Assembly: GCA_041649135.1 (NCBI GenBank)
Contig: JBAZNQ010000001.1
Location: 361,983-425,982 of the forward strand
Length of the DNA stretch: 64,000 nucleotides
Reading direction: 5' to 3'
Source of the DNA: Patescibacteria group bacterium
GTDB lineage: Bacteria > Patescibacteriota > Kazan-3B-28
Shown: one piece after another, positions 1-64,000 of the stretch
Layout: each line of letters opens with the position of its first letter
How positions within the stretch are numbered: the stretch's first letter is position 1
Position numbers and translations under genes: made by a program
The notes under the pieces: generated by a model
Database searches by the model: none
What the model saw: only the letters and a program-made list of their open reading frames with translations
Told to the model about the DNA's origin: nothing

Positions 1-2346
1 TTCACGTATTGTAGAATCCTTATGAACTATTTCCGGCTCACGACCACCCAACAATTGCTTCACTTGTCCGACCACCTCCGGACGCTGTCTAAACAATCGC
101 AACATATCAATCGCTCCCAGTTCTTCCCATCGTTTCCATAATTCAGCATCAAATTCCGTACCAACATTCTGGCGCATCGCTTCCATCGCTTCGGAGTACG
201 TCAGCCCATTCGCTCGATAGGCAGTCTCGGATCGTAATGCAGTATATTTGTAAGCAATCGAAACAATTCTTCCGATATCCGACGGCTTCCCATCGGGTTG
301 AGTCGCTACACCATATCCATCTTCTCCGTTAGCCCACAAATTAGCTTCTAGCGCCCCAATGTCAGCCCCCTTAAAATGTTCTCTCCCATCACCTGTCAAA
401 AATCCATCCAGCACCGCTCGGCCTTTTTTGGGCAGGGTTGTAATCTCTTTATAGTCAGTTACCCCCAATACACCCTGTCGACCAATTATTTCGGCATCCA
501 TTTTTGTTATCCCTAGGTCACAAAACATCGCCGCCAACGCCACTTGTCGTAAAAACTCTACCCGCTCTGCTTCATCCGTGATCCCTTGGTGATCCAACTC
601 TCTTTGGGCCAGCATCAGCGCATAACGAATAATATTTTCGGTTCTGTCTTGCCCGCCGATCGTCTCTGCTTTGCCACCGCAAGCTTCATACCGCGCGTCA
701 ACGCTTTTCAATAGCAAGAACAATGCGTCAACATATAGATCACGCCCTTTGGCAGTATGAGTTTCTAATTCTTGATTTTCACGCCTCAACTCTTCCAGTC
801 TCTCCCCTAAGTTGAGTCTGTCGCTCTCTACCATCAATCGCAGTAAATCCTGTGGGTCAAAAATTTTCCGACCCCGTCCTTGCTGCGGCAAAAGTAATTC
901 TCTTAAATGTTTCTTATTTGCCGCCAATGATGTCTGATTTCGTTCTGCTGAATATTCAAAATCTTGAGCAAATTTTTCATGAATATCCCGTTCTTTCGTC
1001 TCCATATGAAAATATGATTCTGCAGTCAATTTACGACTTTCATACAGATCGACTAGATACGCCACCACGAGCGGGTCGAATTCACTCCCAGCTTGCTGTT
1101 CCAACATCGCCACTACTTTCGCCATCGTCCAACCATTCTTGTACGGCCGGAAATCAAGCAGAGCGTCAACCACATCTGCAGCTTGTAATGCTCTGGCAAT
1201 TGGTGAAATCTCTGCCCCCTTCAGACCCCACGGTTCACGATCGCCACGTTTCTTACCGGCATCAAATTTATGTCCGTGCCCATAACCCTTGCCATCAGGG
1301 TTTTCGTGATGAAATGTCCCCTTGGTGATCCATGGACAATACTTGTCCAAGACCAGTAACAATTCATAGCCGCCACTAGCATGTTTGGTCATCGCCAAGA
1401 ATTCAGCATCGGTCAAAGCCCCGTCTTTATCCAAAATATCTTTTGGCAAGAGGATCTTGCCAACATCATGCAAATAGCCAGCCTGCACCAACCCTTGTAG
1501 ATACTCCGACGAAAATGGCCACATCGTGGTCGCCAACTCATGTGCCAATAACGTCAAACGGGTCGAGTGCCGACCGGTCCAATGGCTAGTGCCGTCGATC
1601 ACTTCCCTAATCGTCTCGACTGTTTTATCAAAAACTCCCGAGAAAACTCGACTCTGTTCCCGCAATTCAACATTTTTTTGGATCCCTTCTACTAGGCTAT
1701 AGATCTGCTCAATTTTTGCTTCTGCTTCCGGCGTCATGGCTACTTCTTGGGACGTCAATTTCCAGCCCACAAAATCCGCTACATATCTAAATTTCTCTTC
1801 TGGCGTAGTCGGTTGTTCTTCAAATACTTTCCCGCTCTCAACTCGAATACGAGTTGCCGTCAACCTCCGTTCATCTTCCGCCTCAATCCCAGCCACCAAC
1901 GAAGCTTCTGCATGCGCATCATCAGCCAAAATCTTTTCGGCGAACTTTCTGATCTGCAAAATCAGCCTGTCCACAGCTTCTCGATCTCCGACCGGAATCT
2001 CCTGCATCTGATGCGTTAGCTCTTCCTGAAGCTCGGGCGACAACCCTCTCAACCCCGCCAACATTAACTCTTGCATCAGTTGTTCCCGCTTTGGGTCAGG
2101 CACATCACCAACTGGCTCTATTTCGTCCAATCTAATCTCCGCCGCTGTCTTCTCCGAAGCATCCACCACAGCTTCCAAAGCGGCTGTATCTCCACCATCA
2201 TCAAGCACAACCGCTGCGTTCAACTCGCCCTCTGATAATTCATCAGCTGGTTTCTCAACATCTGGCACACCACCACCTCCCCGACCATGTTTGGGTGGTT
2301 CGGGTGGTATTTCCCCCTTACCTGATTTTCTCTGTTTAATCCCCAT
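1..2346 (-). CDS. HD-GYP-type metal-dependent phosphohydrolase, partial (3' end runs off the window)
   Basis: Minus-strand ORF with ATG at 2346 and no stop before position 1. Translation contains HDVGK and HHENPDGKGYGHG (HD...HHExxDGxGY) motifs typical of HD-GYP c-di-GMP phosphodiesterases. Confidence 0.6.
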   Translation of the reverse strand, partial: MGIKQRKSGKGEIPPEPPKHGRGGGGVPDVEKPADELSEGELNAAVVLDDGGDTAALEAVVDASEKTAAEIRLDEIEPVGDVPDPKREQLMQELMLAGLRGLSPELQEELTHQMQEIPVGDREAVDRLILQIRKFAEKILADDAHAEASLVAGIEAEDERRLTATRIRVESGKVFEEQPTTPEEKFRYVADFVGWKLTSQEVAMTPEAEAKIEQIYSLVEGIQKNVELREQSRVFSGVFDKTVETIREVIDGTSHWTGRHSTRLTLLAHELATTMWPFSSEYLQGLVQAGYLHDVGKILLPKDILDKDGALTDAEFLAMTKHASGGYELLLVLDKYCPWITKGTFHHENPDGKGYGHGHKFDAGKKRGDREPWGLKGAEISPIARALQAADVVDALLDFRPYKNGWTMAKVVAMLEQQAGSEFDPLVVAYLVDLYESRKLTAESYFHMETKERDIHEKFAQDFEYSAERNQTSLAANKKHLRELLLPQQGRGRKIFDPQDLLRLMVESDRLNLGERLEELRRENQELETHTAKGRDLYVDALFLLLKSVDARYEACGGKAETIGGQDRTENIIRYALMLAQRELDHQGITDEAERVEFLRQVALAAMFCDLGITKMDAEIIGRQGVLGVTDYKEITTLPKKGRAVLDGFLTGDGREHFKGADIGALEANLWANGEDGYGVATQPDGKPSDIGRIVSIAYKYTALRSETAYRANGLTYSEAMEAMRQNVGTEFDAELWKRWEELGAIDMLRLFRQRPEVVGQVKQLLGGREPEIVHKDSTIRE

Positions 2347-2498
2347 AACTTTTGATTATCCCTGATCTGTTGAAATCCCCCCAATCCCCTCTCTCATCAT
2401 TCCTTATAGCCTCCATTTTGTCTCTAATCTCTAATCTCTAACCCCAAAAACCCGCTTCCAGAGCGGCTAAATCATACCACAAACCTGAAATTTGTCAA

Positions 2499-2530
2499 AT
2501 GAAGAGCCCCGAGTTGCCTCGGGGCTCTTT
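2499..2530. terminator. GC-rich hairpin (gagccccgag/ctcggggctc) followed by a T-run
   Basis: Perfect 10-bp inverted repeat plus TTTTT, lying between a gene start and a gene end. Confidence 0.5.
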
Positions 2531-2560
2531 TTCTCTGATTAGACCAGCAGTTTTTTCTGC

Positions 2561-3451
2561 CTACTCTGCCGGATCATACTGCTCATGCCCCGAACCTTGC
2601 AGCGGATCGTGCGACAATAGCAGACTGTTCAGCCGCCCTAAGTCGAATATTTGCCCGGGCTGCACAAAGCCAGGGAACCCGTGCTGTTCCACCCTCCCAA
2701 CATACTGCCCGAAGTTGGAGTTGTAATGAACTAGCCACATCTTGGCTCGGATCGGATCAGGCAAGCCCTCAAGCTGATCAAGACGGGCATGCACTCCGCT
2801 CGCCTCTGTCTCGCCGTACGTCTCACAGTCATGAATAATGACGTCAGCCCACTCATATCTGGACATCATCAAGTCCGGAGTGAACCGAGTGTCGCCACTA
2901 TACATGAACCTGACATACCGTTCTCCATCGGGCACGCCCAGGGTTGCCACCAACTGCAAACCATACGACGGTTGCCAACTGGTGCCATTCATAAAGTGCC
3001 GAGTAGGAAACAGCATCATATCAAGATTTGGGCCCAACCGCACCCACTCCTCCAACCGAACCTCGATCGGTTCGAAGAAGGTTTCCAGACTAGCCTCCTG
3101 TCCTTCCAGTGTCTGCAGCCCAGGAGCTAGTGCCATCCACAGTAGCTCCCTGAAATTCCCCGCCGGCAGATACAATTTCAGCCGGGGTTTCAAGCTAAAG
3201 TAGTTCAACAACGCCAAGCCGGCCAAGCCGCCGACATGGTCTGGATGCAAGTGAGTGATCACTATCCAAGTGATCTCTCTCCGCCTACCTTTTAGCCGGT
3301 TGATGATGTCCATCCCGCCACCGCAGTCAACCAATAGACGACCAAGCGTGCCATCAAGCTCCGGCCAGCTGACCAGCAGACAGGTCTGCCCAAGTCCTGG
3401 AGGCGCCAGCATACTGCCGGTGCCAATAAACTCTACTCTCGGGGCGTCCAT
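2561..3451 (-). CDS. Metallo-beta-lactamase-fold hydrolase
   Basis: THLHPDHVGG (HxHxDH) motif. Confidence 0.7.
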   Translation of the reverse strand: MDAPRVEFIGTGSMLAPPGLGQTCLLVSWPELDGTLGRLLVDCGGGMDIINRLKGRRREITWIVITHLHPDHVGGLAGLALLNYFSLKPRLKLYLPAGNFRELLWMALAPGLQTLEGQEASLETFFEPIEVRLEEWVRLGPNLDMMLFPTRHFMNGTSWQPSYGLQLVATLGVPDGERYVRFMYSGDTRFTPDLMMSRYEWADVIIHDCETYGETEASGVHARLDQLEGLPDPIRAKMWLVHYNSNFGQYVGRVEQHGFPGFVQPGQIFDLGRLNSLLLSHDPLQGSGHEQYDPAE

Positions 3452-3639
3452 AACACACCTCCTTTAGATGTTGGATGTGCAACTGCCCCGAGGGGGCAGA
3501 AGGGGTTCTGGATAACCCAGAACTAATCAGAGTCAAAGTGCATAAGTAAACCCGAGCCAGCGTACTCTAGCCCAATTCTCCTGTCAACCCCGTAGAGAAT
3601 TTCGAAATATCCCGACCTAAAACAAATTTTGATATTTCT

Positions 3640-3722
3640 CATCTCTGTCATTGCGATGGCTCAAGCCCGCGGCAATCTTGGGTAGAGATTGCTTCGTCGA
3701 TGACGCTCCTCGCAATGACAGG
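3640..3722. repeat. MITE-like hairpin unit (gtcattgcga...cctcgcaatgac)
   Basis: Inverted repeat with GTCAT/ATGAC ends. Same family as 61615-61700 and 43790-43860. Confidence 0.5.
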
Positions 3723-3725
3723 TAG

Positions 3726-3838
3726 CTAACTAACCATCTCTCATCTCTCATCTCTCATCTCTCATCTCTCATCTCTCATCTCTCATCTCTCATCTCTCAT
3801 CTCTCATCTCTCATCTCTCATCTCTCATCTCTCATCTC
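3726..3838. repeat. Heptanucleotide tandem array (CTCTCAT)x~16
   Basis: Perfect 7-bp tandem repeat read directly from the sequence. It abuts the stop codon of the minus-strand ABC transporter gene. Confidence 0.95.
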
Positions 3839-5625
3839 TATTCCTCCAACATCGCCCCCTGCAAAGTGAACAATCGGCGATAATAGCCACTTTTCTTCAT
3901 CAGTTCTTCGTGAGTTCCCTGCTCGGTGATTTTTCCACCCTCTAACACAATTACCCGATTAGCTCTTTTTACCGTCGACAACCGATGAGCAATAATGATT
4001 GTCGTTTTGCCCTCGATCAATTTCCAGAGTGCTCCTTGGATCATTACCTCATTTTCTGAATCTAATGCACTAGTTGCTTCATCTAAAATCAAAATCGGAG
4101 CATCTTTCAACAACGCTCTCGCGATCGCTAATCGTTGTTTTTCTCCCCCCGATAATCTTACTCCGCGTTCACCGATCTTGGTCTTAAATTTATTTGGTAA
4201 CGACATCACAAACTTATATAAATTGGCTGCCTTGGTCGCATCAATAATGCTAGCCAAACTCGCCCGAGGACTACCGTATTTCAAGTTATATTGCAAAGTA
4301 TTATTTAACGCCGCCACTTCCTGCATCACCGTCCCGATATTCTGTCGCAATGAATTCTGTGTTACCCGACTGATGTCCTGACCATCAATTAGTACCCTGC
4401 CTTTGTCCGGATCATATAGTCGCAGCAGTAGCTTTGTTAGTGTTGATTTACCTACTCCCGATGGCCCGACGATCGCCACCACTTCGTGAGGAGTAATGGC
4501 CAAATTAAAGTTTTTGAATACCACTCGCTCACCCTTTTGCCGCTTGCTACTACGATACGTAAAATGAACTTTTTCGAACTTAATTGCCCCATCCTTAACT
4601 TTTAACGGTTTAGCATCCGTAGCATCATCTACTGTCGGTTTGATATCCCAAATTCTAAATAATCTCCCAATTGACACAAACCCTACCTGCAATTGATCGT
4701 AGATTTGGGTTAGCCAGCCTAACGGCCCAAACACTCGATCTAGATAGGACATAAATAGAATCAAATCACCAACCGACAGTTTCCTTTGCAACACCAAATA
4801 GCCACCATAGCCATACACCCATAGATGCGCCGACGTTGTCACCATATCTCTCACAATCCCAATCCCCCGAACTACCCGCTCCTGTCGTTTCCGAATTTCC
4901 AAACCACGGTCATATACCGAGCCCATCCTTTTAGCCTCATAATCCTGTCGACTAAATTCTTTTATCAACTGATAGTGGAACAAATTCTCCATAAAAATCT
5001 TTCCGCTCCGCTCCATCGTATTCCGATATCTTTTCTCCCAAAAACGTTTTATCTTAGCTCGCCAAATCGACAGTCCAATATAAATCGGTGCAGCGATCAT
5101 TAACCCCAACGACATTTTAAAATCGAACTTCATCAGCACAACCAACGCAACCACAAACGTAAATATGATTGGCAATATTTCAACTATCAAGTTGCGAGTA
5201 ATTCCAAACATTTCGTTTACCCCAGCACTAATCCGCTCCCGTAGTGCCCCCGGCGATGTTTTATCAAAAAAAGACACCGATAATGTTTGAAGCTTCTCAA
5301 ATGATTTTAGAGAAAAAAAATAAAAAGACTGTGAGCCAGCTATTGTCTGCATATAAGACTCTAGCGCGCTCATTAACTCATTCACAAACCACACCACCGC
5401 GAACATTCCCACTAACCACATCAACACCGCCACCGGTTCAGTCGGCTGAATTATCCGGTCAAACACCGCACTCAATTTCTGGGTAGTTAAGAAATTAACT
5501 ACCTCTCGATAAATCCACGGAGCCACCAACGACAACCCAGCCCCCGCCAATGCTAGCGCCGTGATTAACAACAAAGCCGGATACATCGGCTTCATTTCTA
5601 TTAATAATCGTTTAAGTCCCTTCAC
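3838..5625 (-). CDS. ABC exporter, fused permease and ATPase (MsbA/ABCB-like)
   Basis: N-terminal TM domain; Walker A GPSGVGKST; ABC signature LSGGEKQRLAIARA; Walker B ILILDEAT. Confidence 0.85.
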   Translation of the reverse strand: MKGLKRLLIEMKPMYPALLLITALALAGAGLSLVAPWIYREVVNFLTTQKLSAVFDRIIQPTEPVAVLMWLVGMFAVVWFVNELMSALESYMQTIAGSQSFYFFSLKSFEKLQTLSVSFFDKTSPGALRERISAGVNEMFGITRNLIVEILPIIFTFVVALVVLMKFDFKMSLGLMIAAPIYIGLSIWRAKIKRFWEKRYRNTMERSGKIFMENLFHYQLIKEFSRQDYEAKRMGSVYDRGLEIRKRQERVVRGIGIVRDMVTTSAHLWVYGYGGYLVLQRKLSVGDLILFMSYLDRVFGPLGWLTQIYDQLQVGFVSIGRLFRIWDIKPTVDDATDAKPLKVKDGAIKFEKVHFTYRSSKRQKGERVVFKNFNLAITPHEVVAIVGPSGVGKSTLTKLLLRLYDPDKGRVLIDGQDISRVTQNSLRQNIGTVMQEVAALNNTLQYNLKYGSPRASLASIIDATKAANLYKFVMSLPNKFKTKIGERGVRLSGGEKQRLAIARALLKDAPILILDEATSALDSENEVMIQGALWKLIEGKTTIIIAHRLSTVKRANRVIVLEGGKITEQGTHEELMKKSGYYRRLFTLQGAMLEE

Positions 5626-5836
5626 GCTTAAATTCTACCTTCTTACACTCCCTGCGCAATTCTAGTTTTTATTTGCAGTTATGTTACGATTTAGATACTG
5701 GCGTCGTGGGGAACGCCGGTTTTTAAAATACAAAAGCGGGCGATTTGGCTTTTCAGCCTCCTCTCACCCGCTTTATCGAATAAATTCTTGCACCAGACTA
5801 AACAACCGTTCAGTCCAGTGCAGAAAAAGTACAACA

Positions 5837-6412
5837 TTACCGACACTCCACCAACCAAACTTGGTTAGGCCAAACCGAGATCATGCCCTCCAATGATAAC
5901 GCTGCATCAGTATCGTATGCGATCAGGTAGCGACCCGAAGGCCAATCCGAGGCCACAAACCACGCAACTTCCTTGTCGTCCACCTTGATATCACCCGAGT
6001 ATCGCAATGCTTCGGTGGACCAGCCGGATTCTGTATTATCAATCGCTCTCACTCGTAGTGCCCGTTTGCCAAACACTTGTGCCAGTTGACCGGCTGGGTA
6101 AAAATAAAACTCAAACGAGCCGGTGGCACTATAGGCTTCGGCACCATACTTCCGCCATGTAGCATCCGTGGTGGCTGATATATCGAGGTACATCTCGCTC
6201 TTGCCTTCGAACACCTTAGATATAGCCACTACTGGCAACGGACTTCCCCAGTCTTGATCGATGTACGCCCCGATCTTGTCAGGACCGCTAAGAGATGAGA
6301 CTGGCTGATTATCTGCTGTCACCACCAAGGCCGGCTTGTGGATATTCATCCACCAATAAGCTCCAAGGAGGATGATCAGCAACACCACGAAAACCAAGAA
6401 TTTCTTGGCCAC
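5837..6412 (-). CDS. Hypothetical membrane-anchored protein
   Basis: N-terminal hydrophobic helix; no recognisable motif. Confidence 0.4.
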   Translation of the reverse strand: MAKKFLVFVVLLIILLGAYWWMNIHKPALVVTADNQPVSSLSGPDKIGAYIDQDWGSPLPVVAISKVFEGKSEMYLDISATTDATWRKYGAEAYSATGSFEFYFYPAGQLAQVFGKRALRVRAIDNTESGWSTEALRYSGDIKVDDKEVAWFVASDWPSGRYLIAYDTDAALSLEGMISVWPNQVWLVECR

Positions 6413-6546
6413 CGCACACCTCCATCAAGACTACAAGATGCCTCCACCTTATCAGAACTCTTCCATCAGTCAACCCCATCCTCATTCATGTCGTTGCGGA
6501 AGTTCCGAGACACCGAGGGACGACCAAACAGTTTCCTAAACCGTGA

Positions 6547-6645
6547 TTCACCATTCACCATTCACCATTCACTATTCACTATTCACTATTCACTATTCAC
6601 TATTCACTATTCACTATTCACTATTCACTATTCACTATTCACTAT
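6547..6645. repeat. Heptanucleotide tandem array (CACCATT)3(CACTATT)~11
   Basis: Read directly from the sequence. It abuts and overlaps the stop codon of minus-strand tgt. Confidence 0.95.
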
Positions 6646-7718
6646 CTCATGTACTCTCCAATGTATTCCCCCAGCCGCCCTTGGATGATCGCTTCACGCG
6701 CACCTCTGACTAATTCGTAATTATGATGCCAGTTGTGCACCATCAGCCCGCGAATCGCTTCGCGGTCTTTGGCTTTAAACTTTCGACGCAATTCCGCTCG
6801 GGAAATCCCTGACCGACAGGTCGGACACTGACAGCTCTCATCCAACACCCGCTCATCATTCTCAAATTGAGCGTTTTTGATGTCGTAATGTTTGCCGCCA
6901 CGCATCCACACCCGTCCGTGCCGACCTTCCCGCGTTGCCGCAATTCCATCAAAAGTATCCATGCCTTCACGAATTGTCATTAAGACATCAATCGGCTTAC
7001 AAATCCCCAACATATGTCTTGGTTTATTTTCCGGTAGTCGTCTGATGCAAAACTTCACCATCTTCACCATCGCCCTTCTTGGTTCATCCCATGCCAACCC
7101 GCCAATCGCTACTGCTGGAATTCCATTGCGCAATTGTCGAGTGGCGTCCCACAGACTAATCGTTCTTGCCAATTTATTTAATCCGCCCTGTACAATGTAA
7201 TACAATTTATCATCCACAATTCCGCGGGATTGTTTGTGCCAGACCATTGTCATAATCGCCGACCAAATAAATTGAAACGGATTTTTTGCCATCGTATAAA
7301 CTGTATTGTCAAGCGGCATTATCAAATCTACTCCCGCTTTATTTGCCCATTTCACCACTTCTCGAGGGGTAATGAAAGTTTTCTTACCGTTTAAATCAAA
7401 TCCAATCCCTGCAAAACTCTGCCGTAAATGTTTCCCTAGGCTTACCATCTGAAACCCACCCGAATCAGACATTACCGGACCTTGCCATTCAATTCCATCT
7501 CGCACATCACTTTTCCCTGCTTCTCGCATCCAAAATGTATTTCGAAGCAAAATCACATCTTTGGTCGAAGTGATCTCTTCGGGCTTAAATCCCCACTTCT
7601 CAAGAGCTGTTGTGAAATTCAAAGTCACACACGGTGTCTCAATCTCTCCATGCTCTGTCCGCAAAACCCCAGCCCTCGCCTGACCATCTTTGGCCGTTAT
7701 GTCAAATGACAATCCCAC
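6642..7718 (-). CDS. tgt: Queuine tRNA-ribosyltransferase
   Basis: DSGGFQ motif and C-terminal Zn site CQCPTC...H. Confidence 0.85.
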   Translation of the reverse strand: MGLSFDITAKDGQARAGVLRTEHGEIETPCVTLNFTTALEKWGFKPEEITSTKDVILLRNTFWMREAGKSDVRDGIEWQGPVMSDSGGFQMVSLGKHLRQSFAGIGFDLNGKKTFITPREVVKWANKAGVDLIMPLDNTVYTMAKNPFQFIWSAIMTMVWHKQSRGIVDDKLYYIVQGGLNKLARTISLWDATRQLRNGIPAVAIGGLAWDEPRRAMVKMVKFCIRRLPENKPRHMLGICKPIDVLMTIREGMDTFDGIAATREGRHGRVWMRGGKHYDIKNAQFENDERVLDESCQCPTCRSGISRAELRRKFKAKDREAIRGLMVHNWHHNYELVRGAREAIIQGRLGEYIGEYMR

Positions 7719-7792
7719 TTCGCTTCACCTCCTCTTAATCAAATTAGAACAAGGGCAGACTACCAAAAAATCCCCTCCCTGCCTACCCCCAA

Positions 7793-7832
7793 CTGTATTA
7801 CCTATTTGTACGATCGTACAAATAGGTAATAC
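7793..7832. promoter_or_regulatory. 38-bp perfect palindrome (gtattacctatttgtacgatcgtacaaataggtaatac), upstream of tgt
   Basis: Perfect dyad symmetry centred on CGATCG. A near-identical second copy lies at 50248-50288. Confidence 0.6.
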
Positions 7833-7844
7833 ACATCCCAAAAA

Positions 7845-7872
7845 GAAAACCGCCCTTTCAGGCGGCCTTCTT
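7845..7872 (-). terminator. Intrinsic terminator after rplL (ggccgcctgaaagggcggtttt + T-run on the minus strand)
   Basis: Hairpin followed by a T-rich tract on the minus strand. Confidence 0.6.
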
Positions 7873-7901
7873 GATATTACTTAATCACTAGATACTGAAT
7901 A

Positions 7902-8423
7902 CTATTGAAGTTCAACCTTTGCCCCGGCTTCTTCAAGTTTCTTCTTGATCTCTTCAGCATCAGCCTTCTTCACGTTTTCTTTCACCATCTTTGGAGCTGC
8001 TTCCACCAAATCTTTGGCTTCCTTCAATCCAAGTTCTGTGACTTCGCGAACAGCCTTAATCACGTTAATCTTGTTAGCACCGGCACTAACTAAGTTAACA
8101 TTATATTCCGTCTTTTCTTCAGCTGCAGGACCAGCGGCGGCACCACCAGCGGCGGCAACGGCAACTGGAGCAGCAGAAACACCAAACTTGTCTTCCAACA
8201 CTTTGACCAGTTCAGCCAATTCGAGCACGGTCATTTCGCTGACCATATCCAAAACTTTCTTGGCGTTACCGGACAACTTGCTCGCATCGACCTTCTTTTC
8301 CTCTTTGGCTGGTTCAGCCTTCACTTCTTCCACTTTTGGCTCCTCTACAGCAGCCGCCTCAACGGTCGCTTCCGCAACTTCTGGGGTCTGCTCTTCTGGA
8401 GTCGTATTTTGTTCGTCTGCCAT
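7902..8423 (-). CDS. rplL: Ribosomal protein L7/L12 with ~45-aa acidic N-terminal extension
   Basis: C-terminal domain ...[24 protein letters not shown]... matches L7/L12. Strong RBS (aaggag) before the ATG at 8423 supports the extended start. Confidence 0.85.
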
Positions 8424-8478
8424 ATATTCTCCTTAATTATTATTTACTAATTTCTATTACACTTCACTCACTCTTCAA

Positions 8479-9003
8479 CTATTTACTCGCTACCGCCTTT
8501 ATCACGTTATAAAACGACTGTAAATTGTAATTTATTCCGTACACGAAGTTTGCAATTGGTGCGTTCATACTTCCCACAACTCTGCCCATCAACTCTTCGT
8601 AAGATGGCAACATGGCCAATTGCATGATCATATTGGCTGGCACAATTTTCCCATCAATAATTCCTAAAGCAATGTGTACTCTGTCATCACTTTTTTTGGC
8701 AAACTCATACGCTAATTTTGAAACACTCACTTCATCAGCGTTACCCCAAACCAATCCGTAACTTTTACCAGTTTTATTTAAACTCAAGTCACCGTCGATG
8801 TCCGCCTGTTTGGCCGCGATCTGCACCAAAGTTGGCTTAACCACGGTATATTTCAAACCCTTAGCTCGCGCGGCTTTGCGAAAACTATCCAAATCCACCA
8901 TCGTGAGCTTATTGAAGTCAGTCACTACACTATTAGTGCTTTGCTTCAAAGCCTGTGTCAGCTCTTCAATAACTCCCGCTTTTTGTACCTTTGTCTTTGG
9001 CAT
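8479..9003 (-). CDS. rplJ: Ribosomal protein L10
   Basis: L10-like sequence immediately upstream of rplL. Confidence 0.8.
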   Translation of the reverse strand: MPKTKVQKAGVIEELTQALKQSTNSVVTDFNKLTMVDLDSFRKAARAKGLKYTVVKPTLVQIAAKQADIDGDLSLNKTGKSYGLVWGNADEVSVSKLAYEFAKKSDDRVHIALGIIDGKIVPANMIMQLAMLPSYEELMGRVVGSMNAPIANFVYGINYNLQSFYNVIKAVASK

Positions 9004-9351
9004 AAAAATTGATTTATAGTTTTATGGATTAATGGATAAATAGTCTATTGGTCTATAAGTCTACGTGTCTATTCGTCTACTCACAAAAACTCGTCTCCTT
9101 GTAGAGACGAATAATCTTCCCTCTAGATGCTAAATACTAGCCCCTAGATACTGATTACTCCTTTTCGGCAGGTCTTACCTCCTTGCCACTAGATGCTAGA
9201 TACTAGCCCCTAGCCGCTAATTCGTGCCCGCTGTCTCTAAAGGACAGGGGTATCTTACAAAACTCTATTCGAACCGTCAAGCCCTTTCGTATAATAGCCA
9301 CAGGGGGCAAATTTAATCGTCCCTTAACATTCCTGTACTGGGAGGCACGCA

Positions 9352-10155
9352 ATGATCAGAATCGCCAAGCCCGAGGTATTTTTAGTCGGTCAAACCGTCA
9401 TCAATGTCCCAGGCCTTACTGCCTATCTAGCCAAGACTGGCAATCTTGAGTTTCTCGAAACCATCGCCGAAGCCAGAGCCGAAGGGCTAGGAGATATGGA
9501 GGTTCTTTCCAGTTTCTTCGCCAAGCTCTGTTACCGATCGTTAACCTCCGGTAAGAACGACAACGTCAGCAAGATGCGGTCTATCAGAGACAACATCATC
9601 GGTACCATCGAATCTGGTCACGGCTCTGTCTTCGAACATGCCGTACTCAACTTTGTGCTTAGCGATGTCTCGCGAGTACTAACACACGAGCTCGTTCGTC
9701 ATCGAGTTAGTGTTGCCTACTCGCAAGAATCTGGCCGTTACTGCCGATTGAGTCCAACCAACACCGGCATCTACATACCGCCAGAGATTGCTGGCAACCC
9801 CGAAGCAGAAGTTCTTTTCGTGAATGCTGCCGAGCAAGCACTAGTCACCGTTGCGCAACTCTATGATGCCTTTGGCATTGATGAGTTCAATTTCCATACC
9901 AAGAAACAACTGACTTCAGCAATTCGGCGCATTGCTCCGACCGGCATTGCTAACGAGATTGGATTCTCCGTCAACCTGCGCGCCGTGCGACACATCATTA
10001 CGATGCGCACCAATCGCGGAGCCGAACGGGAAATCCGACTTGTTTTCGGTCAACTGGCCAACATCGTGAAAGACATCTGTCCGCTCCTCTTCCACGGTGG
10101 CGAGTGCGTTGATGTCGACGGACTGCCAGAGTGGACATTCCCCAAGCACCTTTAG
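9352..10155 (+). CDS. thyX: FAD-dependent thymidylate synthase ThyX
   Basis: ThyX signature RHRx7S (LVRHRVSVAYSQESGRY). RBS ggagg before the ATG. Confidence 0.8.
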   Translation: MIRIAKPEVFLVGQTVINVPGLTAYLAKTGNLEFLETIAEARAEGLGDMEVLSSFFAKLCYRSLTSGKNDNVSKMRSIRDNIIGTIESGHGSVFEHAVLNFVLSDVSRVLTHELVRHRVSVAYSQESGRYCRLSPTNTGIYIPPEIAGNPEAEVLFVNAAEQALVTVAQLYDAFGIDEFNFHTKKQLTSAIRRIAPTGIANEIGFSVNLRAVRHIITMRTNRGAEREIRLVFGQLANIVKDICPLLFHGGECVDVDGLPEWTFPKHL

Positions 10156-10170
10156 CCGTCAAACATCAAA

Positions 10171-10200
10171 TAAGCCCCGACCAAATGGTCGGGGCTTTTC
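10171..10200 (+). terminator. Intrinsic terminator after thyX (gccccgaccaaatggtcggggc + TTTT)
   Basis: Hairpin plus T-run. Confidence 0.7.
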
Positions 10201-10250
10201 TCGTAGAACGTTCGACGTCTGAAGAACGTTTGACGTTCCCAATGAGCAAC

Positions 10251-10862
10251 CTACTCCGCCTTCGGTAGAATCTCTTCCACCGCTTTGCGAATTCGTTGAT
10301 GCACCTCCTCTGGCGAACCAGTTGCGTCAATCTCGACCGCTTCTGGAAATTCATCAACCAGTTTGGTGTACTCCAGTTGCAGCCGATCCTGGAATGACAA
10401 GTTCTTGTCGTGCTCGTCGAGTGCGTCTCGTCCGGCTTCCATTCTGGTCCGTGCCGATTCGGTATCGAGATTCAGCCACAGCATTAAGTCCGGCACTGGA
10501 AACTTGCTGTTGGCTTGACGCAGTTGCTCGACATCCGCACCACCCGCCGCACCATAGGCATACGTTGAGTAGTAATATCTGTCACAGACCACTACTACTC
10601 CGGGTTGTCCCAAATGCTCTACCAGCTCGGGCAGATGTTCAGCCCGATCCTGGGTATAGAGCATCTGGAAATCGGTCGCCGGCAACATCGGTTCTTGCTT
10701 GTCTAACATCCGCCGAATCCGCCGACCATATTCGCTATCGGTTGGTTCACGCGTCTGCCAAACATCAAAACCGTGGCTCTTCAGCTGCTCCACTAACAGA
10801 GATACTTGCGTACCTTTGCCCACTCCATCGGGACCTTCTATGACAATAAACACTGATAACAC
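10251..10862 (-). CDS. tmk: Thymidylate kinase
   Basis: P-loop IVIEGPDGVGKGTQ; DRYYYSTYAYG (Tmk DRY-type motif). Confidence 0.8.
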   Translation of the reverse strand: MLSVFIVIEGPDGVGKGTQVSLLVEQLKSHGFDVWQTREPTDSEYGRRIRRMLDKQEPMLPATDFQMLYTQDRAEHLPELVEHLGQPGVVVVCDRYYYSTYAYGAAGGADVEQLRQANSKFPVPDLMLWLNLDTESARTRMEAGRDALDEHDKNLSFQDRLQLEYTKLVDEFPEAVEIDATGSPEEVHQRIRKAVEEILPKAE

Positions 10863-10889
10863 CTCCCATTTTTATTCCACCTTCAAGGT

Positions 10890-10962
10890 TCTAGCCTGTC
10901 GACCCGAACCCCCCACGCGTCTTAGCTTTCACATTACCGACTTCTCTAAAGTCAGCCCCCTA
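10890..10962 (-). repeat. In-frame duplicate of the dut 3' end (encodes GADFREVGNVKAKTRGGFGSTG*) directly behind the dcd-like TAG stop
   Basis: Near-identical nucleotide copy of 12168-12240. Codon-by-codon reading shows it is in the dcd frame after the TAG. Confidence 0.8.
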
Positions 10963-12117
10963 GTCTGACCATGAAGCAAAAAACTTCGCCAGTTTAATCG
11001 TCGACTGGTTGCCGTAATTACTACCCTTCCCCGCTACTCCGTACACCATTTTTGGTTCAGCATTTAAATGTTCAAACTTAAATCTTGCAATTAGTTGACC
11101 ATGTGACAACCGTACTGGTACAGCTGCTTTGTTGCGCACCTCACATACTGCCGTGTTGCCACCCACTTCACCGTGCACACCATACCCAAAACCGCGATCA
11201 AAAAACCCAGCATAGTGACTTCTAAGTTCTCCATGAACGTCTGCGAAAGAAACCATCTCTGCACACACTCCGACTGGTATTCGCACTTTCTCGATCGTTG
11301 TCAACAACGCAAACTCATCTGGTTCTAACCACAACCCCCCATGGTCATCAAGCTGTTTCACCCTGAAATAAGTTCTCGGTTCAATAGTACCCTTATCGGT
11401 TAGTGATATTGGCTTACGAGTTCCAGTAACAACCAAATTACTCGGATCACTTTTTAAATCAACCCTTACCATTAAGTGATCATCATCGATCACTGGTTCA
11501 AGTCCAGGATTTTCGATCAAGCCATATTGACCATGCAACTCGCGCAATGTTTGATTATCAAAAAATTTGCGCTCGCCCCGAAATATCCGCAGTTGCGTCA
11601 ATGATACTCCGCTCTGCAATTTGACATAAAAACTTTGCGGCACCAAAATTGCGAACAATTTGCCTTTATATCCGCGTGGCACAACATTAAACTGTGTCCC
11701 ACCTTCTACTAACACAATACAGTGCAAGTCAATTCTTCCTGCCGACGATTTGGGGTTAATATACCCCCATTCATCCGGCTGAAAATCCAGCCTCACCCCC
11801 AATTCAACCAAATAAGTTCCACTTGTAAGCGTCCGATTACGTGCGCACTCTTCTTCCGAATATGAATTATAGCCGTACTCTTCTATAAACGCCTGCGAAT
11901 TAAACCCGTCTTTCAAATCTGGTATCCCTGCCACCTCCCACATCCTGTTCCCCGTCCGTAAATCCAAAGAACACGGTTGGATATCGCTCGACTCAACCAT
12001 GCCCGTAATCCGACCTTGCTCCAGTAGTTCACGCAACTGCCAATCTACCAACACCGCTCCTTGCTGCGTTACGAGTGGTTCTTGTAAACCAATACCAACC
12101 AGTTGGGTTGATTCCAT
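10960..12117 (-). CDS. dCTP deaminase-like protein with tandem dUTPase/Dcd fold (long Dcd family)
   Basis: CSLDLRTG-type motif in the first half and a dUTPase-like motif in the second half; ~385 aa. Confidence 0.5.
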   Translation of the reverse strand: MESTQLVGIGLQEPLVTQQGAVLVDWQLRELLEQGRITGMVESSDIQPCSLDLRTGNRMWEVAGIPDLKDGFNSQAFIEEYGYNSYSEEECARNRTLTSGTYLVELGVRLDFQPDEWGYINPKSSAGRIDLHCIVLVEGGTQFNVVPRGYKGKLFAILVPQSFYVKLQSGVSLTQLRIFRGERKFFDNQTLRELHGQYGLIENPGLEPVIDDDHLMVRVDLKSDPSNLVVTGTRKPISLTDKGTIEPRTYFRVKQLDDHGGLWLEPDEFALLTTIEKVRIPVGVCAEMVSFADVHGELRSHYAGFFDRGFGYGVHGEVGGNTAVCEVRNKAAVPVRLSHGQLIARFKFEHLNAEPKMVYGVAGKGSNYGNQSTIKLAKFFASWSD

Positions 12118-12167
12118 AAAGCCCTCCCTCCCCCATTTAAAACCTGCTTTATTCTACCACACCGCAC

Positions 12168-12608
12168 TTATCCAGTACTGCCGAACCCCCCACGCGTCTT
12201 AGCTCTTACATTACCGACTTCTCTAAAGTCCGCTCTCCCTATCCTAACAAATGTTCCTTGAGCAAATCTTTCGCCCTTTTCAATGGTCAAAATCTGATCA
12301 CCCGTATTTAATACCTGCACCAGCACCTCGTCTTCGGCTCCGCAATAATCACTATCAATAATTCCCACCCCATGCGGCATCACTAATCCCATTTTTTTCT
12401 TCGGTGTCCCAGACCTCAAAGTCACCATTAAATAAAATCCTTTAGGTGTCTCCACAATTAAATTGGAGGGGACTCGCACCAGCTCTTTCGGCTGGATTTT
12501 GATATCCTCCCGAGCATAAATATCAAACGCTGCCGCACCACTTGTCTGGTACTCCGGCATCGGCAAACTCGAATCTACTCGTTTGATATTCACTCTCATA
12601 CCGGTCAT
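12168..12608 (-). CDS. dut: dUTP diphosphatase
   Basis: dUTPase motifs AGFD, RSG, GIIDSDYCGAED, RGGFGSTG. The start is probably MTGMRV at 12608, which has an RBS gggaggg. The ORF track extends a further 46 aa upstream; that extension is not supported. Confidence 0.8.
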   Translation of the reverse strand: MTGMRVNIKRVDSSLPMPEYQTSGAAAFDIYAREDIKIQPKELVRVPSNLIVETPKGFYLMVTLRSGTPKKKMGLVMPHGVGIIDSDYCGAEDEVLVQVLNTGDQILTIEKGERFAQGTFVRIGRADFREVGNVRAKTRGGFGSTG

Positions 12609-12654
12609 TATATCACCCTCCCTAGTCCCGATTGGCCATTGGAGCGAGGTCGTA

Positions 12655-12870
12655 TTGAATTGAGATAAATTGCCGTCGCGGGGGCATGTCTGACGAGAAC
12701 TTTGTTCGAGGAGTTTGCCCTTTAAGCGGTAAGACAATTTATCCAATGAACAGACCGAGCGAACACGGCCACGGCTTTGGTTACTTTCGCCAAGACGAAA
12801 GTAACGCCGGATCGAACGCCGGCGCAGCGTTCGCTAAACCAAACAGCCGGCTTTCGCCGGCTGCCTAAGA
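12655..12870. repeat. Repeat family B copy 1 (~220 nt, internal hairpins, terminator-like 3' stem-loop)
   Basis: The ~70-nt core (ggccacggctttggttactttcgccaagacgaaagtaacgccggatcgaacgccggcgcagcgttcg) is identical to 54050-54120. The flanks are ~70% identical. The terminal hairpins differ in sequence but both form. Confidence 0.8.
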
Positions 12871-12946
12871 ACAGAAACAAAAAATAATTTAAACCGACTG
12901 TAAATCAACCCTCACCCTTCCGTCATTGGGCATTGGATATTGGACA

Positions 12947-13765
12947 TTAAATTGACGATAAGTCAATTTTGATCCCCGGGCCCATCGTCGTCGCCATACT
13001 CATCCGTTTGATGTAAGCACCCTTCGATGTCGCTGGCTTAGCCGCTTGGATCGCACTAACGATCGCTTTGAAGTTTGTCATCAAGTCCTCCGACTTAAAT
13101 GAAACTTTGCCGAATCCAAGATGAATGATCGCATCTTTATCGAGCCGGAATTCTACTTTTCCTTTTTTGAATTCTTCAACCGCTTTGGCTGGATCAGCCG
13201 TTACAGTTCCCGACTTGGGATTTGGCATCAAGCCTTTTGTCCCTAGTGTCTGACCAAGTTTACCAACTTGTGCCATTACCGACGGAGTAGCAATTACTAA
13301 GTCAAAATCCAACCAACCGTCTTGAATTTTTTTGATCATTTCTTCCAATCCAACATGATCAGCTCCCGCCGCTTTGGCTTTTTTGGCTTCCGCTTCCTCG
13401 GCCAAAACTAAAATCTTGCGGGTTTTGCCGGTACCAGCTGGCATTGAAACTGTTCCGCGAATATTTTGCTCCGGCTTTTTTGGGTCCAACCCCATTTGGA
13501 TATGTAATTCCACCGTCGCATCAAATTTACTTGGGGACGTTTCCTGTGCCAGTTGGATCGCTTCAGTCGCCGAATACATTTTGTTCTTATCTACCTTCGG
13601 CAAAACAGCCAGATATTTTTTACCTCGCCCAAACTTCCGCACTTTTGACTTTGGTTGCTTGGCAACCACTCCGACCTTAGCGTCGGAGCTACTCTGCTTT
13701 TTCACCGCCTTCTTAGCGGTCACCTTCTTTTTCTGCTGTTCAGCAGAACCCTTTGGGTCTTCCAT
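12947..13765 (-). CDS. rplA: Ribosomal protein L1 with Lys-rich N-terminal extension
   Basis: L1 core (GTVSMPAGTGK...GLMPNPKSGTVT...). Start MEDPKG at 13765 has an RBS aggag. There is a ~45-aa K-rich extension. Confidence 0.85.
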   Translation of the reverse strand: MEDPKGSAEQQKKKVTAKKAVKKQSSSDAKVGVVAKQPKSKVRKFGRGKKYLAVLPKVDKNKMYSATEAIQLAQETSPSKFDATVELHIQMGLDPKKPEQNIRGTVSMPAGTGKTRKILVLAEEAEAKKAKAAGADHVGLEEMIKKIQDGWLDFDLVIATPSVMAQVGKLGQTLGTKGLMPNPKSGTVTADPAKAVEEFKKGKVEFRLDKDAIIHLGFGKVSFKSEDLMTNFKAIVSAIQAAKPATSKGAYIKRMSMATTMGPGIKIDLSSI

Positions 13766-13920
13766 AATTTTTACTCCTGCGTGGTTCAAACGCATTGCCG
13801 ACTAGCAACACTCCCACCTCAAAGTTATATATTGTGTCTAATTTTTACTGAAAGGAAAGAGAGCAGTAAGCTTGCCCCGACTTGTCGGGGTGGGCTTTGC
13901 CCATGAGCGTCGAGAGGAAA

Positions 13921-14358
13921 CTACTCGTGTCCTCTCGAGAGAGAATCTCTCTTGATCCAATTCCAATGGAACCACCAGAGCAACCAACCAATTACAACTG
14001 CTGGAATACTCTCGGTCGCTCTCCGACGAAATTCATTATCCTGTTGAATTGTAAACTGTTCTTTTTGCTGTTCTAGCGTCAAAGCCGTTACGGATTTATC
14101 AGACCCTTCTATGTCAGATGACATCCGATTGTAATCATATTGCACAAACTGCTGTGGCCAGACATACCGATTCATCGTTGCACCAATTCCGTTCACAACT
14201 CCGAAGATAAAAAAGAACAGACCCACTAACGCGAATAAATATAAATAAATTGTCCGAATCAAACCGTGTGCGTTTGCCATCCTATTACCCCCTGTGCTTA
14301 TGGCTGATATAGCAAAAATAACTATTAGTAGGAGAAAACCTCCCGCGGCTAGTATCAT
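13921..14358 (-). CDS. Hypothetical integral membrane protein (sits between rplK and rplA)
   Basis: Multiple hydrophobic segments; no motif. Confidence 0.4.
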   Translation of the reverse strand: MILAAGGFLLLIVIFAISAISTGGNRMANAHGLIRTIYLYLFALVGLFFFIFGVVNGIGATMNRYVWPQQFVQYDYNRMSSDIEGSDKSVTALTLEQQKEQFTIQQDNEFRRRATESIPAVVIGWLLWWFHWNWIKRDSLSRGHE

Positions 14359-14499
14359 ATTTTCAACCCCAGATCCTCGTCATTCTGGCAACTCTGCCGA
14401 AGAGCAGAGGCAACCAAAATCTTAAAAATTAATTGGCGAATTGACGAATTAAATTTCAACCCTCGTCCTTTCCTCTCCTCCATCCTTTGGTTAGATTGG

Positions 14500-14530
14500 T
14501 GCAGATTGGAAAAATTGGAATATTAAATCG
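14500..14530 (-). terminator. Palindromic hairpin atcgcagactagtctgcgat + TTTT after rplK
   Basis: Perfect palindrome flanked by A and T runs; bidirectional. Confidence 0.6.
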
Positions 14531-14534
14531 CAGA

Positions 14535-14960
14535 CTAGTCTGCGATTTTTACTCCCATATTCCGAGCCGTCCCAGCAATAATTTTCATCGCCGCTTCTAC
14601 GTCTAATGCGTTCATGTCTGGCATCTTCTTTTCAGCGATTTCCCGTAACTGGGCACGAGTAAGCGTCCCAACAGTCTCTTTGTTCGAAACTTTAGCACCC
14701 TTGTCGATCCCCAACGCCTTCTTGATAAATTCCGACGCTGGCGGTTGCTTCAAGATAAACTCAAACGACCGATCTTCGTAGATCGTAATCAGGGCTGGGA
14801 TCACATTCCCCATCAGGGATTTAGTCGCTTCATTATACTGATTACAAAAATCCATGATCGCAATGCCATGTGGCCCTAAAGCTGTACCCACCGGAGGGGC
14901 GGGGTTCGCTTTACCAGCTTCAAGCTGAAGCTTCACAACTGCTTTTACCTTCTTTGCCAT
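14535..14960 (-). CDS. rplK: Ribosomal protein L11
   Basis: L11 N-terminus [32 protein letters not shown]. Confidence 0.9.
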
Positions 14961-15134
14961 ACCTCGAGATTATTCCTTATCTGGAGCAATCTGTCAATCA
15001 AACCATTTGCCTACAACCTCAACCAAGACCATGAGCCAGAAAAATTCCTGTTTCTTATAATCAAGAACCATTGTGGCCAGTGAAGTAGAGCGAAGCTCAC
15101 TTCACGGCCATGAAGCGTGCTTTGCACTGCTTCA

Positions 15135-15210
15135 TGGAGCCGACTGTCGGATTCGGACCGACGACCTTTCGCTTACAAAGCGATTGCTCTACCAGCTGAG
15201 CTAAGTCGGC
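15135..15210 (-). tRNA. tRNA-Thr (anticodon TGT)
   Basis: Hand-folded cloverleaf; T-loop GGTCCGAATCC; anticodon loop TTTGTAA; CCA end. Confidence 0.7.
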
Positions 15211-15213
15211 CTC

Positions 15214-15299
15214 TGGTGCCGGGACTAGGATTCGAACCTAGGAAGGCGTGAGCCAACTGATTTACAGTCAGTCCCGTTTGACCGCTTCGGTATCCCGGC
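15214..15299 (-). tRNA. tRNA-Tyr (anticodon GTA), class II
   Basis: Long variable arm; anticodon loop CTGTAAA; T-loop GGTTCGAATCC; CCA end. Confidence 0.7.
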
Positions 15300-15531
15300 A
15301 TGCTATATAATTTTTCAATTGCTTCTTTAAATATTGTCTACCGGAGCCACCTTTCAAAAATTTCTCTCGCCCAACTGCATCCATTTTATGTTGGTAACCC
15401 TCAAAATAAATTAATCTCCATCCCCAATGATTATTCAGCTGATGTTCCTGTAGTCTTCTCCTTAGATCAGAAGTGTATCCAATATACCAAGAGTAACTGT
15501 ACTGATTTTCCAACACATAGACAACAAACAT
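15268..15531 (-). CDS. GIY-YIG nuclease-domain small protein
   Basis: YVLENQ...YIGYTSDLRRRLQEH (GIY-YIG motif). Its 3' end overlaps the 5' end of tRNA-Tyr by ~30 nt. Confidence 0.6.
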   Translation of the reverse strand: MFVVYVLENQYSYSWYIGYTSDLRRRLQEHQLNNHWGWRLIYFEGYQHKMDAVGREKFLKGGSGRQYLKKQLKNYIACRDTEAVKRD

Positions 15532-15642
15532 GATTTTTACATGGCCGCGCAAAGGGCATTCGCCCCGCCCGGCTCACACAAAACACCTATATTTCAATAT
15601 TTCTCGTGGCTGCGCCACGCGATGAGCGCAGCGAATTTTGCG

Positions 15643-15718
15643 TGGAGCCGTTGACCGGGATTGAACCGGTGACCCCCTCCTTACCATGGAGGTGCTCTAC
15701 CAGCTGAGCTACAACGGC
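15643..15718 (-). tRNA. tRNA-Thr (anticodon GGT)
   Basis: Hand-folded cloverleaf; anticodon loop ATGGTAA; T-loop GGTTCAATCC; CCA end. Confidence 0.7.
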
Positions 15719-15788
15719 AAACTCGTGTCTAGTGTCTAGAGATCAGCATCTAAAATTCCCATAGATACTAAATACTAGCCACTAGATA

Positions 15789-16367
15789 CTACTTAAGTTT
15801 CTCTTCCGCTTGTTTTAAAAGTTCTTGTGTCTGCTCATTCCTCGGATCCAAGATGATGGCCTTCTCATAAGCATCTGCCGCTTTCCGATATTTCTTAGTC
15901 ATAAAATAGGCCAACCCAAGATTTACTAACCGTGACGGAATTTTATCATTAATAGCGATCGACTTCTCATACGCATCGATTGCTCCATCGTAACTTTCCA
16001 TCTCGTAATACAGCAACCCAAGATTGTTGTAAAAAGTATCATTTTCCGGCTCCAGCTTCAACGCCTGCTTCAACGCCGACCTCGCATCCTTAAAGTTCTT
16101 TGATTGTAGATAGATCAGTCCCAACTTGTTGTACAATCCAGCATCATCCGGCTCCTTCCCCAAGATTTTCAAATACAGATTTTCAGCCTTCTTCAGCTCA
16201 CCTTTTTCAAAATGCTCATCCGCCAGCTCCCGTGGGGTTTTTTCTTTATCCTTCTCATCTACCACTCCATCAGCGTTTTTGTCAGCTGGAGTCAGATCCA
16301 CCGGCAACTTGCGAAGAACCATGATCAGAGCCAAGACAGTCGCCAAAAACACAATAACTTCCCACAT
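15789..16367 (-). CDS. TPR-repeat protein with N-terminal TM helix
   Basis: Several TPR-like 34-aa repeats (YNKLGLIYLQ..., YNNLGLLYYE..., LVNLGLAYFM...). Confidence 0.7.
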   Translation of the reverse strand: MWEVIVFLATVLALIMVLRKLPVDLTPADKNADGVVDEKDKEKTPRELADEHFEKGELKKAENLYLKILGKEPDDAGLYNKLGLIYLQSKNFKDARSALKQALKLEPENDTFYNNLGLLYYEMESYDGAIDAYEKSIAINDKIPSRLVNLGLAYFMTKKYRKAADAYEKAIILDPRNEQTQELLKQAEEKLK

Positions 16368-16473
16368 AAAATCAGGCCCTCCTTTAACCAGCCTAGTATA
16401 CAGGAATCAGCTTACAGAACAAGTAATAGCCGCCTTGTGTACGCAAGGCGGCTCGGCAATGAAATCGATGGAT

Positions 16474-17037
16474 TTAGTAGAGGCATGACTGCAGACCGTC
16501 GTTGCTCGGCAGATTCCAGTAATTCTGCCATGCCACATTCATTTCTGAATGTGAGTACGGCTTCATGCACCGGAATAAACGAACGATCAGTTTTTCACTT
16601 GATGCGCTGGACTCCGACAACAAACTTGGCTCCACACAATCCCAGTGCAACATAAACAGCATTTTTGCCTCGGCACCCTGCAATAGACCGCGCGCCGGCA
16701 AGTCTTGCGCCAAACGGTCAGCTTGCGGATTGGTGTAGAACCAGTACGCCACACCCTCAAGAAGTCCGATAGTTGTCTGCACCACGATCAGATGCATCTT
16801 GTTGATGTCAGCCAGCACCCGCTGGAATTCTACTTTAGTCAGCTTGCGCTTTTCGGTGTAACGAACACCGATGCCGTACACCTCGCTGTGCACCTTGCCC
16901 ATCTCGACAGTATCGCTGTACAGCCTCTTCAACCATTCGATTTCCTGCTCGTACTGCTTGGGCGTACACCCAAGTTCCTTCAGTTCTGTTGGCGGAGACT
17001 CATCCGTCTCTCTATCGTTCAACATGGTATCGCCCAT
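16474..17037 (-). CDS. Hypothetical protein
   Basis: ORF only. It shares a ~70-nt upstream repeat with the gene at 20269-20811. Confidence 0.35.
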   Translation of the reverse strand: MGDTMLNDRETDESPPTELKELGCTPKQYEQEIEWLKRLYSDTVEMGKVHSEVYGIGVRYTEKRKLTKVEFQRVLADINKMHLIVVQTTIGLLEGVAYWFYTNPQADRLAQDLPARGLLQGAEAKMLFMLHWDCVEPSLLSESSASSEKLIVRLFRCMKPYSHSEMNVAWQNYWNLPSNDGLQSCLY

Positions 17038-17230
17038 ACCTGCCTCGCAATAACAAGGGACACATCCAACGCCCCCTGTGGATTTACCGCCCCCACCATA
17101 CCGACAACCCCTCTCCCAGTCAACTAAGACCCCGTTGGGGTAAATCTAGCCAATTTATCCAATTTATTCCAATCTAACCAAAAAGATATTGGCGAAGATT
17201 GTTTAGATTGTCGAGATTGGTGATATTTAT

Positions 17231-18136
17231 CTACAGCGCCAGCAACAATGTATCGATCGCTCCTTTCAAATTCACATTATCCCGAATCTGCTTTACTGCT
17301 ATCTGCATCCGTTCTAGTCCTTTGACCGCTTTTTCATTCGGCAACATTTCCCTCCAAACCATCATCCCAGCCCGAATAAACTCCACCGCTTCATCGCGAT
17401 CTTTCAATTTTTCCGACCAACCAAATTTTGTTTCAACATCAGCCGTCTGCACTTTTTGCCAGAATGTCATCATTTCCTTATAGTCCACCCACCAAATCGA
17501 CATTTCTTCCCAATCTTTTACTTGCCCAGCACTCCCACCCGAAGCCGCAATTTGTTCGTCAGTAGCCTGTGGCACAATTTTTTTAATTTCTGCATCTGTC
17601 AGCGGACCGAATCTCACTACTTGTGCTCGTGACACGATCGTTGGCAACAACGCCTCTTCATTCGGCACGATCAAAATGATCACCGTGTCATCTCTCGGCT
17701 CTTCCAAAGTTTTCAACAACGCATTTTGAGCCGCATCATTTAAATTTTGGGCATCATCAATAATTGCCACTTTATATTTCGATACCATTGGCGACATCAT
17801 CAACCGTCGTGTCAGTTCCCGCATTGCCCCAATCCATTCCCTGGTCTTTTCTTTACTGACCTCATCTAAAATCTGCGAATACCAAAACGTATCCGGATGA
17901 TTTTGTGTTGCTGGTGGCTGGTGGCTAGTGGCTAGTGGCTGACTATGCAAATATTGTGCCAACGCTTTCGCCGCCGTCCTTCTTCCCACACCCTTCGGCC
18001 CAGCAAATATCAACGCTTGCGGCAAATTTCCCGACTCCAAAGTCGCCAACAACCATTTCTTGGCTGTTGCCTGTCCCTCCAAATCAGAAAACACCTCCTT
18101 CACTTCCATAATCCGATTATACCAGCCCATACCCAC
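17231..18136 (-). CDS. holB: DNA polymerase III delta-prime subunit
   Basis: AAA+-like GPKGVGRRTAA; LLKTLEEP; IVSRAQVVRF sensor motif. Contains an intragenic (GGCTAGT)-type heptamer repeat at ~17905-17940. The true start may be the ATG at 18109. Confidence 0.6.
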   Translation of the reverse strand: MGMGWYNRIMEVKEVFSDLEGQATAKKWLLATLESGNLPQALIFAGPKGVGRRTAAKALAQYLHSQPLATSHQPPATQNHPDTFWYSQILDEVSKEKTREWIGAMRELTRRLMMSPMVSKYKVAIIDDAQNLNDAAQNALLKTLEEPRDDTVIILIVPNEEALLPTIVSRAQVVRFGPLTDAEIKKIVPQATDEQIAASGGSAGQVKDWEEMSIWWVDYKEMMTFWQKVQTADVETKFGWSEKLKDRDEAVEFIRAGMMVWREMLPNEKAVKGLERMQIAVKQIRDNVNLKGAIDTLLLAL

Positions 18137-18149
18137 TTACCCCCTTCCC

Positions 18150-18420
18150 CCTCGAATCAAACTCGTTATCGCAAAGCAAAATCCGGCTAGTTTAGCGCGA
18201 GCCCTGAACCCCGACTACCCGAGAATATCAACCAGTCGGGGTGAATCGGCTCAAACATAAGCCAGACAGCCAAGATTTTGCTATTGCGATAGAGTTTGGT
18301 AAGCGGAGGTGAGTTTTTCTGTCAGTTTTTGCTCATTCAAAAACTGACCGCCCAGCGCGCGGGGGCGTAGACCGCGCATAAAAGAAGACCGCCCTTTCGG
18401 GCGGTTCTTGAAAACAAAGT
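18150..18420. ncRNA. Repeat family A copy 1: candidate structured RNA/element (~250 nt), with a minus-strand terminator hairpin at 18385-18415
   Basis: Three copies (with 18975-19250 and 43560-43785) showing compensatory substitutions in at least four helices. Confidence 0.5.
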
Positions 18421-18423
18421 TGC

Positions 18424-18903
18424 CTAAACCGCTTTCGGCTTCTTGTACTTGTAATCCCCAAACGCCAACAAAGGCATGAAGATAAATGACAAAAACACCA
18501 ACCCAACAGTAAACGCCACGTCTTGCCCAAACACTCTCGCCAATTCTCTGCACATCCAAATAGCAATGACGATATTCACAAACGGCACGAACAGCAAAAG
18601 CAACCACCACCACGGCTTACCGATCATCTCCAACGCAACATAAATATTGTAAAAGGGAATAATTGCCGCCCAGCCGGGTTTATTGGCTTTGGTAAAAATT
18701 ACCCAAGTCGACACCAACATCAACGCACCAATCGCCCAATTCCACCACATGTGTGTCGCCGCTTCAAATCCACCCAACCAACCGCTCATCCAACCACCGC
18801 CCCAACCCAATGCCGTTACTGCACCAGCAGTCGTATCCAAATCATCCAACTTCACATCTTTTAGTTGATTTAACAAATCACCGATCGTCTCCGCATTTTC
18901 CAT
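18424..18903 (-). CDS. Hypothetical 4-TM membrane protein, flanked on both sides by family A repeat copies
   Basis: Hydrophobic segments; Trp-rich. Confidence 0.5.
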   Translation of the reverse strand: MENAETIGDLLNQLKDVKLDDLDTTAGAVTALGWGGGWMSGWLGGFEAATHMWWNWAIGALMLVSTWVIFTKANKPGWAAIIPFYNIYVALEMIGKPWWWLLLLFVPFVNIVIAIWMCRELARVFGQDVAFTVGLVFLSFIFMPLLAFGDYKYKKPKAV

Positions 18904-18974
18904 AAAAATTCTGTTTTAAAAATGATATCTTTCGTATTGTAATCCAGCGCCCCTCCTTCAAGCAAACCCCAGAT

Positions 18975-19250
18975 TCTTTTCCCCCTTGAGTAAAGTTTGT
19001 CCTCGCCAAGCAAAATCCTGCCAGTCTAGCGCGAGCCCTGAACCCCGAGCCCCCGATAATATTGGTATCGGGGTGAATCGGCTCGAATATAAGCCAGACG
19101 ACCGAGATTTTGTTATGGCGACAAAACTTTATGAGCGGGGGTGAGTTTTTCTGTCAGTTTTTGCTCATTCAAAAACTGACCGCCCAGCGCACGGGAGCGT
19201 AGACCGCGCATAAAACAAAACAGCCGCCTTACGGCGGCTGCCTAAAAACA
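18975..19250. ncRNA. Repeat family A copy 2
   Basis: See copy 1. Terminator hairpin cagccgccttacggcggctg lies just after the clpP stop. Confidence 0.5.
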
Positions 19251-19261
19251 TAGAGGATTAA

Positions 19262-19858
19262 TTATTTTACCACCAAAGTCCGATGTTCGATCACTTCATC
19301 AATCAATCCATATTCTTTCGCCTCCGGCGCTTCCATAAAGAAATCCCTGTCGGTATCTTTTTCGATTCTGTCAATTTTCTGTCCGCTATGATGTGCCAAT
19401 AATTCATTCAACTTGCTTTTCCACTTCAGAATTTCTTTAGCGTGAATTTCAATATCACTCGCCTGTCCTGATGCTCCACCTAAAACTTGATGAATCATCA
19501 CCCGAGAATTTGGCAAAGCAAATCTCTTTCCTTTTGCACCACCTGCGAGTAATACCGCTCCCATCGAAGCCGCCATCCCCACACAAATTGTACTGATGTC
19601 CGGTTTGATGTGTTGCATCGTGTCATAAATCGCCATTCCGTCAGAAACTGAACCACCGGGGCTATTGATATATAGCGCAATATCTTTCTTCGTGTCTTCG
19701 CTTTCCAAAAACAATAACTGGGCGATTACTGAATTCGCCAGCTCATCATCAATCGGGCCACCGATAAAAATAATCCGATCCTTTAGAAGCCGCGAGTAAA
19801 TATCATACGCTCGCTCGCCTAACGGACTCTTGTCTATCACCATCGGTATCAAACTCAT
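19262..19858 (-). CDS. clpP: ATP-dependent Clp protease proteolytic subunit
   Basis: Ser/His/Asp catalytic context ([14 protein letters not shown]). Confidence 0.9.
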
Positions 19859-19939
19859 AGCTGTAAAAATTAACTCCTATACCCCACAAGTATAGCAGGT
19901 TAGCGGGTCGGCAGGTAAGCAAGTCAGCTCAACCCCCGC

Positions 19940-20075
19940 CCCCATTTGTCATTCCGGATTTAGTCCGGAATCCATTTTCCCCGTCATCCCGCCATACTCA
20001 AGTGATGGCGGGATCCATTTTCCCCTTGTCATTGCGAGAAGTCCCGAGCCAGTCGAGGGACGACACGGCAATCTA
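19940..20075. repeat. Tandem MITE-like hairpin units (gtcattccgga...tccggaat; gtcatcccgcc...ggcgggat)
   Basis: GTCAT + variable paired stem + CC(ATTTTCCCC) modules. Confidence 0.6.
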
Positions 20076-20268
20076 TCCTTTATCACTCCAAGCGTAACTG
20101 AAGGATCTAGACGACAGTTGCATTTAATAACCACATTCTTGGCCAAATATTGAACGGCCGTTCAATATTCTGTCATATCCCAAATAAAAAAGCCGTCATC
20201 TCGCAGGACAACGGCTAACTTAGCGTGTCATATACGCCCCAATCTCGAGGTCACCATCTGCCAACGAA

Positions 20269-20811
20269 TCACTTCCAGCTGATGGTAAGAGAAGCACCAC
20301 CATGACTCTCTCCCGCACCAGAATGAGTAAAGTCAACCCGAAAACCTTTGCTGCGAAGAAATACGAGCATCATCTCAACCTCTTCTCTCGAATCTTCATT
20401 CACTGGGACACCCCGAAATTGGACATAGTGCTGTCCCCCTGCGGCAGCCCTTTCGATTCCGGGTCTCCAACTGTTCTCAAAGCAATATTCTAATCCCCCA
20501 GATACGCTTGCGATTCGTTCTCGCCTTACACGTTCAGCATCCCTCCCAAGCTCCTCTCTGGTCTTAGTGATGCCTCGTGCATCATCAGCATTGAAACCGG
20601 TCGATGATATCACGCCGCTGCCGGTGCAGTTATCCTCTGGCCAAAACATGCTTCGAAGAATGATAGCGATAACGGCAATAGCAGCAATACCACCAAGTAC
20701 GCCACCAACGACTCGTAATGGTACGGGAACATTATCGTCACCCATTACAGCGCCGGCTACAATCATTAGGGCAATCCCCAACAAGATGACAGCCAACTGG
20801 CGCATAGTCAC
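20269..20811 (-). CDS. Hypothetical membrane-anchored protein
   Basis: N-terminal TM helices. Confidence 0.4.
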   Translation of the reverse strand: MTMRQLAVILLGIALMIVAGAVMGDDNVPVPLRVVGGVLGGIAAIAVIAIILRSMFWPEDNCTGSGVISSTGFNADDARGITKTREELGRDAERVRRERIASVSGGLEYCFENSWRPGIERAAAGGQHYVQFRGVPVNEDSREEVEMMLVFLRSKGFRVDFTHSGAGESHGGASLTISWK

Positions 20812-21224
20812 ACCTCCTTTGGTTTGTTAAGTTACCACTTTCGTTTTACGCCAAAACCCGCTCCCAGTCAATCAAAAACCCCGTCTGGGTAAATCTAGCC
20901 AATTTATCCAATTTATTCCCCGCCCGCCGACGGGCAGGCAATCTAACCAAAGAAATTGTTGAGATTGTCATGGACCCTTCGTAGCTTCAGCGAAGTAGGG
21001 GCGAAGATTGTTTAGATTGTCGCAGACCCTTTGTCTTGTCCACCATAGCTTCTTGACCGTCGTAGCCTTGGCATAGTCAATTGACCAGAATCGTATAATA
21101 AATAACCAGCCCGTCATCCTGAATTTATTTCAGGATCTAGACAAGAACAAAAACATTTCTGTTCCTGTCCCATTGGTTAGATTGGGGAAATTGGTGAGAT
21201 TACTTCGTCGCTAGTTCTGCTAAT

Positions 21225-21437
21225 CTATTGATCGCCTTTTCGTAGCTCTGCCAGTAGCAGAGCGAAGACCACCCCGTAGCCTTGCTCGAAGGGTGGCGTT
21301 CTACCGCGTGGCTATTTCAGCAAGTTTGTCGATGGCTTTTCTCGAACCAAGCATCCGCTTCAACCGTTCTTTCCTCGCAGATTACTCGAAGAGTAATTGG
21401 AGATCCTTCCGAAGCCTTGGCGTAGGAGGACTACCTT
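21225..21437. repeat. Two to three degenerate tandem copies of the tig 3' end (pseudo-fragments)
   Basis: 21318-21378 encodes ...KERLKRMLGSRKAIDKLAEIATR*, compared with the tig C-terminus RERLQRMLGSRKAIDRLVEMVTQ*. A further, more decayed copy lies at ~21240-21300. Confidence 0.7.
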
Positions 21438-22724
21438 TTACTGTGTCACCATCTCAACCAACCTATCAATAGCCTTACGCGAACCGAGCATACGTTGCAG
21501 TCGCTCACGACCATTACTATTTTTCCCATATTCCTTTTCAATATTTTCCCCATCCTGCGGATAGATTTCCTTCAACTTTTTCATTTCCGCTTCCACATCC
21601 TCCTCTGTTGCTTCGATCTTCTCCGCATCGCGAAACGCCTCCAACGCCAATCCGATCCGAACTCTCTGCTCGGCTTGTTCCCGCCATTGGCTCTTCAAAC
21701 CCGCTTCATTGACATTCGCTTTTTTCAAATAGTCCTCAAAACTCATACCGGAATGTTCCGCCTGATGTTTCAAATCATGCACCATACTGTCTAATTCCTG
21801 CTCTATCATTTCCTCCGGCAAATCGATCTTCGCGACCTTCACCAATTCCAATAGCGCATTCTCCCGCACACCCTCTTCCGCTTTCTTAGTCGCTTCCTCT
21901 TCCAAATATTTTTTAATATCCGCCTTCAACACTTCCAGATTTTCCTGCCCCGCATGCTTCTTGGCAAACTCATCATTGATTTCCGGATAATTCACCGCCT
22001 TCACCAAATTCATTTTCACCTTGAACATGGCTTTCTTACCCGCTAAATCTTTATTGTGATAATCGGCTGGGAAAGTTACTTCCACATCTTTCTCTTCGCC
22101 CTTCCCCAGTCCCACTAATCCTTCTTCAAATCCGGGAATAAAAACTTTATCTCCCAAAATCAACGGATGCTTCTTGGAAGCACCGCCTTCAAATGGCTTG
22201 CCGTCTACAAATCCATCAAAATCAATTTCCGCCCAATCACCCATCTGCGCGACCCGTTCCACTTCCTGAAACTCCACCGCTTTCTTTTGCAAACTTTTCA
22301 ACACCCCTTCCACCTGCTCATCCCCTACGCTCTCAACTCTCTTCTCTAGTTTTATCTTCGAATAATCTCCCAACACCACTTCTGGCAATACCGCCACCTC
22401 CGCCGTAAATTCCAGCGGCTCGTTTAAATTCCCTTTTTCCACAGAAATTTTCGGGAATGCGATCGGCCGCAAATTCTCCTGCCGAACGGCAGAAGGATAA
22501 AACTGCTCCACCGCCAGCTCGATCGCTTCGCTAATCACGCGGGCTTCGCCCGCTTTTGCGATCACCACATCCCTCGGCGCCTTCCCCTCCCTAAATCCGT
22601 CTATCTTAATCGTGGTAGAAACTTTTTCTGCCGCCTTATCCAAAACCCCCTGCCACTCCGTCATCTCCAGAGCAATGGCTAATTTAACATGATTCTTCTC
22701 CCCGTTAGATTTAGTGATTTTCAT
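21438..22724 (-). CDS. tig: Trigger factor
   Basis: Trigger-factor domain order and motifs; FKBP-like PPIase region FDGFVDGKPFEGG; classic tig...clpP neighbourhood. Confidence 0.85.
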   Translation of the reverse strand: MKITKSNGEKNHVKLAIALEMTEWQGVLDKAAEKVSTTIKIDGFREGKAPRDVVIAKAGEARVISEAIELAVEQFYPSAVRQENLRPIAFPKISVEKGNLNEPLEFTAEVAVLPEVVLGDYSKIKLEKRVESVGDEQVEGVLKSLQKKAVEFQEVERVAQMGDWAEIDFDGFVDGKPFEGGASKKHPLILGDKVFIPGFEEGLVGLGKGEEKDVEVTFPADYHNKDLAGKKAMFKVKMNLVKAVNYPEINDEFAKKHAGQENLEVLKADIKKYLEEEATKKAEEGVRENALLELVKVAKIDLPEEMIEQELDSMVHDLKHQAEHSGMSFEDYLKKANVNEAGLKSQWREQAEQRVRIGLALEAFRDAEKIEATEEDVEAEMKKLKEIYPQDGENIEKEYGKNSNGRERLQRMLGSRKAIDRLVEMVTQ

Positions 22725-22794
22725 ACCCAGATATATTGAGCTGAAGCCTTTATAAAGTCAATTTTACAGTACCTAGTATGCCATAATAATAGAT

Positions 22795-24126
22795 ATGGAA
22801 CCTAATAGCTTATTTAATCCAGCCACCACCATGCCTGCGCTAGCGGGGAGAGAGATTAACATTGCTCCATTGGGCGCCACCAACATGGCTCGAGAATTCG
22901 ATGGATCATGGGATTTTCGTGGCGCCAAGACCAAATCTTATACGCATGGGCTCCATAGTTACCCCGCTATGTTTATTCCGCAGGTAGCACGACGGCTGGT
23001 TCAATCATACAGTCGACCGGGTGACAAAATTTGCGACATTTTTTGCGGCTCAGGTACTACCCTCGTTGAAAGTATTGTTTTGGGACGCGATGCAATCGGA
23101 ATAGACCTAAACCCGCTCGCCGTTTTTTTAGCAAAAGTAAAAACCACTCCAATTAATCCCTCCCTTCTCACAAAAGCATACTTTCATATCGTCGAAAAGT
23201 ATCATCAGCCCGACATTGTAGGCATTACAATACCAGAATTTCCTAATCTAAATTTCTGGTTTAACGAAACTACCATCGCACAACTGGCCAAGCTCAAATA
23301 TGTCATTCGCAAAACCACATCTGGAGATACAAGAGATTTCTTCATGGCAACTTTCAGTGAGGTAGTTCGTTTAGTATCAAACACCAAGAATGGTGAATTT
23401 AAGCTAGTGCGAATGTCGAGTGAAAAACTACGAGACTGGAATCCAAATGTCCTAAATATGTTCCGCAAGAAAGCCGAGAACAATATTGCGGGTATGTCAG
23501 ATTTTTTTCACGAAGTACCCAGTGATCACCGTGCCACAATCATCATCGGAGACTCTTCTCAAGACAATAAAATACCAAAAAACTCCATAGACTTGATACT
23601 CACCTCTCCGCCATATGGTGATAGCCGGACAACAGTGGCATACGGACAATTCTCAAGATTATCGTCACAGTGGATAGATTTATTCGAAGACCCCTCCGAG
23701 GCATCAAAAGTAGACAATCAACTGCTCGGTGGCAACAAGATTGGTGATTTATCACACAATCTACAATCCGTACACTTAATAGCCGCTTTAGAGACTATCG
23801 CACAACAAGACATCTCTCGAGCCAAAGAAGTATTGAGCTTTTTTATTGGGTTAAACCGATGCGTTGAACAAGCGCACTCCATCTTAAAACCCAACCGCCA
23901 CATGTGTGTTGTAATCGGAAATCGTCTAGTAAAACAAGTCCGCATACCCACAGACATCATTATTGCTGAACTTGGAAACGAAATCGGTTTTACATGCGAG
24001 ACCATTATGGCTCGCAATATCCCCGGAAAAAAGATGCCAATACGGAACTCTCCAACCAATATAGCGGGACAACTGGCAGATACCATGAATCAAGAAAGTA
24101 TCGTCGTTCTTCGTAAACTCAAATAA
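22795..24126 (+). CDS. Type II DNA methyltransferase (N4-cytosine or N6-adenine, SPPY; alpha-like motif order I...IV)
   Basis: Motif I DIFCGSGTT at ~aa 80; motif IV TSPPYGD at ~aa 270. Confidence 0.75.
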   Translation: MEPNSLFNPATTMPALAGREINIAPLGATNMAREFDGSWDFRGAKTKSYTHGLHSYPAMFIPQVARRLVQSYSRPGDKICDIFCGSGTTLVESIVLGRDAIGIDLNPLAVFLAKVKTTPINPSLLTKAYFHIVEKYHQPDIVGITIPEFPNLNFWFNETTIAQLAKLKYVIRKTTSGDTRDFFMATFSEVVRLVSNTKNGEFKLVRMSSEKLRDWNPNVLNMFRKKAENNIAGMSDFFHEVPSDHRATIIIGDSSQDNKIPKNSIDLILTSPPYGDSRTTVAYGQFSRLSSQWIDLFEDPSEASKVDNQLLGGNKIGDLSHNLQSVHLIAALETIAQQDISRAKEVLSFFIGLNRCVEQAHSILKPNRHMCVVIGNRLVKQVRIPTDIIIAELGNEIGFTCETIMARNIPGKKMPIRNSPTNIAGQLADTMNQESIVVLRKLK

Positions 24127-24805
24127 GTTTACGAAATGTGCTAAAAACTTCTTTGAAGTCCTTTAAAGGCAATCTAAACGCTGAGCCATGGTCATGAGGC
24201 CTGCCGTCAGGATACCTCCCCATCCTAATGTCGTATTTCATCTTTGCAATAAATCGGTCAAAGTTACCACCCTTACACAGATATGCCTCTTTGTAGGCAA
24301 ACTGTTCTTTGCCGTTATTGTCTTTCTTGGCTTCTGCCAACACTAAAATAACACCTCGACCTACCTTTTTGATAAAGCTATCTTCCAGTTTTGTCCTATC
24401 ATAAGAAACCACCAGTGACTTATGTTTAAACACAATTAGTTCACTATCTTTCTTGTTATCGACCAACCGATATCCTTGCTTATTGGCAACCCGCGTCACT
24501 GTTTGATGCAACACCTTTTTCCCATCTGTAGGACGAGGATACCCAAACTTATCCAATAATTTAGAATTCAAACCAGTATCCGGCTTACGAGTAAACAAAG
24601 TCACCATCGAACCGGTCTCGCGCCTTTGAGCCTTGAGCTCCATCACGCCAAAATCTGGCAGAGCAATATTGTTTTCCGTTATTCCAAGATAATCCTCAAT
24701 AGTCTTGCCGATCCCCGTATTGTGCAATCGGTTTGACTTTATCCAACCCTTGTTGGAAAGATCTTTTAGTTTTTTCTTTATCTGAACAAAAGTAAACTTT
24801 TTCAT
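24119..24805 (-). CDS. Type II restriction endonuclease, MvaI/BcnI-like (PD-(D/E)XK)
   Basis: ITENNIALPDFGVMELK (D-x-E-x-K) and C-terminal GRPHDHG...RLP match my memory of the BcnI/MvaI family. Convergent with the methylase, overlapping by 8 nt. Confidence 0.6.
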   Translation of the reverse strand: MKKFTFVQIKKKLKDLSNKGWIKSNRLHNTGIGKTIEDYLGITENNIALPDFGVMELKAQRRETGSMVTLFTRKPDTGLNSKLLDKFGYPRPTDGKKVLHQTVTRVANKQGYRLVDNKKDSELIVFKHKSLVVSYDRTKLEDSFIKKVGRGVILVLAEAKKDNNGKEQFAYKEAYLCKGGNFDRFIAKMKYDIRMGRYPDGRPHDHGSAFRLPLKDFKEVFSTFRKLI

Positions 24806-25026
24806 AAATTCTCCATAAAAAAATTAATCGACTTTTTATACATACGCGAAAGTTTGTTGAGTTCGATAATATCCAGCCGTCTCTCTCCCGCCTCCACCTT
24901 CGACACAAACGACTGTGGCTTCCCTAATTTTTGAGCCACCTCTTTTTGCGTTAAACCGGCAGACAATCTTGCCTGCTTTAGTTTCTCCACTAACTTCTGA
25001 TATTCCCCCGAGTAAATTGATTTCAT
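24802..25026 (-). CDS. HTH XRE-family controller (C) protein of the R-M system
   Basis: LTQKEVAQKLGKPQSFVSKVE helix-turn-helix. Its 3' end overlaps the start of the endonuclease gene by 4 nt. Confidence 0.7.
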   Translation of the reverse strand: MKSIYSGEYQKLVEKLKQARLSAGLTQKEVAQKLGKPQSFVSKVEAGERRLDIIELNKLSRMYKKSINFFMENL

Positions 25027-25090
25027 AAATGGGAGCTCAACGCCCCCATGCTATATCCCAAAATCGAATATCCCAAAACAGGATATCTTT

Positions 25091-25834
25091 TTATCCCATA
25101 GTCTCAATATCCTCGTAAACTTTGGTCAATAGATCAGTATAATATGTCACTGCGCTCTTAATAGACGCTAGCTTCAAACGAAGACTAGTTGAAAGATCGC
25201 CTTTCATAAACGTTTTCTGAATATACTCAAAATCTTTTGGACTATAATGCTTGCCATCACCATGCACATAGCTGTTACGTCGCGAATACAACCAATCTGC
25301 ATACCCAATAATACTATTCGGTTGTTCTTTGCTACGCTGAGTCTTGGCAAATATCTTCCCGTCCGCACCCACTCTCGGTTGATTACTCACAGCCTTCCAA
25401 GCCAAACATTTATCTAAAATTTTACACAGTTTCACGGAATGTCTTTGGCGTAGCAGATTGCCACGGGTTAGATCTTTCATTTTATCCACTACTGTCTCGT
25501 AAGAACGGTCCTTCATAAAAATTATTTCGAAGACTTCTTTTTTAGAAATTGGCTCCTCATCCACCAGCCTCAAAATTTCTTCTCTCAAATTGGGATTATT
25601 GATTGACAACCAAAGCAATAACTTGTCCACCAGATAATCAAAACGATCGACCAAATTCACATAAACAAGCTTTTGAAGATGTTTACGGTTCGCTTCAGTC
25701 TTGATTTTGTTCAGCTCAGCAATTGCCGATTGAATATCATTATGGCAAAAATCCAAAAAAACCTCTATGTCATTTAGAGGCTCTATGGTAGCCAAGTTGC
25801 CTACATCAATTTTGTGAAGAGATTTTTCTGACAT
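25091..25834 (-). CDS. HEPN-motif protein (putative RNase toxin / Abi effector)
   Basis: C-terminal RRNSYVHG (R-x4-H HEPN motif). Located in the defence island. Confidence 0.5.
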   Translation of the reverse strand: MSEKSLHKIDVGNLATIEPLNDIEVFLDFCHNDIQSAIAELNKIKTEANRKHLQKLVYVNLVDRFDYLVDKLLLWLSINNPNLREEILRLVDEEPISKKEVFEIIFMKDRSYETVVDKMKDLTRGNLLRQRHSVKLCKILDKCLAWKAVSNQPRVGADGKIFAKTQRSKEQPNSIIGYADWLYSRRNSYVHGDGKHYSPKDFEYIQKTFMKGDLSTSLRLKLASIKSAVTYYTDLLTKVYEDIETMG

Positions 25835-25839
25835 ATCAA

Positions 25840-26034
25840 TCAGGATGAAACGTTTCTCCTAATAAACAGCGAATCAACAAATTTGTCCTTCTCTGAATCC
25901 GACATTGAAGGATCAAGAGACTCCTTTAGAATCCGACGCGCCTCATCAAGAGAGATAAGATCACTTGCCATAAGAGTATTGATAACATTCAGTATCAATT
26001 TGATAGGATCAAATGGTCCTAGTAATACATTCAT
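25840..26034 (-). CDS. 64-aa protein co-transcribed upstream of the HEPN gene (candidate antitoxin or partner)
   Basis: Own TATAAT and RBS aggag; ends 5 nt before the HEPN start. Confidence 0.45.
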   Translation of the reverse strand: MNVLLGPFDPIKLILNVINTLMASDLISLDEARRILKESLDPSMSDSEKDKFVDSLFIRRNVSS

Positions 26035-26229
26035 GGATGCACTCCTAACAGTAAATTATAATCACTTCCCTTTTGCCCAGATTATACCCCCGTCTCAACC
26101 TCCTGTATAATCGGCTCTCTTACCCCCATGTAATACACCAACGCCACCCTCACCCAAAGTGCTATAATGCCTGCGTCCAGATTGTAACTTTCCAGTCAGG
26201 CGCAGGCTAAACCAAAAGGAGTAAGACTT

Positions 26230-26583
26230 ATGTCCACAGGAATGAACGCCTCTGAACCGGTCACCGAAATCTTCGGAAAAACCAACATCGGTGGCTACGC
26301 CATCTGTCCAGCCGCTAATCTGGAAGATGGTCGGCACTTTGAGAAGCTCGCCATCCCCGAATGCGAGTTGGAACGACTAGCCGATAGGCTCCACCTTACT
26401 TCACAGGAGCTCCAAGAACTGCTGACCACCAAGGCTGGCGAGCTCACGCTCAAACAGCTCGTCGCTGTTCTGCATTTCATCCGCACCCTCTGGAGTTCAG
26501 ACGACGGCAAGGTCGTTAACTTCGAGCTCTCCGTCGGTCCTATCGACCCAGAGTTCCTCGGCAACTACGACCCGCCCCAGTAA
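26230..26583 (+). CDS. Hypothetical protein, divergent from the HEPN operon
   Basis: Two TATAAT boxes; RBS aaaggag; terminator at 26600-26640. Confidence 0.5.
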   Translation: MSTGMNASEPVTEIFGKTNIGGYAICPAANLEDGRHFEKLAIPECELERLADRLHLTSQELQELLTTKAGELTLKQLVAVLHFIRTLWSSDDGKVVNFELSVGPIDPEFLGNYDPPQ

Positions 26584-26599
26584 TGCTCCGCATCCAAAA

Positions 26600-26640
26600 A
26601 CGAAACCTCGGTCCGCGCCAACCGAGGTTTTTATTTTTGT
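26600..26640. terminator. Bidirectional terminator (aaacctcggt...accgaggttt + T-run)
   Basis: Inverted repeat flanked by A and T runs. Confidence 0.7.
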
Positions 26641-26657
26641 CCCATCGATCACCCTAC

Positions 26658-27239
26658 CTAAACCAATTCAAAATGAAAATATTCCCCCCTCGAACCCAAT
26701 TTAAATCCATGACTAGCCATTAGGTCAACAAGATATTTTTGCAATTCCCCGCAACGTCTTCCTTCTTCGTCTACGCTCTCATCATAAAAACCCATCAGCA
26801 AAGATTCCGGCCCATCATTTAATTTTCTTAAATAGATTTCTGAATTTGTCTTCTCGTCCCAAATGGCAACATCCACCGCTCTCCCCGTGCTATGCGGTAT
26901 TGTTTTTATATTTAAAAGCCGATCTGTCATTTCTTGACCGTATTTCTCCACTCTTTTTCGATAAACCAAATTATAAATTTCGGACGACCTATAGCCTTCT
27001 TTGATGTATAGCCGCCAACCCCTTTTCTGCAGCTCCTTATCTACCTCTAAAAGTGCTGGAATAATTGCCTCATCAACATAAATCTGGTCATCAATCATCC
27101 CCGCTTCTATGAGTTCCTCCTTGGTCAAATTGTAATCTGCATATCTGTTCCAATAAAAACTGCTCCCCAGCAGCCCATATGCGCGAATCGACACCAAATG
27201 AAGATCTTTCATATCCCCAGTATACCAACCCCCCGCCAC
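26658..27239 (-). CDS. D-Ala-D-Ala dipeptidase / peptidase M15 (VanX-like)
   Basis: SxHxxGxAVD (IPHSTGRAVD) and ExxH (EYFHFE) motifs. Confidence 0.65.
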   Translation of the reverse strand: MAGGWYTGDMKDLHLVSIRAYGLLGSSFYWNRYADYNLTKEELIEAGMIDDQIYVDEAIIPALLEVDKELQKRGWRLYIKEGYRSSEIYNLVYRKRVEKYGQEMTDRLLNIKTIPHSTGRAVDVAIWDEKTNSEIYLRKLNDGPESLLMGFYDESVDEEGRRCGELQKYLVDLMASHGFKLGSRGEYFHFELV

Positions 27240-27613
27240 TCACCTCTTCCCCAACCCAAAACCCCACTCCGAAAGTTAGCCATCTACCGAAGCATTTTCA
27301 ACTAAAAAACGGATTCGCTATTTTTTCTCAACCAAGAGATAGATAGACAGTACGCCGATCGCCGCCGCCAAGCCTATCATCACCCAAGCTAAGTTGGTCT
27401 CTCCGATATAAGCAATCTCATTAACGATAACTCCGACTGCAATAACGAGAGCCAGCCAAATTAAATACTTCATACTTATATTTTATAGATAATTAATATC
27501 CTAGCCAAGTAGAAGCTTCTAAAAAATATCTTCCACTCCAAAATCAGCCCCACCTTTGATTTCCCATACCGAGGGTGTAGAATACTGGTAACTTTCGCTC
27601 AAGGAGGTGATTT

Positions 27614-28216
27614 ATGAGCGGACTGTTCATTGGCATTTCAGTAGACCCAGACCAAGCGGTTGCATGTCTAGACTCCGCTAGACAGATTTGGTCACGCCAT
27701 CCCTATATCCGCTGGTTCTCACCAGAATCATTACACTGCACTTTGGCCGACGTAGAGATTGAAACCAAGCAGTTTCACTGCGTCGCCCGCACAATGATGC
27801 AAGGTGTGATGGAACGAGTTAGTCTGGCATACCAGCAATTCTCAACAACCGTAAACCAATTCGCATGGTTCGGTTCAAAAAAGATACTGGTACTGACTAA
27901 CCCACAGGGCAACACCAACCTCAAATTGGCGCAGCTGTCCCGTACTTTAATTCGACGACTTCGAGGTCAAAGACTTAAAGTCACGCAGGGGCAACCATTC
28001 TGTGCCCACGTCAGTCTGGGCGAGCGGGATATGGCTGAAACCGTTGTGGATATTCACAGCTCCATCTATAACCCGCCCCCCACTCAACAACTTGTTCTTC
28101 GCCTCAACGTGAACAATCTTAGTCTCTACCGAGTCATCGCCCACCGCCAATACGAGATTGTATATACCGTTGAGCTCAAAACGCCCAAACAGGCATGCGA
28201 ACTGGCAATGGGATAG
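27614..28216 (+). CDS. 2H phosphoesterase (LigT/ThpR-like 2'-5' RNA ligase / cyclic phosphodiesterase)
   Basis: Two H-x-T/S-x motifs (LHCTLA and AHVSLG). Confidence 0.65.
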   Translation: MSGLFIGISVDPDQAVACLDSARQIWSRHPYIRWFSPESLHCTLADVEIETKQFHCVARTMMQGVMERVSLAYQQFSTTVNQFAWFGSKKILVLTNPQGNTNLKLAQLSRTLIRRLRGQRLKVTQGQPFCAHVSLGERDMAETVVDIHSSIYNPPPTQQLVLRLNVNNLSLYRVIAHRQYEIVYTVELKTPKQACELAMG

Positions 28217-28227
28217 ATAAGCAAAAG

Positions 28228-28252
28228 CCGAGGCATACGCCTCGGCTTTTAT
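28228..28252. terminator. Hairpin aaagccgaggc...gcctcggcttt
   Basis: Perfect inverted repeat flanked by A and T runs. Confidence 0.65.
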
Positions 28253-28378
28253 ACTTCTCCCTCGTCCCTAGGTGGAGATGGGAGCAGGTCAGCTTGGTTC
28301 TGTCATCCGACAGAACTCGACTTCGTTGACTGACCGTTGAGGGAAGAACACACCTCGTTCTTTCCTCAAGAGCGTTAG

Positions 28379-28578
28379 TTAGACAGCGGCTTCGTCAGAC
28401 TTGACCTCTTCACCAGCCACAGCTGGAGTTTCGGCTTCTTCGACTTCGTCATCAGCCTCGTCAGTTCCGGCCGCATCAGCAGCTGGAGCGTCATCAGTTA
28501 CAACAGCGTCATCGGCTGGGGTAACTGGAGTCTCAACGATCTCTTCATTTTCCAATGGGGCGTTGTTCATGTCAGTCA
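28379..28578 (-). CDS. Small highly acidic protein (~66 aa, D/E/A/T-rich)
   Basis: Start MTDMNN with RBS ggag. The ORF track offers a longer N-terminus, which I reject. Confidence 0.45.
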
Positions 28579-29006
28579 TGATAATTTCTCCACGGATTAA
28601 CCTTGATATATCACGTAATCCCCAATCCTGCTGTCCAGCCGGATTGCGTGCGTTCACCTTACCACCCCCTATCAGATATAGCAACCTTATTCTTTATCAG
28701 GCACACTCACCTCACACCCCAGCTACAACTTCATACTGACTTTGACTAACCTCACACCTCAAGCTAAGATAACCATGGAGATTAGGAAGCCGTCGGTGTT
28801 CGAGTCTCCTGCGAGGACCGTCCATCGGCGGAAAAAATCCCGCGGGGGCAAGCCATGCGGCATCCTATATCCAAGGCGGCTTTCAGCCGCCTTATTTTTT
28901 ATTCACAAGCCCCGCGCTACTCGCGCGGGGCTTCTTCACCTATTTCCTTCACTTCGTAGATCATCCCGAAGCCTTGTGCGGAGGGTGACTTCACTCCTCC
29001 CCAACC

Positions 29007-29807
29007 TTAATTTTGGTCAGTTGGTTTGGATTGAATCGAAACCGGAATATTAAATTTCTTCGCCAATCCCTCCAACGCCCGCAATGCCTCCATCGGCACC
29101 ATAAAGACAACCGTGTTTGATTGGTCAGAACTAATGTCGTTAATGGATTGCAAAGTCCGCAAGTGCAGTGCGCCATCAGCGGAAGACAACGTCCTTGCCG
29201 CCTTCGCCATATTTTCTGACGCCACCACTTCACCCTCGGCTTTAATAATGACTGCTCGTTTCTCGCGCTCGGCTTCGGCCTGCTTACCGATCACCCGCTT
29301 CATTTCTTCCGGCAAAGTAATGTCTTTCAGCTCAACATTATTAACCTTGATTCCCCACGGATCCGTGTCCTTGTCGATCACCATTCGAATTTCTTCCGAT
29401 ACCCGATCTCTTTCTGACAACAATTCGTCCAAATTAACTTTGCCTACGGCATTACGCATCGTCGTTTGCGCCAACTGCGATACCGCGTAATAAAAATTCT
29501 CAACTTCCAACACTGCCTTATCGGCTGCGCTGACTTTGTAATAGATAACAGCATTTACGCTAACCGAAATATTATCTTTAGTAATCGCTTCCTGCGTTGG
29601 CACATCCACCGCTTTCACCCGAATATCAATTTTGCGATATGACTGAAAAATCGGCCACACCAATCGCCAACCCGGCTCCATAATTCCGGAATATCTTCCC
29701 AACGTAAACTTCACCCCTTTTTGATATTGGTTGATCTGTTTAATAGACACTAAAACGATCAACACAACCAGCCACCCCAAATTCCATAAAAAGAATTCCA
29801 TTTTCAA
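29007..29807 (-). CDS. SPFH/band-7 (stomatin/HflC-like) membrane protein
   Basis: N-terminal TM helix plus SPFH-domain-like sequence. Confidence 0.7.
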   Translation of the reverse strand: MKMEFFLWNLGWLVVLIVLVSIKQINQYQKGVKFTLGRYSGIMEPGWRLVWPIFQSYRKIDIRVKAVDVPTQEAITKDNISVSVNAVIYYKVSAADKAVLEVENFYYAVSQLAQTTMRNAVGKVNLDELLSERDRVSEEIRMVIDKDTDPWGIKVNNVELKDITLPEEMKRVIGKQAEAEREKRAVIIKAEGEVVASENMAKAARTLSSADGALHLRTLQSINDISSDQSNTVVFMVPMEALRALEGLAKKFNIPVSIQSKPTDQN

Positions 29808-29838
29808 AATCTCCTCTTTATCTTATATTTCCACGACC

Positions 29839-31134
29839 TTATCTTACGCTTCTTTCGGAAAACTTCTGCTGCGGCTCTTCCCCCTCCATCATCAACAAAT
29901 CTCTCATCAGCTCGCATGCTTCCGGTATCCGACGCAACCTCTCACGAGCATTCGAGACCAGTTGTCTTACATATTCTCTAGTTACACCCCCCTTTAGCAT
30001 TGTTCCTACTTCCGCCAGTACACGCATATCACCGCCCCTGTCTAAACCATAATGTAATCTGACTGCTTGGTATTGGAGATCTGATAAAGTCTTTCTCATG
30101 ATCGCATCCAACCTCCGCCAAATGATCATTTTATCAGATTCGTTAGCTGGATCACCACTCTCCGAATTTGCTATCTGATTGGCTGCCGTCACCGCTCTTC
30201 CCTGTTCCAAAGCAAACGCTGCCGGTCTGTCCAGTTCAAATATTTCTTGCGCGGCTCGGCAAACCTCCTGCCAATCCTCCAAAGTAATTCCTATTTCTTT
30301 TGCAACTTCATCTCCCGCCGGTATCCGTTGTTCCTCACCCATAACTTGTTCCATATATTTTCTTCCGAGACGAAGACGAGCCACCGCATATTCCGGAAGA
30401 CGTACTAACGGCACCTGTTCGATTATCGCTCTTCGCATTGCTTGACTAATCCACCAAGTTGCATAAGTTGACAGTTTGAACCCCCTGCTCAAATCAAATT
30501 TCTCAATCGCCGTCATCAAACCGATAGTTCCTTCCTGAATCAGATCTGCTAGCGGCAACCCGCGACCTTGATATCGTGCCGCAATATTCGCGACTAACCG
30601 CAAATTAGCCTCAACCAACTCATCAGAAGCCGCCCTTTCTCCCCTATGTTCTAACAACCAACGTTCCTCTTCTGGCGTTAACAAATCATGACTCCCAATT
30701 TCATCAAAAATAAATTGTTCTGCCGGATCTCCGACCAACGAGTTTACTGTACGCTTGCTTCTCCGCCTTCCACTATCAACACCACCGTAGGCTTGTTCTA
30801 GTTTAATCTTCGCACAAATCAACCCGACTAGTTCTGGATGTAACAGAACCCGCTCGCCACCATCATCATCATGAACCCAATCTTCATTCTCACCGTTATC
30901 ACTAATCTTTTTCGCCAATCGTTCCAATCTTTCAACTGGAACATCCAGCTCATCAGCCAAGTCGTCAGCAACAACATAATTTCCGACTGGTTCTGCCTTG
31001 TCCAATAACTCACCCACCACACACTCAACCATGGCTGCTGGCTTAACCAACGACAACTCATCCGATACGCTACTCGGATTTCCCACGCCCCCCTCCCACC
31101 CTACTCTTTGGCGTCTGGTCATAATATTGACCAA
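29839..31134 (-). CDS. rpoD: RNA polymerase sigma-70 factor (RpoD-like)
   Basis: Region 2 DLIQEGTIGLMTAIEKFD...YATWWISQA; region 4 HTH. Confidence 0.8.
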   Translation of the reverse strand: MVNIMTRRQRVGWEGGVGNPSSVSDELSLVKPAAMVECVVGELLDKAEPVGNYVVADDLADELDVPVERLERLAKKISDNGENEDWVHDDDGGERVLLHPELVGLICAKIKLEQAYGGVDSGRRRSKRTVNSLVGDPAEQFIFDEIGSHDLLTPEEERWLLEHRGERAASDELVEANLRLVANIAARYQGRGLPLADLIQEGTIGLMTAIEKFDLSRGFKLSTYATWWISQAMRRAIIEQVPLVRLPEYAVARLRLGRKYMEQVMGEEQRIPAGDEVAKEIGITLEDWQEVCRAAQEIFELDRPAAFALEQGRAVTAANQIANSESGDPANESDKMIIWRRLDAIMRKTLSDLQYQAVRLHYGLDRGGDMRVLAEVGTMLKGGVTREYVRQLVSNARERLRRIPEACELMRDLLMMEGEEPQQKFSERSVR

Positions 31135-31207
31135 TTATGATACGTCCAGCCTGATAAATCAAGCTGACAGAAGTTTGTGAACCTCGCTCTCTTTTCTCTA
31201 CCCTGCT

Positions 31208-31564
31208 CTACTGGCTCGGTCCCTGATTCCACGGCGCCTGCTGATCGCTAGCACCTGTACCAGTTGTTTCTAAACCCTGGTCACTCGGACCAGTTCCCCA
31301 CGGCGTCTGATTGGCAGACGCAGATGAACTACCGGTATTATCGGTGTTCTTATTCACAGACTGATCATCTCCCGTTATTACCGGTGTCACTATCGTATTC
31401 GGGTTAGTTACAGTTTCTAGGTCATCGGTCAGCTCATTTACTAAATTGTGCCTCGTCCCATCAGACTGATAGCTAACCACCGCTACCGTCCCACCGACTG
31501 CCAACACTCCCACCACTACCGCGATCAGCCAATGTTCTATGAGCCAAGCTATTAAAATCGGCAT
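31208..31564 (-). CDS. Small membrane-anchored low-complexity protein
   Basis: N-terminal TM helices followed by a T/S/G/D-rich tail. Confidence 0.4.
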   Translation of the reverse strand: MPILIAWLIEHWLIAVVVGVLAVGGTVAVVSYQSDGTRHNLVNELTDDLETVTNPNTIVTPVITGDDQSVNKNTDNTGSSSASANQTPWGTGPSDQGLETTGTGASDQQAPWNQGPSQ

Positions 31565-34114
31565 CTATCCTCCCGCTATCACATTGATACTATCCTCACT
31601 CTGACTGTTGTCATTTTTGATCAACTTCACCGTGACTGTATGTTGCTTGCCATCAAGCTTGGGCGATTTAATGATTTGTTTGAATGGCGCCGAAGTGATT
31701 TGCCCGACTACCGTACTGTCATACACAAATTCAATTCGCTTCACAGCAGCGATATTTTTCACCGATGCACTAACTTCAAAATCCCCCGTTATTTTTGTCC
31801 CATCGATCGGACTAGCAATCGTAATGTCTGGTAGGAGACTGCCGTCCAGCGGTCCGCTATAAGTTTCCGTTGGAACATTATTGTAGCCATGCGCAGTTGC
31901 CCACGTTATCACCGGATTTTCCCAATTCGAGCTACTTGGTCGTTCCGAATGTATCACAGCAAACACTTTATTTTCAGTTAATTCTGCTTGTGCATTCGCT
32001 GGCGCCAATTTACTAGCATCAGCCTTCATCACTTTTTTTACCACGTGCACATCATCGGTATCAGTCGGCACGCTCCAACTTGCAAACACTTCTGATTTAG
32101 TCGTCGGTGTCACTCCATCTACCGGCAATTTGCCGGACAATGCGTCCACCATCACATCTCGAATCCCATCCGGTCTGGCAAAAGCTTTATTCGGTACCCC
32201 AGACAGAGCTGATCGCATATATCGATTCCAAATTGGCGCCGCCACCAATCCCGAAGCTGCCGTCATCGATTCATTGCGATTGTTGCCTGCCCAGACTCCT
32301 GTCACTAAATCCGGTGTGTACCCGATCGTCCAACCGTCTATGTAATCATTAGTCGTTCCGGTCTTAGCCGCAACTGTTCTGCCTGATAATGTCAGCAAAC
32401 CGCCAGTCCCGAATATCCGTGCCCGCGCGCTATCATCCGACAAAATATTATTGATCAAATATGCCACTTGCGGATCCAGCACTTGCTTGGATTTTTCTGG
32501 TTCGTTTTCCTCCAGTACTCGGCCAAATTTATCTTCTACTTTTAATACCGCCATTGTTGGAGTCAGATTTCCACCAGTCGCAAACACACCGTAGGCTCTC
32601 GTTAGATCAAGCAACGTCACTTCACCACCACCCAATGTCAAAGATAAACCATATCGATCTGCTCCGCCGTTTAATGTCGTAATCCCCATGTCATGAGCGG
32701 TATCGATCGTTTGATCCACTCCCGCATACGCCAAAGTTTTTACCGCCGGAATGTTAATCGAATTGGCCAGCGCTTCCCGAATTGAAATCGGTCCCTGAAA
32801 CGTACCATCGTAGTTACGCGGACGATAACCCTGACCAAAATCCGTTGACACATCAGTTAGCATCGTCGCCGGCGCATAATCTTTTTTAAATGCGGTCGCG
32901 TACACGATCGGTTTTATCGCACTACCCGGCTGACGCTCTCGAACTGCCACGTTCACGTTACCTTCCGCTTCCATATCAAAATAATCCTTGCTTCCCACCA
33001 TCGCCAAGATCTCGCCGGTGTTCGGATCCAATGACACCAGCGCCGCATTGCCAGCATTGTATTTCTTCAAATTCGATTCTGCCAAACCAGCAATAATGTC
33101 TTCCGCCGCTTTTTGTTTCTCCACATCCAAAGTAGTTGTGATCCTCAAGCCTCCTTCTTCTAATATCTTTTCGCCATACTTCGCCGCTAGCAGTTCTTTG
33201 ACATACATCACAAAGTGCGGTGCCCGAATACTATCTCGTCTCGGAATAAATTTAATCTCCGCCACTTTGGCCGCATCATATTCACTTTTAGTGATGTAGC
33301 CCTGATTCTGCATCTGCATGAGCACCAAGTCTTTTCTCGCCATCAATAGATCTGGATTCTGACCATACGGCGAATACCGACTCGGTGCCTGTGGCAATGC
33401 CGCTAATACCGCCGCCTCCGGCAAAGTGATATCTTTCGCGTCTTTCCCAAAATAAGTTTGCGCCGCCTGCTGAATACCATATGCCCCGCTTCCGTACGGA
33501 ATTTCGTTGAGGTACAATTCCAAAATTTTATCCTTCGGATAAATCGCTTCGATCTCGAACGCTAAGATCAACTCTTTCGCTTTTCTGGTAATTGTCCGTG
33601 TATCGGACAATATCGCATTCTTTACAAATTGTTGAGTGATCGTCGAACCACCTTGAAAACCTTTACCGGTTAAAGGTTTAATAATTACCCCGCGTAAGAA
33701 ACCTTTAATATCAAATCCGTTATGATGATAGAAATCTTTGTCTTCGATCGCGACTGTCGCCTGCTTGATATCTTCTGGCATATCAGCATACGCGATCGTT
33801 GTCCGATTTTTCCCATTCGAAATGTCATATAACACCGCCCCATCTCGATCAAATACTTTAGTCGAGTCCGTTGCCGCATAAATTACCAATCGAGCCGGAT
33901 TCGGTAAACCGATCGAGAACGCCGCCATTGAGAAACTGAATACAAACAGTACACCGACAAATACCGCCAAAAACAATCGGGATGGTGTATCGACGCCGTA
34001 TCTACCGAGCATGGTAAACACCCGCTTTTTGGTTTTGCGGGCAATAGCTCGCGCCTTCATCTTCCGGCGAAGTTTCTCATACTCGCTCGGTCCAAATGGC
34101 ATTAATTCACTCAT
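31565..34114 (-). CDS. Penicillin-binding protein 1A (bifunctional glycosyltransferase/transpeptidase)
   Basis: GT51 motifs (EDKDFYHHNG, TITQQ) and transpeptidase motifs (SAIKP, SINIP, KTGT). Confidence 0.85.
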   Translation of the reverse strand: MSELMPFGPSEYEKLRRKMKARAIARKTKKRVFTMLGRYGVDTPSRLFLAVFVGVLFVFSFSMAAFSIGLPNPARLVIYAATDSTKVFDRDGAVLYDISNGKNRTTIAYADMPEDIKQATVAIEDKDFYHHNGFDIKGFLRGVIIKPLTGKGFQGGSTITQQFVKNAILSDTRTITRKAKELILAFEIEAIYPKDKILELYLNEIPYGSGAYGIQQAAQTYFGKDAKDITLPEAAVLAALPQAPSRYSPYGQNPDLLMARKDLVLMQMQNQGYITKSEYDAAKVAEIKFIPRRDSIRAPHFVMYVKELLAAKYGEKILEEGGLRITTTLDVEKQKAAEDIIAGLAESNLKKYNAGNAALVSLDPNTGEILAMVGSKDYFDMEAEGNVNVAVRERQPGSAIKPIVYATAFKKDYAPATMLTDVSTDFGQGYRPRNYDGTFQGPISIREALANSINIPAVKTLAYAGVDQTIDTAHDMGITTLNGGADRYGLSLTLGGGEVTLLDLTRAYGVFATGGNLTPTMAVLKVEDKFGRVLEENEPEKSKQVLDPQVAYLINNILSDDSARARIFGTGGLLTLSGRTVAAKTGTTNDYIDGWTIGYTPDLVTGVWAGNNRNESMTAASGLVAAPIWNRYMRSALSGVPNKAFARPDGIRDVMVDALSGKLPVDGVTPTTKSEVFASWSVPTDTDDVHVVKKVMKADASKLAPANAQAELTENKVFAVIHSERPSSSNWENPVITWATAHGYNNVPTETYSGPLDGSLLPDITIASPIDGTKITGDFEVSASVKNIAAVKRIEFVYDSTVVGQITSAPFKQIIKSPKLDGKQHTVTVKLIKNDNSQSEDSINVIAGG

Positions 34115-34253
34115 AGGCAGACTTATAGATTAATGGACAGATGGACTTATAGATCAAAATCTATCGATTAGTCTATTCGTCTACTGGTCTATCTGTCCAG
34201 CCAACTCCTATTATATCACCCCAAGCTAAGAGCCATTCTGATACAATATCAGG

Positions 34254-34712
34254 GTGAACAGACCATCTGGGCAAGTTGAAGTTGTCGCTTCTGGCCTCGT
34301 GATAAATCCCGAAGGTAAGATTTTGCTTGTTCGCTCACCCAAATGGAATAACACTTGGGTCATTCCCGGCGGTCACGTTGATTACCGCGAGAAGTTAACA
34401 GACGCCGCCGTGCGTGAAGTAAAGGAAGAAACCGGATTAGATACCAATGCTCTTTATTGTGTCAGCACAGGGAATCTAGTTGACGATCCGACCTTCCCTC
34501 GCGCCTGTCAATTAGTGTTCTTCCACTTTGTCTGTCAAGCCCACACCTCCGAATGCCAAATCGATAACCGCGAAGCTGTTGAATTCGCTTGGTTTACTCA
34601 AGAGGAAGTATTACAGCAAAATCTTGCAAGCCTAGTAGCACCCACAATCCAAAACTATATTGATGGGGTAAAAATTCCTATCGCCGAAGCTATATTCCAG
34701 CCCCGCGACTGA
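34254..34712 (+). CDS. NUDIX hydrolase
   Basis: Nudix box GGHVDYREKLTDAAVREVKEETGL. Confidence 0.8.
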   Translation: MNRPSGQVEVVASGLVINPEGKILLVRSPKWNNTWVIPGGHVDYREKLTDAAVREVKEETGLDTNALYCVSTGNLVDDPTFPRACQLVFFHFVCQAHTSECQIDNREAVEFAWFTQEEVLQQNLASLVAPTIQNYIDGVKIPIAEAIFQPRD

Positions 34713-34724
34713 TACAATAAAACC

Positions 34725-35924
34725 ATGAAGAAACTCAATCAACCAGAATTAGACGAGTTCTTAAGCCGTAGAGTAGAAAGCATTATCGGTGAGAAAGAAC
34801 TTCGTGCCAAACTGATGTCCGGTAAGAAACTCCGGATCAAATATGGTGTTGATGTTACTGCCCCGTTCTTACATATCGGCCACGCCGTTAACCTTTGGAT
34901 GATGCGCGAGCTCCAAGACTTGGGGCATACAGTCATTTTCCTGATCGGCGGGATGACTACTCGCATCGGCGATCCAACTGGTAAATCAGAGACTCGCAAA
35001 ATCATATCCACCAAAGATATTCAAAAAAATACTAAAGAGTTTATCAAACAAGTCAGCAAAATTCTCCGCACAGACAAATCCGTCTTTGAAATCCGCAACA
35101 ACTACGATTGGTTTGGGAAAATGAAAGCCGAAGAATTTTTGAGCCTACTCTCGCAAGTTACTCATGCCCAACTCATTGAACGAGATATGTTCCAAAAACG
35201 AATTAAGGAGGGCAAGGAAATCCGTATGCACGAGATGCTTTATCCAATTCTCCAAGGCTACGACTCTGTCGTACTTAAATCCGACCTCACTATTGTCGGC
35301 AATGATCAGCTCTTCAACGAAAAGATGGGACGCTTCTTCCAAGAGAAATTCCGCCAAGCCCCGCAAGCCATCATCACGACCAAAATCACCCCTGGACTGG
35401 ATGGAGTACAAAAGCAAAGCAAAAGTCTGGGTAATTACATCGCTATTACTGATATTGCCAAAGATATGTTTGGCAAACTCATGAGCCTGCCGGACAGCTT
35501 GGTCAAATCCTATTTTTATGTCTACACTAGCATTCCCGATTCAGACATTAAAAAAATGTTCAGAACTCTACACCCCCGCGACTTTAAGATGCGCTTGGCT
35601 CACACCATCGTTTCGATGTATCACGGAGTTAAAGCCGCCGACAGAGCCCAATCCGATTTCGTATCTGTTTTCCAAAAACATGATTTGCCAAAAGACCTTC
35701 CTTCGGCAACTCTCTCCAAACCAATGCCGATCATGGAGTTGTTGGCCAAACACAAATTAGCCAGCTCCAATTCCGACGCTCGCCGACTGATCCAACAAGG
35801 TGGTGTAAAGTTAGACGACCAAACTATCACCGACATCAATTTTTCTGTTATGCCACCCAAACGCGTTGGCAAAACCTCTCTAGTTCTCCAAGTCGGCAAA
35901 CGCCGCTTCCTGAAATTGAAATAA
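34725..35924 (+). CDS. tyrS: Tyrosyl-tRNA synthetase
   Basis: HIGH motif (FLHIGH); KMSKS-like KQSKS; C-terminal S4 domain. Confidence 0.8.
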   Translation: MKKLNQPELDEFLSRRVESIIGEKELRAKLMSGKKLRIKYGVDVTAPFLHIGHAVNLWMMRELQDLGHTVIFLIGGMTTRIGDPTGKSETRKIISTKDIQKNTKEFIKQVSKILRTDKSVFEIRNNYDWFGKMKAEEFLSLLSQVTHAQLIERDMFQKRIKEGKEIRMHEMLYPILQGYDSVVLKSDLTIVGNDQLFNEKMGRFFQEKFRQAPQAIITTKITPGLDGVQKQSKSLGNYIAITDIAKDMFGKLMSLPDSLVKSYFYVYTSIPDSDIKKMFRTLHPRDFKMRLAHTIVSMYHGVKAADRAQSDFVSVFQKHDLPKDLPSATLSKPMPIMELLAKHKLASSNSDARRLIQQGGVKLDDQTITDINFSVMPPKRVGKTSLVLQVGKRRFLKLK

Positions 35925-35954
35925 CCCCCATCCATCATTCTCTAGCTTAACCAG

Positions 35955-36075
35955 AGAATCCCCGCCCTTATTTTCGTCATTCCCGCGCAGGCGGGAATCC
36001 AGAAAAGAACAAGAAAAAATATTTTTGTTTCTGTCTAGATTCCGGATCAAGTCCGGAATGACAGGAAAAAGAAGA
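35955..36075. repeat. MITE-like element (gtcattcccgcgcaggcgggaatcc ... attccggatcaagtccggaatgac)
   Basis: Two terminal hairpins flank an A/T-rich, roughly palindromic core. Same family as 40195-40288 and 62795-62925. Confidence 0.7.
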
Positions 36076-36551
36076 CCGCCCTTTCGGGCGACCTTCTCCA
36101 AAACCAAAACATCAAAATCTAATCCACTACCATCAAAATTTTCGCTAACCAAACCGATTCATCCTCTGTGTTATTACAAACAAACTTATATATCCCCAAG
36201 CGAGCCTTGCGAGATAAATTATTAAAAGCCAAGTAAGCTTTGGAAAATACTCCGTACATTTTGTGCTACGTTGTTAGTATTGCCAGTTTGTCTGGTCCGG
36301 TAAACGGCTGACCGCTTCCGAAGCCGACTGTTTGGATGAGTCTCCCTCCGAAACTCCATCCCAGTAAAGTCAATAACTTTTGTATTTTTCATTCTGGGTG
36401 CACATTTCTTAATATGACACCCCCCAATCCATTTGATTCTATTATACCGCAAAATCACCTCCCAGTCAAGATTTTTCCGCTCCCAGACCTGATAATTCCC
36501 ACTTTTCCTCCTATGGACACCCACAGAAACTAGATTCCCGCCTTCGCGGGA

Positions 36552-38801
36552 ATGACAGCTTGGGGTCTAGATGACAAAATAAAAGCGCTTACAAAGCGCC
36601 ACCGCAACTATTCACTTATCACTTTTAACTTTTCACTTCCCCTTATGCTCTCCCCTGCCAGCAAACTCGACTCCCTCCCCCACATCGGGCCCGCTCTCGC
36701 TTCCCAATTAGCTGTCTTGGGTATTTTGACTGTTGAGGACTTGATCTATTATTTCCCTCGGGCATGGGAAGATTTAAGCCAACTAGCTGAAGTCGCCCAT
36801 CTCATCCCAGACGGTCAGCGTCGGACTGTTAAAGCCACCCTAATTAATCTCAAAACTTTCCGCTCCCCCTACAAACGAATGACCCTCACCCAAGGAATCG
36901 CCCGTGATGCTAGCGGAGAACTGCCGGTAATTTGGTTCAACCAGCCATTTTTACGCAACACTCTCAAAACCGACACCGAATATTTTCTTACCGGCAAAGT
37001 TGAAAACCGTTCCGGCAAATTATCTTTGGTTGCTCCCGATTTTGAACGCGTCAGCGATGTCCCGATCCATAGTCTGCGAATTGTACCGGTCTACCCAGAA
37101 ACTGGTCGGCTAACCACTAAAGTCTTTCGCCGACTATGCGCCAATCTCGCTCCCATCATTCATCAAATCGAAGATTACTTACCAGATACTATTCTGGCGC
37201 AATATCATTTGTTACCACTTTCCGAAGCTCTGCTCCATCTTCATTTTCCCGCTTCATTAGAGTATCTTCAGCGGGCCAAAGACCGACTAGCTTTTGACGA
37301 GCTCCTGCTTACCCAACTCGCCGTCCAGGGCGTAAAACAATTTTTGAAATCATCTGACGCTCTGCCCATTCCCCAAGACATCGATTTCATCAAATCAATT
37401 TTAGCCAAACTCCCTTACCAATTAACCATTGGTCAGAAAAAAGCCCTCTGGGAAATTGTTCAGGATTTGAGCGACACCAAGCCGACCAATCGCCTACTCG
37501 AAGGCGATGTCGGTTCTGGCAAAACTATCGTGATCGCGATTGCGATGATGTTAGCCGCGAAATATCATTTCCAATCCGCTCTCATGGCTCCGACTGAAGT
37601 CTTGGCTTATCAACATTATCATTCCCTTGAACCACTACTGACCCAATTTGGGATTACCTGCCGTCTGTTCACCCAAAGCTTCAAACTAGGACCAGAATCA
37701 GCCGATGTTACCATCGGAACTCACACTTTAATTCAAGACGCAACCAAATTTGATAATCTCAATCTCGTCATCATTGATGAGCAACATCGCTTTGGCGTCA
37801 AACAACGAGAAAAACTAAAACACAAATCCGCCGACGATCAAGATAGTCAGGTGGGCAAGGGACCTGCCCGCCACACTGCGTCTAATGAAAATGCGGCTGG
37901 GCCTGCCCGCCCCACTGCGTCGTTAGGAAATGAGGCTGGGTCTACCCGCCACATTGCATCTAAAGACGCTGTGGGCTGGGTTCCGCATTTCCTCTCTCTG
38001 ACCGCCACTCCCATCCCCCGTTCTCTCGCCCTAACCTTGTTTGGTGATTTAGATTTATCAGTCATTACCATGCGTCCAGTTGGTCGCCTACCTATCAAAA
38101 CCTCCGTCATTACCAACCAGCAACGCGGACAGGTTTATAAATTGATTCAGCAGGAGATTGATGCCAATCGGCAAGCTTTTGTTATCACTCCTCTGATTGC
38201 TGATTCAGATCGACTGGCTGTGAAATCCGCCGAAAAAGAATTTAAGAATATTCAATCGCTCTTCCCGCACGCTCGCGTCGGGCTCTTACACGGTCGGCTA
38301 ACTACTGACAAGAAACAAGCTGTGATGGATGATTTTAAAAATCAACGTTTAGATATTTTAGTTGCGACTACCGTCATCGAGGTTGGTGTCGATATTCCCA
38401 ATGCCACCGTCATGTTAATTGAAGGAGCGGAAAGATTTGGTCTGGCCCAACTTCATCAGCTCCGTGGTCGAGTTGGTCGTGGACAAGCGCAATCATATTG
38501 TTTCGTTACCCCAACCGACACCAATGATGAAATTACAAAACGTCTCCAAATTTTCGCCAACAACGTCGATGGTTTTAAGTTAGCCGAGATGGATCTACAA
38601 ATGCGCGGTCCGGGGAGTCTTTTTGGCAAAGTTCAATCCGGCTTTGTTCGCTATCGTCTGGCCGACTGGACCGATGCCAAAGCGATCAAAATCGCCCAAG
38701 ATGCCGCCTTAGAAATTTTGAGCCAAAGTCCTGACCTCTCCAAATATCCAGAGCTAAAGAAAAAAGTTAATATTGAAAGTGTCATTGCTCATTCCGAGTA
38801 A
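36552..38801 (+). CDS. recG: ATP-dependent DNA helicase RecG
   Basis: GSGKT, DEQH, TATPIPR and the RecG wedge region. Contains an in-frame 3 x 33-nt tandem repeat at ~37855-37965. The start may be a downstream Met. Confidence 0.8.
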   Translation: MTAWGLDDKIKALTKRHRNYSLITFNFSLPLMLSPASKLDSLPHIGPALASQLAVLGILTVEDLIYYFPRAWEDLSQLAEVAHLIPDGQRRTVKATLINLKTFRSPYKRMTLTQGIARDASGELPVIWFNQPFLRNTLKTDTEYFLTGKVENRSGKLSLVAPDFERVSDVPIHSLRIVPVYPETGRLTTKVFRRLCANLAPIIHQIEDYLPDTILAQYHLLPLSEALLHLHFPASLEYLQRAKDRLAFDELLLTQLAVQGVKQFLKSSDALPIPQDIDFIKSILAKLPYQLTIGQKKALWEIVQDLSDTKPTNRLLEGDVGSGKTIVIAIAMMLAAKYHFQSALMAPTEVLAYQHYHSLEPLLTQFGITCRLFTQSFKLGPESADVTIGTHTLIQDATKFDNLNLVIIDEQHRFGVKQREKLKHKSADDQDSQVGKGPARHTASNENAAGPARPTASLGNEAGSTRHIASKDAVGWVPHFLSLTATPIPRSLALTLFGDLDLSVITMRPVGRLPIKTSVITNQQRGQVYKLIQQEIDANRQAFVITPLIADSDRLAVKSAEKEFKNIQSLFPHARVGLLHGRLTTDKKQAVMDDFKNQRLDILVATTVIEVGVDIPNATVMLIEGAERFGLAQLHQLRGRVGRGQAQSYCFVTPTDTNDEITKRLQIFANNVDGFKLAEMDLQMRGPGSLFGKVQSGFVRYRLADWTDAKAIKIAQDAALEILSQSPDLSKYPELKKKVNIESVIAHSE

Positions 38802-38822
38802 TGACAAATCATCAAATCGCAG

Positions 38823-38945
38823 TCTCCCTTTTGTCATTCCGAGCCCTTCAGTTCTTCAGGACAGGCTCCGCGAGGAATCTAGTTCCGGTTTACCGGAACG
38901 CCTATCGGCTAGATCCTTCGATTCGCTTCGCTCACTCGGGATGAC
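38823..38945. repeat. Long imperfect hairpin (tgtcattccgag...ctcgggatgacaa), MITE-like
   Basis: Terminal 13-bp inverted repeats with GTCAT ends. Confidence 0.55.
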
Positions 38946-39001
38946 AATACTTTGGTTAGATTGGTCTAGATTGGTGAGATTGGTCAGATTAATATATAGC
39001 T

Positions 39002-39532
39002 ATGCGTGTTCGCATCACTGGTGGACAATTTGGTAGCCGATTCATTAAAACTCTGCCTTCCTTGAGACCAACTTCCGATTTAGTTCGCAAAGCTTTGTTC
39101 GATATCCTAGGTGAGCAAATTCAAGAGGCTAATTTTTTGGAGCTATTTGCTGGTTGTGGCGCCGTTGGTATCGAAGCCTTGAGCCGTGGTGCTAAAACCG
39201 TCTTGATGGTCGAGAAAAACCGTCAGCACTACCAGCTCATTAAAGACAACCTTACCGATTTGAAATCCGACCTCACCACTAACGCCACCGTTCGCCAAAT
39301 GGACGTCAAAGATTTTCTTACCGCCAACCAATACCAATACGATTTAGTTTTTGCTGATCCGTGGTATGACAATGAACCCGACATCACCGACTGGGACAAT
39401 CTGCTTGCCCCCAACGGAATTTTGATTTTAGAACACAGCTCATTAAAACCAGCTCCTGAAAATCCCAAACTACAAAACATTAATCATAAACGTTATGGAG
39501 ACACCGCTCTCACCTTTTACCTTCACGCCTAA
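39002..39532 (+). CDS. rsmD: 16S rRNA (guanine-N2)-methyltransferase RsmD-like
   Basis: Class I methylase fold (ELFAGCGAVGIEA); ADPWY (DPPY-like) motif. Confidence 0.65.
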   Translation: MRVRITGGQFGSRFIKTLPSLRPTSDLVRKALFDILGEQIQEANFLELFAGCGAVGIEALSRGAKTVLMVEKNRQHYQLIKDNLTDLKSDLTTNATVRQMDVKDFLTANQYQYDLVFADPWYDNEPDITDWDNLLAPNGILILEHSSLKPAPENPKLQNINHKRYGDTALTFYLHA

Positions 39533-40178
39533 GCCAGATTGGTTTGAACAATACAAATACTATCTGCTGGCAATCTTGCTGATCATCATGACCGGCGGTT
39601 TATATTTAATTCTCACTCCACCAAAAGCTAGTTTGGCTAGTGATGCCGATACCGTACTGGTTGCTTCTGACGAATCTGCAACATCAACTATTGCTGGTGA
39701 TCAGATCGTGATTGATATTTCCGGCGGTGTTATCAAGACCGGCGTTTATTGGTTGGCTACCGGCAGTATCATTGAAGACGCCATTAGTTCTGCTGGCGGC
39801 TTCAGCCGATCAGCCGATCTGGATGCGGTCGGGAAAAATATTAATCGGGCCCAAGAACTCACCAATCATGGCAAAGTTTACATTCCCAAAATCGGCGATA
39901 CCAACATTGTCTACACCAACCCTTCTGCTGGCTCCTCCACTAGTTCATCGCAGACCCCCCAAAGCCTTGGCGACGGGGAAACCACGAGTCTGATTAACAT
40001 CAACACCGCCGATAATGCCGAACTCGATTTGCTCCCCGGCATCGGCGAGATCCTCTCCCAGCGCATCATTGACTACCGACTCCAAAATGGTAACTTTACC
40101 AGTATTGACGACCTCAAAAAAATTGCCGGTATTAACGACAGTCGTTTCGAGCAACTCAAAGATCTAGTAACAATCTAA
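39495..40178 (+). CDS. comEA: ComEA-like competence protein (SLBB + helix-hairpin-helix)
   Basis: C-terminal INTADNAELDLLPGIGEILSQRIIDYR (HhH) motif. Confidence 0.65.
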   Translation: METPLSPFTFTPKPDWFEQYKYYLLAILLIIMTGGLYLILTPPKASLASDADTVLVASDESATSTIAGDQIVIDISGGVIKTGVYWLATGSIIEDAISSAGGFSRSADLDAVGKNINRAQELTNHGKVYIPKIGDTNIVYTNPSAGSSTSSSQTPQSLGDGETTSLININTADNAELDLLPGIGEILSQRIIDYRLQNGNFTSIDDLKKIAGINDSRFEQLKDLVTI

Positions 40179-40194
40179 CAAGACTCTATCTCGT

Positions 40195-40288
40195 CGTGTC
40201 ATTCCCGCGTAGGCGGGAATCCAGACAGAAAAAGAAAAATTGTTTTTTGTTTTTTCTAGATTCCCGCCTACGCGGGAATGACAACTTG
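40195..40288. repeat. MITE-like element (gtcattcccgcgtaggcgggaatcc ... attcccgcctacgcgggaatgac)
   Basis: Nested hairpins and an A/T-rich palindromic core. Confidence 0.7.
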
Positions 40289-40289
40289 T

Positions 40290-40373
40290 GGGCGTGTGGC
40301 GAAATGGTATACGCACTAGCTTTAGGAGCTAGCGGGGCAACCCATGAAGGTTCAAGTCCTTTCACGCCCACCA
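40290..40373 (+). tRNA. tRNA-Leu (anticodon TAG), class II
   Basis: Acceptor GGGCGTG/CACGCCC; anticodon loop TTTAGGA; long variable arm; CCA end. Followed by a terminator at 40383-40412. Confidence 0.7.
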
Positions 40374-40559
40374 AAACAAAGCGAAGCCTTGAGGCTTTGT
40401 TTTGTTTTTATGAGTACAAAAAGGACGAGAAGCAATGTCCGCCAAAATGAAATCTATATCGCAAGAGGCTGATGACCTATTTGCGATGAGACTGAACGCG
40501 AGGAGATTCAACCCACCAGTTTTTATACTCGCTTGACACGAATTTTGTATTCCTATAAC

Positions 40560-40785
40560 CTAAAAACCGAGGAGCGTTTCATCGCACCTCACCTAATGTC
40601 CCTTACTGATACCGAGAGGGATGGAGATGCCGCCACTTTCAACAGGGCAACTATGGTAAGGTTTTCCTTCCCTTGCTCTCCACCCATAAGGGTCATAGAC
40701 ACCATCTGGGTGTCCGACATCTACCTGACCCTCGGTCACAAAGTTGGCGGACCCGCGACGCACCAGTCGCGGGTCTTTTTCTTGG
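40560..40785 (+). ncRNA. Candidate small RNA (sigma-70-like promoter TTGACA-15-TATAAC; strong terminator gacccgcgacgcaccagtcgcgggtc + TTTTT)
   Basis: No credible ORF. Promoter-like and terminator elements bracket ~220 nt. Confidence 0.3.
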
Positions 40786-40911
40786 TCTTGAATTTGAAAA
40801 TCAAGCGGTTTTTGGGTATAATGAGACCGTTTTTAATTGGAACACGCTCGTTAATAAATTGGGGTCGAAAACGTTATCATCTCGTCATATATTCCTAAGG
40901 CAAAAATTACA

Positions 40912-41610
40912 ATGACATCAGACAATTTGCTTACTACTTGGGGGCAAGCAGTCTTAAATCCTTTGCAGGATATTTGGACTCGCTTTGTTATCTTCTTGCC
41001 CAGCTTGGTAGGTGCGATTATCATCCTACTGGTGGGTTGGATTGTGGCGGCCGGTCTTGATCGGATCGTTACTCAAATCCTCAAGCAATTGAAGATTGAC
41101 TCTGCTCTCAATAAGGTTGGTGCCAAGACTTTCTTTGAAAAGGCTGGCGTTGACCTGCAGTTCTCCGAATTAATCGGAAACTTAGTAAGATGGACCGTCT
41201 TGTTGATTGCCTTCTTGGCTACGGCCGATGTTTTGGGTCTTTCCAAAGTGACTGATTTCTTAAACAGCATTTTGGTTTACTTGCCAAACATCTTCGTGGC
41301 TGTTGGTATCCTGCTGATTGGTATTCTGGCCGCTCACTTCTTCGCGGGCATTGTCCGCGGTACTGTGGGTGCCGCTAGAGTACATACAGCGAGACTGCTT
41401 GGTTCAGTTACCAAGTGGGTCATTTACTTCTTTACCATCGCCGTTGCTTTGCAACAGCTTGGTATCGCCGCTATCTTGATTGACCGTTTCCTTACCGCCC
41501 TCTTCTTTATGTTGGCGTTGGCTGGAGGCTTAGCCTTTGGTCTGGGTGGTCAAAAACAAGCCAGCGACATGTTGGACGATTTCCGCAGGGACATTGGCCA
41601 CAAGAAATAA
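40912..41610 (+). CDS. Hypothetical polytopic membrane protein
   Basis: Promoter TTGAAA-17-TATAAT at ~40796-40824; four or more TM helices. Confidence 0.5.
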   Translation: MTSDNLLTTWGQAVLNPLQDIWTRFVIFLPSLVGAIIILLVGWIVAAGLDRIVTQILKQLKIDSALNKVGAKTFFEKAGVDLQFSELIGNLVRWTVLLIAFLATADVLGLSKVTDFLNSILVYLPNIFVAVGILLIGILAAHFFAGIVRGTVGAARVHTARLLGSVTKWVIYFFTIAVALQQLGIAAILIDRFLTALFFMLALAGGLAFGLGGQKQASDMLDDFRRDIGHKK

Positions 41611-41624
41611 ATTGTGTTCTAACA

Positions 41625-41660
41625 CAAATTTAAAATCCCCCGACTCGGTTGGGGGATTTT
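41625..41660. terminator. Bidirectional terminator aaaatcccccgactcggttgggggatttt
   Basis: Perfect hairpin with A and T runs on both sides. Confidence 0.7.
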
Positions 41661-41748
41661 AAATTACCCACATGAACTGTCATTCTGGTAAGCCCAGCCC
41701 CTAAGGAGTCCCGACGTATCCAGAATGACAACTGCTAAGGAAGAGTTC

Positions 41749-41795
41749 TATTGGCTATTGGCTATTGGCTATTGGCTATTGGCTAGTGGCTAAAC
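41749..41795. repeat. Heptanucleotide tandem array (TGGCTAT)x~6
   Basis: Read directly from the sequence. It abuts the htrA stop codon. Confidence 0.9.
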
Positions 41796-41798
41796 TCT

Positions 41799-42935
41799 CT
41801 ACAGCTTATCCAACGTTGCCGTTACTGTTTTCGTTACACCTTGCCGCAACAACTTGATTGTCACTTTATCCCCCGGCTTGTATTTCTGTAAAATAGTCGA
41901 CAAGTCGTTGGTCTCCGTTACTGCCTCACCATTAATCGACACAATAATATCGTCTTCCTTAATCCCCGCCACGCTGGCCGGACTGCCGGAAGCCACCGCC
42001 GATTCGCCGGATGGACCGCTAGCGATTAAAGCACCCTGTGTCGCTGACAAATTATTGGCTGATGCTAAATCGGCATCAATCGGAATATATCTTACCCCCA
42101 ACCGTGGTCGGACAATCTCGCCTCCCGCTGCAACTGCTGAAATCTGACTCTTCACACTATTGATTGGAATTGCGAACCCGACCGACTGTGCCTGTGTATC
42201 CACCGCCGTGTTAATCCCGATCACCTGCCCCGATAGATTCACTAACGGACCACCGGAATTACCGGGATTAATCGCCGCGTCAGTCTGAATTAAGTTATCC
42301 AATTTTTCACTACCGCTCGCATCGCCAGCCGTGATACTTCGGTTCAAACCACTAATGATTCCCGTGGTCACCGTATTTTGATACTGACCCAACGCATTAC
42401 CAATCGCGATCACTTTTTGCCCCAACGCCAATTTAGCTGAATCACCAAATGTTACCACCGGCAAATTGCTAGCCGAAATTTTCATCAACGCCAAATCAGC
42501 CGATGGATCTCTGGCCACTACTGTTGCTGAATACTCTTTGCCTGCATTAGTGGTTATTGAATAAGTGGCGGTTTCACTACTAACCACATGTTTGTTGGTT
42601 ACGATCAAACCATCACTCCTGACAATAAACCCAGACCCGCCCCCGGTTTGCTGATACGTTCCACCAAAGATACTCCGAACCGTTTGCGTACTAGTTACTG
42701 CCACTACTGACGGCAAAACTTTCTGAACTGCCGCCTCGGTACTATCCTCACCACTTGTTAATGTCGTTCCAGTACCGTTGAGATTACTTACATCGGTACT
42801 TGTCATCACCGTACCATCAGTATTCTTAATAATTTTATAATCACCCAGCCACAACCAGCCAGATAGTGTAATAACCCCGCCCACTGCACCGGATACCACC
42901 AACATACCAATTTGTTTCCAATTTATTTGCTTCAT
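41799..42935 (-). CDS. htrA: HtrA/DegP-family serine protease with PDZ domain
   Basis: GNSGGPLVN catalytic-Ser motif; His/Asp context; C-terminal PDZ. Confidence 0.85.
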   Translation of the reverse strand: MKQINWKQIGMLVVSGAVGGVITLSGWLWLGDYKIIKNTDGTVMTSTDVSNLNGTGTTLTSGEDSTEAAVQKVLPSVVAVTSTQTVRSIFGGTYQQTGGGSGFIVRSDGLIVTNKHVVSSETATYSITTNAGKEYSATVVARDPSADLALMKISASNLPVVTFGDSAKLALGQKVIAIGNALGQYQNTVTTGIISGLNRSITAGDASGSEKLDNLIQTDAAINPGNSGGPLVNLSGQVIGINTAVDTQAQSVGFAIPINSVKSQISAVAAGGEIVRPRLGVRYIPIDADLASANNLSATQGALIASGPSGESAVASGSPASVAGIKEDDIIVSINGEAVTETNDLSTILQKYKPGDKVTIKLLRQGVTKTVTATLDKL

Positions 42936-43061
42936 AAATATCCCCTACAAATTAACTTATTAAGTGTATCCCTCCCTAGATACTAGATACTAACATATCA
43001 TTCTACCAACCTGAAAAATAACTGAAACTCCCACGACCATCATGAGTGATAGAATATAGCC

Positions 43062-43481
43062 ATGATAAATCATCAGCGCTGGTCAGTCGAATCTGCTCAA
43101 GCTGCTGCCGTCAACGGTACTTTGCAAGAGTGGCTAATAGCCTACCTCCGCAATGAAGGTAACAACGAGAAGCTTGCTCGTGTCATTGAAGAGCAGACAA
43201 ATGTCATCACTATCCAGCCTCCTAGACTGATCTCATTACAGCGAATGAAAATCATGGTCGGACCACCAAATAGTGGTCGCAAATGGACTGATTCAAAATG
43301 GGAAGTTAATATCAAGAAATTTGTGCACCTTATTCAGACAGGCTGGAATCCGCCACCAATCATTTTAACCGACTACTGGGGCACACCCAACGCTATTACT
43401 GACGGTAACCACCGCTATGAAGCATTGAAACGACTAGGATATAAAAAGTATTGGGCTATTCAACTAAAGAACAAGCGGTAA
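43062..43481 (+). CDS. ParB-like nuclease-domain protein
   Basis: DGNHRYEA (ParB/Srx DGxHR motif). Confidence 0.55.
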   Translation: MINHQRWSVESAQAAAVNGTLQEWLIAYLRNEGNNEKLARVIEEQTNVITIQPPRLISLQRMKIMVGPPNSGRKWTDSKWEVNIKKFVHLIQTGWNPPPIILTDYWGTPNAITDGNHRYEALKRLGYKKYWAIQLKNKR

Positions 43482-43559
43482 TATTCCTTACGCCAGTATC
43501 TTCTCCGCCATCGGAAGCTTGGAATGTGTCTTAACTCCCCTTCGAGCAAATCTCGTCAT

Positions 43560-43785
43560 CGGAAAATAAAATCAAGCCAAATCTGGCGCAAGCCTTGAGT
43601 CCTGATAACCCGTTTAATATTTACGTCAGGACGAATCGGCTTGGATATAAGCCAGATGACTGGATTTTATTATTGCGATAGAGATTCGTGAGCAGGGGTG
43701 AGTTTTCCTGTTCGCTTTTGCTCACTCAAAAGCGAACCGCCCAGCGCGCGGTGGCGTAGACCGCGCATAAAATTAATAAGATTCT
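43560..43785. ncRNA. Repeat family A copy 3
   Basis: See 18150-18420. This is the most divergent copy and the source of the covariation evidence. Confidence 0.5.
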
Positions 43786-43872
43786 GGATAATCCAGAATG
43801 ACGGAAAAACCAAGAAATAAGATTGCTTCGTCGCAAACTCCTCGCAATGACAAAGAGAAAGAAAAAACAAAG

Positions 43873-44661
43873 CTACTGCAAGACTACCAACCAATCCACC
43901 AAAAACACCGCCACCAAAGTCAGCACCACCAACCCGATATACTCCACCGCTACCCGCACCGTTAACGTGCCCTTAAGATAGTGAACGATGAAATCGACAA
44001 ATAAGTAAAACAACATCGCCACCAAAAACGTTTTCAAAAACACTCCCCGATGCCAGAAACTGGTTATCCAAGTTACTTGCTGTAACACCAATAACATAAT
44101 AATGGTGTACAACCATTTCCTTCGACTTTCGATGCGTTCTCTCCAAAATCGCAGATTAACCGCCAAAATCACTTCCAAAGAAATCGCCACCAACAGGAAC
44201 ACCAATTGCCAACTATATAGATCGCTAGCCATCAGCATGCTGGCAGTCAGGAAGAAGAACGCCAACAAGTCAATAAAATCAAGTAGCGAGAAAAATCTGA
44301 TCGGCCAATTTCCTTCCTGCAAATAGCTCTCGTACAAGATCAACAAACCCAACACTACCGCCGTAATCACTATCGCCGAAACTTGAAACGCCGTACTGCT
44401 TAGCAGATTAAATACCACAAACCCCACGCCAGCCGCGACTATCCAAACCACTTCGGTTAACAGCCACAACCAGTTTCGCCATTCCCGATCAAAACTACTA
44501 ATCCACCACACCCCCAAAGTCAGGACCACCAAAGTCGCTACCACCCACGCTATTAAATACTGTGGCGAATAGAACAAACACTGCAACAGCCCGTACACAA
44601 GGAGTGTGGTGATAAGAACCTTGCGGTTATTCCACAACCATGTCCGGGCTGTTTCTAACAT
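43873..44661 (-). CDS. Hypothetical polytopic membrane protein
   Basis: Seven or more hydrophobic helices. Confidence 0.5.
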   Translation of the reverse strand: MLETARTWLWNNRKVLITTLLVYGLLQCLFYSPQYLIAWVVATLVVLTLGVWWISSFDREWRNWLWLLTEVVWIVAAGVGFVVFNLLSSTAFQVSAIVITAVVLGLLILYESYLQEGNWPIRFFSLLDFIDLLAFFFLTASMLMASDLYSWQLVFLLVAISLEVILAVNLRFWRERIESRRKWLYTIIMLLVLQQVTWITSFWHRGVFLKTFLVAMLFYLFVDFIVHYLKGTLTVRVAVEYIGLVVLTLVAVFLVDWLVVLQ

Positions 44662-44668
44662 AAGTTAA

Positions 44669-46072
44669 TTATTGGGTTGGATAATCTGCCCCCAATATTA
44701 CTCTGGCTTCCGTACCAGCTGGTAGCGTAACTGTTTCAGTTGAAACCGTTGCTCCCAAGCTATTTGCTAGCGCTTGCAACGATGCCGACAAACTGGCATC
44801 ACCGTAAACCATCGTTTTGGCAATTCCCTTCGTCGAATTATTCGCTACCTTGGTAATGGTATGACCAGCTGTTCTTAGCTTCTCGGCCGCCTTTCCAGCC
44901 AGACCGGTTACGCTCGTACCATTTAGAACTTCAACCTTTAACGGTGTCGCCTCAACTTCAGGTTCCGTTTGATCTGATGGTGATTTAGCCAGAGTCTCCG
45001 ATACGAATGTCTCGATCTTGCCGTAATCATCACCAACTGGACGCAAGACATACGCTCCGGCATCATTCTTGCCGCCATACAGCAGACCAGACGCTTCATC
45101 CATCACTTTATTAGTGATCATCGTTGGATCAAAGTCGGCCAACAATTTCATTACTCGGATCAGCTCATCTTTGCTTAAGTTGGTCATCAAATGATCTTTG
45201 ATGATATCGTTAATTTCCAACATTTTGGTTGGTGCTGTTAGCAAGTTCAGATCACTTGCCTTAGCCCGAATCGCCATTAACAAATCTTGCTGCCTTCTGG
45301 CCCTATCAAAGTCCGATGTACTATGACGCGACCGAGCATACTTGAGCGCCATCTCACCATCCATGGTGTAACTGCCAGCCTTCACTTCGAACAATTGGAC
45401 ACCATCGCCACTATCCGCCGGATAACTCGAATCTACCAAGTCTTTCTTAACTTCTATTTTTACTCCGCCCAGTTCATCAACCAGTTGTTTAAAACCAGCA
45501 AAATCGATCTGCAGATAATACGGGATCGCCAAACCAGTCAAATCTTCAACCGTCTTAGTCAACGTGCCCGGCCCATCGCTATTTTGCGACCGACCAGTTT
45601 CGTAAACTGCGTTAATCTTCATCGTTCCCAATCCCGATGCAGTTACCTGCAAATCTCGTGGGATCGAAAACATGGTCAGATATTTATCGTTGGTGTTGTA
45701 GCTGGCCAGCATTAACGTATCAGTCAAATTCGGACCATCGTGAGTCGGGTCACCCGGGATCCCCATCATCAAAATATTCACCCTACCGTCAGTCTCACCA
45801 ATCAGTTTGGTAGTTTTAATATTAAACAAAGTTGCCAACCAATTATTGTCAGCCAACTGCAAACCGGTTATCGCCGCTCTGGCACCAAACCAACCCACCG
45901 TCAGTAGTACGACCACAATCCCAACCACCAACCATCCCTTACCTCCCCCCCGACGAGTACGGGTGGAACGACGCGGCCTTGGTGTTGGCTCGGTATCGTC
46001 AGCGGATGACACTTTCTTTGCTACTCGGACGCTGACCTCACGAGCTGGCAAATCTTCTTTTCTTCTGACCAT
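44669..46072 (-). CDS. LytR-CpsA-Psr (LCP) family protein
   Basis: LCP core motifs (DTLMLAS, FSIPRDL) and C-terminal LytR_C-like region. Confidence 0.7.
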   Translation of the reverse strand: MVRRKEDLPAREVSVRVAKKVSSADDTEPTPRPRRSTRTRRGGGKGWLVVGIVVVLLTVGWFGARAAITGLQLADNNWLATLFNIKTTKLIGETDGRVNILMMGIPGDPTHDGPNLTDTLMLASYNTNDKYLTMFSIPRDLQVTASGLGTMKINAVYETGRSQNSDGPGTLTKTVEDLTGLAIPYYLQIDFAGFKQLVDELGGVKIEVKKDLVDSSYPADSGDGVQLFEVKAGSYTMDGEMALKYARSRHSTSDFDRARRQQDLLMAIRAKASDLNLLTAPTKMLEINDIIKDHLMTNLSKDELIRVMKLLADFDPTMITNKVMDEASGLLYGGKNDAGAYVLRPVGDDYGKIETFVSETLAKSPSDQTEPEVEATPLKVEVLNGTSVTGLAGKAAEKLRTAGHTITKVANNSTKGIAKTMVYGDASLSASLQALANSLGATVSTETVTLPAGTEARVILGADYPTQ

Positions 46073-46178
46073 ATGGCGTATTAGTTAACCTAATTTATTG
46101 CTCACAAAAGCATACCCAATATATCACAAAACCCCTTACCCAAAAATTGGCAATTCTCCGCTCTTATCCTTACAATGA

Positions 46179-47177
46179 GTGGAGATGAAATCTCCTCGGA
46201 CTCTTTATCGTACTCCCGGCCGGATAATTGTCTTCGCTACTATCGGAGCTGTTTTGCTCATTTTGATCGGTACTGGGATCGCTCTGAACCAAGCCGGCTT
46301 TACGCTGGCTGCTTTCGCCGGCTATGTTAGCGAGACTGTCAGCCGACTGGCGGGCGCGAATCTTATTGTTAAAGTCGACCGCACCACGTTACCAGCCGAT
46401 GGCAAAGCTACCACCACCATTTACGTTACAGCCAACCACGAATTCCCCATCACCGCCAAAGTAACTTCTGGTGGTGGAGAAGTTGTTGCCGCTGCTAATT
46501 CATCAACTGATTTTGTCTACACCACCAGCACTACTGTCGGTACTGTTGTCATCAATATTACCTCTGGCAGTTTAAGCGAAGACTTGGAATTAACTCTTGT
46601 CGACCCCATTGTCCCAGCTAATCCCACTATCATTGCGCCAAACGACGGCAGCACCACCAACAATCCCAAACCAGAGATCGTCGGGACTGGTCCGATCAAC
46701 ACCAAAATCTTGATCACTACCAATGGCTCGCTCAATACCACTCTTCAAACTGACGACAAAGGCAACTTCCGTGGCTCCCTAGACAAGCCATTATATAGTG
46801 GCAAGCACACCTTAAGCACCGTTGCCCAAACCGAACTTGGTGTCATCAGCCAAGTCAGTAATCTCGTTACTATCACGGTCGAAACCGATCCCGTCAAACT
46901 CGATACCACCCACATTCGCACCACCCCAACCAAAATTTTGGCCAGCGATAGCTTCGGCCTGTTTGTTCCAGTCTCGCTCAACACTTCTCGGGTAGTCGCC
47001 GAACTACAAGGGCAAAGCTTTGAACTACAAAATCTACACAAAACTAGTATCTTTACCGGCACTCTGCCTGCCCCAGATCAATCCGGTCTCTATACCGGCA
47101 ATTTAATTCTCTATGATTTAGCCAATAGCGGTACTCGATTTGACCGCTCCTTTACTATTGTTGTGATCTCCTCATAG
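46179..47177 (+). CDS. Membrane-anchored T/S-rich Ig-like repeat surface protein
   Basis: N-terminal TM helix; beta-rich T/S/V repeats. Confidence 0.45.
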   Translation: MEMKSPRTLYRTPGRIIVFATIGAVLLILIGTGIALNQAGFTLAAFAGYVSETVSRLAGANLIVKVDRTTLPADGKATTTIYVTANHEFPITAKVTSGGGEVVAAANSSTDFVYTTSTTVGTVVINITSGSLSEDLELTLVDPIVPANPTIIAPNDGSTTNNPKPEIVGTGPINTKILITTNGSLNTTLQTDDKGNFRGSLDKPLYSGKHTLSTVAQTELGVISQVSNLVTITVETDPVKLDTTHIRTTPTKILASDSFGLFVPVSLNTSRVVAELQGQSFELQNLHKTSIFTGTLPAPDQSGLYTGNLILYDLANSGTRFDRSFTIVVISS

Positions 47178-47565
47178 ATTGATCCCGTTAGAAATTTACC
47201 GGACACATCCTGAAACCCAACTCAAGTTAGCACAAGCGCCATTCGCAAAATGATCATTCAAATCACATTTATGGCCTCATCGGATTTCTAACGGGATTGA
47301 CAAATCACCTATTCTGTGATTAATTACAAGAGGTCACCAAGCTTGCGCAAGGTAGCTGTTTTTAATTGAAATAGCAAGTTAATGAACATCGCGCCAGTTA
47401 ATCCTAGCTGGCTCATATCATTAAACGGACCGACCTATTAGTAAGCCAAATAAATCCCGCCCGACCAAACTCTCTGATCGACTCAAAAGTCGGCGGGCAC
47501 AACCAGTCATCAACCAACCACCGGCCATCCACCCGGAGGTTTCGTCTGCCCAACCCAAACATTCT

Positions 47566-48642
47566 TTGCGTAATCTTGGCTTCGGCTCAATGAGAAAATT
47601 TAGTGTTCCAAAAGTCTCTCTCCGCCACGCCAGACGTTCTCTCCAAAGCTTCAGCAGCCATTGGGCAATTATTGTATTGGCGATCGGTGTAGTTTTAGTG
47701 GGCGCTTGGCCACGAGCTCAAGTCAGCGCTAGTGATGTTAGTCATCGTAGCCGAACCGTCGCCCAGCTAGCTTCAGCCGAATACTTTAACGAAAATGTTG
47801 CTTACGACGAAGTTATCACTACGGTTGGTGATAATAACGACTATTTATTCAAAACTGGTGCTACTGAAACTATCATCACTCGCAACACCCGTACTGAAAC
47901 TATTTTTTATGATACCAAATCGGGTGAATCAGTCGCTTCAGTCGCTCGTGATTTTGGCTTAAGCCCCGATACTGTTCGTTATGTTAACAAACTTTCCAGT
48001 AATGCCCTGAAGGTTGGACAAAAACTGAAGATTCCACCAATTGATGGTATTTACGTTACCGTTCAGAAAAATGATACCTTAAGCGGTATCGCCAAAAAAT
48101 ACAAAACCGCTCTAGCCGATATCCGCAAATACAACAATTTGCCAGAAGGCGAACCGATCTTCTCCGGACAAGAAATTTTGGTTCCCGGTGTCGTCGCCCC
48201 CAAAACCACCACATCCGGTAGTGGCAGCAGTATTACTTCAAGCACCGGTGCGTTAGCCACCGCTCTACCGGGTGGCGGACAATTTATCTGGCCCACCGAA
48301 AGTCCCACTCACTTTATCTCGCAGGGATACAAAAATTATCACCGTGCCGTTGACCTCAACCGTCTCAATGGCTGGGGTATCTATGCTTCTGCCGCCGGTG
48401 TAGTCAGAACCTACTCTACTCGCTATGGTTACGGCAACTACATCGATATTAACCATGGTAATGGTTACGTTACCCGTTATGGCCACTTGAGCCAATTTAA
48501 AGTCAAAACCGGCGACTACGTTCAGCAAGGTCAGTTGATCGGTATCATGGGTTCTACTGGCCGGTCCACCGGCCCTCACCTTCACTTTGAAATCCGCAAA
48601 AACGACGCTCCCCAAAATCCATTGAACTACTTGCCCCGTTAG
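47566..48642 (+). CDS. LysM-domain M23 metallopeptidase
   Basis: Two LysM motifs; M23 motifs HRAVDL and GPHLHFE. Confidence 0.8.
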   Translation: MRNLGFGSMRKFSVPKVSLRHARRSLQSFSSHWAIIVLAIGVVLVGAWPRAQVSASDVSHRSRTVAQLASAEYFNENVAYDEVITTVGDNNDYLFKTGATETIITRNTRTETIFYDTKSGESVASVARDFGLSPDTVRYVNKLSSNALKVGQKLKIPPIDGIYVTVQKNDTLSGIAKKYKTALADIRKYNNLPEGEPIFSGQEILVPGVVAPKTTTSGSGSSITSSTGALATALPGGGQFIWPTESPTHFISQGYKNYHRAVDLNRLNGWGIYASAAGVVRTYSTRYGYGNYIDINHGNGYVTRYGHLSQFKVKTGDYVQQGQLIGIMGSTGRSTGPHLHFEIRKNDAPQNPLNYLPR

Positions 48643-48844
48643 AAGAGGGCTTAGCCATAGTTTCTAATCGGGACCTCCCGAGATAGTTAAGCAATCTAAT
48701 CAATCTCACCCCTACTTCGCTGAAGCTACGAAGGGTCTACGACAATCTTCACCGATCTGACCAATCTTTTGGTTAGATTGGAACAAATTGGATAGATTAT
48801 TTTGTCGATGGCAATCGACAAGAATATGTCGCACAATATAAACA

Positions 48845-49765
48845 ATGAGCAATAATTTCAAAGACTACATTCAGGATTTTCTCGACCACCTTGAGGTTGA
48901 AAAAAACCGTAGCCCCAAAACCCTAGAGAACTATCAACATTACCTAGACCGGTTTAATACTTTCGCCAAAGAATCTGGGCAACCATCGCTCTCGCCTGCT
49001 AACATCACTCTGCCATTAGTCCGTAAATATCGTTTGTATCTAAATCGTGTTACTGACAGCAAAGGCGAACCATTAAAACTTTCCACCCAAAATTATCACA
49101 TCATTGCCCTGCGGGCTTTTCTGAAATTCTTGGCCAAACAGGATATCAAAACTTTGTCCGCCGAAAAGATCGAACTCGGCAAGACTCCTCAACGCACGGT
49201 CGATTTTCTAGAAATTGACGAAGTTGAAAGATTGTTTGAAGCCGTCCCCAAAAACGACAAGCTCATCAGTCTGCGAGACGAGGCCATTCTCCAAACCTTA
49301 TTCTCCACCGGCTTACGCGTTTCCGAACTTTGCAGTTTAAGCCGCGATAAAATTAACCTCGATCGCGGTGAATTTATGGTTCGTGGAAAAGGCAACAAAC
49401 CCCGCATCGTCTTTCTCTCACCCGATGCCAAAGCCGCCATCTCGCTTTATCTCAAAAAACGTCCCGACAACAACGAATTTGTTTTCATTTCTCACGGCAT
49501 TAATTCAAATGCCGAAAGCTTAACTCCCCGTTCAGTCCAGCGAATTATTCAAAAATATGCCATCAAAGCTGGCCTAGTAAAAAAAGTCACACCCCATACC
49601 TTACGCCATTCCTACGCTACTGACTTATTAATTAACGGCGCCGATATCCGCTCCGTCCAAGCCCTGCTCGGTCATTCCTCCATCACCACCACGCAGGTCT
49701 ACACCCACATCACCAACCGCCAACTCGGCGAGGTGCACAAGGCATTTCACGGGAGAAGAAAATAA
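48845..49765 (+). CDS. Tyrosine recombinase XerC/XerD
   Basis: R...HxxR...Y catalytic motifs (HTLRHSYAT, LLGHSSITTTQVYTH). Confidence 0.8.
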   Translation: MSNNFKDYIQDFLDHLEVEKNRSPKTLENYQHYLDRFNTFAKESGQPSLSPANITLPLVRKYRLYLNRVTDSKGEPLKLSTQNYHIIALRAFLKFLAKQDIKTLSAEKIELGKTPQRTVDFLEIDEVERLFEAVPKNDKLISLRDEAILQTLFSTGLRVSELCSLSRDKINLDRGEFMVRGKGNKPRIVFLSPDAKAAISLYLKKRPDNNEFVFISHGINSNAESLTPRSVQRIIQKYAIKAGLVKKVTPHTLRHSYATDLLINGADIRSVQALLGHSSITTTQVYTHITNRQLGEVHKAFHGRRK

Positions 49766-49833
49766 CACATACGCAACATACACCACGCCCCAGGGTCAAA
49801 GCCACATGCGTTCCACTTGTCACGCCGGAGATG

Positions 49834-50139
49834 CTAGCTGATCCGTTCTGTCCCGTCACCTGAAAAATCTTCGGAAACGTCCATCCCGTACAGTTCGCGC
49901 AGCTCACCATACACCCTATTCAGATCATTGCTATCACCCATCCTCCTAATCGCCGCCTTTCGGCCAATATGGTTTACAGAGATCGGTCTGTCAAATCCGC
50001 CAGAGCAATCTTGCATCCCGGGTTCCGCAAACTGAAAAGTACCCGACTCGAAACGTTCCCGATCAACCACCTCTTGCCGGTCTTCCTCGATGACTGCATC
50101 CTTAGGACGCTGCCTCTCGTAGTCCTCAAATAATCCCAT
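49834..50139 (-). CDS. Hypothetical protein
   Basis: ORF only; the 38-bp palindrome lies ~110 nt upstream. Confidence 0.35.
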   Translation of the reverse strand: MGLFEDYERQRPKDAVIEEDRQEVVDRERFESGTFQFAEPGMQDCSGGFDRPISVNHIGRKAAIRRMGDSNDLNRVYGELRELYGMDVSEDFSGDGTERIS

Positions 50140-50247
50140 TATGCCTAAGTTTAATACCTATAACATCGTTGCGAGCGTATCAAAAAATGCGCCCCCAGTC
50201 AAGCTTTTTGACGCCCCTAGATTATAGCCCGCCGCAAACAATAGCCT

Positions 50248-50288
50248 GTATTACGTATATGTACGATCGTACATATTCGTAATACAAA
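50248..50288. promoter_or_regulatory. Second copy of the long palindrome (ttacgtatatgtacgatcgtacatattcgtaa)
   Basis: Shares the TGTACGATCGTACA core and GTATTAC...GTAATAC arms with 7793-7832. Confidence 0.6.
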
Positions 50289-50349
50289 CATATTAAACAA
50301 AACAAATAAAAAAGGGCGTACGTTTTCACACACGCCCGAACCCCGATGT

Positions 50350-50880
50350 TCACGCACCCAGAGCAAGTTCCAACGAACTTGCCTCGGCATGCCCGCGCAA
50401 TTCCGTATCTTTTTGGGAGCATAACTCTCCCAACTTTCCGCAAAATTCGCACAGGCACTCCAGATTCCCAGACGCCCAATTGCCACCGATGACAGCCGCA
50501 AAAGTGGCAATCAGTTTCCCGTAGTGGGCATCACTCGGTATACGAGCTACCGCTTCCGCCACTTCTGCTGCCGTTGGATGTGAAGCAAGCAATCGTTTTC
50601 CTTCATCTTCCGTTAGTAGACCCATCGCTCGATTCACTACTGGGAATATGGCCAGCATCTCGCCCAGCTCACCAAGCGGGCCCGACCATTCGCCCCCCGA
50701 AAAAATTCGCATCGCCCCACGAGCCCGTCTCGCCTGCTTCTCCACCTCCCGCAAACGGGAGATGTCTGTCTGGCACAATATTCCTCCTTTTGCCAGATCC
50801 TCCAGCACAGGCACAAGCTGCTTACAGCATATGGCCAAACACAGCCAGTCACTAGCGATCATCTGCTTCTCCTTCGACAA
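50350..50880 (-). CDS. Hypothetical Cys-rich protein
   Basis: ORF only. Confidence 0.35.
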   Translation of the reverse strand: MSKEKQMIASDWLCLAICCKQLVPVLEDLAKGGILCQTDISRLREVEKQARRARGAMRIFSGGEWSGPLGELGEMLAIFPVVNRAMGLLTEDEGKRLLASHPTAAEVAEAVARIPSDAHYGKLIATFAAVIGGNWASGNLECLCEFCGKLGELCSQKDTELRGHAEASSLELALGA

Positions 50881-50932
50881 GGTTCAAATGAGCTCATTCT
50901 AAGCCCAACTGGCTCTAAGTCAAATTCTCACA

Positions 50933-51703
50933 CTAGCTTAATTGCCCCAGCACAGAAAGCGACTTTATCCGCCGATCGGTCGTATATTCTACAAACTCCG
51001 ACATCAGTCGAGACACTTCCTCGGCTATTTCACTGCCTACCTTCACTTTCCCAATCGCATCTAACGGATACCTTTGCAGCAATCGCAATAATTTAATCCC
51101 ATCACAGGATATTTCCGGTGCAAAATCGTCTTGATTTTTCCCGTCGCAGAATACGCCACCCAACCGATAACTAAAATGTAGCTGGTTGTCTTCGCTTAGC
51201 TCCCGCCCCGACACCACACACCGATACAGCTCCGGCGCAAATCCCAATCCTGTTAAAAGCTTTATTTCAAAATAAGTCTTTAAAATATTTAATGGCAAAA
51301 TATTATCCTCAATCGCCGACAAGCCTTCTCGCAACAAACTAAATACTTCCGGCACATCCCCCGAGGGGGTTCCGTCGGAAATGGTTTCTTCGATCAACTT
51401 ATCCACTAGCTCACAAAAGTAAAACATCAGTCCCGTTTCTTGTAATGTCGGTTCACTCGCGACTCGCGACTCGCGACTTGCGACTGCCCCGACCACAATG
51501 TCCAAATTCCTTCCCTCTGCTAGTTCTAATTGATTGTCCGCAAACATATCTAACCAACCAGCCAGCTTTGCTCTAGGTCTCCGCACCCCCTTTGCCACCA
51601 CTCGCATTTTCCCCCTATCGGAAGTTAGGATCGTTAAAATCCGGTCGGCCTCACCGAAATTCACTTTCCTGATTACGATCCCCCGAGTTCTTGTTGTGGG
51701 CAT
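50933..51703 (-). CDS. recO: DNA repair protein RecO
   Basis: N-terminal OB-fold (GIVIRKVNFGEADRILTILT). Contains a (CGACTCG)x4 heptamer repeat at 51455-51490. Confidence 0.65.
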   Translation of the reverse strand: MPTTRTRGIVIRKVNFGEADRILTILTSDRGKMRVVAKGVRRPRAKLAGWLDMFADNQLELAEGRNLDIVVGAVASRESRVASEPTLQETGLMFYFCELVDKLIEETISDGTPSGDVPEVFSLLREGLSAIEDNILPLNILKTYFEIKLLTGLGFAPELYRCVVSGRELSEDNQLHFSYRLGGVFCDGKNQDDFAPEISCDGIKLLRLLQRYPLDAIGKVKVGSEIAEEVSRLMSEFVEYTTDRRIKSLSVLGQLS

Positions 51704-51731
51704 AATCCAATCGTAACAAAAAAGGCGGGTT

Positions 51732-52289
51732 CTAACCCGCCTCTACTCCACGGCCCAACAGGTGCTTCAAAATGTTGTACGAAGTCATGGCTCCGTTAAT
51801 CGCCCGATGCGGATAAGGTTCCGGCCGGATCCCGAGCAGAATGGCAATATCACTCAGACCAAGCTTCTCGGGGCATCGGTCGCGCAACCCAGACCAAGCA
51901 AGAGTCCACTCATCAATCCGATGATAGTCCATCGGGTCCTCAATGCCGGTTTTGCGAAATGCCTCAGCAATAAAAGCATAGTCAAATGTTGGATTGTGAG
52001 CAGCAAATATGGCGCCCCTCACCAGTTCAGCATACTGCTCCATTGCCTCTCGCAGTGAAACCGCATCCCGCCAGTCGTGCGCATTGTAGCCGTTTATTCT
52101 CTCTGCTTCTTCAGTGATGCGCTCTGGATATTCTGGCCGAACTTTGATGGACAAGGTACTCACGATCTCTAAACCGGGTTGAGCGATCACGACCAGACCA
52201 ATCTCGATGATCTCATGGGAAGCAACATCTATCCCAGTCGTCTCGACATCAGTAATAGCAATGTTCCTCTCGCAGATCCCCATTGCCAA
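51732..52289 (-). CDS. DEDDh 3'-5' exonuclease (DnaQ/epsilon-like)
   Basis: ITDVETTG (Exo I motif); FAAHNPTFD (Exo II motif). Confidence 0.7.
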   Translation of the reverse strand: MAMGICERNIAITDVETTGIDVASHEIIEIGLVVIAQPGLEIVSTLSIKVRPEYPERITEEAERINGYNAHDWRDAVSLREAMEQYAELVRGAIFAAHNPTFDYAFIAEAFRKTGIEDPMDYHRIDEWTLAWSGLRDRCPEKLGLSDIAILLGIRPEPYPHRAINGAMTSYNILKHLLGRGVEAG

Positions 52290-52373
52290 TACCTCCTTCA
52301 GTAAAATCTACTAGACACCCCATGCTACCACAACCCAACTTCCCCCATCAATCAGACTCTGCTACTATGAGCT

Positions 52374-52970
52374 GTGGAAATCGAGTCAAAAATCTATACC
52401 CGAACAGGCGATTCTGGCACTACTGGCCTGTATAAAGGCCCGTCTACCCGCAATGCTACTCAAAGTGTTGTAGGCGGCGGGCAGGTTAGCAAATCCTCTC
52501 TCCGCGTTGCCACCTATGGCATGGTGGACGAGCTGAATGCCACTGTATCCGCGGCGAAAGCTTTTAGTAATCATGAAGATATCAAAAAACTGCTCGGACG
52601 AATTCAGCACAAATTAATGAACATCGCCTCGATTTTGGCGTCCGAACAAAGCAACCCCCCCAAAGAAACTTTACCGATACTTTCCGAATTAGATGTTATC
52701 GGGCTCGAACGTTGTATCGATTACTTTACTCATGAACTTCCGCCGATCAGTAATTTTATTATCGCAGGGCTTAACCAAGCCGGCGCAATGTTGGATGTCG
52801 CCAGAACTGTTTGCCGCCGTACTGAACGACAAATCGTTTTATTATCCGACACCGAATCAGTTCCTCCTGTTATCCAAAAGTTTCTCAATCGTCTGTCCGA
52901 CCTATTATTTGTCCTTGAACGCTACGAACACCACCAAAGCGGATTTGGTGATGTGATGTGGGAGAAGTAA
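52374..52970 (+). CDS. ATP:cob(I)alamin adenosyltransferase, PduO-type
   Basis: KIYTRTGDSGTT hallmark. Confidence 0.7.
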   Translation: MEIESKIYTRTGDSGTTGLYKGPSTRNATQSVVGGGQVSKSSLRVATYGMVDELNATVSAAKAFSNHEDIKKLLGRIQHKLMNIASILASEQSNPPKETLPILSELDVIGLERCIDYFTHELPPISNFIIAGLNQAGAMLDVARTVCRRTERQIVLLSDTESVPPVIQKFLNRLSDLLFVLERYEHHQSGFGDVMWEK

Positions 52971-53046
52971 TCTCTACCTCCAACCAAAAGCACAAACCAT
53001 CTTGGTGATTGATGATTGGTGATTGGATATTACGGCAAAGCCGTTC

Positions 53047-53123
53047 TGGTGGGCGTGCCTGGATTCGAACCAGGGACCTCTGTCTTATCAGGACAGCGCT
53101 CTAACCAACTGAGCTACACGCCC
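53047..53123 (-). tRNA. tRNA-Ile (anticodon GAT)
   Basis: Anticodon loop CTGATAA; T-loop GGTTCGAATCC; CCA end. Confidence 0.75.
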
Positions 53124-53208
53124 GTTCGTCCAAGCGACAATAGGACACGACTAGATTAGCAAAAAATCCGCTTCCAATCAATCCGATTTTTCGAGGTATA
53201 ATTCAGAT

Positions 53209-53430
53209 ATGAGATGGTGGCTATTCTTTATTTTTGTCGGCATTGGTCTACCGTGGACGATCTATTATAAAAAACTTGCCGAATTAGTTGGCTACAAAAT
53301 TGCTTGGGCAGAAAAATACCTCGGCGGCGGTGGCACCTATACTGCTTACTTTATCTTTGGTATAGTCTTTATCATCCTAGGTTTTCTCATTGGTTTTGGG
53401 ATAATCGACCTAGGTTGGTTCGGAATGTAA
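53209..53430 (+). CDS. Small two-TM membrane protein
   Basis: ORF with hydrophobic helices. Confidence 0.35.
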   Translation: MRWWLFFIFVGIGLPWTIYYKKLAELVGYKIAWAEKYLGGGGTYTAYFIFGIVFIILGFLIGFGIIDLGWFGM

Positions 53431-53437
53431 TTGACAA

Positions 53438-53513
53438 GGGCCCGTAGTTCATCTGGTAGAACGCCACATTTGCAATGTGGAGGTAAGCGGTTCGAGTCCG
53501 CTCGGGTCCACCA
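53438..53513 (+). tRNA. tRNA-Ala (anticodon TGC)
   Basis: G3:U70 identity pair; anticodon loop TTTGCAA; T-loop GGTTCGAGTCC; CCA end. Confidence 0.75.
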
Positions 53514-53573
53514 AAAACAAATAAAAAAATAAGCCTTTTGTTAACGCAGTGGCTTTTAACTGCGGAGACCTCG

Positions 53574-53843
53574 TCAACTCGTAGCCTCATTCAAGACTTG
53601 GTGCGAACACCGCTCTTGTCTTATTCGTTCATGTTCAGAACGCCAATAGTGGCTGTAAGGCAACAGAGCCATGGCAACAAACAACGCACCGCTCAACCAA
53701 CCTGTTGTCGCATCGCCAGTATGAATGAATGTGATAAGCCCAACGACACAACCCCACCATGCTAGTGCCACCAAGTGTTGCACGATTGCCAACCACAAGG
53801 GGACGAGTACGAGAGACATGCGCATGCTACACCTCCGAATCAA
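53574..53843 (-). CDS. Small membrane protein
   Basis: ORF with hydrophobic helices. Confidence 0.35.
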   Translation of the reverse strand: MIRRCSMRMSLVLVPLWLAIVQHLVALAWWGCVVGLITFIHTGDATTGWLSGALFVAMALLPYSHYWRSEHERIRQERCSHQVLNEATS

Positions 53844-53944
53844 GGTACCCCTACCCTACTATAAAATCCGCTCCCAAGCAATACTTCTCCTCTTTGAGCC
53901 AATTGTGCCTTGTTTTAATCCGGCCCTTCAACGGAGGGGCGTTC

Positions 53945-54165
53945 TGAATTGAGCTAAATTGGCGCAGGCGTAGGCATGTCTGACGAGGTGGCAACCGAGA
54001 AGTTTGCCGATAGCGAAGAAAGCCAATTTAGCCAATGAATAGACCCGTAGTTGCGGGCCACGGCTTTGGTTACTTTCGCCAAGACGAAAGTAACGCCGGA
54101 TCGAACGCCGGCGCAGCGTTCGAAACTACAAACACCGCCTTTCAGCGGTGCTCATATTTTCTAAC
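53945..54165. repeat. Repeat family B copy 2 (directly downstream of the 16S 3' end)
   Basis: See 12655-12870. Confidence 0.8.
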
Positions 54166-54414
54166 CAGAAAGTACCCAGAGAGCTTTCACGTTTAAACCA
54201 CAAGTTGTCGTCTAAACGTGCGACCGTGTTCTATAGAAGATAGAACTGCAACCAAGCTTTCACTTGGTCAGTAATCTCCCTAGAAAGGAGGTATTCCATC
54301 CCCACCTTCCGGTAGGGATACCTTGTTACGACTTCACCCCGATCATGAGCTCCACCTTAGGCCTCTTGCGAAGATTTCGGATGTTTCTCACTTTCTTGGT
54401 GTGACGGGCGGTGA

Positions 54415-55199
54415 TTGCGATTAGGTAGTTTCTATCGCTCCCCACTGGACGTGCGTGTCTAGCGCATCCAGCGAGTCTCTATGTCGTATTAATCCGATTC
54501 TAGCTATCCCTGTAGCGGTTAGATGTTCTTTCCGCTCTATCATTTCTGCAACTTCACAAAACTTTTCGAATTGTAATTTTTTCTTGGCTTGAAGCGGGTA
54601 ACTTCGGAAGAAAGGAATAATCTTATTCCTGATATCCGAGAAGTTGCTCACTTTGTACTTCACGTGTGGTTGCCATTTATCGAACTTTTCGTATTCCAAG
54701 CGATAAATGTTGCCACAACCAAGTGTTGCTTTAATTTTCTCCAAGATAGCTTCATCATCTTCCCGAAGTTCAATCTCGAAAATCAATCGAACTTCCGGTA
54801 AACGACTGCCGTTTTTATTGACTGTGATGCAAAAACATCCTTCTCCGTCAACAAATCCGACAATATAGTTTGGATCTAACATAGAGTTCACCCCTTCATC
54901 TGCTCTTATTATAGAACAAACTACTACGGGCTCAGCTGACTTCCTTTTGACCATAACAACTACACTCGTCAAAAGGATCTCCCTGGGTCACACATTGGGC
55001 TATTTCTGACATTCCTACGCGAGCTCTTCTATGGTTTCTTCTCTTGCGTACACGGCAAGATCGAAACGCTCTTAAATGCGTAAGACTACCATTTGCATAT
55101 TGGCTCCTTCAGGCTTTTCCTTACGGAAGAAGCCCTAGCCTTAGCTATAAAGTCGGATTCTCACCGACTAGTCCAATGCGCTGCCAGGCGCATTTATTT
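54415..55199 (-). other. Intervening sequence (intron-like, probably group I) in 16S at ...CUUGUACA|CACCGCCCGUC
   Basis: The flanking exon sequence reconstitutes the universal CTTGTACACACCGCCCGTCACACC when 54415-55199 is removed. The insert carries a LAGLIDADG ORF. Confidence 0.75.
54421..54972 (-). CDS. LAGLIDADG homing endonuclease (single-motif)
   Basis: NYIVGFVDGEGCF motif. The real start is probably the Met at ~54882. Confidence 0.75.
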   Translation of the reverse strand: MTSVVVMVKRKSAEPVVVCSIIRADEGVNSMLDPNYIVGFVDGEGCFCITVNKNGSRLPEVRLIFEIELREDDEAILEKIKATLGCGNIYRLEYEKFDKWQPHVKYKVSNFSDIRNKIIPFFRSYPLQAKKKLQFEKFCEVAEMIERKEHLTATGIARIGLIRHRDSLDALDTHVQWGAIETT

Positions 55200-55624
55200 T
55201 GTACAAGACCCGAGAACGTATTCACCGCAACATGGCTGATTTGCGGTTACTAGCGATTCCGGCTTCATGGGGTCGAGTTGCAGACCCCAATCCGAACTGG
55301 GGGTAGTTTTGCTGGGTTTGGCTCCACCTTACGGCTTAGCGTCCCATTGTGACCTACCCATTGTAGCACGTGTGTCGCCCAAGATATAAAGGCCACGCTG
55401 ATTTGACGTCATCCCCACCTTCCTCCGTGTTAACCACGGCAGTCTCGCCAGACACTTGTAACTGGCAATAGGGGTTGCGCTCGTTATCCGACTTAACGGT
55501 ACATTTCACAACACGAGCTGACGACAACCGTGCAGCACCTGTCTCTGCTGTCTTGCGAGGGGCTCTATTTCTAGTGCCTTTCAGCAGGATGTCAAATCTT
55601 GGTGAGGTGCCCGGCTTACCATCC

Positions 55625-55679
<55 letters not shown>

Positions 55680-55780
55680 TAGTCTTGCGACCGTACTCCC
55701 CAGGCGGGATACTTAACGCGTTAGCTTCGTCACTGGGGGGGTCGAAGCCACCAATGACTAGTATCCATCGTTTAGGGCGT

Positions 55781-55814
<34 letters not shown>

Positions 55815-56202
55815 ACGCTTTCGTCCATGAGTGTCAGGGCCGGCCCAGTTGTCTGCCTTCGCCTTTGGTGTTCCTTATCGTATCAACGGATATTACCCCT
55901 ACTCGATAAGTTCCGACAACCTCTACCGGCCTCAAGACCAACAGTTTCCAACACCTTCCCTCGGTTGAGCCGAGATATTTAACGTTGGACTTGTTGATCC
56001 ACCTGCGGACCCTTTACGCCCAGTGAATCCGAATAACGCTTGGCGCCTACGTATTACCGCTGCTGCTGGCACGTAGTTAGCAGCGCCTTATTCGCTTAGT
56101 ACCGTCATAATCTTCCTAAGCAAAAGAAGTTTACAAACCGAAGTCCGTCTTCCTTCACGCGGCATTGCTCCATCAGGCTTTCGCCCATTGTGGAAAATCC
56201 CT

Positions 56203-56247
<45 letters not shown>

Positions 56248-56772
56248 CTGGGGGGTCACCCTCTCAAGCCCCCTACCGATCAGTGCCTTGGTAGGCCTTT
56301 ACCCCACCAACAAGCTAATCGGACGCAGGTCTCTCTTCGAGCGATAAATCTTTCCTCTTACGAGAATATCCAGAATTATCCTGCCTTTCGGCAGGTTATG
56401 CTGAACTCGAAGGTAAGTCCCCACGTGTTACTCAGCCGTTCGCCATGGTACCCTTGCGGGCCATTCAACTTGCATGTGTTAGGCATGCCGCCAGCGTTAA
56501 TCCTGAGCTAGGATCAAACTCTCAAAAAAGTATATTTTTATTCCACTTCTGGAATTTAAAGTTTTGAATTCACGAAGCTCTCTAAGTACTCTCTAGTTGG
56601 AAAAGTACGACTAGTTGAGAGTCGCGCTATCCACCAGAGGCCAAATAAAACCAAGATTCCGGTTACCGGAATCCGCAAGGTTTACAGTTCGACCTGACTG
56701 GAAAAGATTAATACAACTCTAGTGGGTATTTTAATCCCCACCACCACCCCTGTCAACACTCTAATTTCAAAG

Positions 56773-56800
56773 GCGGCGTTCAGCTGAACGCCGCCTTATA
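56773..56800. terminator. Hairpin aaggcggcgttcagctgaacgccgcctt
   Basis: Perfect inverted repeat. Confidence 0.6.
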
Positions 56801-56813
56801 ACCTGTTCAAGGT

Positions 56814-58040
56814 TCATACACCAACCTGATCTCCTCCCTCCAGAGCCGAGTTCGTCCACGGCCCACCGTGACCAATCGACTGTCTGGCTCCACAAGCACA
56901 GCAATTCCAAGTCACCCGATGACTGCTAACTCTCAACAGCTCATTGCAGTATTCGCACCGCTTATTCGGGTGAACACCGAAGTTTTCCACTACGGTCCCG
57001 CACCCCTTGCGTATACATTGGTGACCTTCTGCCGTCTTCCGTGTTTTCCATCCACAAGCTGGACAATAATAGACCACCGCTTCTTCGGCATTAACTGACA
57101 CCAAGCCGCCATCACTAACGTAAGCGGCAGTCTGCAGATTTCCGAACGCACTCCCCGTCCTCTTCTGCCACCATGTCAGAAAGACCAGTGCCATCAGTGC
57201 CGTCAAGCCAACCATCACCAAAATCATCCAGAAGGCTGGCCCCCAACGCAATGCGATCGTCTGTGTTGCCATTATTGCAGTTCCGAGATCATTGAGCGAA
57301 CGATCAAAATCTGCCATAGCCGCAGACCACGCATCGGTCGCAACTGGTTGTGGTGTATCTTGCGACATCCGCCCGAACATCACCGCACTAGGCGTCAATC
57401 CCGCCATCAGCCACAACTGGACTACAAGGTACACCCCGACTGGGATTGCCATACCAGCAATATTGCGTCGATCGTGCAACCACCAGCCGACTAAACCGAA
57501 TCCAGCCGCCATGGCCAAATAGACCAACACCCACCATCCGCTGATGTTCAAAGAGTCTGTCCCAGCATCGCTGGTAAAAACGAGTCCGTTGGCAACCGTT
57601 GGTGCAACATACACCATCACGTTCATCAGACCCGTGACGGTAAATGAATTGATGTTGGAGCCCAACACCATCCCGATGCAAGTTGCAACACTAGCGAACA
57701 CGAGTGGCACTAGCGCCAACACCCACAACATCCCACTTCGAAATGGTCGACTAAAAATCGCCGACCACCACGATTCGTTCCCTTCCATCACACTACCTCC
57801 ATACGACGTTTCAGAATCAGAATACTCCTCCGCCCGTGTCTGACTATCATCAATCACAGGCCGCTGAACAACTGGCGGTAGTGATGCTATCACAACATCA
57901 CTACCCGCCGCAGTAATCATCGAAGTTTCTTTTTGGTCACGATGCTGACCGCAATCGCTCGTAGCGGTTTTTGTGGGTGTCTTGGTGGATGGAGATGTGG
58001 GTGGAAGTGTGAATGTCCAGCTATAGGCATTCTCATCCAA
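56814..58040 (-). CDS. Membrane protein with C-terminal Cys-rich zinc-ribbon domain
   Basis: Multiple TM helices; CPACG...C..C...CEYC...CCACG. Confidence 0.5.
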   Translation of the reverse strand: MDENAYSWTFTLPPTSPSTKTPTKTATSDCGQHRDQKETSMITAAGSDVVIASLPPVVQRPVIDDSQTRAEEYSDSETSYGGSVMEGNESWWSAIFSRPFRSGMLWVLALVPLVFASVATCIGMVLGSNINSFTVTGLMNVMVYVAPTVANGLVFTSDAGTDSLNISGWWVLVYLAMAAGFGLVGWWLHDRRNIAGMAIPVGVYLVVQLWLMAGLTPSAVMFGRMSQDTPQPVATDAWSAAMADFDRSLNDLGTAIMATQTIALRWGPAFWMILVMVGLTALMALVFLTWWQKRTGSAFGNLQTAAYVSDGGLVSVNAEEAVVYYCPACGWKTRKTAEGHQCIRKGCGTVVENFGVHPNKRCEYCNELLRVSSHRVTWNCCACGARQSIGHGGPWTNSALEGGDQVGV

Positions 58041-58076
58041 CGGTTCAGCTCCACCATCTGATTTATACCACGATGG

Positions 58077-58514
58077 TCAAAACCAGATAATCAACCACAT
58101 ACCGCCAACCGAGGCTACCACAGGGAACAGGACACTCACTAAGATGAACAGCCCCGATTCTTCCCAGACAAGACGAAACGTCCATGGTTGCCCACCCCAG
58201 TTCTGCCCTAACACCCACAGCCACGCAACGGCCAGCCAGGCCAACATCGGCACTGTCAATGCCACACTCTTGCGACGATCGCCCGTTAATAGTTCAACTA
58301 ACATACAACCGCCCGCCATAAATACCACACCGACAACGCTCGAAACATCATACAAACTCTGCACATCACCGATCGTCGCTCTGAATGCGTCAATACAAGC
58401 CGACGCGATAGCACCTAGCAAAAACGGTACCATCGCCCATAACCACAGCTTCTTATCGCAAAATGGCCGGACGAAGATTGTTGACCACCACGATTCGTAT
58501 TGTTCCTCCATCAC
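58077..58514 (-). CDS. Membrane protein, N-terminal paralog of 56814-58040
   Basis: Shared ESWWS(A/T)IF(S/V)RPF motif. Confidence 0.45.
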   Translation of the reverse strand: MMEEQYESWWSTIFVRPFCDKKLWLWAMVPFLLGAIASACIDAFRATIGDVQSLYDVSSVVGVVFMAGGCMLVELLTGDRRKSVALTVPMLAWLAVAWLWVLGQNWGGQPWTFRLVWEESGLFILVSVLFPVVASVGGMWLIIWF

Positions 58515-58627
58515 GTCACCCCTACGGTTTTTTCACACTACGAAGCCGCACCATACTGGTGTATTTTCAAAGTACACGAATAAACCAGCCATTATATGCC
58601 AGTTTATTTTCAAATTACAAGAATTTT

Positions 58628-60349
58628 TTAGACAGTAACTTTCGATACCACCGTCTTATCTACCGCCGATGGATCAAATACTGTCTTTCGTTCTTTATCC
58701 GTCACATGGAAACCAAGATATTTCCCCAACATTAATCTTGTTTCCGCATCAATTGCCGGAATCGAACCAAAGATAATACCGGAAATCGGCACCAACACCC
58801 ATTGCAAAATCATTTCCAGCGCCCGCATCTTGCCATACTTCTTTGGTCGAGCCGGAATTAGTTTTAAGGAAATCATCGTCGAAATCACCACCCCGATCCA
58901 AGTAATACTTAATAGATCTCGCGCCAATACTGGCAGATGATACGCCAAAATACTGCTCCTAAAATCAATATTCATTAAAATCGGCAACCATCCACCCAGC
59001 GCAATCAAAAGTGATGAACTCGCCCACGACACATGCCCCTCCAACATCCTGAACGGATGGATGATCCGCTGATACCAGGTCATTTGATTCCGAGTGGTAA
59101 AAAACTTCTCCACCGCATACGGAAAATGTTCAATCCCCCATGCCCATCGCCGCTTCTGAATATATTGTGCCTTCAATGTCTCCCAGTAAGTTTTGCCTAA
59201 CACCGCATCCATCGACACCGGTGTAAAAATCGGAATCACTTTATGATTCCCATTGTAATGATAATACGCCCGATAAAACTGTTTGGAATCTTCCGACACC
59301 ACACTTCTGTCCCAAAAATCAATATCCACCAACGTTTTCAAACTCATCGCTTGCGATGAGAAATTCACCAGCCGATACGGCCGAGTTGATTCGATCATCT
59401 GCCAGTAAGACGAACCAAACGCCACCAATCGGTTGATTGCTGGTACATCCCAAATATTGTTATTAAACAACGGGATCGGCTGATAACTTCTAAATGTCCG
59501 CTCCGGCGTCAAAATGTAATTGTAAGTCACGTTGGCAAAATATTGCCGAGAGGCCAACGTATCGGCATCAAAACACGACACCACTACGTTGTCGTAAGCG
59601 ATACCATGTTCATCTGTATATTTCTGTAACACTTTTCCCGCCTGATAAACATTCGCACCTTTAGCTTTCATTTCACCCACTATCCCGTCCGGATGAACCG
59701 ATACGAGAATATCCATAAACGCGCCGGCAAACTTTTCCTGAATTCTTCGTGCCACTTCCTGCGCCGGCTCACCCGCTCTTCCCTCTAGCGCCAACACGAT
59801 CAGAATCTTATTTTTGGGATAATTACTTTCAAAACACGACCGAACCGACGCCTCCACTACTTCGTAACTCTCCTTATAAACCGCAAAAATTACCGCATGC
59901 ACCACCTCTTTCCAATGCTTCTGTGCCGCCGGTAATACCCGAATTTTTTCTACCTGTTCCCACTCGTCCCGCAGTTTGCGAGCTTCAAACCATTTTGCCA
60001 AATAAAACTGCCGAAACAGCCGATTAGCAAAGGCTTCCAGATTTTCGGTTTCGTGCAATCTCGCCAACCAGTCAATCTTCATCGCCCTTTGCATATGCAT
60101 ATAGCCGAATACCAAATGTCCACCCATCACCAATGCTTTCACCAACCAATAAACATCAAACAGAATAATAAAATAGGCTACCCCAACCGGCCAGACAAAA
60201 GACATCACAAATGGCATTAATAAAATGGACCACGTCGTGGCCCCCGGCAAAATCTCCCAAAATCTTCTAGCAGCTCTAGTCATTGACAAAAAGTTAACAG
60301 TTAACAGTGAATAGTAATGGTGTCGCAAACGACGATTAAGATATATCAA
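58628..60349 (-). CDS. Processive family-2 glycosyltransferase (cellulose/chitin/hyaluronan-synthase-like)
   Basis: DxD (CFDADT); Q-R-R-R-W (QKRRWAWG) motif; multiple TM helices. Confidence 0.7.
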   Translation of the reverse strand: MIYLNRRLRHHYYSLLTVNFLSMTRAARRFWEILPGATTWSILLMPFVMSFVWPVGVAYFIILFDVYWLVKALVMGGHLVFGYMHMQRAMKIDWLARLHETENLEAFANRLFRQFYLAKWFEARKLRDEWEQVEKIRVLPAAQKHWKEVVHAVIFAVYKESYEVVEASVRSCFESNYPKNKILIVLALEGRAGEPAQEVARRIQEKFAGAFMDILVSVHPDGIVGEMKAKGANVYQAGKVLQKYTDEHGIAYDNVVVSCFDADTLASRQYFANVTYNYILTPERTFRSYQPIPLFNNNIWDVPAINRLVAFGSSYWQMIESTRPYRLVNFSSQAMSLKTLVDIDFWDRSVVSEDSKQFYRAYYHYNGNHKVIPIFTPVSMDAVLGKTYWETLKAQYIQKRRWAWGIEHFPYAVEKFFTTRNQMTWYQRIIHPFRMLEGHVSWASSSLLIALGGWLPILMNIDFRSSILAYHLPVLARDLLSITWIGVVISTMISLKLIPARPKKYGKMRALEMILQWVLVPISGIIFGSIPAIDAETRLMLGKYLGFHVTDKERKTVFDPSAVDKTVVSKVTV

Positions 60350-60398
60350 ACAATCTTCCTCAATTGTTCACTATTAACTCTTAACTATTCACCGCCCC

Positions 60399-60791
60399 CT
60401 AAAGTCCCGTCACAAACGATACCAAATATAATGTCACCGCCAGCAATAATATCTGAATAAAGATATTTGAACCGATCAACATCCAGCTGGCAAAAATATC
60501 TTTCTTATACATCCGAAACGCTAATATTGTATTCAATACTAACCAACCCGTGTTGCTCAACGGCCAAATATAATCGCTAACGAAACTAAACGGCCCTAAA
60601 TTAAACGGAATCGGGATGGTTAATGCGATCGGATACGGCGCGATCATAAAATGCCACATTACCCAAAAAACCACATGCAAAATCACCGCGATCCAAACAA
60701 ACACAAATAAGCTTTCTTCCCGCCGCTTAAACCGGCTCCATTGTAACCATGGCACCGTATCACCACCCAAATTTAGAAACTGAATCTTCAT
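60399..60791 (-). CDS. Hypothetical membrane protein
   Basis: ORF with hydrophobic helices. Confidence 0.4.
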   Translation of the reverse strand: MKIQFLNLGGDTVPWLQWSRFKRREESLFVFVWIAVILHVVFWVMWHFMIAPYPIALTIPIPFNLGPFSFVSDYIWPLSNTGWLVLNTILAFRMYKKDIFASWMLIGSNIFIQILLLAVTLYLVSFVTGL

Positions 60792-60907
60792 AGGTTAGAC
60801 AAATAGACTAATGGACACATAGACTTATCGACACGCAGATACATAAACATATAGACTCACTAACCTACCTATCTATTAGTCTACTAGTCTATCCGTCTAT
60901 TAGTCTG

Positions 60908-61420
60908 CTAGTCCTTCTGTCCCCAACCAGAAATCATCATCAGAATCAACGGCAATACCAATAACCAAGCCTGATAGTCCACCAGCTGTTTCGCTAGCTT
61001 TGAGCTGGCATAAATTTGGTCCAATTGGTCTTGCGGGACAAACCCCAGCAAAGCCGAGGCGATCACTGCCGCCGTCAATAGCCCATAAGCTATCAGTACC
61101 AGATAGGACATAAATCCAATACCGACAGAATCTGGATGGATCAGTACGCCACCCCTCAAAGCGATTATCAGCATTACTGCCGCAAATAAGGCAATTTGCA
61201 CCGTCAGGACTGAAACATTACCACTGACGAACTGTTCATTTAAAACACTTCCACCCTGCTTTGTCAAGACTTGGTAAAGCGCCTCGCCCCAGCGATCTGC
61301 CACTATCATCCCAGCGTAGGCTGCTAATAACGTTACTACTACTTTCTCCCGCAACATCAAAGAGTAGACGACACTCGCGCCCCCAAATACCAACAGAACT
61401 AAATCCCAACTCGGTACCAT
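60908..61420 (-). CDS. Hypothetical membrane protein
   Basis: ORF with hydrophobic helices. Confidence 0.4.
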   Translation of the reverse strand: MVPSWDLVLLVFGGASVVYSLMLREKVVVTLLAAYAGMIVADRWGEALYQVLTKQGGSVLNEQFVSGNVSVLTVQIALFAAVMLIIALRGGVLIHPDSVGIGFMSYLVLIAYGLLTAAVIASALLGFVPQDQLDQIYASSKLAKQLVDYQAWLLVLPLILMMISGWGQKD

Positions 61421-61614
61421 AATAAAAACCTAGTTTCATCATAACAAACCAGCCAAGAAAAGTTAATTTATTCTCCCCCTCCGCCACTGGAACATATGGG
61501 TCCAATCTCACCAATCTTCACAAATCTAAGCAATCTAAACAAAAAAAAGACTCTATACCCTCCCAAGGCGGGTAGACAAACCAAAATGCCTGAAAAACCA
61601 GAAAAAGTAAAGAC

Positions 61615-61700
61615 AGCCTTCTCTAGTCATTGCGAGGAATGTAATGACGAAGCAATCTTTATAACAGATTGCCGCGCGACGCTCGCAATGACAAAAAAGA
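61615..61700. repeat. MITE-like hairpin (gtcattgcgagg...ctcgcaatgac)
   Basis: Inverted repeats with GTCAT/ATGAC ends. Confidence 0.6.
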
Positions 61701-61703
61701 CGA

Positions 61704-62801
61704 TTAATCTCTAAATTCTTTATCCAAATCCTGCAACAGCCGCCGTTGTTTAATCGTCAATCTCTCCGGCACATCAATATCAATCTGTAAATATAAACTG
61801 CCGTTCGCCCCACCACTCTGACGCACACCATGATCTTTCACCCGCAAAATCTCACCCGCTCTAGTACTAGGCGGAACTTTGATATTGATCTCACCAAATA
61901 ACGTTTTGAATTTCACGCTTCCACCTAAAACCGCCGTCGTAAACGGAATTGTCATTGTTTTATACAAATCCATCCCCGACCGACGATATTCGCGATTTGG
62001 TCGAATTCGTACGGACATAAATAAGTCACCGGTTTTACCACCACGCAATCCGGCATTACCTTCCTCGCGTACTCGAATAGTCTGACCCTCATCAATCCCA
62101 GCGGGAATTTTAATTTTCACTTCTTTTTGCTGACGCATTCGACCAGACCCGCGACAATTCCGACATTCTTTTTCTGGTACTTCACCTATACCACGACAAG
62201 TTGGACAAGTCTGGCTCTGACGAACCGCTCCGAAAACTGTTTGGCGTGCGACCTCAATTCGCCCCGCACCGCCACACTTACTACAACTGGCCTGTTTTTT
62301 AGTTGTCGAACCAGTCCCATCACAAGTCTTACACGCAAGTTCTTTATTGATCAAAATGGTTTTTTCTCCGCCAAAGATAGCCTCTTCAAAACTTAATTCC
62401 ATCACCACTTCAATATCCTCACCCCGCAAGATATCCTCCTTGTTGCGTTTGCGACCACCCCGCGGACTCCCACCAAAAAATGTTTCAAAAATATCTTCAA
62501 ATCCGGTTCCGCCAAAATTACTAAAATCAAAACCACCAAAACCAGCGCCACTTTGCGGGCCAGCCCCATTCCCGAAAGTTTGACCATATTGGTCATATTG
62601 CCGGCGTTTATCTTCATCCGCCAACACCTGATATGCTTCGTTTATTTCTTTGAATTTCTTTTCCGCTTCTGCCCCTTTCGCTTTGTCCGGATGATATCTT
62701 AAAGCCAGCTTCCGATAAGCCCTCTTTATCTCCTCCGTCGAAGCACCTTTCGGCACTCCCAAAATATTGTAATAGTCTTTACCCATACTCTTTGAAGTCA
62801 T
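61704..62801 (-). CDS. dnaJ: Chaperone DnaJ
   Basis: J-domain with HPD; G/F-rich region; 4 x CxxCxGxG zinc finger. Confidence 0.9.
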
Positions 62802-62925
62802 CCCCGCCTCCGAGCGGGGATCCAGACAAAAACAGAAAAACTTTTTATTTTACTTTCCTTGGCCGCGTCCTGCAGACTTGTCCGCAGGCAGGCTGGATTC
62901 TCCGATCAAGCCGGAGAATGACTCA
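62795..62925. repeat. MITE-like element (gtcatccccgcctccgagcggggatcc ... attctccgatcaagccggagaatgac)
   Basis: Same architecture as 35955-36075 and 40195-40288. Confidence 0.65.
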
Positions 62926-62994
62926 CCAGAGAAACACCACCAGCTACCCCAATTGGTGAGATTGGTGAGATTGTTCAGATTGGATAGATTATTT

Positions 62995-63720
62995 TCAGCT
63001 CGCCGGCACCTGTACTTTGCCGTCATAAGCATCAATCGATAATTGCAACAAATCACCCGACGAATCAGTCGCCCGATAAGTAATAAACCAGTTCAAATAC
63101 TGACCCACTGGTTTGCCTAGGATCACTGATACCTCAAACTTTGGATGCTGTGTCCGGAAAGCCGCACCGCCATTGGTCTCCGCCAATTTCAACGCATCAA
63201 CATACGACAGCTTCCAGAATTGATACGGCACCGGGATCAAACTGAACGGCAATTCCATATCAGTTTGTGGCATCAAAAATCTCTTAATCCCCTCGCCGTT
63301 ATGCGGCACATTCACCATATAGTAGTACTTGGTATCAGTTGGCGAAACGAAAATGTAATAGTTGGTGACAAGACCCGATGAATCCGACAACGAATTCACA
63401 AACTTCATTGATACCAACTGCAGTATTACATCACTCTTCAGTTCCTTGATTGATGCCGTAGCTTTAGTTAGCTCTTGCTGTAACAGCGGTCGAGTCGCAT
63501 CCGGATCTGGCAGATCACCACTTTGACTCGTCTGATCGCCAGTTGTTTGATTGGTAATGTTGGCGATAGAGTTATTCACCGCTTCATTATTAGTGATCTC
63601 GTTATTAGTATCATCCGTAGATCCTCGTCGACAACTCGCCGCCGACAAAGACACCATTACCATGGCGCCAACGGTTAACAATACCAGAATGCTAGCGTAT
63701 TTTTTCATTAATTTCCCCAA
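62995..63720 (-). CDS. Putative lipoprotein
   Basis: Signal peptide with lipobox-like LSAASC. Confidence 0.5.
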   Translation of the reverse strand: MGKLMKKYASILVLLTVGAMVMVSLSAASCRRGSTDDTNNEITNNEAVNNSIANITNQTTGDQTSQSGDLPDPDATRPLLQQELTKATASIKELKSDVILQLVSMKFVNSLSDSSGLVTNYYIFVSPTDTKYYYMVNVPHNGEGIKRFLMPQTDMELPFSLIPVPYQFWKLSYVDALKLAETNGGAAFRTQHPKFEVSVILGKPVGQYLNWFITYRATDSSGDLLQLSIDAYDGKVQVPAS

Positions 63721-64000
63721 ACGATGCTACAACACTAGCATATTATTTCTTAAGCATTTAGACCAGCCCCACAAAATATCAACGTGCTTCCTCGATGCCT
63801 CGGAAAGACAAATTTTACTTTTGTGTCCCCGAGGAACCGAGGGGCTACCATAACTGTTCACTATTCACCATTCACTTTTAACTATTCTCTCCCTCGTCCT
63901 TCTTCTCATCCATCGGCTCTTGCGTAAAATCTGCTTCCTTCGCTCCGCCTTCTCCTGATTGGTTAGATTGGTCAGATTGTTGAGATTGGTTAGATTGCCC

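What the first reader, a model, noticed from the sequence alone, without database searches (positions are those of the whole stretch)
3726..3838. Heptanucleotide tandem arrays abutting stop codons of minus-strand genes (STRR-like), with heptad periodicity pervading intergenic DNA
Perfect 7-bp arrays sit immediately at the 3' end of three unrelated minus-strand genes. These are (CTCTCAT)~16 after the ABC exporter (3726-3838), (CACCATT/CACTATT)~14 overlapping the tgt stop (6547-6645), and (TGGCTAT)~6 after htrA (41749-41795). Shorter arrays occur at 2428-2450 ((TCTCTAA)3) and at 60290-60400 and 63861-63895 (TTCACTA-type). Intragenic examples are holB (~17905-17940, GGCTAGT-type) and recO (51455-51490, CGACTCG x4), where 7-nt units would shift the frame on slippage. 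Many intergenic regions also hold imperfect heptad arrays of GATTGGT/TAGATTG. These lie at 14470-14500, 17145-17225, 20890-21050, 21170-21215, 38950-38995, 48690-48800, 52990-53040, 61496-61540, 62940-62990 and 63955-64000. They often form head-to-head palindromic blocks. A third heptad-periodic motif is TAGATACTAAATACTAGCC. It lies upstream of rplJ (9121-9225), upstream of tRNA-Thr (15735-15795), just behind the rplL stop (7878-7900) and 40 nt upstream of htrA (42975-43000). Heptamer STRRs are classically described in heterocystous cyanobacteria; here they occur in what looks like a CPR genome.
Basis: seen in the sequence. Interest (0 to 1): 0.62.

Follow-up and report, generated by a model that had tools for sequence, protein, structure and literature searches.

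The report
Seven-base repeat arrays after stop codons
A small uncultured (Patescibacteria/CPR, Kazan-like) bacterium carries perfect tandem arrays of 7-base units that begin at the stop codons of unrelated genes; this is a known kind of bacterial microsatellite in a new host, and the anchoring at stop codons is unusual and may mark a regulatory signal.

Summary
The arrays are real. They are (AGAGATG)15 after an ABC exporter, (TGAATAG)11(TGAATGG)3 after tgt and (TAGCCAA)6 after htrA, read on the gene strand. Among periods 4-15, only period 7 gives perfect arrays of at least 3 copies. With mismatches allowed there are 11-14 heptad loci, against 0.2-0.6 in shuffles. Seven of 13 non-coding heptad arrays lie within 8 nt of a stop codon (0.5-1.1 expected; 0 of 5000 permutations reach 7). 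Five are in phase with the stop codon, reading TAG-N4-NAG-N4 and so on. The sense strand carries a stop triplet in each unit, and the ABC and tgt arrays are unstructured as RNA. The long arrays are absent at the same sites in relatives, so they are young. Short degenerate heptad motifs are conserved in a Kazan genome: (TAG-N4)5 at the TPR-gene stop and a 30-nt CTAG-N3 element in the rplJ leader. A period-8 class also exists, and general heptad periodicity of intergenic DNA is weak. Best reading: these are slippage-expanded members of a lineage-typical class of stop-anchored NAG-N4 motifs. They are akin to cyanobacterial STRRs and heptanucleotide LSSRs but differ in sequence. Function is unproven. 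Copy-number variation could not be tested.

The parts
3735..3839 (-). Array (AGAGATG)15, perfect. It begins with the TAG stop (3838-3840) of the ABC exporter gene 3838..5625 and is in phase with it (TAG-AGAT-GAG-AGAT...).
   Evidence: TRF; sequence; Pfam; phase; sense RNA unstructured, MFE -0.9 kcal/mol.
6546..6645 (-). Array (TGAATAG)11 followed by (TGAATGG)3. The tgt stop TAG (6642-6644) is the first TAG of the array. It lies 134 nt upstream of the next gene, 5837..6412.
   Evidence: two sub-blocks seen; sense RNA unstructured.
41748..41792 (-). Array TAGCCAC(TAGCCAA)5, 6 nt after the htrA stop (41799-41801). It is enclosed by an 8-bp inverted repeat and followed by a GTCATTCTGG hairpin element and a bidirectional terminator.
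2421..2441 (-). (TTAGAGA)3, 75 nt upstream of the start of the HD-domain gene and downstream of a TTGACA-16-TATGAT promoter-like site (2498-2471). It is probably in the 5' UTR.
15762..15791 (-). TAG-TATC-TAG-TGGC-TAG-TATT-TAG-TATC. The heptad array starts with the stop codon of the TPR gene 15789..16367 and precedes tRNA-Thr. It is conserved in position and phase in Kazan bacterium GW2011 (L005 4022-4062).
7878..7904 (-). TAG-TATT-CAG-TATC-TAG-TGAT-TAA. This short heptad motif starts with the rplL stop codon and is followed by a terminator hairpin.
9116..9222 (-). Two copies of the 'C element' (AGYATCTAGKGGCTAGTATYTAGYATCTAG, i.e. CTAG-N3 four times) in the rplJ leader. They sit upstream of a conserved hairpin plus U-run and a period-8 TAGACNNN array.
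   Evidence: conserved in L004 and L005; alignment A3.
42970..43003 (-). Half C element (TAG-TATC-TAG-TATC-TAG) about 45 nt upstream of the htrA start, just downstream of a TGgTAGAAT -10-like box.
12924..12948 (-). (CCAATNN)3.6, starting 3 nt after the rplA stop.
60286..60394 (-). Inverted pair of degenerate TGAATAG-family arrays. NAG-TKAA four times begins in phase with the stop of gene 60399..60791. Its complement (CTNTTAA three times) lies about 50 nt further on, at the 5' end of the glycosyltransferase gene. The two pair into a stem of about 20 bp.
   Evidence: fold -37.5 kcal/mol, z = -3.7.
63848..63890 (-). GAATAGT-TAAAAGT-GAATGGT-GAATAGT-GAACAGT. This TGAATAG-family array contains the dnaK stop codon (63878-63880).
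   Evidence: dnaK coordinates from L018.
36605..36642 (+). CTATTCA-CTTATCA-CTTTTAA-CTTTTCA, the complement of the TGAATAG family. It ends 3 nt before the recG start (36645; a 718-aa product in the public gene call). It is conserved upstream of recG in L017 but not in L013.
53002..53026 (+). (TGATTGG)3.6, 32 nt after the stop of plus-strand gene 52374..52970. The stop-bearing strand is the plus (sense) strand.
17910..17941 (-). Intragenic array (CAGCCAC/TAGCCAC) of 4.6 copies in holB, the same unit family as the htrA array. It encodes a 9-aa insertion (LATSHQPPA) relative to the Kazan ortholog.
   Evidence: (family D8).
51455..51485 (-). Intragenic array (CGCGAGT) of 4.4 copies in the RecO inter-domain linker (aa 72-82). 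There is no length change relative to orthologs.
62945..62994 (.). Example of the period-9 class (AGATTGGTN), which is not heptad. Other sites: 14486-14525, 17143-17230, 20890-21030, 21170-21205, 38951-38990, 48690-48800, 61502-61543 and 63957-63997. The last lies inside the dnaK coding tail.
   Evidence: (D4, D6, I5-I8).
9041..9079 (.). Example of the period-8 class (GTCTAYNN / TAGACNNN). Other sites: 34159-34199, 60796-60828 and 60869-60913. It abuts the start codons of rplJ, the PBP1A gene and gene 60399..60791, none of which has a Shine-Dalgarno sequence.

Best explanation
The three long arrays are heptanucleotide microsatellites of the STRR / long-SSR type. They arose recently, most likely by replication slippage. 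They were seeded from a class of short heptad-periodic motifs typical of intergenic DNA in this Kazan-like Patescibacteria clade. On the sense strand those motifs read (N)AG plus 4 nt, usually TAG-N4, and they tend to start at the stop codon itself. The long arrays are therefore transcribed as the first part of the 3' UTR or intercistronic spacer. They put a stop triplet in all three frames, since 7 = 1 mod 3. The ABC and tgt arrays form no RNA structure of their own. Shown: the arrays exist, they are period-specific, they are anchored at stops, they are sense-strand biased, they are young, and the short versions are conserved in relatives. Inferred: slippage as the generating process; that copy number itself is largely neutral and hypervariable; and that the short ancestral motifs act as a single-strand-specific (probably RNA-level) signal. 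That signal could be a register of sites for an oligomeric RNA-binding protein or a multi-frame stop cassette.
For: Period specificity: perfect arrays of at least 3 copies occur only at period 7, and there are 11 and 14 loci against 0.2 and 0.55 in shuffles. Youth: the arrays are 97-100% perfect. The tgt array has two homogeneous sub-blocks that differ by one base. No array follows the tgt or htrA stop in relatives with 66-82% identical proteins. Seeds: the TGAATAG unit recurs in degenerate form at 36605, 60286, 60362 and 63848 and in L007 and L017. TAGCCAC recurs in holB, lepA and the C element. Stop anchoring: 7 of 13 non-coding arrays lie within 8 nt of a stop, against 0.49 or 1.06 expected, and 0 of 5000 permutations reach 7. 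AG at both +7 and +14 from the stop occurs in 4 of 59 genes, against 0-1 for other periods. A further case just outside the window is hrcA. Strand: (TAG-N4)3 gives 25 matches against 0.19 expected, 23 of them on the sense strand. Conservation of the short form: the TPR-gene stop plus (TAG-N4)5 has the same C-terminus and the same phase in Kazan GW2011 while the spacers vary. The C element has 11 copies in 3 genomes. Not an artefact of one assembly: a second assembly breaks inside both long arrays. The arrays (105 and 100 nt) are shorter than the k = 141 in the contig name, so single k-mers can span them (inference). Background: heptanucleotides are the commonest long-SSR class in many bacteria, and polymerase slippage has been proposed as the cause (Mrazek 2007, as summarised in PMC4679880 and PMC4692102).
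Against: No copy-number polymorphism could be shown, because the databases hold no strain closer than 73% protein identity. The sample is about 64 kb plus about 15 kb of one genome, so genome-wide generality is not shown. In relatives only 2 of about 10 heptad arrays sit at stops. Stop anchoring could partly reflect that the few bases after a stop are the only insertion-tolerant part of compact intergenic regions. Sense orientation cannot be cleanly separated from replication-strand orientation: GC skew is about -0.25 across the whole window and most genes are on one strand. No binding protein was identified; there is no HutP, TRAP or cold-shock domain among 40 window proteins scanned. The ENA and Logan assemblies may derive from the same sample.
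Confidence: 0.55

Rival explanations
1. The arrays are pure mutational by-products. Slippage-prone heptamers expand anywhere selection allows. No heptad motif here has a function, and the position at stops only reflects where insertions are tolerated.
For: The long arrays are lineage-specific and perfect. Units differ between loci. Heptad arrays also occur inside holB, recO and lepA in variable loops. Heptanucleotide over-representation is widespread and has been attributed to the polymerase.
Against: The TPR-gene stop array and the C element keep TAG at 7-nt spacing across genomes with only 66% identical TGT, while the spacers vary. The same unit families recur at several loci. There is a strong sense-strand bias. 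Even placement within the array's own intergenic region gives only 1.06 expected near stops, against 7 observed.
Confidence: 0.2
2. The arrays, long ones included, are functional RNA platforms. An oligomeric single-stranded-RNA-binding protein reads one NAG triplet per 7 nt, by the logic of HutP or TRAP (or beads of Csp or S1 domains). Bound right after the stop codon, it controls read-through into the downstream gene, mRNA 3'-end stability or ribosome release.
For: HutP binds three XAG motifs per face, with in-line cleavage at U498, U505 and U512, i.e. a 7-nt register, and recognises A and G (PMC2425495). Here AG is the invariant part of the degenerate arrays. The ABC and tgt arrays are unstructured as sense RNA. 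The C element sits just upstream of a conserved terminator hairpin in the rplJ leader in three genomes. There is a sense-strand bias.
Against: No HutP, TRAP or CSD domain was found in the proteins scanned, although the rest of the genome was not searched. Fifteen copies far exceed what a hexamer needs. The long arrays are not conserved. The C element occurs in both orientations in relatives, where the CTAG palindrome makes the strand ambiguous.
Confidence: 0.13
3. The arrays are contingency (phase-variation) loci. Copy-number changes tune expression of the downstream gene (tgt to the 191-aa gene; ABC exporter to the metallo-beta-lactamase-fold gene) or switch holB and recO on and off by frameshift.
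For: Perfect arrays of 6-15 copies are highly mutable in other bacteria. Heptanucleotide promoter and ORF repeats drive phase variation of H. influenzae HMW adhesins and E. coli NeuO (titles and abstracts). The arrays in holB and recO are not multiples of 3 per unit.
Against: All three long arrays lie after stop codons, not in promoters or ORFs. holB and recO are housekeeping genes with only about 4.5 imperfect copies. No length variants are available.
Confidence: 0.07
4. The arrays act at the DNA level. They could be oriented binding sites for a DNA-binding protein (a roadblock terminator, a nucleoid protein or a replication- or recombination-related oriented motif). Alternatively they could be C-rich, G-poor rut-like tracts that stop antisense transcription entering gene 3' ends.
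For: The strand bias coincides with an extreme GC skew. Three heptads equal two helical turns. The plus-strand transcripts of the ABC and tgt arrays would be G-free, C/U-rich and essentially unstructured. Period-9 and period-8 arrays also sit at gene ends and upstream of -10-like boxes.
Against: The htrA unit is not G-poor on the plus strand and folds strongly there. Only YTAG, not the CTAG palindrome, is conserved at the TPR-gene stop. The single array beside a plus-strand gene follows the gene strand.
Confidence: 0.04
5. The arrays are assembly artefacts, either collapsed or invented repeats.
For: Short-read metagenome assemblies handle tandem repeats poorly. The Logan contig ends in both arrays.
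Against: The same array edges and flanks appear in two assemblies made with different software. The arrays are shorter than the k-mer in the contig name. Degenerate arrays of the same families, which cannot be artefacts, occur at 10 or more loci and in relatives.
Confidence: 0.01

Closest known systems
STRR (short tandemly repeated repetitive) heptanucleotides of heterocystous cyanobacteria (Mazel et al. 1990; cited in PMC4692102)
   Same: Both have a 7-nt unit, head-to-tail arrays, a non-coding location between genes, a few unit families dispersed over several loci, and no known function.
   Different: Neither the STRR1-3 units (CCCCART, TTKGTCA, CAACAGT; recalled from memory) nor GGGGAYT occurs in tandem here. 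The host is a roughly 0.5-0.6 Mb-class CPR genome rather than a large cyanobacterial genome. These arrays are anchored at and in phase with stop codons, and each unit carries a stop triplet.
Heptanucleotide long simple-sequence repeats (LSSR) of prokaryotes (Mrazek, Guo & Shah 2007, as summarised in PMC4679880 and PMC4692102)
   Same: In both, heptanucleotides are the over-represented period among long SSRs, mostly in intergenic DNA. Polymerase slippage with a footprint of about 7 nt has been proposed as the cause. Arrays vary in length even between close relatives.
   Different: That class was described mainly in large-genome free-living bacteria (Burkholderia, Xanthomonas, cyanobacteria, actinobacteria). 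No preference for stop codons was reported in the texts read.
TAACTGA direct repeats of marine Beggiatoaceae, some cyanobacteria and Bacteroidetes (MacGregor 2015, PMC4679880)
   Same: Both are heptamers containing stop triplets, of 2-6 (up to 43) copies, intergenic, in sense orientation and abutting a coding-region boundary. Candidate readers proposed there were S1, Csp and CsrA. The relative L004 has (TAACTCA)4 upstream of tgt.
   Different: Those repeats lie immediately upstream of start codons, whereas these lie immediately after stop codons. There is one unit genome-wide there and several unit families here. TAACTGA itself is not repeated here.
GGGAATC / GGGGAYT G-quadruplex-forming heptamer repeats of Xanthomonas and Nostoc (Rehm et al. 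2015, PMC4692102)
   Same: Both are intergenic heptamer arrays that sit between the same genes in related genomes yet vary greatly in length.
   Different: The units here have no G-runs and no G4 potential, and the ABC and tgt arrays are unstructured in sense RNA.
Triplet-repeat RNA sites of HutP (NAG-N4, three per face) and TRAP ((G/U)AG with 2-3 nt spacers, eleven times) (PMC2425495)
   Same: Both have an invariant AG at a fixed register (7 nt for HutP), variable spacers and a single-stranded state. They are located next to a terminator hairpin, as the C element is in the rplJ leader.
   Different: No HutP or TRAP homologue was found in the window. The arrays here are far longer than 3 + 3 sites, and most sit after stop codons rather than in leaders. 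This is a resemblance in logic only.
Contingency-locus SSRs of host-adapted pathogens (for example the 7-bp repeats of the H. influenzae hmw promoters)
   Same: Both are perfect short-unit arrays with expected high slippage rates.
   Different: Those sit in promoters or ORFs of surface-protein genes and have shown phase variation. These follow the stop codons of housekeeping genes, and no variation has been shown.

Membership tests
Cyanobacterial STRR | Tandem repeats with a heptanucleotide unit | tested here: met
   TRF finds period 7 with 15.0, 14.3 and 6.4 copies. Period 7 is the only period with perfect arrays.
Cyanobacterial STRR | Unit sequence STRR1 CCCCA(A/G)T, STRR2 TT(G/T)GTCA or STRR3 CAACAGT (recalled from Mazel 1990) | tested here: not met
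   There are no tandem dimers of any of these on either strand.
Cyanobacterial STRR | The same unit dispersed at many intergenic loci of one genome | tested here: inconclusive
   The TGAATAG family is at 5 loci and TAGCCAC at 3-4 loci in about 79 kb. AGAGATG-like units are at 2 loci. The whole genome is not available.
Cyanobacterial STRR | The host is a (heterocystous) cyanobacterium | tested here: not met
   The closest genomes are a candidate division Kazan bacterium and Patescibacteria MAGs. The 16S gene has a LAGLIDADG intron, as is common in CPR.
Heptanucleotide LSSR (Mrazek 2007) | An SSR of 1-11 nt unit that is longer than expected by chance for the genome | tested here: met
   Shuffle controls give 0.2 against 11 observed loci. 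The expectation for perfect 3-copy arrays is about 2e-4 (own calculation).
Heptanucleotide LSSR (Mrazek 2007) | Length polymorphism between strains, as a signature of slippage | not testable with these tools
Indirect evidence only: the arrays are absent at orthologous sites in relatives.
TAACTGA repeat network (MacGregor 2015) | TAACTGA unit in direct repeats | tested here: not met
   There are 0 tandem dimers.
TAACTGA repeat network (MacGregor 2015) | Arrays located a few nt upstream of start codons, in sense orientation | tested here: not met
   One of 13 arrays lies within 8 nt of a start, which is no more than chance. Seven of 13 lie within 8 nt of a stop.
HutP-type antiterminator site | At least 3 NAG triplets separated by 4-nt spacers on single-stranded RNA | tested here: met
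   (TAG-N4)3 gives 25 matches against 0.19 expected. AG periodicity is shown, and the ABC and tgt arrays are unstructured.
HutP-type antiterminator site | A HutP (PF09021) protein is encoded in the genome | tested here: inconclusive
   No such Pfam hit appears among 40 window proteins or in the precomputed tables for neighbouring genes. More than 85% of the genome was not searched.
HutP-type antiterminator site | Two NAG clusters flank a terminator stem in a leader | tested here: inconclusive
   The C element lies just upstream of a conserved hairpin plus U-run in the rplJ leader of three genomes. No second cluster 3' of the stem was seen.
Phase-variable contingency locus | The repeat lies in a promoter or ORF, so that unit changes switch expression | tested here: not met
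   The long arrays lie after stop codons. Only the short imperfect arrays in holB and recO are in ORFs.

The most novel reading that the evidence does not exclude
Stop-anchored heptad arrays (TAG/NAG-N4)n may be a genuine cis-regulatory code of this CPR lineage. Together with the period-8 (TAGACNNN) and period-9 (CCAATCTNA) arrays, they would be read on the transcript. The arrays would mark gene ends and control read-through, 3'-end stability or coupling to the next gene, in a genome that often lacks canonical terminators and Shine-Dalgarno sequences at these genes. The 15-copy arrays would be runaway expansions of that code.
Probability: 0.2. Interest if true: 0.75.

Novelty: new variant of a known kind. 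Interest (0 to 1): 0.5.

Why it matters
Heptanucleotide repeats have been known in cyanobacteria since 1990 and are statistically over-represented in many bacteria, but neither their origin nor any function has been settled. This case puts them in an ultra-small CPR genome, where little intergenic DNA is expected to be junk. It also shows a positional rule not reported in the papers read here: the arrays start at, and in phase with, stop codons on the sense strand. And it links young, perfect, long arrays to short, degenerate arrays that are conserved between genomes. That gives a concrete way to separate two ideas, a polymerase-footprint slippage bias and a periodic protein-binding signal. 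It also gives ready-made VNTR markers for tracking strains of an uncultured lineage. If the short arrays prove functional, they would be one of the first cis-regulatory signals described for Patescibacteria.

Tried and rejected
1. Translated C-terminal extensions or read-through peptides are rejected. Every sense-strand unit carries TGA, TAG or TAA, so all three frames close within three units.

2. RNA hairpins or terminators formed by the arrays are rejected for the ABC and tgt arrays, with MFE -0.9 and -4.1 kcal/mol and z about 0. Only the htrA flanks and the 60286/60362 inverted pair form stems.

3. A 'bumper' artefact, in which ORFs merely run on until the first stop in an array, is rejected for tgt and the TPR gene, whose C-termini match orthologs. 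It does apply to dut in L007, and probably to dnaK and hrcA, whose ORFs read into the first unit.

4. Strain-level copy-number comparison failed. Exact-protein look-ups give only the same population, and the nearest HtrA homologue is 73% identical.

5. Scans of GTDB genomes and JGI metagenomes with TGT returned only 4 and 5 loci, none with long arrays.

6. Rfam finds no known RNA family at any array.

7. The period-9 arrays were considered as DnaA-box clusters. Only some units resemble TTATCCACA, and there are too many loci, so this was not pursued.

8. A TAG-stop preference is not significant: TAG ends 26 of 59 genes here.

9. The look-up of gene 62995..63720 failed, probably because of a different start-codon call.

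10. The start of the glycosyltransferase gene is uncertain. It is either the TTG at 60349 (public call, 573 aa) or the ATG near 60280. So whether array 60290-60315 is 5' UTR or coding remains open.
Full report
OBSERVATION. Tandem Repeats Finder on the whole window reports three long period-7 arrays.
- (CATCTCT)15.0 at 3735-3839, 100% matches.
- (ATTCACT)14.3 at 6546-6645, 98% matches. This is three ATTCACC units followed by eleven ATTCACT units.
- (CTATTGG)6.4 at 41748-41792, 97% matches.

Shorter period-7 arrays lie at 2421, 9188, 12924, 15725, 15762, 17910, 36607, 42976, 51455, 53002, 60292, 60370 and 63857.

Read on the gene strand, the arrays are (AGAGATG)15, (TGAATAG)11(TGAATGG)3 and TAGCCAC(TAGCCAA)5. 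The stop codons are TAG at 3838-3840, 6642-6644 and 41799-41801. The stop is the first triplet of the array for the exporter and for tgt. It lies 6 nt upstream of the array for htrA.

IS IT MORE THAN CHANCE? Among periods 4-15, perfect arrays of at least 3 copies exist only for period 7. There are six runs at five loci, where about 2e-4 would be expected for a random sequence of this length.
- Allowing 2 mismatches in 3 copies gives 11 period-7 loci, against 0.2 in composition-matched shuffles. Periods 8-12 give 0-1.
- Allowing about 28% mismatch over 4 copies gives 14 loci for period 7 (0.55 expected), 5 for period 8 (0.2) and 4 for period 9 (0).

So period 7 dominates but is not alone. A GTCTAYNN class has period 8. 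After the three long arrays are masked, lag-7 autocorrelation of intergenic DNA is barely raised: 0.270, against 0.263-0.268 at neighbouring lags. What does remain is a sharp peak at 7 for TAG-TAG and CTAG-CTAG spacing. The pattern TAG-N4-TAG-N4-TAG occurs 25 times against 0.19 expected, and 23 of the 25 are on the minus strand.

ARE THE ARRAYS REAL DNA? The window is 100% identical to two contigs of ENA assembly ERZ27247363. The HtrA protein is also on record from an NCBI 'Patescibacteria group bacterium' MAG with a 521-kb contig. A Logan assembly of run SRR8542065 yields a 2766-nt contig that starts inside the tgt array and ends 31 nt into the exporter array. That is the behaviour expected of a k = 31 assembler meeting a real repeat. 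The arrays (105 and 100 nt) are shorter than the k = 141 in the ENA contig names, so single k-mers can span them; this last point is inference. Degenerate arrays, which cannot be assembly artefacts, occur at ten or more further loci.

WHO IS THE HOST? The closest TGT-encoding loci among GTDB species genomes come from three MAGs.
- One labelled uncultured Saccharibacteria (74% identity).
- A Patescibacteria group MAG (70%).
- The complete genome of candidate division Kazan bacterium GW2011_GWA1_50_15 (66%).

Gene order is shared with these and with further relatives. The 16S gene carries an insertion of about 790 nt, encoding a LAGLIDADG endonuclease, near position 1391.

POSITION AND ORIENTATION. 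I printed the sense-strand flanks of all 59 ORFs of at least 100 codons.
- Five genes have (N)AG at 7-nt steps in phase with their stop codon. These are the exporter, tgt, rplL (TAG-TATT-CAG-TATC-TAG-TGAT-TAA), the TPR gene 15789..16367 (TAG-TATC-TAG-TGGC-TAG-TATT-TAG-TATC) and gene 60399..60791 (TAG-GGGG-CGG-TGAA-TAG-TTAA-GAG-TTAA-TAG).
- The strict test, AG at both +7 and +14 from the stop, is met by 4 of the 59 genes, against 0-1 for every other period from 4 to 12.
- The dnaK stop, located with locus L018, lies inside array 63853-63887.
- Just outside the window, the hrcA stop lies inside (CAATAAT)4.
- (CCAATNN)3 starts 3 nt after the rplA stop.

In a permutation test, 7 of 13 non-coding heptad arrays lie within 8 nt of a stop codon. 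The expectation is 0.49 if arrays are placed anywhere in intergenic DNA, and 1.06 if each is placed within its own intergenic region. None of 5000 permutations reaches 7. Start codons show no excess.

In every such case the strand that carries the stop triplet is the sense strand of the gene that ends there. Because 7 = 1 mod 3, three units place a stop in all three frames, so the arrays cannot be translated. The one array beside a plus-strand gene (53002-53026, TGA-N4 three times) has its stop-bearing strand on plus. That fits a gene-strand rule rather than a replication-strand rule, but it is a single data point. GC skew is about -0.25 across the whole window.

UNIT FAMILIES. The units are not arbitrary.
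- TGAATAG-like heptads (N-A-G-T-K-A-A) recur, in degenerate form, after the stop of gene 60399..60791, across the dnaK stop, and as the complement just upstream of recG and at the 5' end of the glycosyltransferase gene.
- TAGCCAC/TAGCCAA occurs after htrA, inside holB, inside lepA and within the CTAG motif.
- TTAGAGA three times (2421-2441) differs by one base from the exporter unit TGAGAGA.

As sense RNA, the exporter and tgt arrays are unstructured, with MFE -0.9 and -4.1 kcal/mol and z near 0. The inverted pair at 60286/60362 can form a stem of about 20 bp that bridges the intercistronic spacer.

COMPARISON WITH RELATIVES. No array follows the tgt stop in L004, L007, L008 or L009 (66-82% identical TGT) or the htrA stop in L013 and L017 (73% and 66%). 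The long arrays are therefore young and specific to this lineage. Heptad arrays as a class are nevertheless a trait of the clade.
- L004 has 4 in 8.5 kb, L005 has 3 in 21 kb, L007 has 1 and L017 has 2.
- L013 (73% HtrA identity) has none in 20.7 kb.
- Two distant genomes (31% TGT identity) have none.

Some short arrays are conserved at orthologous sites.
- In the Kazan genome the TPR gene ends with the same residues (…AEEKLK). Its stop is again the first TAG of TAG-TGTT-TAG-TAGT-CAG-TATT-TAG-TATC-TAG, with different spacers.
- A 30-nt 'C element' (AGYATCTAGKGGCTAGTATYTAGYATCTAG, i.e. CTAG-N3 four times) lies in the rplJ leader of the window, L004 and L005. In each it is followed by the same hairpin plus U-run.
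- Eleven copies of the C element from three genomes align with TAG nearly invariant.
- The array just upstream of recG is shared with L017 but not with L013.
- In L007 the dut ORF runs eight codons into a (NAGTGAN)5 array.

Inside genes, the holB array corresponds to a 9-residue insertion relative to the Kazan ortholog. The recO array sits in the inter-domain linker without any change in length.

INTERPRETATION. The simplest account that covers all of this has two layers.

Layer one is a lineage-typical set of short, degenerate, single-strand-asymmetric heptad motifs (NAG-N4, often YTAG-N3). They sit in UTRs, preferentially beginning at the stop codon, and some are conserved across deep divergence. 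They are therefore probably functional.

Layer two is occasional runaway expansion of such motifs into perfect arrays of 6-15 copies. This behaviour is known for heptanucleotide long SSRs, for which a polymerase footprint of about 7 nt has been proposed to favour slippage (Mrazek et al. 2007, as summarised in PMC4679880, and PMC4692102).

What the short motifs do is not shown. The closest mechanistic analogy is the triplet-repeat RNA sites of HutP and TRAP. HutP reads three XAG motifs per face at a 7-nt register and contacts the A and G (PMC2425495). Here AG is the invariant part, the spacers vary, the ABC and tgt arrays are single-stranded, and the C element sits next to a terminator hairpin. 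No HutP, TRAP or cold-shock domain was found among 40 window proteins, but most of the genome was not available. A multi-frame stop cassette, a DNA-level oriented site and a purely neutral origin remain as rivals. Contingency-locus behaviour is unlikely for arrays that lie after stop codons.

COMPARISON WITH KNOWN FAMILIES. In kind, these are heptanucleotide LSSRs, or STRR-like repeats. They are not members of the STRR sequence families, of the TAACTGA network or of the GGGAATC/GGGGAYT G4 repeats, because none of those units occurs in tandem here. They differ from the TAACTGA repeats in sitting after stops rather than before starts. I found no paper in the searchable library that describes tandem heptamers in Patescibacteria.

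LIMITS.
- The sample is 64 kb plus about 15 kb of one genome.
- Gene calls are longest-ORF heuristics, checked against public calls where these were available.
- Copy-number polymorphism, transcription and protein binding could not be tested.
- The ENA and Logan assemblies may come from the same sample.

VERDICT. The core observation is right and statistically strong, but the claim of pervasive heptad periodicity is overstated and partly a mis-measured period. The phenomenon is a new variant of a known kind. Interest is moderate (0.5). It would rise if the stop-anchored NAG-N4 motif proves to be a read signal.

Noticed in passing
window 54275-56529 (-): The 16S rRNA gene is interrupted near E. 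coli position 1391 by an insertion of about 790 nt. The sequence reads ...CTTGTAC | insert | CACCGCCCGTCACACC.... The insert encodes a LAGLIDADG_1 endonuclease (54421..54972) and gives a weak group-II D1-D4 Rfam hit (54891-54974). Rfam reports only 55148-56529 as the 16S match, although the true 3' end, with the CCTCCTTTC anti-SD, is near 54275.
   Followed up: partly
window 14486-14525, 17143-17230, 20890-21030, 21170-21205, 38951-38990, 48690-48800, 61502-61543, 62945-62994; L005 3300-3400: Arrays of AGATTGGTN / CCAATCTNA with period 9 and 3-5 copies, often as head-to-head palindromic blocks. They start 0-17 nt after stop codons or lie upstream of -10-like boxes. The block after holB is conserved in the Kazan genome. 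One copy, 63957-63997, lies inside the dnaK C-terminal tail, where it encodes QSN/QSQ/QSD repeats.
   Followed up: partly
window 9041-9079, 34159-34199, 60796-60828, 60869-60913; L004 2905-2985: Period-8 arrays (TAGACNNN / GTCYANNN) run right up to the start codons of rplJ, the PBP1A gene and gene 60399..60791, none of which has a Shine-Dalgarno sequence. The rplJ case is conserved in L004. Many other genes have a TATAAT-like box 7-12 nt before the start codon, which suggests leaderless mRNAs.
   Followed up: partly
window 3647-3725, 19948-20060, 35976-36000, 36530-36557, 38833-38945, 40197-40283, 41679-41733, 43800-43855, 61626-61695, 62797-62925: More than 15 copies of small hairpin elements begin GTCATTCCCGCG...CGCGGGAATGAC, GTCATTGCGAGG...CTCGCAATGAC or GTCATTCTGG...CCAGAATGAC. 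They look REP- or MITE-like. Three of them directly follow heptad arrays (ABC exporter, htrA, hrcA). The element after the ABC array is flanked on both sides by AGATG(AG), as if it had inserted into the array.
   Followed up: no
window 7794-7833 and 50247-50286; L004 640-670; L007 11015-11050: Near-perfect 40-nt palindromes (TGTATTACCTATTTGTACGATCGTACAAATAGGTAATACA) occur in intergenic DNA. They are present at several loci and in relatives near tgt.
   Followed up: no
window 1-64000: There is an extreme and uniform GC skew, about -0.25 on the plus strand (range -0.04 to -0.30), with no switch across 64 kb. TGA is rare as a stop codon (7 of 59), while TAG and TAA account for 26 each.
   Followed up: no
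window 37863-37963 (+): A 39-nt tandem repeat of 2.6 copies lies inside recG. It encodes a low-complexity insertion (GPARHTASNENAAGPARPTASLGNEAGSTRHIASKDA) within the helicase.
   Followed up: no
window 18145-18393 vs 18979-19225; 12767-12845 vs 54056-54134: Direct repeats of about 250 nt (81-87% identical) flank the DUF5684 gene 18424..18903. A 79-nt segment downstream of rplA recurs at 94% identity downstream of the 16S gene.
   Followed up: no
window 22795-25026: A restriction-modification island has lower GC (0.40). It holds an N6/N4 DNA methylase (22795..24126), an MvaI/BcnI-family endonuclease (24119..24805) and an HTH_3 controller (24802..25026).
   Followed up: no
L018 2767-2860 and 3492-3525 (same genome, just beyond window end); L001 20558-20683: lepA contains in-frame heptad-derived insertions, (CACTAGC)4.9 and an AAATCCG / ACAAATC / GGATTTAGAAATTCGAATTTAGA tract. 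A similar GGATTTAGAGTTTCGAATTTAGAATTTGAG tract lies directly upstream of secD.
   Followed up: no
window 53047-53123 (-) and 53438-53513 (+): tRNA-Ile(GAT) and tRNA-Ala(TGC) lie near the 16S gene but are divergently oriented. No 23S gene lies within the 64-kb window, so the rRNA operon is unlinked.
   Followed up: no

What the first reader, a model, noticed from the sequence alone, without database searches (positions are those of the whole stretch)
7793..7832. Two copies of a long perfect palindrome centred on GTACGATCGTAC, in promoter regions
The copy at 7793-7832 is a 38-bp perfect palindrome ~75 nt upstream of tgt. The copy at 50248-50288 has the same core and arms (one mismatch) ~110 nt upstream of a 101-aa unknown gene. 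Each half-site is ~18 bp, much longer than typical operators. This suggests a dimeric regulator with an extended footprint, a recombinase or homing-endonuclease target, or a cruciform-forming element. The xerC/D gene is 500 nt from the second copy, but dif sites are normally not perfect palindromes.
Basis: seen in the sequence. Interest (0 to 1): 0.5.

Follow-up and report, generated by a model that had tools for sequence, protein, structure and literature searches.

The report
Dispersed 40-bp perfect palindrome repeat
The two sequences are real copies of a 40-bp perfect palindrome, but cross-genome evidence indicates a small hairpin-forming repeat that lands in the spacers behind genes in some uncultivated bacteria, not a switch controlling tgt.

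Summary
Both palindromes exist, at 7794-7833 (perfect, 20+20 nt) and 50247-50286 (one mismatched pair), and are far beyond chance. On the minus strand each lies between the intrinsic terminator of the upstream gene (rplL; a 176-aa ORF) and the putative promoter of the next gene (tgt; a 101-aa ORF). The window is from a Patescibacteria/Saccharibacteria-like genome. Five syntenic relatives lack any palindrome between rplL and tgt. A relative at about 75% nucleotide identity carries the same repeat (inner 34 bp identical) at other loci. Of 17 classifiable copies in several lineages, none lies between divergent genes and 6 lie between convergent genes. The outer arm halves differ between lineages but stay complementary, using Watson-Crick pairs only. 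There are no target duplications and no solo half-sites. Genomes carrying the element also hold other long perfect palindromes with unrelated arms and the same CGATCG centre. I conclude it is a low-copy, DNA-level fold-back repeat related in kind to REP-like elements, not a conserved operator. The partner protein and function are unknown. The "conserved 20-bp core" is partly an artefact of how I searched.

The parts
7794..7833 (.). Copy 1: perfect 40-bp palindrome (two 20-nt arms meeting at CGA|TCG)
   Evidence: As RNA or DNA it folds into an 18-bp stem with a GAUC loop, -24.7 kcal/mol, z = -6.2.
50247..50286 (.). Copy 2: same palindrome with one T-T mismatch; differs from copy 1 at 5 positions, including two compensated pairs
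7837..7862 (-). Neighbour, not part of the repeat: intrinsic terminator of rplL, whose T-run ends about 6 nt before copy 1
   Evidence: An orthologous terminator is kept in L036.
7757..7785 (-). Neighbour: putative tgt promoter TAGGCA-N17-TAGTCT with a TGn extension, starting 8 nt after copy 1
   Evidence: Read. TGGTAGTCT is conserved in L036. It falls below the threshold of the consensus scan, so it is inferred.
50314..50337 (-). Neighbour: intrinsic terminator of the 176-aa ORF (50350-50880)
50174..50202 (-). Neighbour: putative promoter TTGACT-N17-TACGCT (TGn) of the 101-aa ORF, 44 nt after copy 2
   Evidence: Read. Below the scan threshold, so it is inferred.

Best explanation
The two sequences are copies of a short dispersed fold-back repeat. 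It is a 40-bp DNA palindrome (two ~20-nt arms abutting at CGATCG) that is copied as a block into spacers behind gene 3' ends. It is not a gene-specific operator.

Shown:
- It is a repeat that occupies non-orthologous sites.
- It avoids 5'/5' spacers.
- It keeps strict Watson-Crick symmetry while its outer arms diverge between lineages.
- It has neither target-site duplications nor solo arms.
- It co-occurs with other CGATCG-centred perfect palindromes in the same genomes.

Inferred:
- What matters is the intrastrand hairpin or cruciform form of the DNA.
- The invariant apex (…ACGATCGT…) is the part seen by a trans-acting protein, either a hairpin-recognising nuclease/transposase of the kind that moves REP/REPIN or IS200/IS605 elements, or a CGATCG-specific enzyme.
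- In the window, the copies sit in the untranscribed gap between a terminator and the next promoter. There they are tolerated and at most act as an insulator or back-up stop.
For: 1. Non-orthologous, block-wise copying.
- L036 is syntenic with the window at about 75% nucleotide identity. It lacks the palindrome between rplL and tgt but has it after dut, where the window has none.
- The inner 34 bp are identical between these genomes.
- The L036 and L051 copies are the same asymmetric 40-mer in opposite orientations.
- Four more syntenic relatives (L108-L115, about 21 kb each) have no copy.

2. Position. Of 17 classifiable copies, 11 are between tandem genes, 6 between convergent genes and 0 between divergent genes. 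The background for spacers of 45 nt or more is 71/22/21. Copies usually lie nearer the 3' end.

3. Symmetry. On 19 copies from about 10 arm families, 88.5% of cells are paired. There are 108 double-sided changes against 40.6 in shuffles (0 of 500 reach the observed value). Slid controls give 25-45% pairing. Pairing is solid to about arm position 17, weakens to position 20 and is lost beyond. Variable columns 8-17 hold only A-T and G-C pairs, with no G-U.

4. No solo half-sites at up to 4 mismatches, and no flanking direct repeats.

5. A wider class. In the MAGs that carry the element, other long perfect palindromes with unrelated arms share the CGATCG centre: L036 720 and 5653, L051 1135, L056 1 and 4370 (60 bp), L049 2867, L117, and L118 (with one mismatch). 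Seven of the 21 palindromes I did not search for (perfect, arms of 9 nt or more) are GATC-centred, against 0 of 51 in about 600 kb of control loci.

6. The window also holds another hairpin repeat family, ATTCCCGC-N4-GCGGGAAT, in 4 copies. Dispersed hairpin repeats are therefore normal for this genome.
Against: - Copy number is low: 2 in about 71 kb here, and 1-3 exact-core copies per representative genome, including one complete 1.23-Mb genome. This is unlike REP families.
- No transposase, HUH or RAYT gene was seen in the window, and whole genomes could not be searched.
- No filled-versus-empty site pair between close strains was found, so insertion was never caught in the act. All close strains carry both copies.
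- The perfect stem has no bulges and no flanking conserved tetranucleotide, which is unlike known HUH substrates.
- Identity of the inner 34 bp of the 40-mer across genomes that are about 75% identical could equally mean strong selection for a sequence-specific binding protein.
- The cross-lineage "conserved 20-bp core" is partly ascertainment, because I searched with it. The one unbiased comparison (L008 against L117) shows 8 of 10 inner and 2 of 10 outer positions kept.
Confidence: 0.5

Rival explanations
1. A DNA-binding site (operator, roadblock or nucleoid-protein site) for a symmetric dimer or tetramer. The protein would read the 20-22-bp core and cover about 40 bp, regulating or insulating tgt and the 101-aa gene.
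For: - The core ATnTGTACGATCGTACAnAT is a genuine operator-type sequence elsewhere. In Actinobacteria and Proteobacteria it overlaps starts or promoters of TetR-family, MFS and acetyltransferase genes.
- In the window both copies lie upstream of promoters.
- Copy number is low.
- The inner 34 bp are identical across divergent genomes.
- Inner positions are more conserved than outer ones in L008 against L117.
Against: - Not conserved at the orthologous spacer in 5 relatives.
- 6 of 17 copies lie between convergent genes and 0 of 17 between divergent genes.
- No TetR homologue in the window or in the sampled Patescibacteria loci.
- Compensated arm changes between copies within one genome are not expected for independent half-site reading.
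- The outer arms differ completely between lineages yet stay palindromic.
Confidence: 0.17
2. An RNA-level element: an orientation-independent hairpin. It would act as a bidirectional terminator, a 3'-end stabiliser or an RNase III site, with a CGAUCG apex recognised by an RNA-binding factor.
For: - Location at gene 3' ends and between convergent genes.
- A very stable 18-20-bp stem.
- Some family members have A-tract/T-tract flanks and score as bidirectional terminators (L056 2202-2245 and 4378-4421; L036 720 and L051 1135).
- A perfect palindrome gives the same RNA from either strand, which would also explain Watson-Crick-only pairing.
Against: - In the window both copies lie after a canonical terminator and before the next promoter, so they are probably little transcribed. 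They have no U-tract, and only the neighbouring hairpins are called as terminators.
- No Rfam family matches.
- No G-U pairs at all in the variable columns.
- A 60-bp perfect palindrome (L056) is far beyond what termination needs.
Confidence: 0.15
3. A passive by-product. Template-switch (quasi-palindrome) mutations grow and perfect palindromes around a short CGATCG seed. The copies have no function and no dedicated enzyme.
For: - Sporadic extension of the same core to about 40-bp palindromes at single loci in Actinoplanes (L045, L022), Brevibacterium (L044) and Bradyrhizobium (L072, L076, L090). Their orthologous neighbours have only the short core.
- Unique long CGATCG-centred palindromes with local-looking arms.
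Against: - It does not explain identical arms at different loci of one genome (window x2, L027/L036/L051, L001/L056, L016/L048, L039/L049). It also does not explain the same 40-mer in two genomes that are about 75% identical.
- It does not explain why CGATCG is the favoured centre only in some genomes.
Confidence: 0.1
4. A site-specific recombination or segregation site: a dif or Xer site, an invertase site, or a diverged parS.
For: - A Xer-type tyrosine recombinase gene lies 482 nt from copy 2.
- In L008 and L117 a palindrome of this type lies directly after parB, and no canonical parS is found there.
- A single exact copy exists in one complete genome.
Against: - Two copies 42 kb apart inside a region of constant GC skew, with housekeeping genes between them.
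- No similarity to the dif consensus.
- 3 of 5 parB loci of L008 relatives lack it.
- A perfectly symmetric centre gives no polarity for recombination.
Confidence: 0.05

Closest known systems
REP / REPIN elements mobilised by RAYT (HUH Y1) transposases
   Same: Short extragenic palindromes that form hairpins. They are dispersed at non-orthologous sites behind genes, leave no target-site duplication, have lineage-specific sequences, and are symmetric doublets (REPINs).
   Different: Only a few copies instead of hundreds. The palindrome is perfect with no spacer or bulges. There is no 5' GT[AG]G tetranucleotide and no RAYT gene in the sequence available. The centre rather than the flank is the constant part.
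Foldback MITEs (two terminal inverted repeats with little or no interior)
   Same: Two about 20-nt inverted arms, moved as a block, in intergenic DNA.
   Different: No target-site duplication, no sharply defined ends (pairing fades between arm positions 17 and 26), and no parent IS with matching ends. A genuine MITE next to the L073/L099 copy shows what one looks like in these data: TIR plus a 5-bp duplication.
HIP1 (GCGATCGC) and other highly iterated palindromes of cyanobacteria
   Same: A palindrome centred on CGATCG that is enriched only in certain genomes, possibly linked to GATC/CGATCG methyltransferases (PMC4390886, PMC5861425).
   Different: HIP1 is an 8-12-mer, hyper-abundant and common inside genes. 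Here CGATCG itself is at the expected frequency (33 against 29.5). What is special is the 24-60-bp perfect extension in spacers.
Bidirectional intrinsic terminators
   Same: Hairpins between convergent genes or behind genes. Some relatives of the element have A/T-tract flanks and pass a terminator scan.
   Different: The window copies are AT-rich 18-20-bp stems without a U-tract, and they sit next to a separate canonical terminator.
TetR-type operator CATGTGTACGATCGTACACATG of Actinobacteria (and the Bradyrhizobium TTGACA-linked site)
   Same: An identical 14-20-bp core sequence.
   Different: Those sites overlap gene starts or promoters next to TetR, MFS or acetyltransferase genes and are conserved at orthologous loci. 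The window element has no such neighbours, no TetR homologue, and extra lineage-specific arms.

Membership tests
Transcription-factor operator | Site conserved upstream of orthologous target genes | tested here: not met
   The rplL-tgt spacer of L036, L108, L110, L112 and L114 has no palindrome.
Transcription-factor operator | Sites lie in 5' regulatory regions | tested here: not met
   0 of 17 copies in divergent spacers and 6 of 17 in convergent spacers.
TetR-type operator with the same core | Adjacent or genomic TetR-family regulator | tested here: not met
   tblastn with five TetR proteins from the core-only loci found nothing in the window or in the sampled loci of element-carrying lineages (Patescibacteria and Auribacterota-like). 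Whole genomes were not searchable.
REP/REPIN-RAYT | Many dispersed extragenic copies per genome | tested here: inconclusive
   Dispersed and extragenic, yes. But there are only 2 copies in about 71 kb and 1-3 exact-core copies per representative genome.
REP/REPIN-RAYT | Conserved GT[AG]G tetranucleotide at the 5' end of an imperfect hairpin | tested here: not met
   Flanks share no motif, and the stems are perfect.
REP/REPIN-RAYT | Cognate RAYT (Y1 HUH) gene in the genome | not testable with these tools
   None among the window ORFs scanned. The rest of the genome is not available.
MITE | Target-site duplication and defined termini | tested here: not met
   No direct repeats flank any of the 19 copies, and arm length varies from 17 to 26.
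Intrinsic terminator | GC-rich stem followed by a U-tract | tested here: not met
   Not called at either window copy; only the adjacent hairpins are. Met for the F2 copy in L056.
dif / Xer site | Single site at the terminus (GC-skew switch), 11-6-11 layout resembling the dif consensus | tested here: not met
   Two copies 42 kb apart with GC skew uniformly about -0.25. No dif-like match.
parS | Recurs near parAB and resembles TGTTNCACGTGNAACA | tested here: not met
   Present after parB in L008 and L117, absent in L116, L118 and L119. No sequence resemblance.
HIP1-type iterated palindrome | Short palindrome strongly over-represented genome-wide, including in genes | tested here: not met
   CGATCG occurs 33 times against 29.5 expected, and ACGATCGT 3 times against 3.5.
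Known RNA family | Match to an Rfam covariance model | tested here: not met
   A gathering-threshold scan of the window found only rRNA, tRNAs and a group II intron domain.

The most novel reading that the evidence does not exclude
Some uncultivated bacteria of at least three lineages carry a so-far undescribed class of long perfect palindromes (24-60 bp) built around CGATCG. The lineages are Saccharibacteria-like, Sungbacteria-like and Auribacterota/PVC-like. The palindromes would be made or spread by a CGATCG- or hairpin-apex-recognising enzyme, for example a selfish restriction-modification or HUH-type activity. The window's 40-mer would be one mobile member. This would be a new way of generating and moving palindromic DNA.
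Probability: 0.2. Interest if true: 0.7.

Novelty: new variant of a known kind. Interest (0 to 1): 0.42.

Why it matters
If correct, the palindrome should not be annotated as a tgt operator. It would add a low-copy, perfectly symmetric fold-back repeat to the very sparse catalogue of repeats in Patescibacteria. It also points to a genome-specific process that favours CGATCG-centred palindromes in unrelated candidate phyla. That process could be tested with methylome data and whole-genome censuses. It may bear on how reduced genomes tolerate long palindromes and how terminator-proximal spacers evolve.

Tried and rejected
- LexA box. The core resembles GTAC-N4-GTAC boxes from memory. Per PMC7739468, LexA recognises a direct-repeat motif in several lineages, citing the Patescibacteria study among others. 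The positions also do not fit.
- TetR operator. The same core in Actinobacteria and Bradyrhizobium is a real operator, but no TetR homologue is present here.
- parS. Tested by fetching parB loci of L008 relatives; present in 2 of 5.
- dif. Skew and consensus searches were negative. The L042 locus near a possible skew change was inconclusive.
- Restriction-site avoidance or enrichment. None found.
- Phage or plasmid origin. No long-palindrome hits in IMG/VR, PLSDB or INPHARED.
- Literature. No paper holds the sequence in a relevant context or describes such repeats in Saccharibacteria.
- Family-specific metagenome scan. It returned 0 hits, although a JGI contig with the element exists (L104), so that collection is incomplete for this lineage.
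- Empty-versus-filled site comparison. Close strains are all filled, and relatives are too diverged to align spacers.
- Extending the source contig by 7.4 kb gave no new copy.

Full report
**Observation**

The sequence at 7794-7833 is TGTATTACCTATTTGTACGA|TCGTACAAATAGGTAATACA, a perfect 40-bp palindrome. The sequence at 50247-50286 is TGTATTACGTATATGTACGA|TCGTACATATTCGTAATACA, with one T-T mismatch.

- The 14-mer core occurs exactly twice in the window, against 0.13 expected.
- The 19-nt half-site gives four hits against 0.10 expected.
- The two copies differ at five positions. Four of these form two compensated pairs.
- Either strand folds into an 18-bp stem with a GAUC loop (about -25 kcal/mol, z = -6 to -10).
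- Identical copies occur in independent assemblies from ENA, JGI and two Logan runs, so the feature is real.

**Setting in the window**

The window is from a Patescibacteria (Saccharibacteria-like) genome. Its GC skew is about -0.25 throughout, and most genes are on the minus strand.

Read on the minus strand, both copies have the same layout:
- An upstream gene: rplL at 7902-8423, or a 176-aa ORF at 50350-50880.
- A canonical intrinsic terminator at 7862-7837 or 50337-50314.
- The palindrome, 6-27 nt further on.
- A weak extended -10 promoter candidate. For copy 1 it is TAGGCA-N17-TAGTCT at 7785-7757. For copy 2 it is TTGACT-N17-TACGCT at 50202-50174. Both were read and fall below the scan threshold.
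- The next gene: tgt at 6642-7718, or a 101-aa ORF at 49834-50139.

The copies therefore sit in the gap between two transcription units.

**Comparison with relatives**

The closest Tgt homologues of other lineages are at most 79% identical.
- L036 comes from a GTDB Saccharibacteria MAG and is syntenic at about 75% nucleotide identity. It keeps the rplL terminator and the TGGTAGTCT promoter element but has no palindrome there.
- Four further syntenic relatives (L108-L115, about 21 kb each) have none either.
- The same MAG does carry the palindrome at three other loci: after dut (L036), after miaA (L051) and after an 805-aa gene (L027). The inner 34 bp are identical in the L036 and L051 copies; L027 differs at one position. 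The window has nothing after dut.
- The L036 and L051 copies are the same slightly asymmetric 40-mer in opposite orientations.

So the 40-mer is copied as a block to non-orthologous places. It is far better conserved than the ribosomal protein genes around it.

**Wider search**

I scanned 185,579 representative genomes with ATNTGTACGATCGTACANAT and obtained 59 loci. A metagenome scan gave 39 more.

*Core-only sites.* In Actinobacteria and Proteobacteria the 20-24-bp core overlaps starts or promoters of TetR-family, MFS and acetyltransferase genes. In Bradyrhizobium it lies next to a TTGACA box. This is an ordinary operator and probably unrelated, because a 20-bp palindrome has only about 4^9 possible forms.

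*Long palindromes.* These have arms of 17-26 nt whose outer roughly 10 nt are lineage-specific but complementary. About ten arm families were found.
- They occur in several Saccharibacteria MAGs.
- L008 is Sungbacteria-like, judged from ParB homologues.
- The F5 family is Auribacterota/PVC-like, judged from a neighbouring peptidase.
- Several arm families occur at more than one locus of one genome.

*Pairing statistics* (19 copies):
- 88.5% of cells are paired.
- There are 108 double-sided changes against 40.6 in shuffles (0 of 500 reach the observed value).
- Slid controls reach only 25-45% pairing.
- Pairing is solid to about arm position 17, weakens to position 20 and is lost beyond.
- The variable columns hold only Watson-Crick pairs, with no G-U.

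**Position statistics**

Of 17 classifiable copies, 11 lie between tandem genes, 6 between convergent genes and none between divergent genes. The background for spacers of 45 nt or more in the same sequences is 71/22/21. Copies usually lie nearer the upstream gene's 3' end. This is the opposite of what an operator would show.

No copy has flanking direct repeats. No solo arm exists in the sampled DNA.

**A wider class**

The genomes that carry the element also hold other long perfect palindromes. Their arms are unrelated but the centre is the same, (A/T)CGATCG(T/A):
- L036 720 and 5653.
- L051 1135.
- L056 1 and 4370 (60 bp).
- L049 2867.
- L117.
- L118 5035 (arms of 15 nt with one mismatch; listed only).

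Supporting counts:
- In MAG co2_194, 6 of 10 CGATCG occurrences are palindrome centres. In MAG co1_204 all 4 are. In the window only 2 of 33 are long-armed, and in the relatives 1 of 34.
- About 600 kb of control loci hold no GATC-centred palindrome other than the sites I searched for.
- Two of these extra palindromes form a second family with a compensated change (AAAAC[G/T]CACGATCGTG[C/A]GTTTT).
- Some have A/T-tract flanks and score as bidirectional terminators. The window copies do not.
- At the parB locus of an L008 relative (L117), the palindrome has a variant core, TGTGTTCGATCGAACACA. The inner ten positions are 8 of 10 conserved and the outer ten are 2 of 10 conserved. This is the only unbiased evidence that the inner part is more constrained.

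The apparent universal 20-bp core is otherwise partly a product of my search pattern.

**Interpretation**

The best reading is a low-copy, DNA-level fold-back repeat. It belongs to a genome-specific class of CGATCG-centred palindromes that settle behind genes.
- Strict Watson-Crick symmetry and compensated changes within a genome point to the hairpin or cruciform form, or to a symmetrising copy mechanism. They do not point to two independently read half-sites.
- Block copying without duplication resembles REP/REPIN or IS200/IS605-type behaviour. The defining REP features are not met: no GTAG tetranucleotide, no high copy number, and no RAYT gene seen.
- I could not identify the partner protein. 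The window has no transposase-like gene. It holds a Xer-type recombinase, an MvaI/BcnI-type R-M system, ComEA, RecG and a small GIY-YIG protein.
- An RNA-level role (orientation-independent hairpin), a roadblock- or operator-type protein site, and passive palindrome growth remain as rivals.
- dif and parS are effectively excluded.

**Limits**

- Whole genomes of the carriers could not be read.
- The collection scans were capped and are incomplete. One search missed a known JGI copy.
- No filled-versus-empty pair between close strains was found.
- Gene maps of the fetched loci are ORF-based.

Noticed in passing
window 6546-6645: A 7-nt tandem repeat (ATTCACT x14.3, 98% matches) directly after the tgt stop codon. 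L036 has different heptamer repeats (ACTAGAT-like) in its spacers.
   Followed up: partly
window 63959-63998, 38950-38990, 17143-17190, 62962-62990; L051 1199-1238: Short tandem arrays of a roughly 9-nt unit (GATTGGTNA) recur in several spacers of the window and in the related MAG.
   Followed up: no
window 35979-35998, 36534-36553, 40201-40220, 40260-40279: A second dispersed hairpin repeat, ATTCCCGC-N4-GCGGGAAT (4 copies against 0.06 expected). Two copies form an 87-bp inverted pair just upstream of tRNA-Leu.
   Followed up: partly
window 22795-25026: A restriction-modification cassette in a low-GC patch: an N4/N6 DNA methylase (22795-24126 +), an MvaI/BcnI-family endonuclease (24119-24805 -) and a 74-aa HTH controller-like protein (24802-25026 -).
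   Followed up: partly
window 54421-54974, next to 16S rRNA 55148-56529: A LAGLIDADG endonuclease ORF and a group II intron D1-D4 Rfam hit lie beside the rRNA gene.
   Followed up: no
window 1-64000: GC skew is extreme and uniform, between about -0.04 and -0.30 and mostly -0.2 to -0.3.
   Followed up: no
L073 5724-5909 and L099, compared with L074: A 181-bp MITE (TIR CCTAARTTGAGCGATT, 5-bp duplication TAAAA) is inserted exactly at the edge of the F5 palindrome in two metagenome contigs. It is absent in a 99%-identical third contig.
   Followed up: partly
L045, L022, L044, L072, L076, L090: At single loci in Actinoplanes, Brevibacterium and Bradyrhizobium, the short TetR-type operator with the same core has been extended to a roughly 40-bp palindrome. 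Compensated differences occur between Actinoplanes species.
   Followed up: no
L008 (CAYIEG010000058.1): The record is titled Saccharibacteria, but its ParB is closest (up to 80% identity) to proteins named Candidatus Sungbacteria / Parcubacteria, and its GC content is 0.59.
   Followed up: partly
window 2561-3451: A metallo-beta-lactamase-fold protein matches the anti-Pycsar Apyc1 family above the Pfam cut-off (56.7 against 50 bits).
   Followed up: no

What the first reader, a model, noticed from the sequence alone, without database searches (positions are those of the whole stretch)
10890..10965. dcd-like gene ends in TAG, followed in-frame by a duplicate of dUTPase C-terminal motif V
Codon-by-codon, the dcd-like ORF ends ...ASWSD-TAG and continues in the same frame as GADFREVGNVKAKTRGGFGSTG-TAG. 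That stretch is a near-identical nucleotide copy of the 3' end of dut 1.2 kb away (…GRADFREVGNVRAKTRGGFGSTG*). Motif V (RGxxGFGSTG) is the flexible C-terminal arm that closes the dUTPase active site. The Dcd/dUTPase-fold protein therefore has a ready-made catalytic arm one stop codon away. Three explanations fit. It could be a recent nonsense mutation in a Dcd-Dut chimera. It could be programmed TAG readthrough. Or it could be another instance of this genome's habit of copying gene 3' ends into the downstream spacer (see the tig finding).
Basis: seen in the sequence. Interest (0 to 1): 0.55.

Follow-up and report, generated by a model that had tools for sequence, protein, structure and literature searches.

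The report
Leftover dUTPase gene end after dcd
The dUTPase "arm" sequence that follows the dcd stop codon is the old end of the neighbouring dUTPase gene, stranded when dcd was inserted between dut and tmk, so it is a recombination scar and not a hidden catalytic extension.

Summary
On the minus strand the 385-aa two-domain dCTP-deaminase-like gene (10960-12117) ends ...ASWSD-TAG. It continues in frame as GADFREVGNVKAKTRGGFGSTG-TAG (10891-10959). That stretch is a 53-nt, 94%-identical copy of the dut 3' end 1277 nt upstream.

The interpretation mostly fails. Dcd family profiles and 120 homologues end where this protein ends, and none carries motif V. The closest orthologues stop at the same place (TGA, or TAG-TAG). 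TAG is an ordinary stop here (24 of 55 long ORFs, including rplJ, rplL and rplK).

In at least nine related Patescibacteria loci, including the Kazan genome, dut sits directly upstream of tmk and dcd is elsewhere or absent. The last 15 nt of the copy plus the spacer leading to tmk match the dut end and dut-tmk spacer of relative L013 at 23 of 27 positions. The present dut end matches at only 10 of 27. In relative L011 the same segment has decayed through indels and lost its stop.

The copy is therefore the ancestral dut terminus, displaced when dcd was inserted and dut received a replacement tail. Two points are unresolved: the exact recombination route, and why 53 nt stay so similar to the working tail. 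A similar series of tail relics follows tig.

The parts
12168..12608 (-). dut, a trimeric dUTPase of 146 aa with a TAA stop; intact, with its own motif V
   Evidence: Pfam PF00692 3-129 of 129; NCBIfam TIGR00576 103 bits against a cut-off of 102.55. 84.5% aa identity to the dut of L013.
12168..12236 (-). Present (working) dut tail: 22 codons RADFREVGNVRAKTRGGFGSTG plus TAA. Upstream copy of the direct repeat.
   Evidence: Its last 15 nt (GGC AGT ACT GGA TAA) resemble the ends in Kazan and L015 and not the L013-type end.
12118..12167 (-). dut-dcd spacer (50 nt) with a G-rich ribosome-binding region; contains TGGTAGAATAAA
   Evidence: Its similarity to spacers in the relatives is only marginal.
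10960..12117 (-). Two-domain dCTP-deaminase-like gene (DCD_N + DCD_C), 385 aa, complete, with a native TAG stop at 10960-10962
   Evidence: Pfam PF06559, PF22569 and PF22769 over the full length. 1647 homologues at E<=1e-20, closest 83% and 59% identical. The C-terminus aligns with the family's end.
10891..10959 (-). Relic of the ancestral dut 3' end: 22 codons GADFREVGNVKAKTRGGFGSTG plus TAG, in frame with dcd but beyond its stop. Downstream copy of the direct repeat.
   Evidence: 53-nt core 94% identical to the working tail. Last 15 nt plus 12 nt of spacer match L013's dut end and spacer at 23 of 27, against 10 of 27 for the working tail. Homologous but decayed in L011.
10854..10890 (-). Ancestral dut-tmk spacer with a Shine-Dalgarno sequence (GGGAGG), still attached to the relic
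   Evidence: Aligns with the dut-to-tmk spacers of L013, L011 and L012 (AACCTTGAAC...GGAGGTGT...GTGTTTATTGT).
10251..10853 (-). tmk (thymidylate kinase, 200 aa from the GTG at 10853), the original downstream neighbour of dut
   Evidence: Pfam PF02223. dut lies directly upstream of tmk in Kazan L020, L013/14, L015/16, L040, L079/80/84, L176/177, L180, L181 and L012.
9352..10155 (+). thyX, convergent with tmk; part of the same thymidylate-synthesis island between rplA and rplJ
   Evidence: Pfam PF02511. A bidirectional terminator-like hairpin lies at 10172-10197.

Best explanation
The 69-nt stretch after dcd is a non-coding relic: the original 3' end of dut (motif V codons plus stop), still joined to its original spacer and downstream gene tmk.

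In the ancestral layout, kept by most relatives, the order is rplK-rplA-dut-tmk-thyX(-)-rplJ-rplL, and dcd lies elsewhere in the genome. In this lineage dcd was inserted at the start of the dut tail. A dUTPase without motif V is nearly inactive, so only a product in which dut received a replacement tail could persist. The result is dut(body + new tail)-spacer-dcd-[old tail]-old spacer-tmk, that is, a direct repeat of the dut tail on either side of dcd.

Dcd terminates at its native TAG and the relic is untranslated intercistronic RNA in a dut-dcd-tmk operon. Being in frame with dcd is a one-in-three coincidence. The lack of internal stops follows from the relic's closeness to a working coding sequence.

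Shown: the ancestral gene order, the orthology of the relic's 3' part and spacer, the native Dcd terminus, decay in a second lineage, and normal use of TAG.

Inferred: the route. Candidates are one-sided homologous recombination with an illegitimate joint (HFIR-like) or single-crossover integration of a circularised dut-tail-plus-dcd fragment. Later gene conversion, or a recent date for the event, is also inferred, to account for the 94% identity of the 53-nt core.
For: Empty site. dut directly precedes tmk in the Kazan genome L020, whose dcd is about 180 kb away (L003), and in L013/14, L015/16, L040, L079/80/84, L176/177, L180, L181 and L012.

Orthology. The relic's GGGTCGACAGGCTAG plus AACCTTGAAGGT matches L013's dut end plus spacer at 23 of 27; the present dut end matches at 10 of 27. 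The whole relic-to-tmk spacer aligns with L013, L011 and L012.

Mosaic pattern. Differences between the two copies cluster in the last 15 nt (7 of 15) and are sparse in the core (2 of 48), Fisher p=0.0003. All are synonymous, including AGT to TCG for Ser, as expected for two working dut alleles that diverged under selection before the event.

Decay elsewhere. L011 has dcd-end (KFFAPWSE, TAG-TAG), about 100 nt, then tmk. Its spacer is homologous to the relic plus spacer (z=8.3, 0 of 300 shuffles) but carries a 5-nt deletion, a 1-nt insertion and CAG in place of the stop.

Dcd is complete without it. TAG is a normal stop. Three independent assemblies are identical. Motif V is required for dUTPase activity (PMC5519681). 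HFIR is an established route for such joints (PMC3240628).
Against: The 53-nt core is 94% identical to the working tail. At the three differing sites the relic agrees with the nearest outgroup tail (L176), so the relic shows no changes of its own. Yet dcd is only 83% identical to its nearest orthologue and the L011 relic is heavily decayed. An old neutral relic should have drifted more. This needs either recent gene conversion, a recent re-creation of the arrangement by recombination with an unsampled donor, or some constraint, and the data cannot tell these apart.

The left junction (TAG GGG GCT GAC against ATA GGG AGA GCG GAC) is not a clean microhomology joint.

The post-dcd spacer of L001 shows no significant similarity to the relic (z=0.9), so a single shared insertion event is supported only by L011.

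All relatives are metagenomic contigs, several of them short.
Confidence: 0.85

Rival explanations
1. Programmed or leaky TAG readthrough adds the motif-V arm to a fraction of Dcd molecules. This would give the dUTPase-fold deaminase a P-loop-like lid and perhaps dUTPase-type hydrolysis.
For: The relic is in frame and has no internal stop. It keeps a perfect RGGFGSTG. It shows no private substitutions in the 53-nt core relative to the outgroup L176.
Against: TAG ends 24 of 55 long ORFs, including rplJ, rplL and rplK. No tRNA-CUA occurs among the six tRNAs in the window. Folding of the region gives z=-0.66. No Dcd homologue of 120 carries motif V. Orthologues stop at the same residue with TGA or a double TAG. 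The equivalent segment in L011 is frame-broken. Being in frame has a prior of 1 in 3. The intact ORF is explained by similarity to the working tail.
Confidence: 0.03
2. A recent nonsense mutation split a formerly fused Dcd-motif V (Dcd-Dut chimera) protein.
For: Only the in-frame arrangement.
Against: The family profiles end at residues 380-382 of 385. The C-termini of 117 of 120 homologues lie a few residues after LAKFF. The closest orthologues end ...APWSE with a stop. The downstream part of the segment is orthologous to a dut end and dut-tmk spacer.
Confidence: 0.01
3. The segment is a secondary copy of the present dut tail, pasted downstream of dcd by a local duplication or copying process, and not the original terminus.
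For: 53 nt at 94% identity to the present dut tail. tig is followed by two further versions of its own tail, which suggests a recurrent process.
Against: The last 15 nt and the following spacer match the orthologous dut end and spacer of L013 (23 of 27), not the present dut end (10 of 27). The segment lies exactly where a dut tail lies relative to tmk in at least nine relatives. At the three core differences it carries the outgroup state. A partial version of this idea, gene conversion of the relic's core by the working tail, may still be true and forms part of the best explanation.
Confidence: 0.08
4. The segment is retained because it carries a cis-acting signal for tmk, such as an RNA hairpin spanning the old stop codon or an internal promoter.
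For: AG(A/T)ACCTT(G/A)AAC just after the old stop is conserved in the window, L013, L011 and L012. GGGGTTC can pair with GAACCTT.
Against: The consensus hairpin is weak: -6.4 kcal/mol, covariation term +0.88, four sequences. The single-sequence fold gives z=-0.66. No promoter or terminator consensus hit falls in 10850-10960. Such a signal would constrain about 25 nt, not the whole 69 nt.
Confidence: 0.05
5. Assembly artefact that joins two strain variants of the dut end.
For: The source is a metagenome-assembled genome, and the two copies look like allelic variants.
Against: Three assemblies from three samples and three pipelines are identical over the whole region. The two copies are separated by a complete 1.16-kb gene, and each has a distinct flank orthologous to flanks in other genomes.
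Confidence: 0.01

Closest known systems
Duplicated 3' gene ends flanking integrated DNA (attL/attR-type repeats of genomic islands and prophages that insert into the 3' end of a gene and restore it)
   Same: A direct repeat of the target gene's 3' end brackets the inserted DNA. The target gene stays intact because the incoming DNA supplies a replacement end. The displaced original end is left as a non-coding remnant on the far side.
   Different: There is no integrase, no att core and no mobile-element gene. The insert is a single housekeeping gene of the same pathway. The repeat is a mosaic: a 53-nt near-identical core followed by a 15-nt end that is divergent but synonymous.
Homology-facilitated illegitimate recombination during natural transformation (PMC3240628, abstract seen; the original descriptions in Acinetobacter and pneumococcus are cited from my own knowledge)
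   Same: One end of the incoming DNA is anchored by homology (here within dut) and the other is joined illegitimately. This can add foreign genes next to a resident gene and leave truncated resident fragments. The synonymous divergence between the new and old tail ends fits a donor allele replacing a resident allele.
   Different: The process was not observed here, only inferred from the product. The classical outcome is a deletion of recipient DNA, not a retained duplicate. Competence of this organism is not shown; a comEC-like gene was seen only in relatives.
[quoted passage not shown]
   Same: It has a dUTPase-superfamily fold acting on dCTP and belongs to the same pathway towards dUMP.
   Different: Those enzymes are single-domain and, to my knowledge (not checked here), achieve both activities without the dUTPase P-loop-like motif V. 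The protein here is the two-domain PF06559 type, is complete without the extension, and is encoded next to a separate, intact dut.
Programmed stop-codon readthrough extensions
   Same: An in-frame open extension follows a stop codon and encodes a recognisable functional peptide.
   Different: The extension is not conserved in orthologues, the stop codon is the genome's commonest, no stimulatory structure is present, and an ordinary historical origin for the sequence is demonstrated.

Membership tests
Two-domain 2'-deoxycytidine 5'-triphosphate deaminase (Pfam PF06559 DCD_N + PF22569 DCD_C; NCBIfam NF005734) | Full-length match to both Pfam domains above the gathering scores | tested here: met
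   DCD_N 88.8 bits (cut-off 21.4), residues 22-182. DCD_C 136.7 bits (cut-off 22), residues 188-380, profile 2-192 of 192.
Two-domain 2'-deoxycytidine 5'-triphosphate deaminase (Pfam PF06559 DCD_N + PF22569 DCD_C; NCBIfam NF005734) | NCBIfam equivalog score cut-off (283 bits) | tested here: not met
   232.5 bits over profile 7-367 of 368. It is a full-length but divergent (Patescibacteria) member, so the exact activity is inferred and not certified.
Two-domain 2'-deoxycytidine 5'-triphosphate deaminase (Pfam PF06559 DCD_N + PF22569 DCD_C; NCBIfam NF005734) | C-terminus a few residues after the conserved L-A-K-F-F, with no motif V | tested here: met
   117 of 120 homologues carry the L[AGS]K[FYHQ]F motif, most with only 2-8 residues after it; the window protein ends 5 after. 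No homologue has RGxxGFG in its last 60 residues.
Trimeric dUTPase (PF00692; TIGR00576), applied to the neighbouring dut and to the copied segment | Five conserved motifs, including the C-terminal motif V RGxxGFGS(T/S)G, attached to a dUTPase core | tested here: met
   For dut: PF00692 3-129 of 129 and TIGR00576 103 bits against 102.55. The copied segment has motif V only, with no core and a stop codon in front, so it is a gene fragment and not a member.
Bifunctional Dcd:Dut (single-domain dCTP deaminase type, TIGR02274) | Match to the single-domain dCTP deaminase model above its cut-off | tested here: not met
   55.6 bits against a cut-off of 92.8, covering the C-terminal domain only. Enzymatic bifunctionality cannot be tested with these tools.
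Programmed stop-codon readthrough or stop-codon reassignment | Extension conserved in orthologues, or a sense codon at the stop position | tested here: not met
   L001: TGA followed by unrelated sequence. L011: TAG-TAG followed by a frame-broken remnant.
Programmed stop-codon readthrough or stop-codon reassignment | The stop codon is rare or absent as a terminator in the genome, or a cognate suppressor tRNA is present | tested here: not met
   TAG ends 24 of 55 long ORFs. No CUA-anticodon tRNA among the six in the window. The rest of the genome could not be scanned.
Programmed stop-codon readthrough or stop-codon reassignment | Stimulatory RNA structure downstream of the stop | tested here: not met
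   MFE -31.4 kcal/mol against a shuffle mean of -29.3, z=-0.66.
Insertion scar: target 3'-end duplication flanking inserted DNA | An empty site (the two flanking genes adjacent) in related genomes | tested here: met
   dut-tmk adjacency in at least nine related loci, including the Kazan genome.
Insertion scar: target 3'-end duplication flanking inserted DNA | The distal repeat copy is the positional orthologue of the uninterrupted sequence | tested here: met
   23 of 27 identity to L013's dut end plus spacer, and the spacer is alignable in four lineages.
Insertion scar: target 3'-end duplication flanking inserted DNA | Site-specific recombinase or mobile-element genes associated with the insert | tested here: not met
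   The insert is the dcd ORF plus a 50-nt spacer only. The feature is therefore not an integrative element, and a general recombination route is inferred.

The most novel reading that the evidence does not exclude
The relic is not inert. Low-level readthrough of the dcd TAG would append a working dUTPase motif-V arm to a two-domain dCTP deaminase, creating a new bifunctional enzyme form. Selection for this would explain why the 22 codons remain intact and unchanged while the equivalent remnant in a sister lineage has decayed.

A more probable but less dramatic reading concerns the serial tail relics after dut and tig. They may record a distinctive, recurrent mode of one-sided allele replacement in these reduced Patescibacteria genomes. 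I put that reading at about 0.3.
Probability: 0.03. Interest if true: 0.7.

Novelty: new member of a known kind. Interest (0 to 1): 0.2.

Why it matters
As a catalytic curiosity it does not matter, because Dcd is complete without the extension. Its value is as a dated scar. It shows, base by base, how a dCTP deaminase gene was moved from another locus into a dut-tmk operon to build a contiguous dUTP/dTMP pathway cluster (dut-dcd-tmk-thyX) inside the rplKA-rplJL ribosomal cluster of a Patescibacteria genome. It also shows that the essential dUTPase arm had to be re-supplied for the event to survive. Together with the tig tail relics and the highly variable gene content of the rplA-rplJ gap in relatives, it points to frequent recombination with divergent relatives in these small genomes. 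For annotation, it is a warning not to call such in-frame remnants readthrough extensions or fusions.

Tried and rejected
(1) Stop-codon reassignment or readthrough. I counted stop usage, scanned for tRNAs and folded the region. Nothing supported it.

(2) A chimera with a nonsense mutation. I checked the profile ends, the C-termini of 120 homologues and the closest orthologue loci. Rejected.

(3) A known RNA element or promoter/terminator in the relic. Rfam at the gathering and E-value thresholds and consensus scans found nothing. A four-sequence consensus hairpin was weak.

(4) A remnant of the relic after dcd in L001. An apparent by-eye similarity did not survive a shuffle test (z=0.9).

(5) Homology of the dut-dcd spacer to the L011, L012 and L001 spacers, which would imply an older round of tail displacement. 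The results were marginal or not significant (p=0.05 to 0.55), so I make no claim.

(6) Compositional evidence for foreign origin. dcd and dut have GC 0.45-0.46, tmk and thyX 0.52-0.53, and the genome mean is 0.466 with sd 0.035. This is not decisive.

It was useless for synteny, although all hits matched the query up to about residue 380-384.

(8) A genome-wide 'habit' of 3'-end copies at the nucleotide level. Only dut stands out. At the protein level tig also does.

(9) Assembly artefact. Rejected on the basis of three identical independent assemblies.
Full report
**What is there**

All the relevant genes are on the minus strand. Running from high to low coordinates they are:

| Feature | Coordinates | Strand |
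|---|---|---|
| rplK | 14535-14960 | - |
| small DUF5671-like ORF | 13921-14358 | - |
| rplA | 12947-13795 | - |
| dut | 12168-12608 | - |
| two-domain dCTP-deaminase-like gene (dcd) | 10960-12117 | - |
| tmk | 10251-10853 | - |
| thyX | 9352-10155 | + |
| rplJ | 8479-9003 | - |
| rplL | 7902-8423 | - |

Reading on from dcd gives ...AKFFASWSD-TAG-GADFREVGNVKAKTRGGFGSTG-TAG. dut ends ...GRADFREVGNVRAKTRGGFGSTG-TAA. The repeat finder reports 10904-10956 against 12181-12233: 53 nt, 94% identical, 1277 nt apart. I compared the last 150 nt of each of 55 long ORFs with its downstream 1.6 kb. This pair scored z=33 and nothing else exceeded 4.6.

The sequence is also not an error. Contigs from three samples and three pipelines (ENA ERZ27247363, JGI 3300037067, Logan SRR8542065) are identical to the window across the region. 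The organism is a Patescibacteria MAG. Its nearest named relative is candidate division Kazan.

**Is Dcd truncated, or read through?**

- **Truncation.** No. Pfam DCD_C matches profile positions 2-192 of 192, ending at residue 380 of 385. NCBIfam PRK07559 matches 7-367 of 368, ending at residue 382. Among the 120 best homologues, 117 have the conserved L-A-K-F-F-type motif, typically followed by 2-8 residues (5 in the window protein). None has RGxxGFG in its last 60 residues.
- **Orthologue ends.** The 83%-identical orthologue (L001/L002) ends ...FFAPWSE-TGA. The sequence after it shows no significant similarity to the window's post-dcd segment. A second relative (L011) ends ...FFAPWSE-TAG-TAG.
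- **TAG usage.** TAG terminates 24 of 55 long ORFs in the window, the same count as TAA. These include rplL, rplJ and rplK.
- **Other readthrough signals.** None of the six tRNAs in the window has a CUA anticodon. The region downstream of the stop folds no better than shuffled sequence (z=-0.66). It has no Rfam, promoter or terminator hit.

**Where the sequence comes from**

Relatives show the ancestral layout. dut lies directly upstream of tmk, usually followed by a convergent thyX and then rplJ-rplL, in all of these:

- the Kazan genome (L020)
- L013/L014
- L015/L016
- L040
- L079/80/84
- L176/177
- L180
- L181

The contig L012 starts inside the dut tail and runs straight into tmk.

In the Kazan genome, and in a relative from the same sample as L013, dcd sits elsewhere, in the context comEC - metallo-beta-lactamase - dcd - RNHCP - glycosyltransferase. 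Only the window's genome, L001/L002/L029 and L011 have dcd inside the rplA-rplJ gap. dcd is therefore the newcomer between dut and tmk.

The copy after dcd occupies exactly the place a dut tail occupies relative to tmk. Its sequence confirms this:

| Sequence | Last five codons + next 12 nt | Match to L013 |
|---|---|---|
| Copy after dcd | GGG TCG ACA GGC TAG AACCTTGAAGGT | 23 of 27 |
| L013 dut end + dut-tmk spacer | GGG TCG ACT GAC TAG AACCTTGAACGC | - |
| Present dut end | GGC AGT ACT GGA TAA GTGCGGTGTGGT | 10 of 27 |

The rest of the spacer, down to the Shine-Dalgarno sequence and the tmk start, aligns with L013, L011 and L012. The copy is therefore the original dut terminus, and the tail now attached to dut is the replacement.

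**Mosaic structure and what it implies**

- **Clustering.** The differences between the two copies are strongly clustered: 7 of 15 nt in the last four codons plus stop, against 2 of 48 in the core (Fisher p=0.0003).
- **Synonymy.** All the terminal differences are synonymous, including a three-base Ser switch (AGT to TCG). That is the signature of two working dut alleles that diverged under purifying selection before one displaced the other.
- **Both end types occur naturally.** TCN-type ends occur in L013, L176 and L180. AGT-type ends occur in Kazan, L015 and L178.
- **Core differences.** The core (ADFREVGNV[R/K]AKTRGGF) resembles the working tails of L176 and L180. At the three core sites where the window's two copies differ, L176 agrees with the relic.

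**Decay elsewhere**

In L011 the roughly 100-nt segment between dcd and tmk is homologous to the window's relic plus spacer (local alignment z=8.3, no shuffle out of 300 as good). It carries a 5-nt deletion, a 1-nt insertion, scrambled GSTG codons and CAG where the stop was. In that lineage the remnant is clearly not maintained as coding sequence.

**How it most likely happened**

A dUTPase that lacks motif V is nearly inactive (PMC5519681). Any event that placed dcd upstream of the resident tail could therefore persist only if dut gained another tail. Two ordinary routes give the observed product, dut-body + tail - spacer - dcd - [resident tail] - resident spacer - tmk.

- **Route 1:** uptake of a fragment (dut 3' part - spacer - dcd) from a relative that already had dut-dcd adjacency, as L001 does. 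The fragment would be anchored by homology in dut and joined illegitimately at the start of the resident tail. This is homology-facilitated illegitimate recombination, defined in PMC3240628.
- **Route 2:** single-crossover integration of a circularised fragment of the same kind.

The identity pattern across genes fits recombination between lineages:

| Gene | Window vs L013 (% aa) | Window vs L001 (% aa) |
|---|---|---|
| dut | 84.5 | 55 |
| thyX | 86 | not present in L001 |
| rplK | 93.5 | not on the contig |
| dcd | not in this locus | 82.5 |

These steps are inferred and not shown. The in-frame position relative to dcd has a prior of one in three and needs no special explanation.

**What remains unexplained**

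The dcd insertion appears to be shared with L011, and dcd itself is only 83% identical to its nearest orthologue. An old neutral relic should have drifted, yet its 53-nt core is 94% identical to the working tail and shows no private changes.

- **Likeliest cause:** gene conversion between the two direct repeats, or a recent re-creation of the arrangement from an unsampled donor.
- **Alternative causes:** a cis-acting role for tmk, or translation of the segment, cannot be formally excluded. The candidate hairpin across the old stop is weak.

I give about 0.85 to the relic explanation overall and about 0.03 to functional readthrough.

**Context and parallels**

The rplA-rplJ gap in this clade is a variable thymidylate-synthesis island:

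- dut-tmk-thyX
- kinase - dCMP deaminase - dut-tmk-thyX (L176)
- dCMP deaminase - dut-tmk-thyX (L180)
- dut-thyA-DHFR - dCMP deaminase (L178)
- dut-dcd (L001)
- dut-dcd-tmk-thyX (the window)

It is followed by KERLKRMLGSRKAIDKLAEIATR* (about 21301-21369) and by YEKAINRLAELATK* (about 21197-21271). Between the tig tail and the first copy there are 14 synonymous-only codons, 6 non-synonymous and 3 identical. That is the same 'displaced allele tail' signature. No other gene in the window shows it at either the nucleotide or the protein level.

**Verdict**

The feature is real, correctly observed and ordinary in kind. It is a gene-end remnant marking the insertion of dcd into a dut-tmk operon. It is neither a cryptic catalytic extension nor a recoding site. 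Interest is low (0.2). Modest added value comes from the clean reconstruction of operon assembly and from the recurrence of tail relics in this genome.

Noticed in passing
window 21197-21440 (minus strand), downstream of tig (21438-22724): Two further versions of the tig C-terminal peptide follow the gene, each ending in a stop at the same relative position. They are KERLKRMLGSRKAIDKLAEIATR* at about 21301-21369 and YEKAINRLAELATK* at about 21197-21271. The tig tail and the first copy differ at 25 of 69 nt, mostly synonymously: 14 synonymous-only codons, 6 non-synonymous, 3 identical. This looks like serial displacement of allele tails.
   Followed up: partly
window 9352-12608, and loci L001, L013, L020, L176, L178, L180, L181: The gap between rplA and rplJ is a variable thymidylate-synthesis island across related Patescibacteria. 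The combinations seen are dut-tmk-thyX; kinase + dCMP deaminase + dut-tmk-thyX; dut-thyA-DHFR + dCMP deaminase; dut-dcd; and dut-dcd-tmk-thyX.
   Followed up: partly
window 12767-12845 and 54056-54134: A 79-nt repeat, 94% identical, with internal hairpins. One copy lies in the unusually long rplA-dut spacer. The other lies about 750 nt from a group II intron D1-D4 hit (54891-54974, minus), which abuts the 3' side of the 16S rRNA gene (55148-56529, minus). It may be a mobile-intron or other element fragment next to the rearranged island.
   Followed up: no
window 18145-18393, 18979-19225, 43625-43782: About 160-250-nt intergenic repeats (81-87% identical for the first two, 66% for the third), lying between short minus-strand ORFs. 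No Rfam family matched them at the gathering threshold.
   Followed up: no
window 3721-3853, 6532-6664, 17896-17940, 41747-41798, 62943-62990, 63949-63996 and others: Many intergenic tandem arrays with a 7-nt period (CATCTCT, ATTCACT/ATTCACC, GGCTGGT/GGCTATT) or a 9-nt period (GATTGGTGA-like), recurring in both orientations across the window.
   Followed up: no
window about 15600-15650 against L009 2416 onward: The JGI assembly of the same genome differs from the window by a 50-nt length change near tRNA-Thr (15643-15718). It is otherwise identical in the region studied. This is probably repeat-number variation between samples.
   Followed up: no
L012 1-117: In this relative a working dut end (SRGGFGSTG-TAG) is followed, with no gene in between, by a decayed tail-like stretch (TGGGGGCTGAATTGATAAATCAG) and then by the conserved spacer and tmk. 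The stretch is homologous to the L011 remnant (z=14). This suggests either a tail displacement without dcd or a later loss of dcd.
   Followed up: partly
L089 and L091, 2931-4426: In a more distant Patescibacteria lineage a Dcd homologue (33% identical) lies immediately upstream of dut, the opposite order. dcd-dut adjacency has therefore probably arisen more than once.
   Followed up: no
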